DNA of 64,000 nucleotides, taken from NCBI GenBank assembly GCA_026713825.1, contig JAPONS010000051.1, positions 17,885 to 81,884 of the forward strand. Reading direction: 5' to 3'. Both the position numbers and the translations under genes were made by a program. Below are positions 1-64,000 of this stretch, in pieces. Position 1 is the stretch's first letter. Each line of letters opens with the position of its first letter. The stretch is from Chloroflexota bacterium (lineage in GTDB: Bacteria; Chloroflexota; Dehalococcoidia; Lucifugimonadales; UBA1127). The notes beneath the pieces were generated by a model. It saw only the letters and a list, made by a program, of their open reading frames with translations. It searched no databases and was not told where the DNA came from.

Positions 1-453
1 CTGGAAGTCGACCTTGACGAGTGGGACAGGGTCATGGACGTCAACGTGAAGGGCATCTTCCTCTGCACCCGGGCCGTCGTGCCATACATGCGCGAGCAGG
101 GCGGCGGCAAGATCATCAACATCGGCTCCGCCATCTGGTTCTTCGGCGGCTCCGGCATTCCCCACTACGTCGCATCCAAGGCTGCGGTCACGGGTCTGAC
201 GCGAGCTTTGGCTCGCGAGCTCGGCGCGGATAACATCAAGGTCAACACCATCGCGCCCGGCGGCACCAACAGCGGCGCCGTCGTCACCCGCGACGAGCGC
301 GCCCCGCAGACTCCTCCTCCCTCTCCCAACGTCCTCGGCCGCCGTGAGGTCTCCGAGGACCTCACCGGCACCGTCGTCTTCCTCGCCTCGGAGGACAGCG
401 ACTACATCACCGGCCAGATGATCGCCGTCACCGGCGGCGCCGGCATGCACTAG
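1..453 (+). CDS. Short-chain dehydrogenase/reductase (SDR), 5'-truncated by the window edge
   Basis: Frame 1 is open from base 1 (LEVDLDEWDRVMDVNVKG...) to TAG at 451-453. It has the SDR catalytic YxxxK (HYVASK) and the typical C-terminus ASEDSDYITGQ. It is a clear paralog of 2724-3473. Confidence 0.85.
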   Translation: MEVDLDEWDRVMDVNVKGIFLCTRAVVPYMREQGGGKIINIGSAIWFFGGSGIPHYVASKAAVTGLTRALARELGADNIKVNTIAPGGTNSGAVVTRDERAPQTPPPSPNVLGRREVSEDLTGTVVFLASEDSDYITGQMIAVTGGAGMH

Positions 454-514
454 GCTCCGCAACCTTTCGTTCAACCTCGGGGCAACAAGAAGTTCGCTCA
501 GATGAGTGAAGGGT

Positions 515-546
515 CTTCGAATACCTACAGAAAATTGCATTCGAAG
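515..546. terminator. Hairpin between convergent SDR and AIPR genes
   Basis: CTTCGAAT (515-522) and ATTCGAAG (539-546) form an 8-bp inverted repeat around a 16-nt loop. It lies between the two stop codons. No clear U-tract follows. Confidence 0.4.
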
Positions 547-558
547 CGCACAGTGACC

Positions 559-2358
559 CTACTGTGCAAGCGCTGCTCTCACCTTTTCCTCCAGCTCTCC
601 CGCTTTCAAGAACAACTGTCCGCTTGCTTGAGCTATTCTCTCCTCATTTAAGAGTTCTTGGCTCTTCAGAAACGCGTTCCGATCGTAGAACCAGTGTAAT
701 TGATGTGCCAGGCCCATATAGGTGGCAACCAAGTCGTCAGCTATGTCCAAAATTGCCCCGAAGGCAGTGTTCCCTTCATCGTTGGCAACGTAGTCATCTC
801 TTAGCTGCGCCAGTTGCCCATAGAACACGTCACGACTCGACCGATCGATCTGCTGTGAACCGTTAAGCACCTGACTGGCTATCCTAAACACTACATAGAG
901 GTAAAGGTATCGGGTTTGGTTCCGATAATCGCTTAGCGTTGCATTCTTCTTTGAACCTATTGAATACCCCCGCTCCATGGCGTGCCTTGCCATGAGCCAC
1001 GGGATAAGCAAATCATCTTGAGTCAGGTCCTTGGTTGCTTCCTCGAATTCACTACCCCCGGGTGTAAACTCTCCGCTTCGCCCAAACGCTGTGTGTGGTT
1101 TGCTCAAGACTGAAGCTCCATAAAATCGTAGCGCGTCAAACGCATTGATTAATCGGTCTTGAGCAAACCTTTGCCTCTCTGCCTTGGGTAGTACATTGTA
1201 CTCACCTGTTTGTACCTCCAAGAAATACCCCTGTTCCCGAAGGGCCGTCTTAAGTCGGTGAAAGTTTTCTTCAAGGGTTAGGAAGTCACGCCCTCGCACT
1301 GCATTCTGTTTGTTGGAGAATCTAGTGATGTTCCTAACAAAGTCACTGTTGAAATCATCCACTGCGATCAATTTGAAAGCCAGTGACGCCTCTCGGTAAG
1401 GCCCTGCATCTGGCAGTACAGTCAGCTTTGCTTGAACTCCCGCAAAGCGATTCTCCATGAAATCGAACAGTGTTCTGGTTGTTTGACAGCCATTCACGAT
1501 TTGCGGTGAATCGATGCGTAATCCTTCACTTGTTGACTCAAAATTCCTGCATACCACACTAATGCCATTATTGTAGGCAATGAAGCTTTTTGGACTCTTC
1601 AATAGTGTGTTGCTAATACCGTCATTTACTGACTTGGCTCTTTTCCCTAGCCACTTTCGCACGTTCCGATCGTAGATACTGTCAACGGAAGCATTGTGAA
1701 GTTGTGCATATTGACGGAGCATCTGATACACGTCAACAAGCGTAGCTACTCCGACATAGGTCTTTGATTCTACAGAGACCCCTTTGCAGGTCAGGAAAAC
1801 ACTACTCTCAGGAGTCTCTTCTCCTCCTATTTCGTCGTACAAATCCTGAAGGCATATGGCTTCAAGGCTGACACTAAGGCCATAACGTTGATTTGCGATT
1901 GCTCGTGCATCATCCAGAGCGCCCAGTTGAGCCTCAGTCAACAGATCCACCGTTGCCACTATGTACTGAAGGGCACCTCCAGATTGGAGCACAGAAGCGC
2001 ACTGCTCAAGTGCATCAGTGAGGGGCTCTCCGTTCCTAGTCCGATCAAGACCCCCGGAAAACTTCCTGAACTCATCAAGGGGAGATACCTGCAACCCAGC
2101 AGTCCCATATTTGCCCTGCACAATTATTCCATGCGGAGGATTGGCATCTTCGGAGGGTTCAACTATCAGCCCGTCAATACCATAATCACCGCCCCCTGCC
2201 ATGTCGGTCGCGTTAACGGCATCATCGTCAGATAGTTGGTAACGGTAACGCAGAACGAGTTGGACAAAGGAATCTCCCTTGGCCACGGTGTCAGGTTCGG
2301 CGTCTATTTGTTGTAGAAGTTCCTTTTTCCATTGAACAAAGCCAGAATCGTTTTGCAT
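559..2358 (-). CDS. AIPR-family abortive-infection phage-resistance protein
   Basis: 599-aa ORF. The central region YNNGISVVCRNF...SPQIVNGCQTTRTL carries the NGxQT signature I associate with the AIPR family. The N-terminal GGGDYGIDGLIVE...VQGKY looks like a restriction-endonuclease-type motif. The gene sits in a visibly AT-richer segment. RBS GGGGAGG lies upstream of the ATG. Confidence 0.7.
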   Translation of the reverse strand: MQNDSGFVQWKKELLQQIDAEPDTVAKGDSFVQLVLRYRYQLSDDDAVNATDMAGGGDYGIDGLIVEPSEDANPPHGIIVQGKYGTAGLQVSPLDEFRKFSGGLDRTRNGEPLTDALEQCASVLQSGGALQYIVATVDLLTEAQLGALDDARAIANQRYGLSVSLEAICLQDLYDEIGGEETPESSVFLTCKGVSVESKTYVGVATLVDVYQMLRQYAQLHNASVDSIYDRNVRKWLGKRAKSVNDGISNTLLKSPKSFIAYNNGISVVCRNFESTSEGLRIDSPQIVNGCQTTRTLFDFMENRFAGVQAKLTVLPDAGPYREASLAFKLIAVDDFNSDFVRNITRFSNKQNAVRGRDFLTLEENFHRLKTALREQGYFLEVQTGEYNVLPKAERQRFAQDRLINAFDALRFYGASVLSKPHTAFGRSGEFTPGGSEFEEATKDLTQDDLLIPWLMARHAMERGYSIGSKKNATLSDYRNQTRYLYLYVVFRIASQVLNGSQQIDRSSRDVFYGQLAQLRDDYVANDEGNTAFGAILDIADDLVATYMGLAHQLHWFYDRNAFLKSQELLNEERIAQASGQLFLKAGELEEKVRAALAQ

Positions 2359-2649
2359 CGCTTGTGCCTCCCCAAGATTCCGCTACTATGCAATGCTGGC
2401 GGGCAAGGCGCAGGATAATTTTCCCATTGCGCCTCAAGTGCATGCCTCAATGGGCTACTAACCACCGAACTTGATTCGGGTTCGCACTCTACGGGGATCG
2501 GAGAAAACCTTCGAAATTAGAGTAGAGAGTCCTTGTGCCAAGGGTATGATGTTGGTGGGCCAGACAGAACATCCGTAGATTATGGCCTATCATCAGAGAG
2601 GGTGCAATTTAGGATCCTCCTTAAGCATCATACGCGCCCACGCGCGGGC

Positions 2650-2678
2650 TTGAGACTCGACCTACCTGCGAGTACAAT
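2650..2678 (+). promoter_or_regulatory. Sigma70-type promoter candidate for the SDR/amidohydrolase/Rieske cluster
   Basis: TTGAGA (2650-2655), 17-nt spacer, TACAAT (2673-2678). It lies about 45 nt upstream of the ATG at 2724. Confidence 0.5.
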
Positions 2679-2723
2679 ACGCGCAACCTCGCACCAGCCA
2701 CTTGCCGCGAAAGAGAGGGCGAC

Positions 2724-3473
2724 ATGCGCTTGCAGGACAAGGTGGTCATCATCACGGGAGCCGCCCACCACATCGGCCAGGCCTACGCCGTCCGCGCCGC
2801 CCAGGAGGGCGCCAAGGTCGTCATCTGCGACGTCCGCGACTGCAGCGAGACCGCCGAGATGGTGGCGGAGGCCGGCGCAGACGTGCTGTCGCTGCGCACC
2901 GATGTGTCCAGCGAGGAGGACACGCTGGAGCTGGCCCGCCAGACCATCGAACGCTTCGGCCGCATCGACGCCATCGTCAACAACGCCGGCCTCTTTGACG
3001 GCCTGCACTCACGCACCATCCTCAACACGGACATGGAGGAGTGGGACCGCGTGATGAACGTCAACGTAAAGGGCATCTTCCTGTGCTGCCGCGCTGTCGT
3101 CCCGCAGATGATGGAGCAGGGGTACGGCAAGATCATCAACATTGGCTCCGGCATCTGGCACTGGGGAGGGAGCGGCACGCCCGCCTATGTCAGCAGCAAG
3201 GCCGCCGTCACCGGCCTGACCCGAGCGCTCTCTCGCGAGCTGGGACAGTACGGCATCCGCGTGAACACCCTCGCCCCCGGCGGCACCGCCAGCGGCGCTG
3301 TCGTTGGGCGGGACGACGACTCCCCACAGGTCCCGCCCAACTCCGGCAACCTGCTCGGCCGTCGTGAGGTGCCAGACGACCTGACGGGCACGATGGTCTT
3401 CCTCGTCAGCGAGGACAGCGATTACATCACGGGGCAGAACATCACCGTCAACGGCGGGACCAGCATGTGGTAG
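2724..3473 (+). CDS. Short-chain dehydrogenase/reductase (SDR)
   Basis: 249 aa. It has the N-terminal Rossmann motif VVIITGAAHHIGQA, the NNAG motif, catalytic YVSSK and the C-terminus DSDYITGQNITVNGG. Confidence 0.9.
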   Translation: MRLQDKVVIITGAAHHIGQAYAVRAAQEGAKVVICDVRDCSETAEMVAEAGADVLSLRTDVSSEEDTLELARQTIERFGRIDAIVNNAGLFDGLHSRTILNTDMEEWDRVMNVNVKGIFLCCRAVVPQMMEQGYGKIINIGSGIWHWGGSGTPAYVSSKAAVTGLTRALSRELGQYGIRVNTLAPGGTASGAVVGRDDDSPQVPPNSGNLLGRREVPDDLTGTMVFLVSEDSDYITGQNITVNGGTSMW

Positions 3474-3543
3474 GCCTCCGCATCACCTTCCCCATGAGCG
3501 GGATGAGGCGAGGCACAGACGTTCAGATTTGAGGGGTGACGCA

Positions 3544-4638
3544 ATGGCAACAACCACCGGCTACCAGGTAATCGACGCAGACGCCCACGTAGTCGAGACT
3601 CTGCGCACGTGGGAGTACATAGACGACTCCCAGGCGCAGCTCCGCCCCAACCTCCTCTTCTCACAGGAGTCGCCGCCCAAGCGCTACTGGCAGGTCGACG
3701 GCAAGATCCGCGGCCTCCAGCCGCAGAGCCTCTCGGAGATGGAGCTTGAGGAGCGCTCCAAGAAGTCCGGCAAGAACATCGTCACGCCGCAGGCAGCGCG
3801 TGAAATGGACGACGTCGATCTGCGGCTGAAGGACATGGACCGCCTCGGCATCGACGTGCAGGTGCTGCACAACACGCTCTGGATCGAGCAGGTCACGGAG
3901 CGCCCGGACATCGAGCGGGCCATGTGCCACAGCTGGAACCGCTGGCTGGGCGACATCTGGCGGCAGGGCCAGGGCCGGCTTCGCTGGTCGTGCGTGCCGC
4001 CGTGGATGAGCCTCGACGCCGCAGTCGAGGAGATGCAGTGGTCCAAGGAGCACGGCGCCGTCGCGGTCACCATGCGCCCCATCGAGGGCAACCGCACCAT
4101 GATCGACCCCTACTTCTACCCCATCCTCGAGGAGGCCGTGCGGCTGGACATGGCCATCGTCGTGCACATCGCCAACGCCAACCCGGGCATCGTCGACGTG
4201 ATGCGCTCACCCTACGACCCGGGCACCGCTTTCGGCCTCTTCCGCATCCCGACCGTCGCTTCCTGCCACGCCCTCATCATGAGCGAGATTCCGCAGAAGT
4301 TCCCGACGTTGCGCTGGGGCTTCATCGAGGCCTCGGCCGGCTGGGTGCCGTGGGTCATCACGGAGGCCAAGAACCGCTACAATGGCGCGGGGCGCCCGTT
4401 TCCAGACAACGTCCTGAAGGAGTACAACATCTACGTCACCTGCCAGACGGACGACGACATCCCCTACATCCTGGAATGCGCCGGCGACGACAACATCGTC
4501 ATCGGCACCGACTACGGGCACTTTGACCCTTCCAGTGAGGTGGACGCCATTTCCGTTTTCAAGGAAATGGGCGGCATCAGCGACACGGCCATGCGCAAGA
4601 TTCTCTCGGACAACCCAAAGGCCCTGTACGGCCTGTAG
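3544..4638 (+). CDS. Amidohydrolase-2 family metal-dependent hydrolase/decarboxylase (ACMSD-like)
   Basis: N-terminal VIDADAHVVE (HxH metal motif), later HIANANPG and TDYGHFD. I moved the start to ATG 3544, which lies behind GAGGGG; the ORF track begins at TTG 3529. Confidence 0.8.
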   Translation: MATTTGYQVIDADAHVVETLRTWEYIDDSQAQLRPNLLFSQESPPKRYWQVDGKIRGLQPQSLSEMELEERSKKSGKNIVTPQAAREMDDVDLRLKDMDRLGIDVQVLHNTLWIEQVTERPDIERAMCHSWNRWLGDIWRQGQGRLRWSCVPPWMSLDAAVEEMQWSKEHGAVAVTMRPIEGNRTMIDPYFYPILEEAVRLDMAIVVHIANANPGIVDVMRSPYDPGTAFGLFRIPTVASCHALIMSEIPQKFPTLRWGFIEASAGWVPWVITEAKNRYNGAGRPFPDNVLKEYNIYVTCQTDDDIPYILECAGDDNIVIGTDYGHFDPSSEVDAISVFKEMGGISDTAMRKILSDNPKALYGL

Positions 4639-4664
4639 GGCTTGACGCAGCCAAGGGGGAAGAC

Positions 4665-5759
4665 ATGACAACCAAGGTCGGCTACATGGTCATCGACTCC
4701 GACGCCCACGTGGTGGAGACGGAACGGACGTGGGACTTCATGGACGCGGAGGACGAGCAGTACCGCCCGAAGCTGGTGCAGGACCTGCACGACCCCACAC
4801 GTCAGCACTGGGTCATCGAGGGCGAGGTGCGGGGCTTCCGCTTCCCCACGCTCACGGAGATGCAGCAGGAGGCCCGCTCCCAGCGCTGGCGCAACATCTC
4901 GACTCCACAGGCCGCCCGCGAACTCGACGACGTCGCCCTGCGGCTCGAGGACATGGACCGCCTCGGCATCGACGTCCAGGTGCTGCACCACACGCTCTGG
5001 ATTGAACAGGTGGCAAAGCAGCCTGAGGTGGAGCTCGCCATCTGCAAGGGTTGGAACCGCTGGGTCGGCGATGTCTGGCGGAAGAGCGGCGGACGGCTGC
5101 GGTGGTCGTGTGTGCCCCCGTACAGCAACCTGGAAGCCGCGCTGGAGATCATGGAAGAAGCCAAGGCCAACGGTGCCGTCGCCGTGACCATGCGCCCCAT
5201 CGAGGGAGAGCGCACCATCCTGGACCAGTACTTCTACCCGATCTACGAGCAGGCCATCAAGCTGGACATGGCCGTTGCCGTGCACATCGCGAACGCCAAC
5301 CCCGGCATCGTCAACATCCTCCGCACGCCGGAGGACCCCGGCTCGGCGTTCGGCATCTTCCGCATCCCGACGGTCGCCAGTTGCCACGCACTCATCATGA
5401 GCAAGATCCCCGAGCGGTTCCCGGAGCTGCGCTGGGGCTTCATCGAGGCATCGGCCGGCTGGGTCCCATGGATTATCACAGAGTCCCGCAACCGCTACAT
5501 GGGCGCGGGGCGAAGGTTCCCGGACAACGTCCTGAAGGAGTACAACATCTTCGTCACCTGCCAGACGGACGACGACGTGCCGTACATCCTGAGTTGCGCC
5601 GGCGACGACAACATACTCATCGGCACCGACTACGGCCACTTCGACCCGTCCAGTGAGGTCGACGCCATCTCCGTCTTCAAGGAGATGGACGGCATCTCCG
5701 ACGAGTCCATGAAGAAGATCATGTCCGACAATCCCAAGAAGCTCTACGGCATAGAGTAG
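4665..5759 (+). CDS. Amidohydrolase-2 family hydrolase/decarboxylase, tandem paralog
   Basis: 364 aa. It is collinear with, and mostly identical to, the preceding protein (VIDSDAHVVE ... TDYGHFDPSSEVDAISVFKEM). Confidence 0.8.
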   Translation: MTTKVGYMVIDSDAHVVETERTWDFMDAEDEQYRPKLVQDLHDPTRQHWVIEGEVRGFRFPTLTEMQQEARSQRWRNISTPQAARELDDVALRLEDMDRLGIDVQVLHHTLWIEQVAKQPEVELAICKGWNRWVGDVWRKSGGRLRWSCVPPYSNLEAALEIMEEAKANGAVAVTMRPIEGERTILDQYFYPIYEQAIKLDMAVAVHIANANPGIVNILRTPEDPGSAFGIFRIPTVASCHALIMSKIPERFPELRWGFIEASAGWVPWIITESRNRYMGAGRRFPDNVLKEYNIFVTCQTDDDVPYILSCAGDDNILIGTDYGHFDPSSEVDAISVFKEMDGISDESMKKIMSDNPKKLYGIE

Positions 5760-5807
5760 GCCAGCACAGCTGTTAGGCAGCCACATCAACACAAAGGGGG
5801 AAAACCC

Positions 5808-7106
5808 ATGCTGTCCAGGGAAGAGAACGAACTGCTGACTCGTACGGCCTCAGGCACGCCAATGGGCGAGTTGTTCAGGCGATTCTGGCTCCCGGCCCTC
5901 ATCCCCAACGAGCTCCCGGAGCCCGACTGCCCGCCCGTGCGCTTGCGCATCCTGCACGAGGACCTCGTCGCCTTCCGGGACACCAACGGCAAGGTCGGCA
6001 TCCTCGACGCCCTCTGCCCCCACAAGCTCGCCCCGCTGTTCTTCGGCCGCAACGAGGAGTGTGGGCTCCGCTGCGTCTACCACGGCTGGAAGTTTGACGT
6101 GGATGGCACCTGCGTCGAGATGGCGAACGAGCCGCCGGAGAGCGCTTTCCGGGAAAAGGTGAAGATTAAGGCCTACCCCGTCGAGGAGTGGGGCGGACTC
6201 ATCTGGGTTTACATGGGCCCGGCGCACCTCAAGCCCGAACTCCCGCAGTTCGAGTGGGGGCGCGTCCCGGAGACCCACCGCCACCACGCGCGCTGGCTGC
6301 AGACCACCAACTGGGCGCAGGGCATGGAGGGTGAGATCGACACCTCCCACATCTCCTTCTTGCACCGCTGGATGGACCAGAGTCAGGCGCCCCAGCGACG
6401 CAACGCCCAGCGCAACTTCACCATCGTTGACGGCGCGCCCATCCTGACGCTGAACCAGACCGATTACGGCTTCGTTTACGGCGCCCGCCGCAACACCGGT
6501 AACGGCGACTACTACTGGCGCGTCACCCAATGGCTCTACCCAATGTGGAGCGTCATTGCCGCGCAGACTTGGCCAATCGGCGGCCGGGCGTGGGTGCCCA
6601 TCGACGACGAGAACACCAACGTCTTCGGTTACAACTACAACGCCGAAGCCCCCTTGACTGAGGAGCAGATCGACATGATCGAGTCGGGCCGGGCCTTCCC
6701 GCCCCGCACCACGCGTGAGAAGTTCCAGCTGGCTGATGGCACAGTCATCGACCACAACGTGGGTGTCGCCAACAAGACCAACGACTTTCTCATCGACCGT
6801 GACATGCAGCGCACCGTGAACTTCACGGGCATCTGGGGCGTCAACGAGCAGGACCGCGGGCTCCAGGAGGGCATGGGCCGCATCGTCGACCGCTCTCGCG
6901 AGCACCTCGGCACCGCCGACCAGGCAACCATCGCCGGCCGCCGCGGGCTGCTGCGCATGGCGCGTGACCTGCAGGAGGGCATCGAGCCCGCCATTGCGCA
7001 CCAGGGCGACAAGTACGGCGTCCGCTCCATGGACATCGTCAGCCCGGAAGGCGACTTCATAAAGTTCATGGAACTTCACGGAGACGCCGGCAAGGCCAAG
7101 GTCTAG
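5808..7106 (+). CDS. Rieske [2Fe-2S] non-heme-iron oxygenase, phthalate-family (alpha-only type)
   Basis: Rieske motif CPHKLAPLFFGRNEECGLRCVYHGWKFD. Mononuclear-iron motif NWAQGMEGEIDTSHISFLH. RBS AAAGGGGGA. Confidence 0.88.
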   Translation: MLSREENELLTRTASGTPMGELFRRFWLPALIPNELPEPDCPPVRLRILHEDLVAFRDTNGKVGILDALCPHKLAPLFFGRNEECGLRCVYHGWKFDVDGTCVEMANEPPESAFREKVKIKAYPVEEWGGLIWVYMGPAHLKPELPQFEWGRVPETHRHHARWLQTTNWAQGMEGEIDTSHISFLHRWMDQSQAPQRRNAQRNFTIVDGAPILTLNQTDYGFVYGARRNTGNGDYYWRVTQWLYPMWSVIAAQTWPIGGRAWVPIDDENTNVFGYNYNAEAPLTEEQIDMIESGRAFPPRTTREKFQLADGTVIDHNVGVANKTNDFLIDRDMQRTVNFTGIWGVNEQDRGLQEGMGRIVDRSREHLGTADQATIAGRRGLLRMARDLQEGIEPAIAHQGDKYGVRSMDIVSPEGDFIKFMELHGDAGKAKV

Positions 7107-7148
7107 TCGGGGCCGCCCTCAACAGCCGAATACAAGCGGGAGGAAGAC

Positions 7149-8459
7149 ATGCTGTCCAGGGAGGACAATGAGCTGCTGACCCAGACGGGGCCGGGCACAC
7201 CCATGGGCGAGTTCTTCCGCCGCTTCTGGATGCCCGCCCTCCTCTCCGAGGAGCTCCCGGATCCCGACTGCCCGCCCGTGCGCATCAAGGTGCTCAGCGA
7301 GGAGCTTGTCGCGTTCCGGGACACGAACGGCGCCGTGGGCGTCGTCGACAACTACTGCCCGCACCGCCGCGCCAGCCTGTTCTTCGGCCGCAACGAGGAG
7401 TGCGGGCTCCGCTGCGTCTATCACGGCTGGAAGTTCGACGTGAACGGCGACTGCGTCGACATGCCCTCAGAGCCCGCTGAGTCCAATTTCAGGGACAAGG
7501 TCAAGATCAAGTCCTACCCCGCCCGCGACTACGGCAGCTGCGTGTGGATCTACATGGGCCCGCGCGAGCTGCAGCCCGATCTCCCGGCCTTCGAATGGGC
7601 GCGCGTGCCGGACGAGCACCGCGTCGTGACTCGCTTCATCCAGCACTCCAACTACATGCAGTGCACGGAGGGCGAGATCGACTCCAGCCACGTCTCCTTC
7701 CTCCACAGCGTCTTTGACCTGAGCATCGACTACCACCGCGACATGCGGACCGGCGAGCAGAAGGGCGGCCGCAACTCCGTCCTCAGCTACAAGTTCGGCG
7801 CTCCCCAGCTCACCGTGAAGGAGACCGACTACGGTTTCACCTACGGCTCGCGCCGGGGCCCGGAGGAGGGCAACTACTACTGGCGCGTGACCCAGTGGAT
7901 GCTGCCGATGTTCAGCCTCATCCCCGGCCCAGCCTGGCCTCGCGGCGGCCGCGGCTGGGTGCCCGTCGACGACGAGCACATCATCACCTTCCAGTACAGC
8001 TACAACGGCGAGCGGCCCATCACGCCGGAGGAGCGCGCCCGCGCCGTCGACACGATGGAGCTGCAGCGCGTCAAGTACACCCTCCCCGACGGCGGCATCA
8101 TCGACACCTACCGCAGCGTGCGCGCCCCGGAGAACGACTACCTCATCGACCGGGAGATGCAGCGCAAGCAGAACTACACCGGCATCCTCTTTGGCAGGCA
8201 CCAGGACTTCGCCATGACGGACAGCATGGGCGGCGTCTCGGATCGCACGAAGGAACACCTCGGCACTAGCGATACCGCCATCATCGCCGCGCGGCGCATC
8301 CTGCTGCGGGCGGTCCGCGACCTTCAGGAGGGCATCGAGCCCTACGCCGCCGGCCACCCGGAGGTGTTCCACGTCCGCGCGCTGGACACCGAGTCGCCGG
8401 AGGGCGATTTCCTCAAGCTGCTGGAGGCGGAAGGGGAGAAGACAGTCGGAGTGCTATAG
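7149..8459 (+). CDS. Rieske [2Fe-2S] non-heme-iron oxygenase, phthalate-family, tandem paralog
   Basis: CPHRRASLFFGRNEECGLRCVYHGWKFD and TEGEIDSSHVSFLH. 436 aa. Confidence 0.88.
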   Translation: MLSREDNELLTQTGPGTPMGEFFRRFWMPALLSEELPDPDCPPVRIKVLSEELVAFRDTNGAVGVVDNYCPHRRASLFFGRNEECGLRCVYHGWKFDVNGDCVDMPSEPAESNFRDKVKIKSYPARDYGSCVWIYMGPRELQPDLPAFEWARVPDEHRVVTRFIQHSNYMQCTEGEIDSSHVSFLHSVFDLSIDYHRDMRTGEQKGGRNSVLSYKFGAPQLTVKETDYGFTYGSRRGPEEGNYYWRVTQWMLPMFSLIPGPAWPRGGRGWVPVDDEHIITFQYSYNGERPITPEERARAVDTMELQRVKYTLPDGGIIDTYRSVRAPENDYLIDREMQRKQNYTGILFGRHQDFAMTDSMGGVSDRTKEHLGTSDTAIIAARRILLRAVRDLQEGIEPYAAGHPEVFHVRALDTESPEGDFLKLLEAEGEKTVGVL

Positions 8460-8511
8460 TCTCGTCAAACAACGAGGCAACATCACAGAAGCACCACGAA
8501 GGAGGAATGAC

Positions 8512-9516
8512 ATGGCAGAGGTAGTCATCGGGCTCGGAACGTCACACAGCCCGCAGTTGAGCATGCTGCCGGAGGCGTGGGCATCCCGTGCGGGCGCCAA
8601 CGACCAGCGCAACCCCGCCCTCATCGGCACAGACGGCATCGTGTCCAACTACGAGGACCTGCTGGCGCGCGTCGACAAGAAGCGCCTCGAGCGGGAACTC
8701 GACCCGGAGCTGCAGATGCAGCGCCACGAGCGCAACCAGCGCGGCATCGCCCAGGTGGCGGAGGCGCTGAAGAACGCCAACGTGGACGTCCTCGTGATGT
8801 TCGGCGACGACCAGCAGGAGTATCTGACCGACGACAACATGCCGGCCTTCAGCATCTACTGGGGCAATGAGGTCAAGGTCCTCGGCCAGGGCGAGGCATA
8901 CACGGCCGCCACCGGCTACCAGCCCCTCATCGGCTACCCGCCGGAGGACAGCGTCGTCCCCACCCACGGCTCCCTCGGCAAGCACATGATTGAGTTCCTC
9001 ACCGAGGCCGAGTACGACGTTGGGTACTCTCGCTTCCTTGACCCGGACCGTGGCGGGCGCTCGCGCGGCGGCATCGGCCACGCCTTCGCCTACGTCCACC
9101 ACCGCATCATGGAGGGCCTCAACATTCCCACCGTGCCCATCATGGTCAACACCTACTACCCGCCGAACCAGCCCACGCCCAAGCGCTGCTACGACATCGG
9201 TCGCTCCGTCCGCAGCGCAATCGAGGCATGGTCGGGCAAGGAGCGCGTCGCTGTCCTCGCTTCCGGCGGCCTGAGTCACTTCGTCGTCGACGAGGAGCTC
9301 GACACGTGGACTCTGGAGGGGCTGCAGGAGAAGAACATCGTCAAGTTGCAGCAGCTCCCACGGGAGCGCCTCAACTCCGGCAACTCGGAGGCCCGCAACT
9401 GGATGTCCCTGGCCGGCGCGGCGGAGCACCTCGACATGGAGCTGTTCGACTACGTGCCCTGCTACCGGTCGCCCGCGGGCACCGGCTGCGCGATGGCCTT
9501 TGCCCAGTGGACATAG
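8512..9516 (+). CDS. Class III (LigB-type) extradiol ring-cleavage dioxygenase
   Basis: The N-terminus VVIGLGTSHSPQL and later ASGGLSHF are typical of protocatechuate-4,5/gallate dioxygenase-like LigB enzymes. Strong RBS GAAGGAGGA. Confidence 0.8.
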   Translation: MAEVVIGLGTSHSPQLSMLPEAWASRAGANDQRNPALIGTDGIVSNYEDLLARVDKKRLERELDPELQMQRHERNQRGIAQVAEALKNANVDVLVMFGDDQQEYLTDDNMPAFSIYWGNEVKVLGQGEAYTAATGYQPLIGYPPEDSVVPTHGSLGKHMIEFLTEAEYDVGYSRFLDPDRGGRSRGGIGHAFAYVHHRIMEGLNIPTVPIMVNTYYPPNQPTPKRCYDIGRSVRSAIEAWSGKERVAVLASGGLSHFVVDEELDTWTLEGLQEKNIVKLQQLPRERLNSGNSEARNWMSLAGAAEHLDMELFDYVPCYRSPAGTGCAMAFAQWT

Positions 9517-9566
9517 CCGCCAACGTGGCGCACACTGGTAATAATCACAGAAAGGTGGTCAATGAC

Positions 9567-9815
9567 ATGAGCGACGTTGCCATCACGGTGTTTTCGTCCA
9601 ACAACTGAGGCTCCTGCGAGATGGTGAAAGGGTACCTTTCACAGAAGGGCGTCGACTACGCCGTGCGGAACATCTCCGAGGACCTTGAGGCGCGACAGAC
9701 CGTCATCGACATGGGGCACCGCAGCACGCCGGTCACCCTCATAGGCGGACACAAGGTGCTGGGATTCGACCGGGCTCAGATTGACGAAGCCCTCGCCGCG
9801 GAGGGTGTGGCCTAG
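9567..9815 (+). CDS. NrdH/glutaredoxin-like redoxin with in-frame UGA at the first Cys of CxxC (candidate selenoprotein, UGSC motif)
   Basis: ATG 9567 lies 8 nt after AAAGGTGG. TGA 9606-9608 is in the same frame as ORF 9621..9815. Read-through gives MSDVAITVFSSNN-U-GSCEMVKGYLSQKGVDY..., collinear with the NrdH N-terminus (ITIYTRNDCVQCHATKRAL). The annotated 64-aa ORF alone lacks beta-1 and the redox motif. Confidence 0.6.
9624..9642 (+). promoter_or_regulatory. SECIS-like stem-loop downstream of UGA 9606
   Basis: GTGAAAGG (9624-9631) pairs with CCTTTCAC (9635-9642) around a G/U-containing apical loop (GTA, or GGTAC if the last pair opens). The stem starts 15 nt after the UGA. Confidence 0.45.
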
Positions 9816-9838
9816 CAGCTGACCACTACAGGACATGC

Positions 9839-9868
9839 GAGAGGCGCCTTCTTTTGGGGGCGCCTCTT
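9839..9868 (+). terminator. Hairpin terminator after the redoxin gene
   Basis: GAGAGGCGCC (9839-9848) pairs with GGCGCCTCTT (9859-9868) around a 10-nt loop (9849-9858). It is followed by CTTGTG. Confidence 0.55.
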
Positions 9869-9898
9869 CTTGTGCCCGTCGGCCCTGAAACATCCGTG

Positions 9899-9927
9899 TT
9901 GATAAGGAAACCTCCCAATGATAATAT
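9899..9927 (+). promoter_or_regulatory. Near-consensus sigma70-type promoter
   Basis: TTGATA (9899-9904), 17-nt spacer, TAATAT (9922-9927). It lies in a short AT-rich patch directly upstream of the small ORF at 9960. Confidence 0.6.
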
Positions 9928-9959
9928 GAAGGGCCAAATTCAAAGAAAGGAGGACGCAT

Positions 9960-10103
9960 ATGAGTATCTTGCCACTTCTTCTTACATCTCCCCAGAACAA
10001 GGGCGGCAGCGGCAAAGGCGGTGGCGGCTTGGGTAACCCGGGCTACCCAAGCACTACCGGCAACCCCTCAGGCGGCGGCAGAACCAACGGCCCCCGTAAG
10101 TAG
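9960..10103 (+). CDS. Small Gly/Pro/Asn-rich peptide (47 aa), function unknown
   Basis: Absent from the ORF track because it is under 60 aa. ATG 9960 lies 5 nt after AAGGAGGA. Translation: MSILPLLLTSPQNKGGSGKGGGGLGNPGYPSTTGNPSGGGRTNGPRK, ending at TAG 10101-10103. Confidence 0.45.
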   Translation: MSILPLLLTSPQNKGGSGKGGGGLGNPGYPSTTGNPSGGGRTNGPRK

Positions 10104-10383
10104 GCCCCCGGATCTAGCGTGGGAGCGCTAATGGTCTGCAGAATTCCACCAGACCAAGCTGCGTAGAAGCGTACCCACCTGTGCAACCCCTTTGCGCAAC
10201 GGTAGGCTCAAGACCTTGTCCGGCGCAGAGGGTGACGCACCCCTAAAGCCTTTCTCCTGCATTCTGCTCCTCATCCAGTCTTCACTATGAAACGCGTCAG
10301 GTGCGCTTTGCTTCCGTATGCTGGCAACAACTCAGATTTGTCGAATCAACGCGCCCGTAAACAGTCCCTTAACCGAACTCGCA

Positions 10384-10413
10384 ACGACAGCGTCCGAGGC
10401 TATAGAGTAGACT
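10384..10413 (+). promoter_or_regulatory. Weak promoter candidate placing the transcription start at or near ATG 10421
   Basis: ACGACA (10384-10389), 18-nt spacer, TAGACT (10408-10413), then 7 nt to ATG 10421. TAGACT also serves as the -10 hexamer of the rsmD promoter candidate in this window. Confidence 0.3.
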
Positions 10414-10420
10414 GCGGCAC

Positions 10421-11149
10421 ATGAGAGCTAGCAACCACAAGGAGCCACGCATAGCCATGGCCCAGCAGCCCCCATCCCTGCCGCGCCGGTGCGTCGCCGA
10501 GTTCATTGGCACGTTCGGCCTCCTCTTCGCCGGCGCAGGCGCCATCATGATCAACGAGATCTCCGGCGGCACGGTCACCAACGTCGGGATCGGCCTCGTG
10601 TTCGGCCTGACCGTCGCCGCAATGATCTTCGCGACGGGCCACATCTCCGGCGCGCACATCAACCCCGCGGTGACCCTCGGATTCGCCCTCGCGCGGCACT
10701 TCCCGTGGAAGCTCGTGCCCATGTACTGGGGCTCGCAGCTTCTCGGCGCAACCGCCGCCTGCCTCGTCCTCCGAGGCCTCTTCGGCAACGTCGCTGACAT
10801 GGGCGCCACGCTCCCCGGCGCCGAGGAGTGGGTCGTCGTCTCCTTTGAGGCGCTGCTCACCTTCTTCCTCATGTTCGTCATCATGGCGATGGCCACGGAC
10901 ATCCGGGCCGTCGGCACGGCGGCGGCGCTGGCCATCGGCGCAACGGTAGGGCTGGAAGCCATATTCGGCGGCCCCATCAGCGGCGCGTCCATGAACCCCG
11001 CCCGATCATTCGGCCCCGCGCTGGTCAGCGCCAACTGGACCGCCCACTGGGTGTACTGGATCGGCCCGATAGTCGGCGCAGCGGCCGCCGCCTTCACCTA
11101 CGCCTGGCTGCGGGAGGGCAACGCCATGCAAAACGGGGAAGAGCAATGA
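10421..11149 (+). CDS. MIP-family channel (aquaporin/aquaglyceroporin, probable arsenite channel)
   Basis: Two NPA boxes (HISGAHINPAVT and SGASMNPARS) and six predicted hydrophobic helices. The stop overlaps the arsC start (ATGA at 11146-11149). An alternative start is ATG 10457, after AAGGAG. Confidence 0.88.
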   Translation: MRASNHKEPRIAMAQQPPSLPRRCVAEFIGTFGLLFAGAGAIMINEISGGTVTNVGIGLVFGLTVAAMIFATGHISGAHINPAVTLGFALARHFPWKLVPMYWGSQLLGATAACLVLRGLFGNVADMGATLPGAEEWVVVSFEALLTFFLMFVIMAMATDIRAVGTAAALAIGATVGLEAIFGGPISGASMNPARSFGPALVSANWTAHWVYWIGPIVGAAAAAFTYAWLREGNAMQNGEEQ

Positions 11150-11538
11150 AGAACGTCCTCTTTGTCTGCGTCCACAACGCCGGTCGGAGCCAGATGGCTG
11201 AGGCCTTCTTGAATGCGGCCGGTAGCGACCGGCTGGTCGGCGAATCCGCGGGAACAGTACCCACCGAGCACGTGAACCCCATCGTGGCAGAGGCGATGTG
11301 GGAGGTCGGCATAGACATCAGCGTCAACGCGCCAAAGGTCATCACACAGGCGATGGCCGACAACGCAGACCTCATCTTCACCATGGGCTGCGCCATCGAC
11401 GACGCCTGCCCCGCCACGTTCCTGCCCGCCGAGGACTGGGGCCTCGACGACCCTGCTGGCCAGCCCCTCGAGACCGTGCGGCAAATCCGTGACCAGATTA
11501 GAATAAAGGTCGCAGAGCTGCTGGAACGGGAGGGCTAG
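11146..11538 (+). CDS. arsC: Arsenate reductase, LMW-PTP (thioredoxin-coupled) type
   Basis: P-loop CVHNAGRS (CX5R-S) at the N-terminus. A downstream Cys pair, GCAIDDAC, is spaced like C82/C89 of the S. aureus enzyme. The DP motif is present. Confidence 0.85.
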   Translation: MKNVLFVCVHNAGRSQMAEAFLNAAGSDRLVGESAGTVPTEHVNPIVAEAMWEVGIDISVNAPKVITQAMADNADLIFTMGCAIDDACPATFLPAEDWGLDDPAGQPLETVRQIRDQIRIKVAELLEREG

Positions 11539-11547
11539 TCCAACACC

Positions 11548-12471
11548 ATGAGAATAGCGATATACGGGACCGGGGGCGTCGGTGGTTACTTCGGCGGCCG
11601 CCTCGCGCAGGCCGGCGAGGACGTCACCTTCATCGCGCGCGGCGCCCACCTTGACGCCATACGCTCCAACGGTCTCCGTGTCAGCAGCGTCCACGGCGAC
11701 TTCGCCGTCGCGGGCGCCAGGGCCACCGACTCGCCAGCCGAAGTCGGCCCCGTCGACGCCGTGCTCGTTGCCGTCAAGGCGTGGCAGGTCTCCGAGGTCG
11801 CCCCGCTCATTCAGCCGCTCGTCGGCCCGGACACGGTCGTGGTGCCGCTCCAGAACGGCGTCGAAGCCGCGCCGCAGCTCATCGAGGGCCTCGGGCCCGA
11901 CAACGTGGTCGGCGGCCTATGCCGTGTCGTCGCCCTCATCGAGGGCCCCGGCCACATCCGGCACGGCGGCGGCGACGACTTCGTCGGCATCGCGGAGCTC
12001 GACAACCAGCCGAGCGAGCGCGTAGAGCGAGTCCGCGCCGCGTTGGCCGAGGCGGGTCTCAAGGCAGAGACCCCGCCCGACATCTACGCAGCGCTCTGGG
12101 CCAAGTTTCTCTTCATCTGCGCATGGGGAGGCGTCGGCGCCGTCACCCGCTCCGCTGTCGGCGTCACCCGTTCACTGCCCCTGACGCGAGCAATGCTCGA
12201 GGGCGCCATGACCGAGACGTACAACGTCGCGCGCGCCCGTGGCATCAACCTTCCCGACACCGCCGTCGCCACCGGCATGGCCGCAATCGACCGCCAGCCG
12301 GAAGGTGGCGAGGCCTCCATGCAGCGCGACATCCAGGATGGGCGCCCCTCGGAGCTTGAGTCGCAGAACGGCGCCGTCGTCCGCCTCGGCCGCGAGTCCG
12401 GCGTGCCAACGCCCACCCACGACTTCATCTACGGAAGCCTGCTGCCACAGGAGCAACGCGCGAGGGGCTAG
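11548..12471 (+). CDS. 2-dehydropantoate 2-reductase family (ApbA/PanE)
   Basis: N-terminal MRIAIYGTGGVGGYFGGRLA Rossmann motif. The C-terminal SMQRDIxxGRPSELE motif is typical of ketopantoate reductases. Confidence 0.8.
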   Translation: MRIAIYGTGGVGGYFGGRLAQAGEDVTFIARGAHLDAIRSNGLRVSSVHGDFAVAGARATDSPAEVGPVDAVLVAVKAWQVSEVAPLIQPLVGPDTVVVPLQNGVEAAPQLIEGLGPDNVVGGLCRVVALIEGPGHIRHGGGDDFVGIAELDNQPSERVERVRAALAEAGLKAETPPDIYAALWAKFLFICAWGGVGAVTRSAVGVTRSLPLTRAMLEGAMTETYNVARARGINLPDTAVATGMAAIDRQPEGGEASMQRDIQDGRPSELESQNGAVVRLGRESGVPTPTHDFIYGSLLPQEQRARG

Positions 12472-12542
12472 TCCCGCTGCAACACTCCCCGCAGTCAGGT
12501 ACACTTCCACACAAGGACCTCACCACACCAAGGAGGCGCCTC

Positions 12543-13523
12543 ATGGTGCGCATCGCGGTCATCGACGACTACCAGAACTTAGCCAGTACCCTCGCGGAAT
12601 GGGACTCGCTCCCGGAAGGCTCACAGGTCGACTTCTACCAGGACCACCTGACGGACAAGGACGCCCTGGTGGAACGCCTCCAGCCCTATGACATCATTCA
12701 GCTCATGCGAGAGCGGACAGAGTTCAGCGCCGAGCTTCTCGACGCCCTGCCCAACCTGCGGATGCTCTCCGGTACCGGCGGCGCCTATTACAACTCCATC
12801 GACATCCCTCACGCCACCGAGCGCGGCATCCTGCTTACAAGGACTGGCGGGTCCGCGGGCGGCAGCGTCGAGGAGCTGACGTGGGCCCTCATCCTCGGCC
12901 TGACCAAGCGCCTGCGGGAGGAGGACCGCGAGACCCGAGAGGGGCAGTGGCAAACCTCCCTCAGCCCGACCCTTGCGGGAAGGACGTTGGGCATCATCGG
13001 CCTCGGTCGCCTCGGCAAGCGGGTGGCGCAGGTTGGCCAGGCCTTCAACATGAAACTCGTCGCGTGGAGCCCATGGCAGACGGAGGAGCGAGCTTCGGAG
13101 AGCGGCGCGCAGTTGCTGAGCCGCGAGGAGTTCTTCTCGACGTCCTACGTAATTAGCATCCACATTCCCCTGACGGCCGAGAGCCGGGGCCTCGTCACCG
13201 CGGCAGACCTCGCGATGATGCAACCGAACGCCTTCATCATCAACACGTCGCGCGGCCCCATCGTCGACGAGGCCGCTCTGGTTGATGCCCTCCGGGAGGG
13301 AAGGATCGGCGGCGCGGGCTTGGATGTGTTCGATGAGGAGCCGCTGCCGAAGGACCACCCCTTCTTGAGCCTGCCCAATACGCTCCTGACGCCGCATATT
13401 GGCTTTGTGACGGAGGAAGGCTACCAGTCCTTCTACCGCAGCGCCTTGGCCAACATCAAGGCATTCATGGCAGGCGAGCCCACCAACGCGATAAACCCGG
13501 AAGCCTTGGAGAAGCAGGGGTAG
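12543..13523 (+). CDS. D-isomer-specific 2-hydroxyacid dehydrogenase
   Basis: NAD motif GIIGLGRLGKRVA. Catalytic region NTSRGPIVDE ... LLTPHIG. Confidence 0.85.
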   Translation: MVRIAVIDDYQNLASTLAEWDSLPEGSQVDFYQDHLTDKDALVERLQPYDIIQLMRERTEFSAELLDALPNLRMLSGTGGAYYNSIDIPHATERGILLTRTGGSAGGSVEELTWALILGLTKRLREEDRETREGQWQTSLSPTLAGRTLGIIGLGRLGKRVAQVGQAFNMKLVAWSPWQTEERASESGAQLLSREEFFSTSYVISIHIPLTAESRGLVTAADLAMMQPNAFIINTSRGPIVDEAALVDALREGRIGGAGLDVFDEEPLPKDHPFLSLPNTLLTPHIGFVTEEGYQSFYRSALANIKAFMAGEPTNAINPEALEKQG

Positions 13524-13587
13524 CCAGCTTGCCAGCCACCTAGGGCCGTCATACACTGCACCCACTCTGAACTGAACGAGGATCGTT

Positions 13588-14643
13588 ATGCCCACCTTCT
13601 CTCACGAGTACCTCCGAAAGGTGTCCTACGAGATCTTCAAGGCCGCCGGCACGCCGGACGAGGCCGCGCAGGATGTCGCCGAAGGCCTCATCAGCTCCAA
13701 CCTCGCCGGTCACGACTCTCACGGCGTCGGGCAGGTGCCCGTCTACGTCGACCGCATCAAGGCGGGGCACATCATCCCGGACGCGCCCTACGTCGTCGAC
13801 AAGGAGACACGCACCACCGCCGTCATCAACGGCAACTGGGGCTTCGGTTTCGCCGTGACCAAGCGGGCCACGCAGATGCTCATCGAGAAGGCGCTGGAAC
13901 AGAACATCGCCGCAGTCACCATCTACCGGCAGAGCCATATTGGCCGCCTGACACCCTACGCGGCCATGTGCGCCGAGCAGGGACTGGCCGCCATCATGTT
14001 CACCGACTCCGGGCGAGGCCCCAAGGCCGTCGCGCCCTTCGGCGGCCGCGGCCGCCGGCTCGGCACCAACCCCGTCTGCATCTGCGTCCCGTCGAACGAG
14101 GACAGCCCCGTCTTCATCGATATGGCGAGCAGCGCCGTGGCGGCCGGCAAACTGGCGGTGTACCGCCGCCGCAACCTGCCGATACCGACCGGTTGGATTA
14201 TCGACAAGGACGGCAACGACACCACGGACCCCAACGCCTACAACGAGGGCGGCGCACTGCTCCCCGTCGGCGGCGACCTTGGCTACAAGGGCTACGGCCT
14301 CAGCTTTATGGGCGAGGTCTTTTCCGGCATCCTGACTACCCTCGGCTTCGGCCTGGACCCAGAGGGCAAGCACAACGACGGGAGCTTCATCGCCGCGTGG
14401 CGCATTGATGCCTTTGCCGACCTGGAATGGTTCAAGCAGCAGGTGTCGGACTTCATCGCCTTCATCAAGACGTCGCCTCTGGCTGCGGGCAGCCCAGGCA
14501 TCCTCTATCCCGGAGAGGCCGAGAAGCACACGGAGGCAAGGCTTCGAGCGGAAGGCATCGCGGTGGAGGACTCCGTTTGGAGCGACCTCACCGGGATCAT
14601 GCAGGAGTACGGCATCGAGTCCCTAGTCGGCGAACCGACTTAG
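13588..14643 (+). CDS. Ldh_2-family (malate/L-lactate/ureidoglycolate-type) oxidoreductase
   Basis: NLAGHDSHGV, TPYAAM and GYKGYGLSF motifs characteristic of the Ldh_2 family. Confidence 0.8.
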   Translation: MPTFSHEYLRKVSYEIFKAAGTPDEAAQDVAEGLISSNLAGHDSHGVGQVPVYVDRIKAGHIIPDAPYVVDKETRTTAVINGNWGFGFAVTKRATQMLIEKALEQNIAAVTIYRQSHIGRLTPYAAMCAEQGLAAIMFTDSGRGPKAVAPFGGRGRRLGTNPVCICVPSNEDSPVFIDMASSAVAAGKLAVYRRRNLPIPTGWIIDKDGNDTTDPNAYNEGGALLPVGGDLGYKGYGLSFMGEVFSGILTTLGFGLDPEGKHNDGSFIAAWRIDAFADLEWFKQQVSDFIAFIKTSPLAAGSPGILYPGEAEKHTEARLRAEGIAVEDSVWSDLTGIMQEYGIESLVGEPT

Positions 14644-14658
14644 TTCCCGGCGACCCCG

Positions 14659-15435
14659 ATGCCGAAGCATCCCCTCAGCATCGCCGCTGTCACGGAGCAA
14701 CTGCGGGCATTGGGCGTCGAGCGCGGGCATACGCTGCAAGTCCACACCTCATTCTCGCTCACCGGCCCCATCGAGGGCGGCCCTCTCGGCCTCATCGACG
14801 CCCTCCGCGAAGCCATCGGCCCCGATGGCACCCTCGTCATGCCCAGCATGACCGATGACGACGACCACCCCTTTGAACCGAGAAGCACGCCCTGCCTCGG
14901 CATGGGCGTCACCGCCGACACCTTCTGGAGGCTCCCAGGCGTCCTCCGCAGCGACAGTCCCCACGCCTTCGCAGCCGTGGGCCCGCACGCCGAGCGCATC
15001 ACCTCACCACATCCGATCGAGCCGCCGCATGGCCCCGATAGCCCTGTCGGCCGCGTGCAGGAGCTCGCCGGCCACGTCCTCCTGCTTGGCGTCGGACACG
15101 ACGCCAACACCACCGTCCACCTCGCCGAGCTCCTCGCCGGAGTCCGCTACCGCCGTCGCAAGTACGTTACGGTGCTGAACGACGGCGGGCCGTTGCGATA
15201 CGAGTATGAGGAGATTGACCACTGCTGCGAGCGCTTCGCGCTGGTGGACGGCTGGCTGGAAGAGCGAGGACTTCAATGTCGGGGAATCGTTGGTCACGCA
15301 GAGGCGCGGCTCGTACCCGCGAGGGCCGTCGTCGACGTTGTGGTAGAGCGCCTGCGCGTCGACGAAACAGCGTTCCTGCATCCAATTGGCACCGACGCGG
15401 AGTGCGACGACGCGTGGGCAAGCATGCAGGGTTAA
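14659..15435 (+). CDS. Aminoglycoside N(3)-acetyltransferase (AAC(3)) family protein
   Basis: [35 protein letters not shown] and [17 protein letters not shown] match the AAC(3)/YokD family pattern. Confidence 0.75.
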
Positions 15436-15445
15436 CGGGCCTGCC

Positions 15446-16318
15446 CTACTGCAAGAATTCCTTCTGCCACCCATCGTAGTCTGCGTTTGCCAGCGCTTGC
15501 GCCATGACGTCGGCGGCCGGAACGCGATGGCTGAGCCCGGCAGGCTCTCCGCCGTCTGCGTGGTGCTTGAGCGCCTCATAGATTCCCTGGATCATCGTCT
15601 GGAATGGCAAGTGGCCCTTGAGTGCGATGCGGACGCGGTGCGCCGCCAGCCAGGCGGCGTCCTGCAGCTCCGCCGGCGCCGACCCAAGCATCAGCGGCAG
15701 CGTTGTGGCCGCCTCGACTGCCTCGACGTGGTCCTTGGTGGACAGGTTGGTGAAGAAGAGCGCGTCCACCCCTGCTGCCTCATACGCCGCTGCCCGGGCC
15801 ACCACGCCCTCGATGCCCTCGACGGGCATGGCCGCGCACCGCCCAATGACAATCGTCGCAGGGTCGCGCTTGGCCGCAACGGCCGCCTTCATCTTCCCGA
15901 CCGATTCCTCCAGCGAGATCACCGTCACGCTTGTTGCGCCGAACGGCGTTGGAAGCGCCGTGTCCTCGATAGACATGGCGCAGACCTCGGCGGCCTCGAG
16001 CTCGGACACCGTCCGCATGACGTTGAGCGCGTTCCCGTACCCATGGTCCGAGTCGACCATAAGGCTGATGTCGCTTGCACGCGTGATGCGCCGCGCCTGG
16101 TCCACAAATTCGCTCAACGTAATGACCGTCAGGTCGGGCGCCCCCAGCACGACGCCGGAGGCGACAGAACCGGCGAACATCCCAATCTCGAAACCCAAAT
16201 GCGTTGCCAGCCGCGAAGAGATGGGGTCAAAGATGGAGGCGGGTTGGATGCACTGCTCCCGCCCCAGGTAACTGCGATACCGCTGACGACGCTCCGTGGG
16301 GTTCATGGCGCTCCTCAT
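15446..16318 (-). CDS. Isocitrate lyase/PEP mutase superfamily protein (oxaloacetate decarboxylase / methylisocitrate lyase-like)
   Basis: FDPISSRLA..., DSDHGYGNALNV and MSIEDT motifs of the ICL/PEPM fold. The start may be the internal MNPTER. Confidence 0.75.
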   Translation of the reverse strand: MRSAMNPTERRQRYRSYLGREQCIQPASIFDPISSRLATHLGFEIGMFAGSVASGVVLGAPDLTVITLSEFVDQARRITRASDISLMVDSDHGYGNALNVMRTVSELEAAEVCAMSIEDTALPTPFGATSVTVISLEESVGKMKAAVAAKRDPATIVIGRCAAMPVEGIEGVVARAAAYEAAGVDALFFTNLSTKDHVEAVEAATTLPLMLGSAPAELQDAAWLAAHRVRIALKGHLPFQTMIQGIYEALKHHADGGEPAGLSHRVPAADVMAQALANADYDGWQKEFLQ

Positions 16319-16653
16319 ACGTTCATGATGTGGCTACAGCTCTGGCCCAACGCATCCTAGCCGACGATGACCGGTTTGGCTATGCAGTGTACCCCGCCGT
16401 TGCGCTGCCGCGCCCTGACACGGTGCCCTTGCCCGAACATCGCGCCAATCGCTAGCCTTTCGCCATGCACGTCAACATTGGCCAACTCAGTCGTCGCAAT
16501 GGACCGTCCCTGCCGCAAGCGCTCTCCCTGAATTTGGGGCTGCGGCTGGATTCGTGTCGGATTCGCTTGCTCATTCTGGAGGGCTGTTCCTGCTGAAAAA
16601 TTTCGTTGTCTTCTATCTGAAATGTGCCAAACCAGCTAAGTGTCAAATCGCAA

Positions 16654-16678
16654 ACAACCCCACGCTGCAACGGGTTGT
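16654..16678 (-). terminator. Hairpin downstream of the long minus-strand array
   Basis: On the minus strand ACAACCC and GGGTTGT form a 7-bp stem around an 11-nt loop, followed by TTGCGATTTG. It lies about 130 nt after the stop at 16805. Confidence 0.4.
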
Positions 16679-16804
16679 CCCCTTCCACGCAACCCATTGG
16701 TGACAGGATGTGCGCGGTAAGGCTTGCGGAAGGGCTAAGGCAAGGAGACAAGGCTTTAGGGCAATTTGGACCGGCAATCAGAGGACGAGGCAGATGGTGG
16801 GCGG

Positions 16805-17587
16805 CTACGGCACCTGGAACGCAGGTTCGCCCCCCAGACACGTCTGCTCGAGGCCGACAAGGAGCTGCTGCTCGATGTCCAGCCGCTCGCGAAAGGCGCG
16901 GGCCGCCGTTATCTGCCGCTCCGTCGTGCAGCACCAGTAGGCCAGCGCCTCTCGCTCCCACGGGATGTGCGAGTCCACGTCGCCAAGGTAGACGCGGAAG
17001 AATTCGAGCGCATGGTTCGGCACACGATAGTGGTCGCGAAGGGCCTCGTGGGCGCGGCCCAGGAACTCCCTGCCGTAAAGGTCAGACGCATAGAAGGAGG
17101 CGACGCCGTCCAGCCACGTCCAGTCCCAGAATCGCGAGTAAGTGCGGAGGGTCTGGATGGCGAAATACGTGCGCGTGAACGGGTGCCACTCCAACGCCTC
17201 GCTCTGGCTCAGGCCGACGCCCGTGCCGAACCGCAGCCACAACTCCTCCCAAGAGGGGATGTCAGAGCCGGAGAGGTCGCCAACCACGTCCTCGCCCTCG
17301 ATGTCCACGATGCGGCGGAGCATGTGGGTACGCGTCGGTTCGTCGTTTGTCTTGATGAAGATGGCGCCGGTGCTGAAGACCAGCCCTTCGTCCCAGTAGG
17401 GGTACTGGTCCTTCACCCACATCTGCAGGTGCTCCTGGGACAGTTTCCCATCGCACAGCGCCTGCAGGAAGGTCGGCGGCTCTGGGCATTTGGCCTTGAA
17501 CTGCTCGTCGAGCAGTGCCAGGAAGTCATCACCGGAGAGCGGAGGAACGGAGAGCTCCTCCGGCCCAAGTGGAGGTTGGGCGCCCAT
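16805..17587 (-). CDS. Heme-oxygenase-like fold protein (TenA/PqqC/CADD-type, 'iron-containing redox enzyme' family), function unknown
   Basis: FLQALCDGKLSQEHLQMWVKDQYPY ... IVDIEGED ... FFRVYLGDVDSHIPWE resembles PqqC/TenA_C-type helical proteins. Some expected His ligands appear substituted. Confidence 0.5.
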   Translation of the reverse strand: MGAQPPLGPEELSVPPLSGDDFLALLDEQFKAKCPEPPTFLQALCDGKLSQEHLQMWVKDQYPYWDEGLVFSTGAIFIKTNDEPTRTHMLRRIVDIEGEDVVGDLSGSDIPSWEELWLRFGTGVGLSQSEALEWHPFTRTYFAIQTLRTYSRFWDWTWLDGVASFYASDLYGREFLGRAHEALRDHYRVPNHALEFFRVYLGDVDSHIPWEREALAYWCCTTERQITAARAFRERLDIEQQLLVGLEQTCLGGEPAFQVP

Positions 17588-17614
17588 GGCGTCCTCCTTG
17601 CTCGAAGCTGCGGT

Positions 17615-18337
17615 TTAACCGCCGGAGGTCATCTGCAGACGGAGGATGTAGGCCTTGCGAAGCTCCTCCTGGAGCTCCGGCGTATTCACGAAGCGCCGTG
17701 CGACTTCCTCGTTGAAGTCAGCGTGGTCGATGTCGATGCCCGCGTGCTCGTGGCGGTTCTCGAGAGCCTGGTCCGGGTTCTCGACACCCCACTCGACGAA
17801 GCGCTGCCGGTCACGCTCGATGGCGGCGAGGAGCTTGTCCGACTGGATCTTGTTCTCGCCTTCCATGACCATGCCGGAGCCAATGGCGACACCGAAAGCG
17901 CTGTCTCGCATCATGGCAACCCACCAGCCGCGCTTCACCAACTCGGCGGGGTCACAGTCGCCCTTTTCAAGCGCGTCGACCTCTTCGGGGCTCACGCCGT
18001 ATGCGTGAGACTCCCAGCGGGAGAGCAGCGGATGGCTTACCTGCGGGCCGCCGACGGTGTCCTGTCCGCCCTCGTCGACCAGCTTACGGAGCTGCATGCG
18101 GCGGCTTGCCTTGTCGGTGGTGTTCAGGTAGCGCTCACCCTCGAAGCGGTGGTTGATGTCGCCGCCCATGTGCGCCCGGCGCTTGGCCGCCGCAAGGCGT
18201 GGTAACTCGTCCTTGCTCATGATCTCGCGGATGCGGAAGGGGAAGCGTTCTCGCCATTCGGCGCGGATGCCCTCAAGCTCCTCGATGAACTCGCCGGGCT
18301 GGAGCGCCTCTTGCCAATCGTTCGTCCTCGTCGCCAT
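17615..18337 (-). CDS. Second heme-oxygenase-like fold protein (PqqC/CADD-type), function unknown
   Basis: VMEGENK ... NRHEHAGIDIDHADF resembles the ExxH / HxxxDxxH helices of this fold. It lies 27 nt upstream of its paralog-like neighbour. Confidence 0.45.
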   Translation of the reverse strand: MATRTNDWQEALQPGEFIEELEGIRAEWRERFPFRIREIMSKDELPRLAAAKRRAHMGGDINHRFEGERYLNTTDKASRRMQLRKLVDEGGQDTVGGPQVSHPLLSRWESHAYGVSPEEVDALEKGDCDPAELVKRGWWVAMMRDSAFGVAIGSGMVMEGENKIQSDKLLAAIERDRQRFVEWGVENPDQALENRHEHAGIDIDHADFNEEVARRFVNTPELQEELRKAYILRLQMTSGG

Positions 18338-18394
18338 GTGTGCCTCCTCGCGCCAATCCGCGCCCGCACCGGACGCGGGCCTGCCTGCGCAACA

Positions 18395-19411
18395 CTATAT
18401 CTTGATGCAAGCCGCCCAATGACCGGGAGCATACTCCTTGAGGGGCGGCGTGACAACCTTGCAGTCGTCGACGGCGATAGGGCAACGAGTGTGAAAGACG
18501 CAGCCCGACGGCGCGTTCATGGGGCTCGGAATAGTGCCCTGCAGCACGATGCGCTCGCGCTGCGCCTCGACGCGCGGGTTGGGGACGGGCACCGCGGAGA
18601 GCAGCGCCCGCGTGTAGGGATGGAGCGGGTTCTCGTAGAGCTCGTTGCGGTCAGCCAGCTCCATGATCTTGCCCAGGTACATGACCGCCACGTTCTCGGA
18701 CATGTGCCGCACCACGGAGAGGTCGTGGGCAATGAAGAGGAAGGTCAGGTTGAACTGCTCCTGGATGTCCTCCAACAGGTTGATGAGCTGGGCCTGAATG
18801 GAGACATCGAGGGCCGACACCGGCTCGTCGGCAACGATGAATTCAGGCCGGACAGCGATGGCGCGGGCGATGCCGATTCGCTGCCGCTGACCGCCGCTGA
18901 ACTCGTGGGGGTACCGGTCCGCCATGGAGGGGTTTAGCCCGACAACGTGCAAGAGCTCGGACACCTGGTCCCGTAGCTCATTCTTGCCGTGGGCGATATT
19001 GTGGACGAGCATCGGCTCACCGACGATCGTGCCGATGCTCATGCGGGGGTTGAGGCTGGAATAGGGGTCCTGGAAGACCATCTGCATGCGTCGCCGCATG
19101 CCCCGAAGTTGCTTTCCCTTGGCCCTGGTCAGGTCGACGCCATCCAGCCAGACCTGCCCGGAGGTGGGCTCGTTGAGCTGGATGATACATCGGCCGACGG
19201 TCGTCTTGCCGGAGCCGCTCTCCCCCACCAGGCCAAGGGTCTCGCCCGGTCGGATGGAGAAACTGACGCCGTCAACAGCCTTGATGTCTCCAACCTTGCG
19301 TTGCAGGATGAAACCGGAGGTCACGGGGAAGTGCATCTTGAGGTCCCTCACCTCAAGGAGCGGCGCAACCTCCTGCCCCGGCGACGGTGCGCGGTCCTGC
19401 ATCTGCGTCAT
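18395..19411 (-). CDS. Oligopeptide/dipeptide-type ABC transporter ATP-binding protein (OppF/DppF-like)
   Basis: Walker A GESGSGKT, signature FSGGQRQR, Walker B FIVADEP and a C-terminal oligopeptide-transporter extension with Cys residues. I set the start at ATG 19411, which forms an ATGA overlap with the upstream stop. Confidence 0.9.
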
Positions 19412-20421
19412 GCCCCGACCTCCGAGGCCGAGCCGGCGGTCACCCAGCATGCCGCAGTATGCCCCTCGGCGACGGGCAATAGGGGCGGCGTTTCCTCGCC
19501 GCAACGCTCTATAGCGTACTTGCAGCGCGGCCGGAATGCGCAGCCCGTTGGAAGGTTCATCAGGTCCGGGGGCATCCCATCAATGGACTCGAGCTTTCGC
19601 TTGCGGTCCTCGTCGAGCCTGGGCACAGAGTCCAACAGGCCCTGCGTGTACGGGTGCTGCGGGTTCTCGTAGATGTCGATAGCCGTGCCGCGCTCGATGA
19701 TCTTGCCGGCGTACATGACGTTGACCCGGTCGGCATAGCGCGCCACGACGCCAAGGTTGTGCGTGATTATGATGACTGCGGTGCCAAGCTGGGCGCTGAG
19801 GTTCTTGATGAGCTCCAGGATCTGCGCCTGGATCGTAACGTCCAGCGCGGTGGTCGGCTCGTCCGCGATGAGCAATCTCGGGTTGCAGCTCATGGCCATC
19901 GCGATCATCAACCGCTCGCGCATGCCGCCGCTGCATTGGTGGGGGTACTGCTTCAGGCGGCTGGGCGCGTCCGGGATGCCCACCATCTCCAACAGCTCGA
20001 CCGCGCGCTGCTGCGCCTCCGCGCCCTGCATCTTCAGGTGCAGCTCAAGCGACTCCGTGATCTGCTTGCCGATGGTTAGCACGGGGTTAAGCGATGTCAT
20101 TGGCTCCTGGAAGATCATGGCGATGCGGTTGCCACGAATGGTCCGCATCTGCGACTCGCTCACTTCCAGCAAGTCCGCGCCGTCAAAAAGGACGCGGCCG
20201 TCGACGATGCGGCCCGGCGGGCTGGAGACGAGGCGCATGATGGACAGCGCACCGACGCTCTTCCCGCAGCCGCTCTCACCCACGATGGCGAGGGTCTCGC
20301 CCTCGCGGACGTCATAGGAGATTCCGTCAACAGCCTTGACGACGCCGCTATGGGAGAAGAAGTACGTCTTCAGACCCTCTACAGTAAGCAGGTACTCAGA
20401 GATGTCGCCAAATTCGGTCAT
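19408..20421 (-). CDS. Oligopeptide/dipeptide-type ABC transporter ATP-binding protein (OppD/DppD-like)
   Basis: Walker A GESGCGKS, signature CSGGMRER and Walker [13 protein letters not shown]. Confidence 0.9.
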
Positions 20422-21356
20422 GCAGCCGGCACCACTGCTTCAAGCTCCATGAGCACGTCGTCTGGCAGCGCGCCTCTCTCCTCGGCGGCGCATGCCTCCT
20501 CAATGTGCTCCACCTCAGAAAAGCCGATGACGGACGTGGCAACGATGGGGTTGCTGAGCACATACCGCACCGCGCCTTCGACAGGGGCGATGCCGTGCCC
20601 GTCGAGCACCTCTCGTACACGTGCGGCCGCGGGATCATCGCCGGCGCCAGCCAGCAAGCCCGCGGCAAGAACGCGGATGACGATGATGCCCATGCCAAGA
20701 TTGGCCGAACGGTCGAAGACCTGGCCAAAATCGCGGTCCACGGCCGCGGCCGGACGGACGGCGGAGGGGTTGATAATGTTGTATAGGCCGTTGATGCTGT
20801 GGAACTGTCCGCTGTCGATGAGTTGGTAGACGCAGGAGAGCAGCCCGCCATAGGCCGTGAACCCGAAGTAGCGCACCTTGCCCTGCTGCTGCAACACCTG
20901 AAAGGCGTCGAGGACGCCGCCGGGAGCAAGCACGTCATCGACGGTAAGCTGCGCGCCCACGCCCATGTCGGAACGCTCCGCCCGCTCAAGACCAACGCGG
21001 TTGTGGAGCTGGATGAGGTCGATCGTCTCCACCCGGAGCCGCTCGAGGCTCTCCTCCACGGATCGGATAGTGTTGCCCTTTACGTCGTCCAGGTCTGGCA
21101 GCTCCAGCGCGACCTTGCTCCCGATGACCGGGCGTGCCTTGAGCTCCTGCAGCGTCTCCCCCAGGTGTGCTTCGGAGGCGCCGGCGCCGTAGATGGATGC
21201 CGTGTCGAACAGGTTGACGCCAAGGTCGAGCGCGCAGGACACGCCTCGGCGGCGCTCCTCCGGCGTGCCCTTCACTATCATGCCTGCCGTCGGTCCGCAG
21301 CCGAAGGCAATGGCCGAGACCTGTACTCCTGTGCCGCCCAATTCGCTATACCGCAT
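20418..21356 (-). CDS. Aldo/keto reductase
   Basis: MRYSELGGTGVQVSAIAFGCG ..., DTASIYG and the AKR pattern throughout. I trimmed the start to ATG 21356, since the track ORF overlaps the permease. Its stop overlaps the ATPase start. Confidence 0.85.
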   Translation of the reverse strand: MRYSELGGTGVQVSAIAFGCGPTAGMIVKGTPEERRRGVSCALDLGVNLFDTASIYGAGASEAHLGETLQELKARPVIGSKVALELPDLDDVKGNTIRSVEESLERLRVETIDLIQLHNRVGLERAERSDMGVGAQLTVDDVLAPGGVLDAFQVLQQQGKVRYFGFTAYGGLLSCVYQLIDSGQFHSINGLYNIINPSAVRPAAAVDRDFGQVFDRSANLGMGIIVIRVLAAGLLAGAGDDPAAARVREVLDGHGIAPVEGAVRYVLSNPIVATSVIGFSEVEHIEEACAAEERGALPDDVLMELEAVVPAA

Positions 21357-21364
21357 GTCTCCCC

Positions 21365-22306
21365 CTAGCGTTCGCCCAAGCTGCCGCGCATGGCTGGGTC
21401 CAGCAAGTCGCGCATGGCATCTCCGAACATGTTCCACCCGAAGATTGTGAGGCTCAGCGCAAGCCCTGGGGCAATGCCCAACCAAGGTGCCATGAGCATG
21501 TGCTGCCGCGCTTCAGCAGAGAGCATCCGGCCCCAGGACGGTGCCGGCGCCGGAATGCCAAACCCAAGGAAGCTCAAGGACGCCTCAATGGTGATGGCCA
21601 AAGGAATCTCAATGGTCGCGAGGATGATGACCAGCGGGAGAACATTGGGGAACAGGTGGACAAGCATGAGCCGCAGGTCACCAACACCGACCGAGCGCGC
21701 AACTTCCATGTGTGGCCGCGCCATGACGGACAAGACCTGCCCACGAACCACGCGCGAACCCCTGATGCCGAATAGCAGTCCCAGAATGATGATAAGTTGC
21801 CACAAACCAGGCCCGGCTATAGCCACCATGGCCAGCGCGATCACGATGCCGGGGAAAGTCATCCAGCCGTCGACAATTCGCTGAATTATCTTGTCCAACC
21901 ATCCACCGTAGTAGCCGGTCAGCAGGCCCAGAGAAATGGCAATGCACATCGCTCCGGCCACAGCACCGAACCCGATGGAGACGGAGATGCGTGAGCCGTG
22001 AACAATGCGACTGAAGAGGTCGCGGCCAAGGTGGTCGGCGCCAATGAGGTGTTTGAAACTGGGCGGAGCGAATTGATCGTGCCGATTCGTGTCGTTGTAC
22101 TCATAGGGCGCGATGAAGTCGGCGAAGATGGCTGTGAACATCAAGAGCACCACGATGAAGAGGCCTACTGCGCCCAGGGGCTTGTAGCGCACCATAGTGG
22201 CCACAAACGACCAGAGACCACGCGCCCACCTCAGTGGAAGCGGGGACCCGGGTGCCACACCGGGTCGGAGGACGATTTCATCGGCCATCGTGTATGCCCT
22301 CCGCAC
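21365..22306 (-). CDS. ABC transporter permease (DppC/OppC-like)
   Basis: Multi-pass membrane protein with a BPD_transp_1-type conserved loop (SLSFLGFGIPAP...). It sits inside the transporter operon. Confidence 0.85.
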   Translation of the reverse strand: MRRAYTMADEIVLRPGVAPGSPLPLRWARGLWSFVATMVRYKPLGAVGLFIVVLLMFTAIFADFIAPYEYNDTNRHDQFAPPSFKHLIGADHLGRDLFSRIVHGSRISVSIGFGAVAGAMCIAISLGLLTGYYGGWLDKIIQRIVDGWMTFPGIVIALAMVAIAGPGLWQLIIILGLLFGIRGSRVVRGQVLSVMARPHMEVARSVGVGDLRLMLVHLFPNVLPLVIILATIEIPLAITIEASLSFLGFGIPAPAPSWGRMLSAEARQHMLMAPWLGIAPGLALSLTIFGWNMFGDAMRDLLDPAMRGSLGER

Positions 22307-22309
22307 CCA

Positions 22310-23254
22310 TTACCTGTACCGGACCCGTGGGTCGAGCCAGCCGTATGCAAGGTCGACGATCAAGTTCGCTATCAACACAGTGATAGCCGTGAACATTAAG
22401 GCGACCTGCAGCTGCGGATAGTCGCGAAAGTTGATGGCGTCGATGGTCCACCGGCCCAGTCCGGGTATGCCGAAGACAGCCTCCATGACCACCGAGCCGT
22501 TCAACGCGTTGGGGACACGCAGACCGAAGACCGTGACTACAGGGATAAGGGCGTTCTTGAGGGCGTGCCGGTACATGATGGACCGCTCTGAGAGTCCCTT
22601 GGACCAGGCTGTACGGATGTACTCCTGCCGAAGCACTTCCAGCATCATCGTCCTGGTGATGCGCACCAGGGATGCCGCCGAGCTCACGGAGATGATTGAT
22701 GCGGGCAGCAGCAACAGCAGCAGGTGCTTGACAGGGTCCTCCGAAAGGGAATGCCAGCCCACAGGAGGTGACCAGCCAATGTAGACGGCAGGGAGCACCA
22801 GGATCAGGGTGGCAAGCCAGAAGTGGGGAACGGCGTCCGCGAGCACCACGGTGCTGCGGACTATGTAGTCGCTCTTCGTATCCTGCCGCATGGCGGAAAA
22901 GACACCGATAGGTATAGCGACGATAGCGCTAAGGAACAGGGAGAAGAAGGCTAACTCCAACGTAACGGGCAATCGGCGCACCAACTCCTCTGCGGCCGGG
23001 CTGCCATCCCACAGGGAACGTCCAAAGTCACCCCTGAAGAAGCCGCCTACCCATTTGAGGTATTGGGTGTGGATGGGCTCCGTTAAGCCCAGGCGCTCCT
23101 GCAATTTCTCCAGGTTCGGAGCGTAGCCCAATTCCTCTGTCATGAGCAGCGCCGCGTCGCCCGGGATGAAGCGTATCAGGGCGAAGGCAATGAAGCTCAG
23201 CACCAACAGAGTTGGTATGAGCAGGAGGACCCGTTGGATTGCGTACGTTCTCAT
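22310..23254 (-). CDS. ABC transporter permease (DppB/OppB-like)
   Basis: N-terminal YAIQRVLLLIPTLLVLSFIAFALIRFIPGD and YIRTAWSKGLSE are hallmark DppB/OppB motifs. Confidence 0.88.
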   Translation of the reverse strand: MRTYAIQRVLLLIPTLLVLSFIAFALIRFIPGDAALLMTEELGYAPNLEKLQERLGLTEPIHTQYLKWVGGFFRGDFGRSLWDGSPAAEELVRRLPVTLELAFFSLFLSAIVAIPIGVFSAMRQDTKSDYIVRSTVVLADAVPHFWLATLILVLPAVYIGWSPPVGWHSLSEDPVKHLLLLLLPASIISVSSAASLVRITRTMMLEVLRQEYIRTAWSKGLSERSIMYRHALKNALIPVVTVFGLRVPNALNGSVVMEAVFGIPGLGRWTIDAINFRDYPQLQVALMFTAITVLIANLIVDLAYGWLDPRVRYR

Positions 23255-23333
23255 GGCATATGTTCAATGAAGGATGCTTGGCGGCCCACGATGGGCCGCC
23301 AAGCATCCCTCTAGAGACTCCTAGGCTACTAGG

Positions 23334-25124
23334 CTATCCCTCTTCGATCCAGGCGATCTCCCAGTCGCGGCCTTCCGTGTTGCCAACGTGGGGCCGGAAG
23401 TTCTTGATCCGCGGCTGCCAGAAGAAGTCGGTGAACCGGTCCGGGATACGGATGAGGTAGACCTGGTCCGCCAGGTAGCGTTGGATCTGCCTGACTTGGT
23501 TGAACCGCTGGTTCGGGTCCTGCGTCAGGCGCTGGGCCTTGATCATCTCGGTCAACAGCGCGTCGTCGATGTGACTGTTGTTCTTGCTGTTGCCGGGGAG
23601 GAAGCTGACCAGGAGGTCGTCGACTTCAGCCGCCTTCAGCCGAGAGTGCGCGATGTCGTAGTCGCCCATGCCGATGTTGCTGGTCTTCAGGTGCACCGAG
23701 TGGTCGACTTCCTGCAGATTCATCTTCACGCCGATTTCATCCATCATGTCGGCGACCAGTTCCGGATAGTAGGTTGCCTTGCAGCAGCTGCTGAACTGGT
23801 AGGTGATCTCCAAGGGGTTGTTGGGGCCGTAGCCCGCTTCGGTGAGCAGTTCAGCGGCGGCCTGGGGGTTGTACTCCCACCACCGTGCAGCGTCGCCCAA
23901 TTCCGCGGGCGTAATTGCGTACTCCGGGAACACCAGAGCCGGGATACCACCATAGGTGGGCTCCGTTACCGATCCCAGGAGCAAGTCCATGATGGCCTGT
24001 TGCTCAAAGCCCATGGCAACGGCGCGCCGCACACGGATGTCATTAAACGCAGGGGTCCGGTCAAGCCGGAAGTTCAGCGTGGGGGCCGTGCTGGGCAGGT
24101 CCTGGGCAAAGTTGGAGTCGGGGTTCCGCTCCTTAAAGTCCGCAGTGCTGCCGGACGGCGGGCCAAAGGTGTCGATGTCGCCAGAGATGTAGGCCGCGCT
24201 ACGTGCCTGGGTGTCCGGAATCACCACATATTCAAGCGTGTCGATGAAGGGGAGTTGATTGCCGTGTGCGTCCGTCTTGAAGTAGTCGGGGTTGCGGACG
24301 GCCGTCAAGCGCTTGTCCTTCTCCCACGAGTCAAACATCCATGGCCCGGTGCCAATAATGCCCTCTGGCGTGGAGAGGAACTCTTCATCCAGCACACCCT
24401 CCAGGGCTGGGCTCTGCGGCGGCGAACTGGCCGCTTCTTTTGGCGTGACATAGGCCAACGGTTCACCAACGTGAATCATAAAGGAGGCAACCGGTTCATG
24501 CAGGCGGAAGACTACCGTGTACTTGTCGGGTGCTTCAACCGCGCTGATGTCAGCCAGCTGGAACTGGTAAGAGTCCGGCCCCTTCAGGAACCGTTCGTAG
24601 CTCCACTTGACGTCTGCGGATGTCATCTCGCGGCCGTTAACGGGGGCCCGGTTGTGGAAATTCACACCCTCGTGAAGCTTGAAGGTGTAGGTGAGGCCGC
24701 CGTCGGAGACTTCCCAGGACTCTGCGAGGTCTGGGTAGGACTCACGGGTGCCACCTGGTACGTCTACACCTACTGAGCGGGACATCAGGTTGTTGTACCA
24801 CCAACTGTTGGTGTTCTGGTGCTGGGACTGCCCGCCACTGGTCCCGTGCGGGTCAAAGCCGGAACGAACATCACGACTCTGGCCGAACGTGACCTTGCCG
24901 CCGTAGACGGGCTCGGGGCCCTCCATCATGGCGTCGTCGGCCTTGGTCATTGAGTCGTCGCTGGCCGGCTCTGCTGCGGCGGTGGTTGTAGTCGTAGTCG
25001 TCGTGGTCGCGGCGCTTCCGCCGCCGTCGCCGTCTCCGTCACCACCGGAGCAAGCGACCACCACCAGTGCCATCGACACCAGTAGGGCCAACAGGAGATA
25101 GCCATACCTTAACCTGCCGTTCAT
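23334..25124 (-). CDS. ABC transporter substrate-binding lipoprotein, family 5 (peptide/nickel/opine type)
   Basis: Signal peptide with lipobox LVVVACSGG, followed by a Gly/Thr-rich linker (TTTTTTTT). The body is typical of SBP_bac_5. RBS AAGAGGAGGGG. Confidence 0.85.
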   Translation of the reverse strand: MNGRLRYGYLLLALLVSMALVVVACSGGDGDGDGGGSAATTTTTTTTTAAAEPASDDSMTKADDAMMEGPEPVYGGKVTFGQSRDVRSGFDPHGTSGGQSQHQNTNSWWYNNLMSRSVGVDVPGGTRESYPDLAESWEVSDGGLTYTFKLHEGVNFHNRAPVNGREMTSADVKWSYERFLKGPDSYQFQLADISAVEAPDKYTVVFRLHEPVASFMIHVGEPLAYVTPKEAASSPPQSPALEGVLDEEFLSTPEGIIGTGPWMFDSWEKDKRLTAVRNPDYFKTDAHGNQLPFIDTLEYVVIPDTQARSAAYISGDIDTFGPPSGSTADFKERNPDSNFAQDLPSTAPTLNFRLDRTPAFNDIRVRRAVAMGFEQQAIMDLLLGSVTEPTYGGIPALVFPEYAITPAELGDAARWWEYNPQAAAELLTEAGYGPNNPLEITYQFSSCCKATYYPELVADMMDEIGVKMNLQEVDHSVHLKTSNIGMGDYDIAHSRLKAAEVDDLLVSFLPGNSKNNSHIDDALLTEMIKAQRLTQDPNQRFNQVRQIQRYLADQVYLIRIPDRFTDFFWQPRIKNFRPHVGNTEGRDWEIAWIEEG

Positions 25125-25240
25125 TGCGCCCCTCCTCTTAATCTTGACCTTCTTCCCTAAGCTGTGACGGGGCGGCCTGGGCGCGCTCCCGTCCTAAACC
25201 CTGTATTAAACGCCGGATCTGCTCCGGAGGTTCCCAGCGA

Positions 25241-25621
25241 TCAGTCCTCAATCAGCGAGTTGCTCCGCTTCATGGGCGTGTCGTAGTCAACGCCGTGGGA
25301 ACGAAACCAAAGGTAGATACCCTGCCAGAAGAGCTCCGGGTCGGCCTCGATGACCTCCCCAGTGTCGGCACGGGAGATTACGAGTTCGCCCCAAGCCTCA
25401 GGCTCGCGCTTCTCGCCCTCGACGAGCGACTGCCCGCGCCAGCTGTCGAGGTCCGCAAGTTGCTCGGTGAGGAAACGGGACAGGATGGCGTTGTCAGCGA
25501 CGATTGCCTCACGAATAGCGCCCTCGCCGTCCAACACTAAAATGGCGTCGTTCTTGGCGCCTCTGGACCGCCACTCTGCACTAAGGGCCATGCCGGACTT
25601 TCCCCCAAGATTCTTGAGCAC
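25241..25621 (-). CDS. Hypothetical protein (126 aa; start may be MALSAEW at 25591)
   Basis: The ORF lies between the Rieske beta subunit and the transporter genes on the same strand. I recognised no motif. Confidence 0.4.
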   Translation of the reverse strand: MLKNLGGKSGMALSAEWRSRGAKNDAILVLDGEGAIREAIVADNAILSRFLTEQLADLDSWRGQSLVEGEKREPEAWGELVISRADTGEVIEADPELFWQGIYLWFRSHGVDYDTPMKRSNSLIED

Positions 25622-25648
25622 TCAAGTGCCCTATCAACTGGCGCACTC

Positions 25649-26188
25649 CTAAAAGAACGTCGAAAACACCTTGGCCAGGAGGACGTTCTGGTCAAGCAGG
25701 ATGAGTCGATTGGCGATCTTCCAGCCGGTCTCGCTGTCCCGGCGAAGAATGTCCCGCCGTGTGCCGATGAACATGACGCACTCGTCGCGCAGACGGTTAG
25801 ACCATACGAAGAAGTTGCTGCTGACCTCCACCTCATCGCCGTCCACCGACATGACGCGGACGTTGGTGATAATGTGACGCACGCGCGAGAAGGGCTCCTC
25901 CGGCCAGTGGACGCCGGTATTGAGTTGTCGGACTCGGCCCATCAGTGTGCGCTTGCCCTCGTCAAACCAGGAAATCTCGGACTCGGTGTCGGTGTTCTCT
26001 CGGTGTTGCTCGCCGAACTTTACGTTGCGGCGGATCGGCATGTGGTAGTGGATGTCCTCGGCCAGCAGGTCGCCCCATTCGCTGAACCTGCGTTCGTCCA
26101 GCAGGGCGGCCTCGTCGTACAGGAACCGCTCAATCTCCCGTTCGAGGAGCATCCGCTCCCATGCGGTGTCTGCGCTCTGGATAGTCAC
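25649..26188 (-). CDS. Aromatic-ring-hydroxylating dioxygenase beta (small) subunit
   Basis: 179 aa. FLYDEAALLDERRFSEWGDLLAEDIHYHMP... is the typical NTF2-like Ring_hydroxyl_B N-terminus. Confidence 0.85.
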   Translation of the reverse strand: MTIQSADTAWERMLLEREIERFLYDEAALLDERRFSEWGDLLAEDIHYHMPIRRNVKFGEQHRENTDTESEISWFDEGKRTLMGRVRQLNTGVHWPEEPFSRVRHIITNVRVMSVDGDEVEVSSNFFVWSNRLRDECVMFIGTRRDILRRDSETGWKIANRLILLDQNVLLAKVFSTFF

Positions 26189-26212
26189 GGACTTCCTCCG
26201 TTGTAGGGTTTC

Positions 26213-26458
26213 CTAGGACTCTATCTCCGCGGCCACCTCGGCGAAGAAAATCCAGTCCTCCGAGTCGATCGATTCCGGCCGCTCGCTCTCGATGACCCGG
26301 CCCACGAGCCAGCCACCGTCCTTGGCGTTGAGCGTGATCTCAACCAGGTCTCCGTTCTTTAACTCCAGCTTCGTGCCTTCCGGCATGTCCCGAATGAACA
26401 TGCCGTCGGGGGTATTCACCCGCTTGCGTTCCGACTTGTTGCCGCCCTCAGTTGTCAT
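26213..26458 (-). CDS. Small hypothetical protein (81 aa) between the oxygenase alpha and beta genes
   Basis: ORF with tight spacing to both neighbours. It has no Cys residues, so it is not a ferredoxin. I recognised no family. Confidence 0.4.
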   Translation of the reverse strand: MTTEGGNKSERKRVNTPDGMFIRDMPEGTKLELKNGDLVEITLNAKDGGWLVGRVIESERPESIDSEDWIFFAEVAAEIES

Positions 26459-26490
26459 AGAGCGCCCTCCGATGATGCGTCAGGCAGCGC

Positions 26491-27912
26491 CTACCACGAC
26501 GAGCTGATGCCGTTGCCGCCACGTGGCTTACCGTTGGACTTGCCGTTCTTGCGCACTGGGAAGATGTCGTCCCAGCTGCCGGCCTCCATGAACTCCACCC
26601 AACGGCGGAGCCGTGCGCGCTGGTTCTCCTCCGACGGCCCGCGGTCGCCGATGGTCACGCCGGGAATGCGCTCGTCCTGGTGGTTGTGGTGCAAACCGAG
26701 CTGGAAGTTGTACGGGAACCTCTGCGCGACCATACCAAGGCTGGCCGGGTGCGCGTAGTTCCAGTTCTCCATGTCGTCGGACTCGGTGATGCCGGCAGGG
26801 CCGCAGTAGCGCATCACGTAGCGGCGCTTGGCGTCCTTGACGTGCTTGGGGGCGTTCTTGTCGACCTGATATTGGCGCCAGCTCTCCGTCATGCCAACGC
26901 CGTGAGGGTGCCACATGAGAATGCGCCAGTCGGACATGGTGGCGTTTGGCCAGATGTGGAACTGGCCGTCGCTTTGCATGTGGAGGTATTCGTTAGCAAA
27001 GCGCTGCTGCTTGATCTCCCGCGTCTCGCGCCAGTAGTCGTCGACGCCGGGTTCGAGCAGCCACGTGTCGCGGTAGTCGGCGACGCCCGGCTGCTCGTAG
27101 ATTGCGAGCTGGCCGACGTGGCCGAGTTCCCGGCTCGACATGTAGCCGCGCTTGGACGGGAACGGCGCCGCCAACGGGTGCCGTCCGCCGCCTTCGACCT
27201 CGCCCTGCGGGCCGATGGCCGCGGCGTTGACCGAGAGGTGCGTCATGGCGGCGTGGGCGCTGTCGCCGGCAAAGCTGAAGGCGCCGAACTTCCAGTTCGA
27301 GGGGAGGCGCCAACGTTGCGCGGGCTTGTAGAGCTCGACGCCCGCGTCGGTGCCGTCGGATGCCTGGAAGGCCCAGCGAACCGTCCGCTGGAAGGGCCCG
27401 AGGTAGTCCTCGAAGGACGGGGCCTTGGGATCCCAGGTCGCCCAGATGGAGCCGTAGTAGTTGCACATCTGCGCAACTTCCGCCAGACCCCACTGACTCT
27501 TGTCCAACTCCTCAAAGTAGGCGTCCCGGTGGTGGGGCACGCCGACCAGCCGGCCGTCCGTGTCGTAAGTCCAGGCGTGGAAGGGGCAAGTGAAGACGAG
27601 GGCGTTGCCGTCGTCGTAGCGGCAGACCTTCATGCCGCGGTGGCGACAGGTGTTCAGAAAGACGTGGATCTTCCCCTTGCGGTCGCGAGTGAGGATCACT
27701 TCCTCCTCGCCCATTCGACCGAGGACGAAGTCGCCGGGGTTTTCCACCTGGCTCTCGTGGCCCACGAGGAGCCAGGCACGCCCGTAGATCTGCTCGAGTT
27801 CCTGGGCGTAGATGTCCTCGTTAACGTAAACCTCCCGGCTAATCACGCCGCTCTCGAGGTCCACAAGGTCCCGAAGGTTTCGGTCACCTCTACCCTTGAT
27901 ATACGTGACCAT
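26491..27912 (-). CDS. Aromatic-ring-hydroxylating dioxygenase alpha (large, Rieske) subunit
   Basis: CRHRGMKVCRYDDGNALVFTCPFHAWTYD Rieske motif. I set the start at ATG 27912, behind AAGGAGGA. Confidence 0.88.
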   Translation of the reverse strand: MVTYIKGRGDRNLRDLVDLESGVISREVYVNEDIYAQELEQIYGRAWLLVGHESQVENPGDFVLGRMGEEEVILTRDRKGKIHVFLNTCRHRGMKVCRYDDGNALVFTCPFHAWTYDTDGRLVGVPHHRDAYFEELDKSQWGLAEVAQMCNYYGSIWATWDPKAPSFEDYLGPFQRTVRWAFQASDGTDAGVELYKPAQRWRLPSNWKFGAFSFAGDSAHAAMTHLSVNAAAIGPQGEVEGGGRHPLAAPFPSKRGYMSSRELGHVGQLAIYEQPGVADYRDTWLLEPGVDDYWRETREIKQQRFANEYLHMQSDGQFHIWPNATMSDWRILMWHPHGVGMTESWRQYQVDKNAPKHVKDAKRRYVMRYCGPAGITESDDMENWNYAHPASLGMVAQRFPYNFQLGLHHNHQDERIPGVTIGDRGPSEENQRARLRRWVEFMEAGSWDDIFPVRKNGKSNGKPRGGNGISSSW

Positions 27913-28324
27913 GTCCTCGTCCTCCTTGCTCAATAGCCACACGCCACTAGTACGCGAGTCACTTCCCGCGTTGTTGCATAAACCTATGTTAACTGTGAAT
28001 GTTTGTCAATTCCCCTAGTGTCCGAATAGTCTCCATTCTGGAATGGGGCCAACACATCGCCTTCTTTGCCCATGCCGTCGCCAAGCTGCCCTGGCGCCTT
28101 CACCGTAGCGCGGGTCGGCGCATGGGCCCTGGCAACTCCCTGATGCAGTTCAGCAATTTGGGGCACGATGGCAGGGTAGTCGGCGGGTACAACGCAGCTT
28201 CTTCCTGAGCGATGCGCGTGGCGACTAGGAGCGGACGCGGCTTCTGAGTTTCCTTGAGGCCACGTCTACGGACAGTATATTGATGGCGCTGTAAGGCCTG
28301 AATCTGTGACTGTATGGTGTCCCG

Positions 28325-28996
28325 TTACGCGATCGTGATGCTACCGAAGGTGCATGAGCCGGTGACGGTGAGTGTTTCCGTGGACGCTGCAGGCTGTGCG
28401 CGCTTAAGCTCCACGCCGCCGAAGTTGCCGGAAGTCTGGATGTTGACCATCCAGTCGCTCGGCACAAAGATCTCGGCGCTGCCGAAAATCGCGTCTACTT
28501 GCAGAGTGGCTGCTCCATCGGCGAGGGAGGCGCCACGAAGGTCAATCGTGACGCTCCCAAAGTTTGCCGACACGCTTCCGCCCCTGAAGTTCTGGCTCGT
28601 CACCTGTTGTTCACTTCCGCCGAAGACAATGGACACATCCAGGATGTCCGCTGACGTCGCTTTGCGCGGTTGTTTTCCCCTTGTGCGCCAGTTAGCCCTC
28701 CCGCCAAAGATGACGAGAAGACCAGCGACCACCAGGAACACGGGCCAGAAGTCGCCAATGTCGAGGTCCAGGATGTCCAGGTTGTCGACGAGAAAAACCG
28801 CTCCCACGAACAGCAGGAGGCCGCCGACCCAGCGTGATGACGGTACATTCAAAACGCCCAAGCCAATCAGTATCACAGGCCACCAGTCGCCCCAAGCAAT
28901 GTTGTAGTCAGTGAGATTCTCCACCAGGAATCCGACTCCTACGGCGATCAGGAGGGCGCCGAAGAAGAGGCGATGCCAGAACCTTGAGCTACTCAT
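28325..28996 (-). CDS. LiaF/DUF2154-like membrane protein (cell-envelope stress-associated family)
   Basis: N-terminal transmembrane helices rich in W/G (WGDWWPVILIGLGVL). The C-terminal beta-rich repeats (FGSVTIDLRGA..., FGSAEIFVPSD..., FGSITIA) are typical of the LiaF C-domain. Confidence 0.6.
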   Translation of the reverse strand: MSSSRFWHRLFFGALLIAVGVGFLVENLTDYNIAWGDWWPVILIGLGVLNVPSSRWVGGLLLFVGAVFLVDNLDILDLDIGDFWPVFLVVAGLLVIFGGRANWRTRGKQPRKATSADILDVSIVFGGSEQQVTSQNFRGGSVSANFGSVTIDLRGASLADGAATLQVDAIFGSAEIFVPSDWMVNIQTSGNFGGVELKRAQPAASTETLTVTGSCTFGSITIA

Positions 28997-29076
28997 CACT
29001 TCCTGCTTCGTTCGCGCTCGCACGTGAGCACGACATCATGATTGATGGTTGGGCATTTAGCCGGGGCCTCTCCCGC

Positions 29077-30024
29077 TTACTGCTCGCAGTCGCGGAGCTC
29101 CAGCGCTCGCCACGCATCGAGTGGCTTCTGGCGGGGGAAGATCTCCGGGTGGATGATTTCCGCCATAACCTCAAGCCCGTCTACGACGCGGGGGCCGGGC
29201 CGGCTGAAGTATGCCGTCGCGTCGACGGCGTACACCTGCCCTCGGCGCACGGCCTTGAGGTCGCCCCAAGCCGCAGGAAACGGTGTCAGGCGGAACTCCG
29301 ACTCCAGTGCGTCAAGGTGGTAGCCGCACGGCATAACCACGATGATCTCCGGGTCAAACGTCACGATCTCGTCCCACGTGACCTCTCGCGACGGCTGCCC
29401 CGCGAGTACGATGCCGGCTGTCCCACCCGCGAGGCGAACCATCTCCGGCACCCAGTGTCCACCCGCGAATGGCGGGTCCATCCACTCCATCGTGAAGACG
29501 CGGGGCCGCTCTGCCGCCGCCCCGGCGCGCTCTTTCACCGCCGCAATGCGTGCCTTCAGTTCGGCTACGACTTGCTCAGCTTGCGACTCGGTGCCTGTGG
29601 CGCTGCCGACCTGCATGATGGTGTCGAGGATGGCCGCCAACGATGTCGGTTCCAACGAGAGAATGGTGTTGTCGCCGCAAAGGTGACGCACGGCGTCCTT
29701 CACCGTGTCGTAGGAGACGGCGCACACGTCGCACAACTCCTGCGTCAGGATGAGGTCTGGGTTGAGCTGCTCCAATAGAGGCTGATCGAGGGTGTAGATG
29801 CTGCTGCCGCTATGGACGTTCTCGGTCACATGGTTGTGTATGTCCTTATTTGACATGCTGGCCGGGTTGAAGCCGGCGCTGGTCACGGCGGGATGCCCCG
29901 ACGCGTCGAGGGGATAGTCGCACTCGTGCGTGACGGCAACGAGGCGGTCACCAAGGCCAAGGGCGTAGACAATCTCCGTGGCGCTCGGCAGGAGCGAGCA
30001 GATGCGCTGGGCGCTCTGGACCAT
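29077..30024 (-). CDS. BtuF/periplasmic-binding-protein type 2 family protein (cobalamin/iron-chelate binding fold), no signal peptide
   Basis: RICSLLPSATEIVYALGLGDRLVAVTHECDYP and DLILTQELCDVC are typical of this family. I set the start at ATG 30024, behind GAGGGAGGG. Confidence 0.65.
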   Translation of the reverse strand: MVQSAQRICSLLPSATEIVYALGLGDRLVAVTHECDYPLDASGHPAVTSAGFNPASMSNKDIHNHVTENVHSGSSIYTLDQPLLEQLNPDLILTQELCDVCAVSYDTVKDAVRHLCGDNTILSLEPTSLAAILDTIMQVGSATGTESQAEQVVAELKARIAAVKERAGAAAERPRVFTMEWMDPPFAGGHWVPEMVRLAGGTAGIVLAGQPSREVTWDEIVTFDPEIIVVMPCGYHLDALESEFRLTPFPAAWGDLKAVRRGQVYAVDATAYFSRPGPRVVDGLEVMAEIIHPEIFPRQKPLDAWRALELRDCEQ

Positions 30025-30105
30025 ATCGCCCTCCCTCTCGTACGCCGCCTCGGGGAGCGGCCCATCCCGAAGCCTTGGGGTCTGGAATGCGGTCAAGCTG
30101 GTTTG

Positions 30106-30134
30106 AATCTATCGGCGAGGGGTGTCAGTGTCAA
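30106..30134 (-). promoter_or_regulatory. Sigma70-type promoter candidate (minus strand) for the BtuF-like gene
   Basis: On the minus strand: TTGACA (30134-30129), 17-nt spacer, TAGATT (30111-30106). Confidence 0.5.
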
Positions 30135-30192
30135 GGTGAATGTCGTCGCACGGCGCAAGATTCGGCCACGTTTGCCGCAGCTACGACAAGGG

Positions 30193-30221
30193 TTGACACC
30201 CCCCAAACGCGTGCATATCCT
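30193..30221 (+). promoter_or_regulatory. Sigma70-type promoter candidate for the epimerase gene
   Basis: TTGACA (30193-30198), 17-nt spacer, TATCCT (30216-30221). Confidence 0.5.
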
Positions 30222-30293
30222 ACCGCCTACGCTGTACAGGTAGGGGCAACCTACGCCCCCCGCCTAGTGCGCCGCCAACACGAGGGGGTATGC

Positions 30294-31241
30294 ATGCTAC
30301 TCATCATCGGCGGGATGGGCTTCATCGGGATGCACACGGTCCGCCACGTGCTGGACGCTGGCGAGGACGTGGTCATCGGGGTCCACAGTTCCCGCCGCGA
30401 GCCTGATCTGTTTAGGGACGAGATCGGCAAGCGTGTTCACATCGCCTCTGTCGACGTCACAAACCCGCTGTCCATCGTGGAAGCCGTCAGCAAACACGGC
30501 GTCAACCGCATCGCGCATATGGTGGCGCCACGGCTGGGTTCCCTCTCGCCGGGCGACGAGTACCGCACGAACATGGGTGGACTCATCAGTGTGATGGAGA
30601 CCGCCCGCATTTGCGGCGTAGACCGGGTGCTCGTGGCCAGTTCGCAGTCCGTGTACTTGGGTCTGAAGCAGGGCCCCTTCTCTGAGGACGCGCCTCTACC
30701 CATTGCGACCGGCAACGCAACAGAGGCCTACAAGAAGAGTTTTGAGACCCTGGGCTCCCTTTACGCCAGCCAGACGGGCATCAGCGTGGTATATATGCGC
30801 ATCGGCAGTATCTACGGCCCCTTGTATTACAGCGGCTTCAACCTTCCCAGCCGCATGACCCGTGCTGCGGTGACGGGCAACCCCCCGGACTACGGCCGAG
30901 GCGGCGTCCCGTTTTCCGATGACCTCACCGACTGGACATATGTCAAGGATGTCTCCAAAGGCGTGCAGCTCCTGTCAATGGCCGACTCCCTGAGTCACAC
31001 CACTTACAACATTGGCAGCGGTCGCGGAACCTCCAACCAGGAAGTCGCTGAAGCGATCTCCTCTGCCGTGCCAGGCGTCAATTTCGAGCTTCAACCGGGC
31101 AAGAGTCCGACCTTCCGGCCAGACCCATTCATGGACATATCGCGCATCGGCGAGGAACTCGGCTACGCGCCGCAGTACACCATCGGGCCTGCCATTGCGG
31201 AGTACGCCGAGTGGATGCGGGCCACGCCGGACTGGCGGTAA
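30294..31241 (+). CDS. NAD-dependent epimerase/dehydratase family protein
   Basis: MLLIIGGMGFIGMH Rossmann motif and the extended-SDR pattern (YxxxK in EAYKKSF). I set the start at ATG 30294, behind GAGGGGG. Confidence 0.8.
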   Translation: MLLIIGGMGFIGMHTVRHVLDAGEDVVIGVHSSRREPDLFRDEIGKRVHIASVDVTNPLSIVEAVSKHGVNRIAHMVAPRLGSLSPGDEYRTNMGGLISVMETARICGVDRVLVASSQSVYLGLKQGPFSEDAPLPIATGNATEAYKKSFETLGSLYASQTGISVVYMRIGSIYGPLYYSGFNLPSRMTRAAVTGNPPDYGRGGVPFSDDLTDWTYVKDVSKGVQLLSMADSLSHTTYNIGSGRGTSNQEVAEAISSAVPGVNFELQPGKSPTFRPDPFMDISRIGEELGYAPQYTIGPAIAEYAEWMRATPDWR

Positions 31242-31398
31242 TCGTCGACAGCCCGCAGGCGGAAAGGGGGCGCTGACATAAGGTCGCGCATTGCGCGCAA
31301 GAGCCAATCGCGTCTCAGTAATTGACTGTTGTGGTACCATGTGCGCCAGTCCAAACTGATACATGGGGCAACCGGCGCCCAAACAAAGGAGGAGCACT

Positions 31399-32451
31399 AT
31401 GTTCAACGGCACGAAAGTCCTGGATGTCCATGGTCACGTATCCGGACCGCCCGGCACGGTAAGCTGGATCGACATGGGATTCGCTTCCGGCCATGTGGGC
31501 GAGAGCCCATTTCGCTCCGGCGGGAACAGGCCCGCCAACCTCAGCGACGAGCTGATGTACGAGCGGAACAAGTACCACGTGGACTTCATGGACGACCGCA
31601 ACATTGACGTGCAGGTCATCGGCCCCCGGCCCTTCCGTATGATGGGCTGGATGCCGCGCCACCTGCTCAAGCGATGGTGCGAATTCACCAACGACACCAT
31701 ACACCACCAGACACAGAACTTCCCCGATCGCTTCCTGTCCACCACCATGCTGCCGCAGATCGCGGAGGCGCCGGACCTCGGCAACTGCGTGGAGGAGTTC
31801 GAGTACAACATCCAGGAGCGCGGCTTCGCCGGCACGTACCTGAGCCCCGACCCCGACGGCCGCCATAACTCCCCCGGCATGAACGACACTAAGTACTGGG
31901 GCCCCGTCTACGAAATTTGCCAGAAGTACGACGTGCCCGTGTTCATCCACGGCACCAACTGCCTGGACGAGCGCATCGCGCACATCCCCGGCAACTACCA
32001 GGTCGGCTTCGTGGTAGAGACCTTCCTGGCCTCCCGCATCCTCGCCTATGACAGCAAAAACCTTTTTAGCCGGTTCCCCGGCCTGCGCATCTGCATCGCC
32101 CACGGCGGCGGCGCGCTTGACCGGTTCATCGACTCATCCCGGCACCGCGGTGACTGGGAAGGCGGCAACCTCTACTTTGACACCTGCCTGTACGACATCG
32201 ACTACTTGGCCCTGTCAATTCGGCAGTGGGGCCCTGCAGCCACGGCGTTCGGCACTGAGGCTCCCGGTTCCGGCGGCGCAGTCCGCCAGGCAGGCGACCA
32301 CAAGTCCGACGCCAACCTTGGCAGGACCTCCGACGACCTGTTGCCCATCTTCCAGTACTACATCGACCAGGGCATTCTGTCGGCAGAGGATGTTGTTGAC
32401 ATCATCCACAACAACCCGCTGAAGGTCTTCCCGCAGTTCGCCAAGGTGTAG
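31399..32451 (+). CDS. Amidohydrolase-2 family protein
   Basis: VLDVHGHV metal motif, later IAHGGG and FGTEAPG. ATG 31399 lies behind AAAGGAGGA. Confidence 0.8.
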   Translation: MFNGTKVLDVHGHVSGPPGTVSWIDMGFASGHVGESPFRSGGNRPANLSDELMYERNKYHVDFMDDRNIDVQVIGPRPFRMMGWMPRHLLKRWCEFTNDTIHHQTQNFPDRFLSTTMLPQIAEAPDLGNCVEEFEYNIQERGFAGTYLSPDPDGRHNSPGMNDTKYWGPVYEICQKYDVPVFIHGTNCLDERIAHIPGNYQVGFVVETFLASRILAYDSKNLFSRFPGLRICIAHGGGALDRFIDSSRHRGDWEGGNLYFDTCLYDIDYLALSIRQWGPAATAFGTEAPGSGGAVRQAGDHKSDANLGRTSDDLLPIFQYYIDQGILSAEDVVDIIHNNPLKVFPQFAKV

Positions 32452-32492
32452 TCCACCGAGAAGTCACGCTAGATTCAGACACGAATCTGGAC

Positions 32493-32532
32493 AAAAGGAG
32501 AGGGGACCGCTCACGCGGTCCCCTCTCCTTTT
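32493..32532. terminator. Bidirectional hairpin terminator between convergent genes
   Basis: Perfect 18-bp stem: AAAAGGAGAGGGGACCGC (32493-32510), loop TCAC, then GCGGTCCCCTCTCCTTTT (32515-32532). A/T runs flank it on both sides. Confidence 0.8.
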
Positions 32533-32562
32533 CCGCTAGCTAGAGCGCTTCGAATTCTGCTG

Positions 32563-32964
32563 CTATTCTCCGCCGTCGTGGCTGTGTCCGTGACCGTGAG
32601 AGTCTCCCTTGGAGTTTGAGCCCATATTGAGGTCCATTGCCTTTTCAACGGCCTCGCCGTGCTCTAAGCGTTGGACCATCTCATCCATGTGCTCGTTGGG
32701 CTCGTCCTGGAAAGTCTCCTGCATGCGCTTGAACATGTTGGCCATGGAATGGGGGTCCGTATAGTTGACGCCGTCGAGCAACTCCTTCTTGTTGAAGTTG
32801 CTGATGTCGAACGGAGTGCGAAGCACCCGGAAGCTGGAGAATATGCGAACAAGGTCCTCACTTCCGCAACGCTCACACGTGCCAGTCGCGTCCACCTTCA
32901 TAGACTTGAAGAAGATGGATACCCTGGCGTTGCAGCTCTTGCACCGGAACTCATATATGGGCAT
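32563..32964 (-). CDS. FmdB-family zinc-ribbon protein with acidic/His-rich tail
   Basis: MPIYEFRCKSCNARV...CERCGSEDLVRIFS is the CxxC...CxxC FmdB/CxxC_CxxC_SSSS pattern. The C-terminus is GDSHGHGHSHDGGE. Confidence 0.75.
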   Translation of the reverse strand: MPIYEFRCKSCNARVSIFFKSMKVDATGTCERCGSEDLVRIFSSFRVLRTPFDISNFNKKELLDGVNYTDPHSMANMFKRMQETFQDEPNEHMDEMVQRLEHGEAVEKAMDLNMGSNSKGDSHGHGHSHDGGE

Positions 32965-33065
32965 AGTTCGGCCAGTATAGTCGGGTGCGCCCATTGCGCC
33001 AACCCCTTATTGTACACTAGGGTCAGACAGCGACCGTTCCCCATTCGACATCCAGGAGGGTGGCC

Positions 33066-33290
33066 ATGGCCAAGGCGTTCATCATGGTCAACACGGAGCC
33101 CACAGAGACAAACCGCATTGCCGAGCGTTTGAAGGCCATTCGTGGCGCCGTGGTCTATGAAGTCTTCGGCCCATTCGACTTCATCGTGGACCTGGAGGCG
33201 GACACGCCCGAGGATCTCGCCGCAACGCTTCGCAACAGCATCCGCTCGCTTCGCGGCGTCAACACGACGCTGACCTGCTCGGTCATGTAG
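33066..33290 (+). CDS. Lrp/AsnC-type ligand-binding-domain small protein (no HTH domain)
   Basis: AFIMVNTEPTETNRIAERLKAIRGAVVYEVFGPFDFIVDLEA matches the stand-alone AsnC_trans_reg (RAM) domain pattern. ATG 33066 lies behind AGGAGGG. Confidence 0.65.
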   Translation: MAKAFIMVNTEPTETNRIAERLKAIRGAVVYEVFGPFDFIVDLEADTPEDLAATLRNSIRSLRGVNTTLTCSVM

Positions 33291-33308
33291 CCGGTCAAGC
33301 GCCAACCT

Positions 33309-34004
33309 ATGACGGCGATTTCTGAACACCGCGCCCTCATGGAGCGCGTTGCTGCGTGCCGGGCGTGCCCCCGACTGGTGGAGCACCGGGAGAGAGCGGG
33401 CGTCGAAAAGGTGCGCAGGTACCGTGAGTGGGACTACTGGGCGCGACCCGTCCCTGCCTTCGGGGCACCGGACGCCGAGCTGTGCATTGTGGGGCTGGCT
33501 CCCGCTGCCCATGGAGGCAATCGCACCGGGCGCATGTTCACCGGTGACCCGTCGGCCGACTTCCTCGCGGCGGCCCTCCACGCGGGCGGCTTCGCAAGCC
33601 AGCCAACCTCGCGGCACCGCGGCGACGGGCTGACCCTCATCAACGCCTACATCACCTCCGCGGTGAAATGCGCGCCTCCGGCCAACCAACCCAACGCCGA
33701 AGAGCAGGCACGGTGCCTGCCTTACCTCATTGAGGAGTTGCGGCTGATGCCCAACCTCAAGGCCGTCCTGGGCCTGGGCAAGCTCGGCTTCGACGCCTAC
33801 CTGCGGACGGCGCAGGCGATGGGGTTACCTCGGCCTCGCGGCGTCGTCTTCGGCCACGGCGTCCGGTACGACCTTGGCGACGGGTTTCCCACGTTGTTCG
33901 GCTCCTACCACCCCAGCCCGCACAATACCTACACCGGACGCCTCACGCACGATGGGCTTGTGGACGTGCTGAACGACATCCAGGCGTTTCTGCGGGGCGC
34001 GTAG
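33309..34004 (+). CDS. Uracil-DNA glycosylase superfamily, family 5 (UDGb)-like
   Basis: CRACPRLVEHRE (Fe-S Cys residues). The GLAPAAHGGNRTGRMFTGD motif is GLAPA rather than the GEAPG of family 4. C-terminal HPSPHN. Confidence 0.75.
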   Translation: MTAISEHRALMERVAACRACPRLVEHRERAGVEKVRRYREWDYWARPVPAFGAPDAELCIVGLAPAAHGGNRTGRMFTGDPSADFLAAALHAGGFASQPTSRHRGDGLTLINAYITSAVKCAPPANQPNAEEQARCLPYLIEELRLMPNLKAVLGLGKLGFDAYLRTAQAMGLPRPRGVVFGHGVRYDLGDGFPTLFGSYHPSPHNTYTGRLTHDGLVDVLNDIQAFLRGA

Positions 34005-34039
34005 GGCGCTCTCCCACTGTTCCAGGACCTCCCTTCTGG

Positions 34040-34560
34040 AATTTCACCCCGTATCGGGGTACGGGGGAAGCTCTTCGCGGAATGACGCGGCGGGGATGGC
34101 GCAGCTTTCGCGGCTGTTCACTCGGCTGGACGGGATCAAGGGCGTCATCAACGTGTCTCGCACCACGGCCGAGACTGCGGGTACCCGGGCTTAGCCGGCG
34201 ACCTTCCACGGCCGGCCTCATTCGATTCGATTCGAGTCGCTCCCAGTGAAGTTTTGCGGAATGAATCCCCTACGAAACTGCCCTCTACAGATACGACTCG
34301 ATTGAACACGCCCAGTGGGTGTCGAGCCTTGTCGAGCCGCCTACGAGTTACAAAAGACTGCGTTTTTGTGCAGTTTTGTGTCGCTCTTTCGGCACTCGGG
34401 GTGGTTGCGTGCCCGCTGTTCTCGTGGTGGATGCGCTTGGATGCGTATGTCATGGACTGAGGGTAGCGGGGGCGGCGGGTTTCGCGCGAGGGGTATGTGT
34501 CAGGGGGGCATCCTCGCCCCACTGGATTCCGGCTTTCGCCGGAATGAGGAGTCGCTGATA
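34040..34560. repeat. Block of REP/MITE-like GC-rich intergenic repeats
   Basis: Contains the palindromic unit GGATTCCGGCTTTCGCCGGAATGA and a related GCGGAATGACGCGG unit. The segment CATGGACTGAGGGTAGCGGGGGCGG recurs at about 62550. The motif CTACGAAA-N-CCCTCTA and the 12-mer CTACAGATACGA also recur at about 62440-62485, the 12-mer as its reverse complement. Confidence 0.6.
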
Positions 34561-34565
34561 GCAAC

Positions 34566-34600
34566 GCAGCAGCCCCGCCCGTGACGGGCGGGGCTGCTGC
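34566..34600 (-). terminator. Strong hairpin downstream of the HpaB-like gene
   Basis: 15-bp perfect stem GCAGCAGCCCCGCCC / GGGCGGGGCTGCTGC with loop GTGAC. It lies 32 nt after the stop at 34632. No U-tract follows. Confidence 0.55.
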
Positions 34601-34631
34601 GCTTCTGCGTGTGTCAAAGCCGAGGGAATTG

Positions 34632-36143
34632 CTAGCCGGTAGACTCCATCGGCCCGGTGTAGGGCAGGGGCTCGGAGACCATCTCCCGGATGCGGTCCAT
34701 CATCTCGCTCTGGTCGTAGCCGCGGTAGAGGTTCACACGGTTGCGGTTGGGGTCGCCGCCGTGCCAGTACTCGTAGACCTCCTGACGCATGGCGAACGAG
34801 GAAGCAGCGAGGTCGTGGGCGAAGCGGAAGAGGCGGGACTTGTACTCGACGCCGACGTCCTTGCCGCGCATGTAGCGGTCGAGGTAGGGGCGGATCTCGG
34901 GGTTGGCGAGGTCGCGTTCGCTAGGCTGCATCAGGACGCCGGAGCCGGCGATCTGCCGGAGCAGCTCCACCATGCGCTGGGAAAACTGGGCGAAGAAAAG
35001 GTTCATGCCGGTGCCACGACCCAGGGACATCAGGCCGCCCTGCGTCATGTAGGCGCCGTGCTCCAACCCGTTCATGGCGTGGCGCCACACCTCCGTGAAC
35101 ATGATCATCTCGCCGAGCTTGGCGGCGACCTCACGGAACTCGTTGACGCCGATAGCCTCCGCGATCATTGAGGCCACGGCCGTCATGGTCTTCATCCGCT
35201 CATGGATACGGACGTAGTTGCTCCAACCCATGAAGTTGGCTCCGCCGGCCAGCCGCTGCACCATAGCGGATGCGTCATACAGCATGAAGACACGGTCCCA
35301 AGGCACCAGCACATTGTCAAAGAAGAGCATGCAGTCCTGCTCGTCGTACCTGATGCCAAAGGGGTGGCCATAGTGTCCGGGGTACTGCGAGACGGGTTCC
35401 CGGCAAAAGATCTTCAAGCCCTTGCTGCCGGACGGAATGGAGAAGGCCTGGATGAAGCGCGGGTCAGCCCGGCGGACGAACGTGGCGGAGAGGGAGACGT
35501 AGGTGTCGTTGCTCATGTGGGCGGCGGTTGAAACCTGCTTGCCGCCGGAAACGATGATGCCCTCATTGGTCTCCTCCACGACGTGGAGGGAGAGGTCCTC
35601 TTCTTTCACCTGCCGCGTCTCATTCTGAGGCTGCAGACTGCGGTCGACCTGCGGGTCACCGAGAGCGTGCGTCAGGAAGATGTCGTTTTCCTGGCAGAAC
35701 GTGTGATAGTTGACCACGTTTTCGCCGAAGTCGCAGTGGGGATTCTTGACGGCGCTCAGGGCCTCACGGTTGTTGTACAGGCCAAGGACGAACTGGGGCA
35801 GGAGGTCAGGACCGCGCCCAAACTGGCCCCACGCCTGCTGGTTCCAGATCTCGCTGTTGCGGCGCTTCTTGCGCAGGTCCTCGGCGCTCCTTGGCAAAAG
35901 GTATGAGAGGCTGCATCGGATGCCGCTCTCCGGCGAGACAAAGGTCATCTGGTCACGATATTCGTCCGTGTGCTGGAGTTGGTAGATGCGGGCAAGCTCG
36001 TCAATCGTGTCCTTGAAGGCGGGATGCGTCGTGACATCGGCCACCCTTTCCCCGTCGACCCAGACTTCCCGGCCGTCGCGCAGGCTCTCCTTGAAGCTCT
36101 CAGCGGTATGCGCGCCATGGGGTTTCGTTGTTTCGGTTACCAT
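34632..36143 (-). CDS. HpaB-family flavin-dependent monooxygenase, oxygenase component (4-hydroxyphenylacetate 3-hydroxylase / 4-hydroxybutyryl-CoA dehydratase family)
   Basis: About 500 aa with family-typical blocks (THPAFKDTIDELARIYQLQH..., HALGDPQVDRS, FAHDLAASSF). I set the start at ATG 36143, behind GAGGAGG. Confidence 0.75.
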   Translation of the reverse strand: MVTETTKPHGAHTAESFKESLRDGREVWVDGERVADVTTHPAFKDTIDELARIYQLQHTDEYRDQMTFVSPESGIRCSLSYLLPRSAEDLRKKRRNSEIWNQQAWGQFGRGPDLLPQFVLGLYNNREALSAVKNPHCDFGENVVNYHTFCQENDIFLTHALGDPQVDRSLQPQNETRQVKEEDLSLHVVEETNEGIIVSGGKQVSTAAHMSNDTYVSLSATFVRRADPRFIQAFSIPSGSKGLKIFCREPVSQYPGHYGHPFGIRYDEQDCMLFFDNVLVPWDRVFMLYDASAMVQRLAGGANFMGWSNYVRIHERMKTMTAVASMIAEAIGVNEFREVAAKLGEMIMFTEVWRHAMNGLEHGAYMTQGGLMSLGRGTGMNLFFAQFSQRMVELLRQIAGSGVLMQPSERDLANPEIRPYLDRYMRGKDVGVEYKSRLFRFAHDLAASSFAMRQEVYEYWHGGDPNRNRVNLYRGYDQSEMMDRIREMVSEPLPYTGPMESTG

Positions 36144-36271
36144 AGCTGCCTCCTCGTAGCGGCCCCTGCCAGTACGTGTCTTGCCACAAGTTTCTGAATG
36201 AGGGGAGTCCCAATCCTCGGTTCCGTAGCATACGCCCATGCCGTCGGCTGTTCAAGTGCAGTTTTACATCG

Positions 36272-36288
36272 CACGCGCGCTGCGCGTG
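36272..36288. promoter_or_regulatory. Palindromic operator-like site abutting the -35 box
   Basis: CACGCGC-GCT-GCGCGTG, a 7-bp inverted repeat with a 3-nt spacer. It ends 2 nt before TTGACA at 36291. Confidence 0.35.
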
Positions 36289-36290
36289 TG

Positions 36291-36319
36291 TTGACAGTTA
36301 CAGGGGGCAGGAATAGCAT
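36291..36319 (+). promoter_or_regulatory. Sigma70-type promoter candidate for the TPP-enzyme/Rieske operon
   Basis: TTGACA (36291-36296), 17-nt spacer, TAGCAT (36314-36319). It lies about 50 nt upstream of ATG 36369. Confidence 0.55.
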
Positions 36320-36368
36320 AACGCCACTTATGTCGGAGCATCAGAATTGCGAATAATGGAGGTATAGG

Positions 36369-38075
36369 ATGGCAAAGACTGTCCAAGTAGACACGGTTGC
36401 CGAGGCGTACCTGGAGTTGCTGGCGGCACGGGGTGTGGACTACTTCTTCGGCAACGGCGGCACGGACTTCGCGCCCATTGTCGAGGCCTATGCCAAGCGG
36501 TTCACGCAGGAGCAGATGCTGCCCAAGCCGATTCCCGTTCCCCACGAAATCACGGCTGTGGCTATGGCGCACGGCTACACGATGGTGACCGGCAAACCCC
36601 AGGTGGTCATGGTGCACACGATCCCCGGCACGGCCAATGCGACGAGCGGCATCATCAACGCCGCTCGCTCCAACACACCGATGCTCTTCACCGCCGGACG
36701 CACGCCGTTGACCGAGGGCGACCTGAGTGGCTCTCGCGACGGCGGCATCCACTGGGCACAGGAGTCCTTCGACCAGGGTTCCATGGTGCGCGAGTGGGTA
36801 AAGTGGGACTACGAACTGCGCTCTGATTCCGACGTTGAGGGTGTGGTGGACCGGGCGATGGCGCTTACGCAGTCCGAGCCCGCCGGCCCCGTTTACCTGA
36901 CGCTGCCCCGTGAAGTGCTGGGTAAGCGCATTGAGGAGTTTTCCTACGCGGACAAACCTCGGATGGCGCCTGCCAAGGAAACCATGCCTTCTCCGGAGGC
37001 CATTGAGGAAACCGCACAGGTACTGGCGTCTGCCAAGAACCCGATACTGGTCACACGAGCATCGGGCAGAGACACCGGGGCGGTTGCGCCACTGGTGGCG
37101 CTGGCCGAGACGCTGGGCATGCCCGTCTTCGAGTCCGGGCTCTCCTTTGTCAACTTCCCACAGGGCCACCCGCTGCACGCCGGCGGCGATGTTGCAAGCG
37201 CCCTGGCAGAGGCCGACGCTGTGATAATCATGGAAGTCGACGCGCCCTGGACGCCCAAGCGTACCGGGCCCCGCGAGGACGCGACAGTCATCGCCATCGG
37301 CGAGGACCCCCTGTACTCCCGCTACCCCATCCGCGGGTACCGCATTGACGTGACGCTGGCTGGCAGCCCCAAGCAAACGCTCACGGCGCTGAACGAAGCC
37401 GTGCAGCGCATCGGCGTGGACTCCGGGGCGGTGAAGGAACGCACAGCCAAGTGGGCGGAGGCTCGGCAGAAGCGAGGAGAGGCCACCGCAGCAAGGGCCG
37501 AGGCCGGCAAGGCTGAGGTTCCAATCAACAAAGCTTACTTCAGCCGCGAACTGGGGAAGGCATTGGACGACGACACCATCGTTCTCTCCGAGCTCGGCAT
37601 CGACTTGACCCAGATTGCCTTCACATCGCCGGGCGCCACCTACGGCATCTCGCCTGCAGGCAGCTTGGGCTGGGCCGTGGGCGCGGCCCTTGGCGCCAAG
37701 CTGGCAGCCCCGGACAAGACCATCGTGTGCTGCGTGGGCGACGGCTCCTACATCTTCGGCTCCGGGACCGCGGGCCACATCGTCTCACAGGCCCAGGACC
37801 TGCCGGTGCTGTACATTGTTTGGAACAACGGCATCTGGAACGCCGTGAAGAGCTCAGCCCGGAACATGAACCCGAACGGCTACGCTGCGCAGACGGACAC
37901 TTGGGCCGTGACAACGCTTTCTCAGGGCTTCAACTATGAAATGATCTGCCAAGCGTCTGGCGGCTATGGCGAGCGGGTGGAAGATCCGGCAGAGGTCCCG
38001 GCCGCCATCCAGCGCGCGCTGCACGCAGTGCGTGTTGAAAAGCGTCAGGCCCTGCTGAACGTTGTAGGCGGGTAA
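36369..38075 (+). CDS. Thiamine-diphosphate-dependent enzyme (acetolactate synthase large subunit / benzoylformate decarboxylase-like)
   Basis: N-terminal Pyr domain (FGNGGTDFAPIVEA) and the C-terminal TPP motif GDGSYIFG...NNGIW. Confidence 0.85.
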   Translation: MAKTVQVDTVAEAYLELLAARGVDYFFGNGGTDFAPIVEAYAKRFTQEQMLPKPIPVPHEITAVAMAHGYTMVTGKPQVVMVHTIPGTANATSGIINAARSNTPMLFTAGRTPLTEGDLSGSRDGGIHWAQESFDQGSMVREWVKWDYELRSDSDVEGVVDRAMALTQSEPAGPVYLTLPREVLGKRIEEFSYADKPRMAPAKETMPSPEAIEETAQVLASAKNPILVTRASGRDTGAVAPLVALAETLGMPVFESGLSFVNFPQGHPLHAGGDVASALAEADAVIIMEVDAPWTPKRTGPREDATVIAIGEDPLYSRYPIRGYRIDVTLAGSPKQTLTALNEAVQRIGVDSGAVKERTAKWAEARQKRGEATAARAEAGKAEVPINKAYFSRELGKALDDDTIVLSELGIDLTQIAFTSPGATYGISPAGSLGWAVGAALGAKLAAPDKTIVCCVGDGSYIFGSGTAGHIVSQAQDLPVLYIVWNNGIWNAVKSSARNMNPNGYAAQTDTWAVTTLSQGFNYEMICQASGGYGERVEDPAEVPAAIQRALHAVRVEKRQALLNVVGG

Positions 38076-38106
38076 GTCAAGCACTACCTGGAAAGGAGCA
38101 TGGCAA

Positions 38107-39477
38107 ATGCTGACCACAGAAGACAATGAACTCTTGACTCGAGTTGGTGCGGGCACGCCCATGGGCGAGCTGCTGCGTCAGTTCTGGCACCCGTTCATGC
38201 CCTCCCGCGACGTGGAGGTCGACGGGCCGATGAAGCGCGTGCGTCTGTTGGGCGAAGACCTCGTCTGCTTCCGCGACTCCAACGGTGACGTGGGCCTTGT
38301 CGCAGAGAACTGCCCGCACCGGGGCGCGTCGCTCTTCTTCGGCCGAAACGAGAACGCCGGCCTCGCCTGTAACTACCACGGCTGGAAGTTCGACACCACC
38401 GGCGCCTGCATTGACATGCCGAATGAGCCGGCGGAGAGCAACTTCAAGGACAAGGTGCGCGCGACCGCATACCCCGTCCGAGACGTCAACCACATGCTGT
38501 GGGCCTACATGGGGCCGCGGGAAACGCCGCCGCCCTTCCCCGCATTTGAGATCAATACCCTTCCGGAAGAAAACGTGCTTCCTCCCCACATCATGGTTGA
38601 GGAGTGCAACTGGGTGCAGGGACTCGAGGGCGACCTTGACTCCTCGCACGTCTTCTTCATCCACGGCCGGCTGCGAGAGGAGCAGGTGGGACCGAAGGGA
38701 GTGATGCTGGGCGCGTGGGCGCACGATCTGGCGCCAACCCTGGAGGTGGTCCCCCAGCCATACGGTGTCGTGTACTCTGCGAAGCGGCAGTGGAAGAGGG
38801 ACAGCTCCGAGGTCTACCACCGAATCACGCAATACATCTACCCCTACTTCAGCATGATCGCGGCAGGCAGCCAAAACTCAGTCTCGGCCAGGGCATGGGT
38901 GCCCATCGACGACGAGTACCACATGCTCATCAGCATGCGGGGCAAGTTGGATGGCCCGGTCACTGAGGAAGAACGGGCGCGGGCGCTCGACCCCTTCGTG
39001 CTGTCGGGCGGCTACGTGGAGGAGACGCCGGACCCGCGGACGCGGTACCACACGGCGGCCAACAAGACCAACGACTTTCTGCTGGACTACGAAATCCAGA
39101 AGACGCTGAACAAGTCCGGCATACCCTTCGCAGGGAATCTGCAGGACCGGGCAATGACCGAAACAATGGGCCCCATCTATGACCGGCGCAAGGAGCACCT
39201 GGGCACCAGCGACCGGATGATCATCATGGTGCGCAAGCAGTTGATGGCCGCGGCGCGGCAATACATGGAGGATGGGTCAGTGCCCGCCGTCGTAGACGAC
39301 GAGAGGCTGTACCGCGTCCGTTCGGCGTCGATCATTCTCCCTCCGGGAGAAGACTGGAAGGCACACACTGACAAGGCCCGTAATGCCGACGCCGGCGTGC
39401 CAATCGCGGCAGTGCCGCTGGGTGGCTCGGATGAGTTTGCACCGGCCATCGGCAAGGGCGTAAACCCATACGCGTAG
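38107..39477 (+). CDS. Rieske [2Fe-2S] non-heme-iron oxygenase, phthalate-family
   Basis: CPHRGASLFFGRNENAGLACNYHGWKFD and LEGDLDSSHVFFIH. RBS GAAAGGAG. Confidence 0.88.
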   Translation: MLTTEDNELLTRVGAGTPMGELLRQFWHPFMPSRDVEVDGPMKRVRLLGEDLVCFRDSNGDVGLVAENCPHRGASLFFGRNENAGLACNYHGWKFDTTGACIDMPNEPAESNFKDKVRATAYPVRDVNHMLWAYMGPRETPPPFPAFEINTLPEENVLPPHIMVEECNWVQGLEGDLDSSHVFFIHGRLREEQVGPKGVMLGAWAHDLAPTLEVVPQPYGVVYSAKRQWKRDSSEVYHRITQYIYPYFSMIAAGSQNSVSARAWVPIDDEYHMLISMRGKLDGPVTEEERARALDPFVLSGGYVEETPDPRTRYHTAANKTNDFLLDYEIQKTLNKSGIPFAGNLQDRAMTETMGPIYDRRKEHLGTSDRMIIMVRKQLMAAARQYMEDGSVPAVVDDERLYRVRSASIILPPGEDWKAHTDKARNADAGVPIAAVPLGGSDEFAPAIGKGVNPYA

Positions 39478-39528
39478 CGGAAGTGAGACCGCACCGGCCC
39501 CGGAAAGCCTAAGAGAGGAGGCATCGCG

Positions 39529-40785
39529 ATGCTGACAAGGGAAGAGAACGATCTCATGTGTCGAACGGACAAAGGCACGCCCATGGGGGAGTTCTGTCGG
39601 CGCTTCTGGACTCCGGTGCTCCTCTCTGAGGAGATTCCGGAGCCGGACTGCCCACCCGTGCAGAGCAAGATTTACGGCGAGGAGCTGGTGGTCTTTCGCA
39701 CCACCAGCGGCAAGGTGGGCGTGCTCAAGGAGTTCTGCCCCCACCGTCGCGCCAGTCTCTTCTACGGCCGGAACGAGGAAGAGGGCTTGCGTTGCGCCTA
39801 CCACGGCTGGAAGTTCGACATCGAGGGCAACTGCATCGACATGATGTCGGAGCCCGCGGACAGCAACTTCGCCAGCAAGGTCAAGATTCTCGCCTACCCC
39901 GCACAGGAGGCAGGGGGTTTCGTGTGGGCGTACATGGGCCCGCCGGAGCTGGAGCCTCCCATGCCGGACCTTGAATACTTGAGTGTGCCTGACAACCAGC
40001 GGCAGACGAGCAAGGTGCTCTACGAGTCCAACTTCGTACAGGTCATCGAGGGCGAGATTGACACCGTGCATGCATCCATCCTCCACAGCCGGTTGGACGC
40101 GCTGGAGAAGTCGGCAACGGCGACGACACTGGCTGGCCGCTACTCGTACCGGGACCGTGCGGCCCGCTTCCACGTCGAGGACACCGAGGGCGGTATCCTC
40201 ATCGGCGCCAAGCGCAACGCCGAGGAGGACTCCTCTTACTGGCGCATCTCGCGCTGGCTTTTCCCTTGGGTCACCATGATCCCTCGGGAGCCGCACGGCC
40301 CCTGCCGTTCCGGCCTCATTGTTCCCATTGACGACGAGACCTGTTGGTTCTACCTGTGCCGATGGAACCCCTACGGCCCCCTGGAGGGCAACTGGAATGA
40401 GGCTCCGCGCGACGGTATGGTGCCCGGCACGTGGCTGGGCAAGGCCAACTCCACAAACCACTACCTGATCGACCGGCAGGCACAAAAGACCGAAACGTTC
40501 AGCGGCATCCCCAACAGCATGGGCCGCGCGCAGGACGCCGCTATGACGGACAGCATGGGCCGCATCGTCGACCGCACCGAGGAGCACCTCGGCACCACGG
40601 ACACGGCAATCATTCGCATGAGGCGCCGGCTGATCGTGGCCGCCCGGGAGTTGGAAGACGGCATCGAGCCATACGCGCCCAGCCACCCCGAGGTCTTCAA
40701 GGTGCGGTCCGGCGGCGCGCTGCTCCCGCGCGAGGTCTACTTCAAGGACGACCCGGTTGTGTGGGAGGACATTACGGTCCAGTAG
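39529..40785 (+). CDS. Rieske [2Fe-2S] non-heme-iron oxygenase, phthalate-family
   Basis: CPHRRASLFYGRNEEEGLRCAYHGWKFD and IEGEIDTVHASILH. Confidence 0.88.
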   Translation: MLTREENDLMCRTDKGTPMGEFCRRFWTPVLLSEEIPEPDCPPVQSKIYGEELVVFRTTSGKVGVLKEFCPHRRASLFYGRNEEEGLRCAYHGWKFDIEGNCIDMMSEPADSNFASKVKILAYPAQEAGGFVWAYMGPPELEPPMPDLEYLSVPDNQRQTSKVLYESNFVQVIEGEIDTVHASILHSRLDALEKSATATTLAGRYSYRDRAARFHVEDTEGGILIGAKRNAEEDSSYWRISRWLFPWVTMIPREPHGPCRSGLIVPIDDETCWFYLCRWNPYGPLEGNWNEAPRDGMVPGTWLGKANSTNHYLIDRQAQKTETFSGIPNSMGRAQDAAMTDSMGRIVDRTEEHLGTTDTAIIRMRRRLIVAARELEDGIEPYAPSHPEVFKVRSGGALLPREVYFKDDPVVWEDITVQ

Positions 40786-40895
40786 CTTAGAGCGGTTTTC
40801 AGTGGTAGGCTAGCAGGCTAAGGCTACCGGCATTCACCAGTAGCATTTGCGGTTTGTCTTCAGACGTAGCGCAACAACAAAGAGGAGGCAAGGGG

Positions 40896-42152
40896 ATGCT
40901 GACCAGGGAAGAAAACGAATTCCTGTGTCGAACGGACAAGGGCACGCCGATGGGCGAGTTCTGCCGCAGGTTCTGGACGCCGGTGCTCCTCTCTGAGGAG
41001 ATACCGGAGCCGGACTGCCCGCCTGTGCAGAGCAAGATCTACGGCGAGGAATTGGTGGTCTTTCGCACCACCAGCGGCAAGGTAGGCGTGCTGAAGGAGT
41101 TTTGCCCCCACCGTCGCGCGAGCCTCTTCTACGGCCGCAATGAAGAAGAGGGTCTGCGCTGCGCCTACCACGGCTGGAAGTTCGACATCGCGGGCAACTG
41201 CGTCGACATGATGTCAGAGCCGGCGGACAGCAACTTCGCCGAAAAGGTCAATATCCTGGCCTACCCCGCGCAGGAGGCGGGTGGCTTCGTGTGGGCGTAC
41301 ATGGGCCCGTCGGAGCTTCAGCCGCCCATGCCGGAGCTGGAGTACCTCACGATAGCGGAGAACCAGCGAGAGGCCCGAAAGGTGTGGTACGAGTCCAATT
41401 TCGTGCAGGTCATTGAGGGAGAGATTGACACGGTGCACGCTTCCATCCTGCACAGTCGATTGGACGCCCAAGAGAAGGCTGCAACAGCGACGACCATGGG
41501 TGGGCGTTACTCGTACAACGACCGCCCGGCCCGCTTCCACGTGGAAGACACGGACAGCGGCATCCTCATCGGCGCCAAGCGCAACGCCGAAGCAGACTCC
41601 TCTTACTGGCGCATCTCCCGCTGGCTCTTCCCGTGGGTCACCATGATCCCCCGTGAGCCGCACGGATACGCTCGGTCGGGCCTCATCGTACCCATTGACG
41701 ATGAGAACTGCTGGTTCTACCTGTGCCGCTGGAACCCCTACGGGCCTCTGGAGGGTCAATGGACTGAGGCGCCCAAGAGCGGGATGCTCCCCGGCACGTA
41801 CAAGGGAATTGCGAACAAGAGCAACCACTACATGATTGACCGGACTGTGCAGAAGACAGAGACCTTCAGCGGAATTCCAGACAGCATGGGCCGCGCGCAG
41901 GACTCGGCAATGACGGACAGCATGGGCGCGATTGTGGACCGCACGGAAGAACACCTGGGCACCACGGACACGGCCATCATCCGCATGCGCCGGCGCCTCA
42001 TCATCGGCGCGCGCGAATTGGAAGAGGGCATCGAGCCTTACGCGGCCAGCCACCCGGAGGTGTTCAAGGTGCGCTCCGGCGGCGCAGTGCTGCCTCGTGA
42101 TGTCTACTTCAAGGACGACCCAGTCGTTTGGGACGACATCACTGTGAAGTAA
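40896..42152 (+). CDS. Rieske [2Fe-2S] non-heme-iron oxygenase, recent tandem duplicate of 39529-40785
   Basis: Same motifs, and nearly identical protein and DNA over most of its length. I set the start at ATG 40896, behind AGAGGAGG; the ORF track begins at 40854. Confidence 0.88.
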   Translation: MLTREENEFLCRTDKGTPMGEFCRRFWTPVLLSEEIPEPDCPPVQSKIYGEELVVFRTTSGKVGVLKEFCPHRRASLFYGRNEEEGLRCAYHGWKFDIAGNCVDMMSEPADSNFAEKVNILAYPAQEAGGFVWAYMGPSELQPPMPELEYLTIAENQREARKVWYESNFVQVIEGEIDTVHASILHSRLDAQEKAATATTMGGRYSYNDRPARFHVEDTDSGILIGAKRNAEADSSYWRISRWLFPWVTMIPREPHGYARSGLIVPIDDENCWFYLCRWNPYGPLEGQWTEAPKSGMLPGTYKGIANKSNHYMIDRTVQKTETFSGIPDSMGRAQDSAMTDSMGAIVDRTEEHLGTTDTAIIRMRRRLIIGARELEEGIEPYAASHPEVFKVRSGGAVLPRDVYFKDDPVVWDDITVK

Positions 42153-42170
42153 GCGGATCTGGCAAGGCAA

Positions 42171-42209
42171 CGACGGCGGGAGGTCGCTCGAATGCGTCTC
42201 CCGTCGTCG
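42171..42209 (+). terminator. Hairpin after the Rieske triplet
   Basis: CGACGGCGGGAG (42171-42182) pairs with CTCCCGTCGTCG (42198-42209): 12 bp with one mismatch and a 15-nt loop. Confidence 0.45.
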
Positions 42210-42253
42210 CATGTTTGGCGCGATTGGTCGTAGCATGCACCTGAATTCAATGA

Positions 42254-43201
42254 ATGGATGACACCATGCCCAATCAGCTTCCGCCCATCACCCACATCTA
42301 CGCCGGCAACCCCCTCGACCGCGGTGACCAGGAGCGTCGAGACGAGGGTTGGCTTCGGGACCGTGCACTGGATGCAACCAGCAAGTTCCTGCCACTGTGG
42401 GAGAACACGGTCCTGGTCAGCAGCTCGGATGAGCACGACCTCGGCTGGATTGGGCTGGACGACGTGCAGCGGCTGGGTATTGAGGTGGAAGGCATCTTCC
42501 TTGGACTGCGAGACGGCGCCGCCCACTTCACGGTGGACATCACACGCAACGAGGCTGCCTCCGAGGCGTTGCGCGCCGACGAAGCATGGTCCTTCGAGGA
42601 CACGCGGGGCGTCACTGATCTCATCAGTCTTGCAGACTCGGGCATCGTCGCGCAGGCGCGGGCGCAGGTGAACTGGCACAACCGGCACGGCTACTGCTCC
42701 GTGTGCGGGACACCTACGGAGATGCGGCGCGGCGGCCATATGCGCCTCTGCCCCAACTGCAACTCGCAGCACTTCCCGCGGACGGACCCCGTCGTCATCA
42801 CCGTCGTCGCCGACGGCGACCGGTGCCTGCTGGGGCAGTCGCGCGGGCGGCTGCAGGCGATGAACCGGTACTCGGCGCTGGCGGGCTTCATGGACCAGGG
42901 CGAGGCGATAGAGGAGGCGGTGGCGCGGGAGATCATGGAGGAGTCGGGCATCCGCGTGAAGAACGTGCGCTACCACTCGTCGCAGCCGTGGCCGTTCCCG
43001 TCAACGCTGATGATCGGCTGCCACGCGGACGCGGCGACGACGGACATCCACATGGACACGGGCGAGATGTCCGATGTGCGGTGGTTCTCCCGGGACGACG
43101 TCACGAGCGCCCTCGCCGGCACCAACGAGAACCTCGCGCTGCCGGGCCCCATAGCCATCGCGCACCACCTCATCAAGGCGTGGGTGGCGGGAGAGGTGTA
43201 G
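42254..43201 (+). CDS. nudC: NADH pyrophosphatase (Nudix hydrolase NudC)
   Basis: Zinc ribbon CSVCGTPTEMRRGGHMRLCPNCNSQHFPRTDP. Nudix box GFMDQGEAIEEAVAREIMEESGI. The SQPWPFP motif is present. Confidence 0.88.
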   Translation: MDDTMPNQLPPITHIYAGNPLDRGDQERRDEGWLRDRALDATSKFLPLWENTVLVSSSDEHDLGWIGLDDVQRLGIEVEGIFLGLRDGAAHFTVDITRNEAASEALRADEAWSFEDTRGVTDLISLADSGIVAQARAQVNWHNRHGYCSVCGTPTEMRRGGHMRLCPNCNSQHFPRTDPVVITVVADGDRCLLGQSRGRLQAMNRYSALAGFMDQGEAIEEAVAREIMEESGIRVKNVRYHSSQPWPFPSTLMIGCHADAATTDIHMDTGEMSDVRWFSRDDVTSALAGTNENLALPGPIAIAHHLIKAWVAGEV

Positions 43202-43203
43202 AG

Positions 43204-43911
43204 TTGCAGAACAGGTGGTTTGGCGAGAAGAATGACTACTTCAAATACAGTGTAATACGGCATCTACTTGCGTATGGTAGTTTACGTGTGGCAGTCAACT
43301 GGATGTTGATGCCGGACGCTGGCAATCTAGACCTGAGTAAGACCAGCTATCTCAGAAACCCCAAACATCACTTCAGGAGCTTCGACCCGTACGTCTTTGA
43401 CTACCTACAGGAACAAGTAGTGCAGCGTAAGCAGTTCAATGTCTCGGTGATGGCATTGGGAGGCCCAATTGCGAATTGCCAGTTCTTTGATGACTATGTG
43501 CCTCAAGACCAAGGAGAAAGGCAGAGATGGTTCAACAAGTTTCTTTCTAGTGCTAATGGGATTCCTGTGATGTTTTTTGACCCTGACACTGGAATTGAGC
43601 GGGATTCATCAAAGGGTAAAGACAGGGTGAAATTCATATGCTGGGATGAACTGCGATACGCGTATGGGCTAAACCACACTCTTCTAATCTATCAGCATAG
43701 AGATCAAGGGCTGTCTCCCCGCTGTTCAGCCCTGAGCCGTCTTAGTGAGATTCAGGAAGTATTCCCCGACACTAACGTATGGGTGATATATTCTAGTACA
43801 GTTGCTTTCTTCTTGTTAGGGCAGCCACCGCACTTCAAGCAAATAGAAAAGGCTGTCGTCTCCCTTAAACAATACTGGCGAGCTTACCCTGTGTCAGTCC
43901 TTTGGCCATAA
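43204..43911 (+). CDS. Uncharacterised protein (~235 aa) in an AT-richer island; motif order reminiscent of RlmJ-like Rossmann proteins
   Basis: The AT-richer reading frame begins right at the nudC stop. The candidate start is TTG 43204, behind GGAGAGGTG. Motifs: GEKNDYFKYSVIRHLL near the N-terminus, VMFFDPDTGIE mid-protein, and KFICWDEL...TLLIYQH. The upstream part of track ORF 42703..43911 is an out-of-frame overlap with nudC. Confidence 0.55.
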   Translation: MQNRWFGEKNDYFKYSVIRHLLAYGSLRVAVNWMLMPDAGNLDLSKTSYLRNPKHHFRSFDPYVFDYLQEQVVQRKQFNVSVMALGGPIANCQFFDDYVPQDQGERQRWFNKFLSSANGIPVMFFDPDTGIERDSSKGKDRVKFICWDELRYAYGLNHTLLIYQHRDQGLSPRCSALSRLSEIQEVFPDTNVWVIYSSTVAFFLLGQPPHFKQIEKAVVSLKQYWRAYPVSVLWP

Positions 43912-43920
43912 ACCTTTGCG

Positions 43921-51740: not shown

Positions 51741-54700
51741 ATGACCCTAGCCACACCGTCCCGCCAGATAACTCCGACTGCCTCCAAGTCCTTCGCCAAC
51801 ATTTCCCGAGTCGTAGACGTCCCCAACCTGATTCAGACACAGATCGATTCGTTCAACTGGTTCAAGACAGAGGGCATCGCCGAACTACTCAAGGAAGTCT
51901 CGCCCATTGACGACTTCACCGGCAACCGGTTTGACTTGACGTTCCTGGACCACTCGTTTCGGGACCCCAAGTATGATATGAAGGTCTGCCGGGAGAAGGA
52001 GATCACTTACTGCGCGCCCCTCTATGTGACCGCGCAACTGACGGTGAAGGAGACCGGGGAGATCAAGGAACAGGAGATCTTCTTCGGCGACATCCCCATC
52101 ATGACACCCCACGGGACCTTCATCATCAACGGCGCAGAGCGTGTGGTGGTGAGCCAGTTGGTGCGCTCCCCCGGCGCCTACTTTACGGTGGAAGTCGACC
52201 CCTCCACTGGCCGAGGGGTCTGCTCCACAAAGATCATCCCCTACCGCGGCGCTTGGCTTGAGTTTGAGACGGGTGCGCGAGACCTGCTGTCTGTAAAGGT
52301 GGACCGCAAGCGCAAGGCCAACGTGACTACGCTCCTGCGCGCGCTCGGGTACGTCACCGATGAGGAGATGCACGAGCTCTTCGCTGATGTGGACACAAAC
52401 CCGGACCACCCGTACATCTCGGCGACTCTGGCCAAAGACCCTATCGACACGGACCGGACCGAGGGCTATCGCGAAGAGGAGTTGAAGCCGCTGTGGGAAT
52501 CAGTGCGCGGCTCGGACCCCTACGACCGCACGGGCGCCGCGACGATCGCGTTGGCGCGGCTCGAGTTTTACCGTCGGCTCCGTCCCGGCGAGCCCGCCAA
52601 CCTGGAGAACGCCAACAATCTGCTGGACAGCCTGTTCTTCAACCCGCGACGCTATGACCTCGGCAAGGTGGGCCGCTACAAGCTCAACCGCCGCCTGGGA
52701 CTGCCCGCGGACCGCGAGCAGCGCGTGCTGTCACGAGAGGACCTGGTGGCCGTCATCAAGGAGATGGTGCGCATTTCCAATGGCCAGGGCCGCGCTGACG
52801 ACATCGATCACCTAGGCAGCCGGCGAGTCCGCGCAGTGGGCGAGCTGATCCAGAACCAGCTGCGTGTCGGGATCCTGCGCATGGAGCGCGTCATCAAGGA
52901 ACGCATGACCATCATCGAGCCGGAAAATGTGACGCCCGCGGCATTGGTGAACATCCGGCCCGTCGTCGCAGCGGTGCGCGAGTTCTTCGGAGGCTCTCAG
53001 CTCTCCCAGTTTATGGACCAGACAAACCCCCTTGCTGAGTTGACGCACAAGCGGAGGCTCTCAGCGCTGGGCCCGGGCGGGCTATCGCGTGAGCGCGCGG
53101 GTTTCGAAGTCCGCGACGTCCACAACTCGCACTACGGCCGGATCTGTCCCATTGAGACACCGGAAGGGCCGAACATTGGCCTGTTGGGTTCATTGGCCAC
53201 TTACGGACACATCAATGAGTTCGGTTTCATTGAGACTCCGTACCGCGCAGTGTTTAAGCAACTGCTTTCCACGGACCCGGACCTAATAGGGCGGACGCTG
53301 TGGGAGGACATGAAGAGCGCCGAGGGCAAGAACATGGTCAAGGCAGGCAAGGCGCTTACGAAGAGGCAGTGGGAAACGCTGCAACAGCAGCCTGAAAGGC
53401 CGGTCCTGGTGCGCCCCTTCGTCACGATGCGGTCCGAGGACATCAAGCTAATGCCCGCCGACGACGAGGAGGTCCACGTCATTGCGCAGGCGAACATTCC
53501 CGTGGACAACAAGGGTCAGTTCATCCCGGACAAGGTTGAGACGCGAACAAACGCTCTCCCCGTCATTCAGCCGATTGAGGAGCTGGACCTGATGGACGTG
53601 TCCCCTATGCAGATCGTCAGCGTGTCCACGTCCCTCATTCCGTTCCTTGAGCACGACGATGCCAACAGGGCTCTCATGGGCTCCAACATGCAACGACAGG
53701 CTGTGCCCCTGTTGAAGCCGGAGGCGCCCCTGGTGGGCACCGGCATGGAACGGCGTGTGGCCCTGGACAGCGGGCAGGTGGTTCTGTCCGAAACAGAGGG
53801 CGTTGTCACCGGCGTCAGCGGGAATGAGGTCATCGTCCGCGACAAAGACGGCAACGACGTCATCTACCACCTTGTCAAGTTCCTGCGAAGCAACCAGAGC
53901 ACCTGTGTCAACCAGCGGCCGGTGGTGACAATGGGCCAGCGTGTGCGGGTCGGAGACCCGCTGGCGGACTCGTCATCCACCGACCAGGGTGACCTGGCGC
54001 TCGGGCACAATGTGTTGGTGGCCTTCATGAGCTGGGAGGGCTACAACTTTGAGGACGCCATCATCATCAGCGAGTCCCTAGTGCAGGACGACAAGTTCAC
54101 GTCGATCCACATCGAAAAGTACGAGTGTGAGGCCCGGCAGACCAAGCTGGGTGATGAGGACATCACCCGCGACATCCCCAACGTCGGCGAAGAGGCCCTC
54201 CGCGACCTCGACGAAGAGGGGGTCATCCGTGTTGGCGCAGAGGTGAGCCCTGGCGACATCCTTGTCGGCAAGATTACGCCAAAGGGTGAAACCGAGCTGA
54301 CGGCCGAGGAGAAGCTGCTGCGGGCCATCTTCGGTGAGAAGGCAAGGGACGTGAAGGACACCTCCCTCCGCGTGCCCCACGGCGAGCGCGGCAAGGTCAT
54401 CGACGTCCGCGTTTCAGACCGCAACAGCCGGGAGGAACTTTCGCCGGGCGTGAACCGGATGGTGCGCGTCTGGATTGCCCAGACTCGTAAGCTCACGGTG
54501 GGAGACAAGATGGCGGGACGCCACGGCAACAAGGGCGTTATCTCCCGCGTGCTCCCCGTGGAGGACATGCCTTACCTGGACAACGGTACGCCGGGGCAGA
54601 TCATCCTGAACCCCATCGGCGTGCCCTCCCGGATGAACTTAGGCCAAGTGCTTGAGACGCACTTGGGCTGGGTCGCCAACTTCCTGGGCTTCCGTGCCGT

Positions 54701-55631
54701 CAGTCCCGTGTTCGACGGCGCGACCGACACCGCCATTGAGGATGGTCTGGGCCGCGTGTGGCTCATCCAGACCTCCGGCGGCGTCGACTGGCACGACCCC
54801 GAGACGCCTGCGGTTATGTGGGACCACGTCTACGAGTGGATACGGGACCGTGGCTACGACCCCGACCGTCTCTTTGACGAGAAGGTCCAGGGTGAGGCCC
54901 GCAGGGTCTGCCTGGAGCTCTGGCTCAAGGAGGAGGCGGGGATCGACGCATCAAACCTGGAATACGCCGAGATGCAGCGCGAGGCGCAACGACTGAACCG
55001 CGAACGGAATTTGGCGCCGCCCATCCTCGGCAAGATGCTGCTACGCGACGGACGTACCGGCGAGCAGTTCGCACAGCCGGTCACCGTGGGCTACATCTAC
55101 ATGATGAAGCTCATCCACCTTGTGGAAGACAAGATCCACGCGCGCTCGACTGGCCCGTACTCGCTCATCACCCAGCAGCCTCTCGGCGGCAAGGCACAGT
55201 TCGGCGGACAGCGATTCGGCGAGATGGAGGTCTGGGCGCTGGAAGCATACAGCTTCGCGTACAACCTTCAGGAGATGCTCACGGTCAAGTCTGACGACGT
55301 GGTGGGCCGCCAGAAGACCTACGAAGCCATCGTAAAGGGCGAGGACGTCATCCACCCCGGCATTCCGGAATCGTTCCAGGTGCTCCTGAAGGAAATGCAG
55401 GCGCTGGGCCTGTCAATGGAGCTCCTCAGCGACGAGGAAGGCGCGTTCGACCTCGACGAGCCGCTGGCCCACCCGCCACTCGGGGACGTTTTGAGCGACG
55501 AGATCGATGACGATGACATTGCGGCGATTGTGGCCGAACTGCAGGCGCCCGCCCTCGAACCGACAGACACGGCGGAGGTGAGCGAGCCGGAGGTCTGGGA
55601 CGACGGCGAGCAAGAGAACCAGAACCCTTAG
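51741..55631 (+). CDS. rpoB: DNA-directed RNA polymerase subunit beta
   Basis: 1296 aa with canonical blocks ([40 protein letters not shown]). RBS GAAGGAG. Confidence 0.97.
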
Positions 55632-55698
55632 CGGAGCGGCTATCCCCTGAAGCGCCCCGCACCTAATTTGGACGTCACAGTGAAGGGAGAGTGAGCGA

Positions 55699-59967
<4,269 letters not shown>

Positions 59968-60006
59968 CATGGCCTCGGTCAACTCCACAATCGGTTCGTG
60001 AGGAAA

Positions 60007-60035
60007 CCCGCCCACGGCGCAATGCCGTGGGCGGG
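60007..60035 (+). terminator. Hairpin after rpoC
   Basis: CCCGCCCACGGC (60007-60018), loop GCAAT, then GCCGTGGGCGGG (60024-60035). A 12-bp perfect stem with no U-tract. Confidence 0.5.
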
Positions 60036-60076
60036 CGTATGCGCCGCAAGCATCGCGGCCGGACAACGGAGGGCAC

Positions 60077-61078
60077 GTGCCTATCGTCTACATTGCAGGC
60101 GACGCGCCGGGAGTCGGTGTCACTGCAGCTGCCACGGGACTTGCATCTCACCTCGGTGGCGTGGTGACTCTCGCCAAGGCCGCCTCCTTCCGTTCTCCTG
60201 ACCCGGACGCCGCCTTTCACCGAGCGCTGCTTCCCCACGCCTCAGCCCCGGCAAGCTGGCCTGTTTCGCTCGAATCCGCCGATGACGTGGCTCGCTCGGT
60301 CACGCAGTTTGCGGGCGCTCCGGTGGCGGACGGCCTTGTCATTGTGGAGGGAGTAAGCGGGGCGGACAGCGCGTCAGATAGCCTGCGCGCAGATGTTGCC
60401 ATAGCGGACGCGCTCAACGCGCGAGTAGTGCTCGTGAGCAGCCCGGCGTCGGCGCAGCCGGCGAGGGCCGCCGAAGCCTACGGTGACAGGCTTGCCGGTG
60501 TGATCATCAACCACGTCCCGGTTCACGGGACGCACACGGCCCGGGCAGAGACCTCCACGGCTTTCGAGGAGCAAGGTGTTCCTGTCCTCGGCCTCGTGCC
60601 TGAGGACCGGCGCATGTTGGCGCCAACAGTGCGCAACGTCGCAGAGCACCTCGGCGCACACTGCATCAATCACGGCGACCTCGAAGATCCGGATGTGGCA
60701 TTGGACGCGCTCGTGGAGCACTTCATGCTGGGTGGCCTCTTCCTCGACACCGGCGTCTATGTCTTTGGCAGGCGCGAGGAGAAGGCGGTGATCGTAAGGG
60801 GCGACCGGCCGGACCTGCAGATGGCCGCGCTGGAGACGTCGACGGTGTGCCTGGTGCTGACCGAGGGCCGGCTGCCCGTGCAATACATCGTCCACCACGC
60901 CGATCTCAACCAGGTCCCAATGCTGCTCGTAGGCCGTCCCACGTTGGAGACAATGGAGGCTCTGCACAATGTCGGGGAGCGGGCCACCGTCCACAGCGCC
61001 CACAAGGCGCGGCGCTTTGGTCAGCTGCTCTCGGCGCATTGCGACCTCTCGCAGCTGACGGCGGCGTCGGCGGCCTAG
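60077..61078 (+). CDS. DRTGG-domain protein resembling the N-terminal (BioD-like + DRTGG) part of phosphotransacetylase
   Basis: GTG start behind GGAGGG. The N-terminus IAGDAPGVGVTAAATGL looks like a degenerate P-loop. The C-terminal VIVRGDRPDLQMAALETSTVCLVLTEG fits the DRTGG pattern. Confidence 0.5.
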   Translation: MPIVYIAGDAPGVGVTAAATGLASHLGGVVTLAKAASFRSPDPDAAFHRALLPHASAPASWPVSLESADDVARSVTQFAGAPVADGLVIVEGVSGADSASDSLRADVAIADALNARVVLVSSPASAQPARAAEAYGDRLAGVIINHVPVHGTHTARAETSTAFEEQGVPVLGLVPEDRRMLAPTVRNVAEHLGAHCINHGDLEDPDVALDALVEHFMLGGLFLDTGVYVFGRREEKAVIVRGDRPDLQMAALETSTVCLVLTEGRLPVQYIVHHADLNQVPMLLVGRPTLETMEALHNVGERATVHSAHKARRFGQLLSAHCDLSQLTAASAA

Positions 61079-61666
61079 TTACCCCTGCTGCGGCTCACGG
61101 ATGCAGCCCGTGATGTGGTCGTTGACCATGCCCGCAGCTTGCATGAAGGCATAGCAGATCACCGCCCCCGCGAACTTGACCCCCCGCCGTTTCAGGTCCG
61201 CCGCCATTGCGTCCGACTCATCTGATCGCGCAGGGGTGTTCTCCCACGTGAGCGCTCCTTGCCTGCGCAGCGTTCGGCGCCCGGTGAATCCCCAGATATA
61301 GGCATCGAACGTACCAAACTCCGCCTGAACTTCAAGAAAGCGCTTGGTGTTGTTGATGAATGCGTCTATCTTGAGTCGGTTGCGCACGATGCCGGGATTG
61401 GCCAGGAGCCGCTCCCGGTGGGCGTCGGTATAGGCAGCTATTTTGTCCGCGTCGAAACCATCGAAGGCGGCACGGTAGGCCTCGCGCTTGTGCAGGATGG
61501 TGCGCCAGGAGAGGCCCGCCTGCGCGCCGTCGAGCAGAAGGAACTCGAGAAGCTTCCTGTCGTCATGGAGGGGGACGCCCCACTCCTCGTCGTGGTAACG
61601 CATCATGAGCGGGTCGTCCGGTCCGCCAAAGCAGCGAACGACCCGCTCATCACCGGATTGTGTCAT
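61079..61666 (-). CDS. tag: DNA-3-methyladenine glycosylase I
   Basis: YHDEEWGVPLHDDRKLLEFLLLDGAQAGLSW and FMQAAGMVNDH motifs. I trimmed the start to ATG 61666, since the track ORF runs into osmC. Confidence 0.88.
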   Translation of the reverse strand: MTQSGDERVVRCFGGPDDPLMMRYHDEEWGVPLHDDRKLLEFLLLDGAQAGLSWRTILHKREAYRAAFDGFDADKIAAYTDAHRERLLANPGIVRNRLKIDAFINNTKRFLEVQAEFGTFDAYIWGFTGRRTLRRQGALTWENTPARSDESDAMAADLKRRGVKFAGAVICYAFMQAAGMVNDHITGCIREPQQG

Positions 61667-61676
61667 TGGGGAAGCG

Positions 61677-62117
61677 CTATTCCAAGGTGGCTTCGACGCT
61701 AAGCTCGACGTTGCCCTTGAGCGCCTGAGAAATTGGGCACCCGTCCTTGGCGGCCTCCGCAGTCTCCTGGAATGCCGATGCCTCGATGCCGTCAACCTGG
61801 CCACTGACCTTGAGTGCACTGGACACCACCTTGAAGCCCGCGTCCACACGGTCGAAGGTGACGGTAGCGCTGACTTCAAGCTTAGTGGGTGGGGTGCCGT
61901 TGAGGTTGAGCATGTGGGAAAAGGCCATTGCGTAGCAGCTCGCGTGGGCTGCGGCCACTAGCTCCTCCGGGCTCGTCTTGCCCTCAGGCCCTTCCGTGCG
62001 CGACGCCCATGTGACCGGCAGACCATTGACGGCGCTGCTGGTGACCTGATTGATTGTGCCGTTGCCCTCAGCCAAGTTGCCGTTCCAGGTTACTTGTGCC
62101 TCTCTGACCGCTGCCAT
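61677..62117 (-). CDS. osmC: OsmC-family peroxiredoxin
   Basis: TSPEELVAAAHASCYAMAF and AKDGCPISQAL carry the two conserved Cys residues. 146 aa. Confidence 0.85.
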   Translation of the reverse strand: MAAVREAQVTWNGNLAEGNGTINQVTSSAVNGLPVTWASRTEGPEGKTSPEELVAAAHASCYAMAFSHMLNLNGTPPTKLEVSATVTFDRVDAGFKVVSSALKVSGQVDGIEASAFQETAEAAKDGCPISQALKGNVELSVEATLE

Positions 62118-62389
62118 AAGTGAATCCTCCGTATGCTATTGCTGCTTGTTGACTCGGCGATGTGCACCGCACACGCCCACAGTTCGACCGCGGATTGCAT
62201 TTGCGGGGCTATGCCAACGTCATTATACCGCACCCGCAGCAACGCGAAAGCCAAGGAAACCCGCCGGCGGGTTCCTGTTGCATTTTGCGGGGCAGCGCTA
62301 CACCGCCCGCGCGCCGCTCTCTACTTTGCCATGCGGCCGGGGGCCTATCCCCTGCCCTGCTTTTCCGCGCCTCCTCGTAGCTGCGGGGG

Positions 62390-62720
62390 CTTCGGAATTG
62401 TTTTCAGATATCAATTCGTAGCTGTTAAGGATGTCCACAGCTACGAAAACGCACCCTCTATCTGGGAAACAATTCGTATCTGTAGCGGGCGGAAACGCGC
62501 GCCGGTTGGGGACTGTGCCGGCGCACTCTGTGCGTCCTGCTTTCGTCGTTCATGGCGAGAGGGTAGCGAGGGGGCTGGGCCGGGCGCAAGGGGGCCGTGT
62601 CATAGTGCGGTGGGGGTGGGAGCCAGAGTTGGGGCGTGGTTCGACAGGCTCACCACGAACGGGGCGGGGCTCAGGGCGAACGGGGAGGGGTTTTGTCCGT
62701 GGCAAGCCTGTCAGCGGCGC
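62390..62720. repeat. Block of REP/MITE-like GC-rich intergenic repeats, related to 34040-34560
   Basis: Inverted repeat TTCGTAGCTGT / ACAGCTACGAA. The unit TCATGGCGAGAGGGTAGCGAGGGGGCTGGG parallels 34449-34475. The segment GGTTCGACAGGCTCACCACGAACGG...CTCAGGGCGAACGG yields the spurious peptides FDRLTTNG / LRANG / VRQAHHER. Confidence 0.6.
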
Positions 62721-62843
62721 CAGCAGGCGGCGCCAACAATTGCCGATTTGTGGAAAGCGGAGTCCACCACTTAGAAGCAATCGCACGCGTTGGGATGTAT
62801 GCTTATCCCGCAAGCAGTCACCACTGTGATCGAGGCGAGTTTC

Positions 62844-64000
62844 ATGGCTGCCGACAGGAACACAGAAACCCTGCGCCGTATCGCCATTGTTGGTGGAGGG
62901 ATTTCCGGGCTTGGGGCCGCATGGGCGCTGAACCGCCATCCAGACCGGTTTGATTTCCGGCTATTTGAGGCACAGGGCAGGGTTGGCGGCAACGCTGTCA
63001 CGGTTGATATGCCCCAGGATGACGGCAGCTCAATCCCCTTTGACATTTCCGTCACCGCTCTTATTCCTTCGGTGTATCAGCACGTCCTCTTGTTGATGAA
63101 GCAATTCGACATCGAGATGGTCGACACCAGATTCAGCTACAGTGTGAAGTACCGCGGCCGCATCTACGCGCATGACTTTGACTCCGACATCAGGACCCAG
63201 TTGCAATTGGAGATAGCCAAGTTTCAGCGAGTGCTGAGGCGCCTGCGCAGGTTTGCCCCGCTGACCCACGCCAAGTCGAGGCTTGTAAACGCCCTCAATC
63301 CGTTCAATTACATCAGCATGGGGACGGTACTGAATCTGGCAGGATTCTCCGGGGACTTCAGGTACAAGATTCTGAAGCCCATGTTCGTCAACTTCCTGAT
63401 GGCGACCAACGTGTTCGACATGCCTGCATCCCTGTTTGCGAGGTATCTCGAGTTCTTTGACATCGAAACCGCTACGCCCATGCAAACATGGGACCAGGGC
63501 ACACGGCGCATCTACGAGAACCTGTCAGCCGGTTTCCAGGACAAGATCTATCTCAACCGCCCGGTCCAAAAGGTGTATCGAGAGAGGGCCGGCGTAGTGG
63601 TTGAGGACGAGGACGGAGTGCAGGAAAGGTTCGACGAGGTTATCTTCGCGTGCAATGCGAACCAGACGCTCATGGTCCTCGATAGCCCCACACTGCTGGA
63701 ACGCTACATCCTCTCCTCGGTTCGCTACGAAAGCGAGTTGCACAACCACACTATCGTGCACTCGGACCCCTCTGTGCTGCCGGACAATGAAGCGCGGCCG
63801 TTGCAGATGCGGAGCAATCACATCGAGCAATACGGCGCCAGGCCGGACAACTACGAAATCACGTACATCATGCACAACCAGCAGCCATGGGCCAACAGGT
63901 CTGACAAGCCCTGTCTGGTTACCTACAACCCCGTCAGCCAGATCGACGAAAAGAAGGTCATCGCCAGGTGGTGGTTTCAGCACATCGTGCATGACGTCCG
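62844..64000 (+). CDS. NAD(P)/FAD-dependent oxidoreductase (amine-oxidase-like), 3'-truncated by the window edge
   Basis: Absent from the ORF track because no stop falls in the window. ATG 62844 lies behind GAGG, and the frame is open to base 64000. N-terminal dinucleotide motif RIAIVGGGISGLGAAWAL...FEAQGRVGGN. Confidence 0.75.
   Translation, partial: MAADRNTETLRRIAIVGGGISGLGAAWALNRHPDRFDFRLFEAQGRVGGNAVTVDMPQDDGSSIPFDISVTALIPSVYQHVLLLMKQFDIEMVDTRFSYSVKYRGRIYAHDFDSDIRTQLQLEIAKFQRVLRRLRRFAPLTHAKSRLVNALNPFNYISMGTVLNLAGFSGDFRYKILKPMFVNFLMATNVFDMPASLFARYLEFFDIETATPMQTWDQGTRRIYENLSAGFQDKIYLNRPVQKVYRERAGVVVEDEDGVQERFDEVIFACNANQTLMVLDSPTLLERYILSSVRYESELHNHTIVHSDPSVLPDNEARPLQMRSNHIEQYGARPDNYEITYIMHNQQPWANRSDKPCLVTYNPVSQIDEKKVIARWWFQHIVHDV

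Follow-up and report, generated by a model that had tools for sequence, protein, structure and literature searches.

Native selenoprotein glutaredoxin 1 (cGrx1) was described from Clostridium (Alkaliphilus) oremlandii OhILAs together with its structures (PDB 7C10, 7C12 and 7C13; PMC7642778), and a further family of selenoproteins (NF041046), with the tetrapeptide U-G-S-C in a presumed thioredoxin-like fold, is abundant in aquatic metagenomes (Zhang and Gladyshev 2008; PMC2398784). NrdH proteins, for which structures are available from E. coli (1H75) and Corynebacterium (1R7H and 4FIW), use Cys. In bacterial SECIS elements of the E. coli fdhF type and in the bSECIS consensus (Zhang and Gladyshev 2005, summarised in PMC13188914), a stem-loop is placed within the coding sequence soon after the UGA. 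Against these systems we compared a gene with an in-frame UGA on a stretch of 64,000 nucleotides (64 kb; referred to as the window, and positions are those of its forward strand) from a marine member of the Dehalococcoidia (Chloroflexota). Positions 9567–9815 very probably encode an 82-residue glutaredoxin-fold thiol/selenol-disulfide oxidoreductase in which codon 14, a UGA, is read as selenocysteine (Sec). This assignment is based on a single continuous frame in which the codons 5′ and 3′ of the UGA are both under purifying selection, conservation of the UGA itself, a hairpin that is kept in Sec forms and lost in Cys forms, and homology to a known selenoprotein. The initial annotation had proposed a UxxC thioredoxin-fold selenoprotein with a bacterial SECIS at this locus, and this core claim is strongly supported by the conservation of UGA and hairpin and by the homology to cGrx1.

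The coding sequence lies on the forward strand (9567–9815) and comprises 82 codons including Sec14, followed by the stop codon TAG (9813–9815). A 64-aa ORF (9621–9815) was present in the ORF list; the ATG at 9567–9569 is in frame with it, and the TGA at 9606–9608 is the sole interruption between this ATG and the TAG ending at 9815, both as the initial annotation had stated. Translation with read-through yields MSDVAITVFSSNN before the UGA and GSCEMVKGYLSQKG after it, and ends with AAEGVA at the stop codon. The Shine–Dalgarno-like (SD) sequence AAAGGTGG (9551–9558, forward strand) was read directly and, as previously claimed, ends 8 nt 5′ of the true start codon. Its core was GAAAGG or AAAGGAGG at unchanged spacing in 13 of 14 related Dehalococcoidia loci, the variant in the remaining locus (L013) was TAGGTGG, and the bases around the core diverged among these loci. 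The N-terminal 13 codons (9567–9605, forward strand) are located 5′ of the UGA, correspond to β-strand 1 of the fold and are skipped by gene callers. Across 12 distinct sequences, variable sites in these codons were distributed over codon positions 1, 2 and 3 as 1, 0 and 8, with a mean pairwise difference of 0.27 at third positions versus 0.006 at first and second positions together; since 8 of the 9 variable sites are third positions, 9567–9605 is translated in this frame. The UGA (9606–9608, forward strand) was assigned to Sec14, the first residue of the UGSC redox motif, from its alignment with catalytic Cys and from conservation of the TGA. The resolving Cys17 of the UxxC motif is encoded by TGC (9615–9617, forward strand) in an invariant alignment column, and each of the 47 distinct Sec-form sequences has TGC or TGT there.

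For fold assignment, the 82-aa product was analysed with Cys in place of Sec. It matched Pfam Glutaredoxin (PF00462) with residues 6–62 (E 7e-14; 52.2 bits, cut-off 22.9), covering profile positions 1–58 of 60, so that the strand upstream of the TGA is part of the match. Residues 2–68 of E. coli NrdH (PDB 1H75) aligned to residues 5–71 of the product (E 2.4e-5), and in structures of NrdH and Grx the catalytic Cys occupies the UGA column. The best match among solved structures was C. oremlandii cGrx1 (7C10; E 2e-11), whose Sec aligns with the UGA. The earlier designation 'NrdH-like' was thus borne out as a structural parallel to E. coli NrdH and did not hold as a family assignment, the NrdH and YruB models of NCBIfam remaining below their cut-offs: 57.1 bits for NrdH redoxin TIGR02194 (cut-off 85.75), 31.8 bits for the E. 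coli-type NrdH model NF007657 (cut-off 131) and 68.1 bits for the YruB-family model TIGR02196 (cut-off 88.55), which was nevertheless the best NCBIfam match. The UGSC-containing selenoprotein family NF041046 gave no match at E values up to 1, and UXX-star NF041212 reached 29.1 bits against a cut-off of 66, the C-terminus here being AAEGVA followed by TAG. Pfam scans of the window's 50 larger ORFs revealed no ribonucleotide reductase domain, so that within the window no association with class Ib nrdEF was seen.

Relatives were collected from a library of 5.8 billion proteins and from genomes. As the initial annotation had anticipated, standard gene callers miss the full gene: all 16 close relatives in the library were truncated calls of 59–64 aa, and no full-length Cys orthologue came up alongside them. 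Among the nearest 150 representatives of 50%-identity clusters, 74 were devoid of the N-terminus, 56 had CxxC and 4 had WxxC at the site, the last being cases of TGA called as Trp; the headless relatives, about half of these representatives, are stored as fragments of 58–66 aa without active site. SD site, ATG, TGA and hairpin were all kept in 15/15 related Dehalococcoidia loci (12 distinct sequences, protein identity down to 72%). Within the close clade, third-position divergence was 0.07 in the block from UGA to hairpin versus 0.27 upstream and 0.33 downstream of it. Genomes were searched with a peptide pattern covering the hairpin-encoding residues, so that the amino acids of the hairpin region, though not their codons, were selected by the search. 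Of the 46 species genomes, drawn from at least six phyla, 40 had TGA at the Sec14 site; Cys occupied it in 5 genomes (Cys forms). The TGA-bearing genomes belong to Chloroflexota, Nitrospirota, Bacillota, Abditibacteriales, Acidobacteria and other groups. TGA and the same hairpin were also present in an Alkaliphilus homologue (E 1e-25 to 7C10). Two conditions that the initial annotation had named as evidence against a selenoprotein were checked, and both came out in favour of one. The downstream Met is not the start of the orthologues, the codon at 9621 being CTG in one related locus (L004) and CAG, AAA and other non-start codons in other phyla; and the UGA is neither strain-specific (15/15 loci, 40/46 genomes) nor surrounded by decaying flanks, both of which are under purifying selection.

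The putative SECIS hairpin (9624–9642, forward strand) has an 8-bp stem, formed by 9624–9631 with 9635–9642, and the loop GUA (9632–9634); it starts 15 nt 3′ of the UGA, with 23 nt from UGA to loop and a free energy of −8.5 kcal/mol, and was correctly described beforehand as to stem, distance and an apical loop opening with G. The bacterial SECIS model that was applied specifies a loop of 3–9 nt, a stem of 4–16 bp, a distance of 16–37 nt from the UGA, a free energy of at most −7.5 kcal/mol and, as a further rule, G within the first two loop positions; with a 3-nt loop starting G-U, 8 bp, 23 nt and −8.5 kcal/mol, the hairpin agrees with all of these rules, in line with the fit asserted earlier. 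Approximately 3.5% of the TGA trinucleotides of the window have an equivalent hairpin, and a 66-nt region folded no better than shuffled sequences (z = −0.65), so as a single sequence the hairpin is within chance and its significance comes only from comparison with relatives. In this comparison, GUGAARG-N5-CUUUCRC was found exactly 15 nt past the UGA in 40/40 TGA-bearing species genomes, and RNAalifold recovered the same hairpin from 47 sequences. All 48 distinct Sec-form genes had 7–8 of the 8 pairs in the same register, and 98.1% of pair cells were paired versus 40–64% when the partners were slid. In 10 sequences an A-U pair was swapped for G-C, and 18 changes retained a G-U pair; covariation was modest, with 5 of 8 pairs invariant, and the sole double change may have arisen once and been inherited by the clade. 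In the 3′ arm, Leu was encoded by CUU in 48/48 genes, whereas CUU makes up 11% of the Leu codons in the remainder of these genes, and the Val codon of the hairpin was GUG in 48/48 versus 39% elsewhere. The 5 Cys forms encode nearly the same peptide with different codons and have only 5–7 of 8 pairs left. Sec forms hold the hairpin under selection, with fixed codon choice, and this constraint is lifted in Cys forms. An Rfam scan of 9400–10000 gave no family match.

Conservation of UGA and hairpin would be explained equally well if SelB-type recoding at the UGA inserted cysteine or another amino acid in place of Sec, and Sec-synthesis genes were not found in the 64-kb window, where Pfam on 50 ORFs and ARAGORN returned no selA, selB, selD or tRNA-Sec; likewise, ARAGORN detected no tRNA-Sec in the 58 fetched loci, and no Sec machinery was seen in any fetched flank. 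That Sec sites can be recoded in nature, through tRNA-Sec-like tRNAs carrying Cys, was reportedly observed by Mukai and co-workers in 2016. Systems of this kind are rare. Insertion of cysteine or another residue is nonetheless very unlikely here, as the family includes an experimentally established selenoprotein and as Dehalococcoidia MAGs were reported among the ten most selenoprotein-rich bacteria (46–49 genes each; PMC13326102), an abundance that requires the Sec pathway. A literature search pairing SAR202 with selenocysteine returned nothing relevant. The output of every gene caller, together with the presence of an ATG at 9621, would suggest that the real gene is only the 64-aa ORF and that the 13 codons and the UGA are an untranslated leader, but the product would then be devoid of strand 1 and of the entire redox motif, L004 has CTG in place of this ATG and other phyla have non-start codons there, no SD site is located 5′ of it while SD site and ATG are conserved at 9551–9569, and the upstream codons vary as 1/0/8 by codon position; a gene restricted to the short ORF is highly unlikely. 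Still less credible is a glutaredoxin gene in decay, with the UGA due to nonsense mutation or faulty assembly: a lone in-frame stop in a gene this short usually marks a pseudogene, yet the same TGA recurs in independent assemblies, in many samples and in at least six phyla, between flanks that are both under purifying selection, and the related loci, at 72–93% protein identity to the window, are thus not copies of one contaminant. Practically negligible as well is the probability that UGA is reassigned genome-wide to a standard amino acid (code 4 or code 25 type). Few genes in the window end with TGA (5 of 53 crude gene calls, TAG accounting for 37), which is an unusually low share, and relatives from some pipelines have Trp at the site; however, the standard code yields 53 genes of normal length of which none is split by TGA, TGA terminates genes at two ATGA overlaps (11146–11149, between the MIP and ArsC-like genes, and 50822–50825), and homologues have Cys at the site rather than Trp or Gly. 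Two screens for in-frame TGA revealed no second convincing gene of this type in the window; the first of them missed the target gene because the open upstream frame extends back into LigB. Decoding of codon 14 as Sec is therefore retained as the preferred reading.

Upstream of the selenoprotein gene and on the same strand (2724–9516), Pfam assigned an SDR, two Amidohydro_2 proteins, two Rieske/LigXa-type oxygenases and one LigB-type extradiol dioxygenase, with intergenic gaps of 26–55 nt. This corresponds to the operon context given in the initial annotation, including the finding that no reductase domain is encoded (Pfam); its hint that the redoxin stands in for the missing reductase received no support. 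The selenoprotein gene begins 50 nt past LigB and is probably co-expressed with the operon genes as last cistron. A terminator-like GC-rich 12-bp hairpin followed by UCUUGUG (9840–9867, forward strand; −37.8 kcal/mol, z = −5.2 versus shuffles) is placed at the putative end of the operon; it was not called by a simple terminator scan, and comparable GC hairpins were found 3′ of the gene in L001 and L003. Gene order was the same in close loci carrying flanks, with a single Rieske gene in L001 and L002. The chance that the selenoprotein does not serve the Rieske/LigB pathway, and instead acts in general redox chemistry or reduces the downstream ArsC-like phosphatase, is considerable and only slightly short of even. 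Neighbours in other phyla are heterogeneous (pyridine-nucleotide disulfide oxidoreductases, rubrerythrin, heavy-metal ATPases and rhodanese), with no consistent partner gene among 128 neighbouring ORFs (Pfam); the ArsC-like low-molecular-weight phosphatase, a protein of 130 aa encoded approximately 1.3 kb downstream, resembles Trx- or Grx-coupled arsenate reductases; and since the close loci all share at least 20 kb of gene order, adjacency to the operon is little informative. A role apart from the pathway is countered by the position of the gene directly past LigB on the same strand, by the terminator-like hairpin and a promoter-like site that separate it from the MIP/ArsC pair, and by its retention in L001, where the operon has lost one Rieske gene. 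Any specific service to the enzymes of the operon is to be regarded as putative. That the selenoprotein is a dedicated accessory of a lignin-type aromatic pathway in marine Dehalococcoidia is unlikely; in such a role it could, for example, keep the Fe(II) LigB dioxygenase or thiol-sensitive enzymes reduced amid catechol/quinone intermediates and, if true, a selenoprotein would for the first time be linked to the aerobic catabolism of aromatic rings.

For decoding of codon 14 as Sec, the 19-nt hairpin at 9624–9642 would act from within the coding sequence as bacterial SECIS. With the UGA, located 23 nt upstream, in the ribosomal A site, SelB-GTP-Sec-tRNA(Sec) would bind the apical loop with its G-U, and Sec would be inserted in place of termination. 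Helix 1 of the product is predicted to start with the active site U-G-S-C, with Sec14 as attacking nucleophile and Cys17 resolving the selenenylsulfide; re-reduction would presumably be performed by a thioredoxin-reductase-type enzyme or a low-molecular-weight thiol. As the 19-nt SECIS is near-identical across at least six phyla, the gene could be a 'selenoprotein cassette' that moves horizontally and functions with divergent SelB proteins. Knowledge of selenocysteine decoding and of glutaredoxins is unchanged by these results. Automated annotation is wrong throughout the family, with the real gene stored as fragments without active site, and with its correction the redox repertoire of an abundant ocean lineage, known to degrade recalcitrant organic matter, gains a selenoenzyme. 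The location of the gene inside an aromatic-catabolism operon offers a testable link from selenium supply to carbon turnover, and the near-invariant hairpin provides a simple and specific search pattern for further members of the family.

Compared with known systems, the window gene belongs to an already known selenoprotein family and is a correct catch that gene callers had overlooked. The UXX-star selenoproteins (NF041212, NF041114 and NF041211) have a glutaredoxin-like fold that is distantly similar to the window protein (29.1 bits). From the family name, we take their signature to be Sec in a UXX motif just before the stop codon; the window protein, unlike the C-terminal motif implied by that name, has a single Sec at residue 14. 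NF041046 has the identical U-G-S-C tetrapeptide but is devoid of a Pfam domain, whereas the window protein is a clear member of PF00462, and the shared tetrapeptide looks like coincidence. The window hairpin resembles the fdhF-type element in being an in-CDS stem-loop soon after the UGA and matches the bSECIS consensus in a loop starting with G then U, in its small loop and in allowed spacing and stability; it has no sequence resemblance to the fdhF SECIS and is a simple 8-bp stem without bulge, near-identical across phyla inside one protein family. NrdH proteins share size, fold, position of the redox motif and the C-terminal xGF(D/R) with the window protein, and NrdH-type structures matched it with E values of 9e-8 to 2e-5, but their CVQC and WSGFRP signatures are missing from it. 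cGrx1 has the same PF00462 fold, approximately 80 residues and Sec as first residue of UxxC at the same alignment position, where Cys13 of the structure, natively Sec, aligns with Sec14 of the window protein; the two differ in motif (UPHC in cGrx1, UGSC here), in phylum (Bacillota and Chloroflexota, respectively) and in context, cGrx1 being the proposed reductant of a selenoprotein MsrA whereas the window gene ends an aromatic-catabolism operon with no MsrA nearby. The Alkaliphilus homologue of cGrx1, to which the window protein is 38% identical, has the same 19-nt hairpin 15 nt past its UGA. Judged by these alignments, the nearest characterised relative of the window protein is cGrx1 rather than NrdH.

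The predicted gene occupies window positions 9567-9815 (+). AAAGGTGG was found at 9551-9558 and is followed, after 8 nt, by ATG 9567-9569, whose frame ends at TAG 9813-9815 with TGA 9606-9608 (codon 14) as sole interruption; translation through this codon gives MSDVAITVFSSNN, the stop and GSCEMVKGYLSQKG...AAEGVA, and the ORF listing gives only a 64-aa ORF (9621..9815) at this place. When the sequence was re-read and translated, ATG, AAAGGTGG spacing, single in-frame TGA and 64-aa ORF were all as described in the initial annotation. With Cys put at the stop, the 82-aa product matched Pfam Glutaredoxin over residues 6-62 with 52.2 bits (cut-off 22.9); the domain thus spans the UGA, and strand 1 and the redox motif are absent from the 64-aa ORF. 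Of the proposed 'NrdH-like redoxin', the glutaredoxin fold was borne out by this score and the NrdH assignment was not; the NrdH, YruB and UXX-star families were rejected, each model scoring below its own cut-off.

Among 5.8 billion proteins searched, 16 relatives came up, all (16/16) called as 59-64 aa ORFs beginning just past the UGA region and none a full-length Cys form (a homologue with a Cys codon at the site); standard gene callers do miss the gene, as had been predicted. The close set was compiled from the DNA of 12 metagenome loci and of four genomes with the related gene from the genome scan, titled 'Dehalococcoidia bacterium' (two being complete chromosomes); with the distant locus L005 left out, it comprised 14 loci and the window, i.e. 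15 sequences (12 distinct) whose protein identity goes as low as 72%. In this orthologue alignment, a check already suggested in the initial annotation, the ATG, the 13 upstream codons including those of the upstream strand, the TGA, the GSC motif and the hairpin were kept in 15/15 sequences, and the SD core in all except locus L013. Variable sites in the 13 upstream codons numbered 1/0/8 at codon positions 1/2/3, and mean pairwise difference was 0.27 at third positions vs 0.006 at first and second positions, a pattern that marks this frame as translated and held by purifying selection. A pseudogene and an assembly error were both excluded by this conservation and substitution pattern; a genuine 64-aa gene was excluded because the upstream codons are translated and the 'downstream Met' codon is CTG in homologous locus L004. 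Third-position divergence in the close set was 0.07 from the UGA to the hairpin end and 0.33 downstream, as should be expected of an RNA structure laid over coding sequence.

The hairpin (+; stem 9624-9631 with 9635-9642, loop GUA 9632-9634; -8.5 kcal/mol) starts 15 nt after the UGA. As a single sequence it is unremarkable: about 3.5% of the window's TGA trinucleotides precede an equivalent hairpin, and the 66-nt region was no more stable than its shuffles (z = -0.65), so that the case depends on comparison with relatives. The published bacterial SECIS model (PMC13188914) allows 3-9 nt in the loop, 4-16 bp in the stem, an energy of at most -7.5 kcal/mol and a UGA-to-loop distance of 16-37 nt, and asks for G within the two leading loop positions, usually with G or U next; the GUA loop, 8-bp stem, 23 nt spacing and energy of the window hairpin lie inside these limits, and the hairpin is kept in all Sec forms (homologues with TGA at the site), in agreement with its original description as SECIS-like.

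The genome scan yielded 46 relatives in species genomes of Chloroflexota, Nitrospirota, Bacillota (Thermincola, Desulfotomaculaceae, Alkaliphilus), Abditibacteriales, Acidobacteria and others. At the site that opens xxC, 40 have TGA, five Cys and one Ser (TCA); together with the TGA in all close sequences, this shows that the UGA is not strain-specific. Every Sec form carried GUGAARG-(AGUAU, GGUAC or AGUUG)-CUUUCRC exactly 15 nt past the UGA, and RNAalifold, run on 47 distinct sequences, predicted the same hairpin independently. Among these, 98.1% of pair cells were paired, vs 40-64% with partners slid, and two stem pairs varied by G-U wobble only (9 sequences each). As closing pair, 31 sequences have A-U and 10 have G-C; the latter are this Dehalococcoidia clade, where GAG-UAU to GGG-UAC entails one amino-acid change and one synonymous change with the pair preserved. 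The second pattern of the scan was the peptide VK[GE][YL]LS..., by which the amino acids of the hairpin stretch were search-selected and the codons were not. Leu in the 3' arm was CUU in 48/48 Sec forms (11% of Leu codons in the rest of these genes), Val was GUG in 48/48 (39% of Val codons there) and Ser was UCA or UCG in 47/48 (33% of Ser codons there); the five Cys forms encode a near-identical peptide with CUC or CUG and UCC codons, and only 5-7 of 8 pairs are left. In a Chloroflexi groundwater MAG (L018, 1595-1828), TCA (Ser) replaces TGA beside an intact hairpin, which points to recent replacement of Sec by Ser, or to a miscalled base; a Cys paralogue of the same MAG (L027, 10001-10240) has a degraded hairpin. 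With UGA and hairpin conserved in Sec forms, the hairpin decayed in Cys forms and a native selenoprotein as homologue (cGrx1), the selenoprotein reading was upheld, and on these comparative grounds the UGA is very probably read as selenocysteine through the SECIS hairpin.

Genome-wide reassignment of UGA is unlikely because 53 genes of normal length were obtained with the standard code, none of them TGA-split, and TGA terminates genes in two ATGA overlaps of the window. Stops in these 53 crude calls were TAG (37), TAA (11) and TGA (5, two being the ATGA overlaps); TGA as rarest stop is unusual at 62% G+C, and the TAG-rich, TGA-poor bias also occurs in related Dehalococcoidia loci. One may speculate that, with TGA stops rare, termination competes less with Sec insertion. 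SelA, SelB, SelD and tRNA genes were not found within the 64-kb window (Pfam on 50 ORFs; tRNA scan), nor tRNA-Sec in any fetched flank of relatives. The window is chromosomal, given rpoB, rpoC and polA. Support for Sec decoding at class level comes from a paper that ranks two Dehalococcoidia MAGs, carrying 49 and 46 selenoprotein genes, in the top ten of selenoprotein-rich bacteria (PMC13326102). Elsewhere in the window, an ORF of 181 aa, unmatched in Pfam (44733-45422, -), has an in-frame TGA at 45299, 21 nt before the called start, preceded by 43 open codons of coding-like GC3 (0.8), with no evident redox motif; positions 1-2000 have 52.5% G+C (60-66% elsewhere), and 453-1888 hold no ORF of coding-like composition.

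The gene starts 50 nt past a LigB-type extradiol dioxygenase and is the seventh and last of seven same-strand genes (gaps 26-55 nt), which confirms its place at the end of the Rieske/LigB operon. A strong terminator-like hairpin follows at 9840-9867 (12-bp, GC-rich, U-rich tail; -37.8 kcal/mol, z = -5.2), with a promoter-like site downstream; it was not called by the consensus terminator scan, and similar hairpins lie 3' of the gene in homologous loci L001 and L003. The window is rich in LigXa-type Rieske oxygenases and amidohydrolases, with an HpaB-type hydroxylase; besides that hydroxylase, the further aromatic-oxidation genes at 25649-27942 and 34632-42152 encode Rieske alpha and beta subunits, a TPP enzyme and an additional run of three consecutive LigXa-type Rieske oxygenases. 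Judged by Pfam names, the order amidohydrolase, Rieske/LigXa, LigB would resemble lignin-derived aromatic pathways; the NCBIfam equivalog models all stayed under cut-offs. Ferredoxin and ferredoxin reductase were absent from the 50 window ORFs scanned, and nothing supported a glutaredoxin replacing this pair, which Rieske oxygenases require. Gene order is shared over at least 20 kb in all close loci, so adjacency is weak evidence of a specific role, and neighbours are heterogeneous in other phyla. At 10421-11538 a MIP-family channel gene overlaps (ATGA) a gene for a 130-aa low-molecular-weight-phosphatase-type ArsC-like protein, whose similarity to arsenate reductases coupled to thioredoxin or glutaredoxin stays below family cut-offs; its calls of 87-105 aa in several long-read assemblies probably reflect frameshift errors. 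This phosphatase, ~1.3 kb downstream, could be an alternative client of the predicted Sec-glutaredoxin. We commit to a predicted generic selenol/thiol-disulfide oxidoreductase, and put the odds that it specifically serves the aromatic operon at roughly even.

When 1.84 billion cluster representatives were searched without a profile, the 64-aa part serving as query, 150 relatives were listed, with 74 N-terminally truncated calls, 56 CxxC and 4 WxxC (4/76 full-length relatives among the matches listed); the WxxC calls are evidently selenoproteins mis-translated in public protein sets with a code reading TGA as Trp. The best solved-structure match was 7C10/7C12 (E 2e-11), cGrx1 of Clostridium oremlandii; this protein is natively a selenoprotein, has the motif U(C)PXC and had its Sec swapped for Cys for crystallography (PMC7642778). 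This Sec aligns with the window UGA. TGA and the same hairpin also occur in a homologue from an Alkaliphilus MAG, which matches 7C10 with E 1e-25 and shares 38% identity with the window protein. The ocean selenoprotein family NF041046 is named for UGSC, the tetrapeptide also present in the window protein; membership was rejected, and since its model does not match, the likeness is taken as coincidental. The most distant metagenome-fetched Sec form (L005, 1-9355; UTGC motif, 42% identical, 74% G+C) neighbours lipoate-protein ligase, TusA, DsrE, ETF and a heterodisulfide-reductase-like Fe-S protein, a sulfur-oxidation-type setting quite unlike that of the window. What was detected correctly, and by sound reasoning, from sequence is very probably a real selenoprotein gene overlooked by annotation pipelines. 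Family, UxxC chemistry and SECIS logic are already known, with 'Glutaredoxin, PF00462, UxxC' listed among experimentally supported prokaryotic selenoprotein families and one member experimentally characterised; new are the UGSC motif variant, the lineage and operon context in which the gene occurs, and the documentation, with the family across phyla, of one near-invariant 19-nt SECIS that decays in Cys forms.
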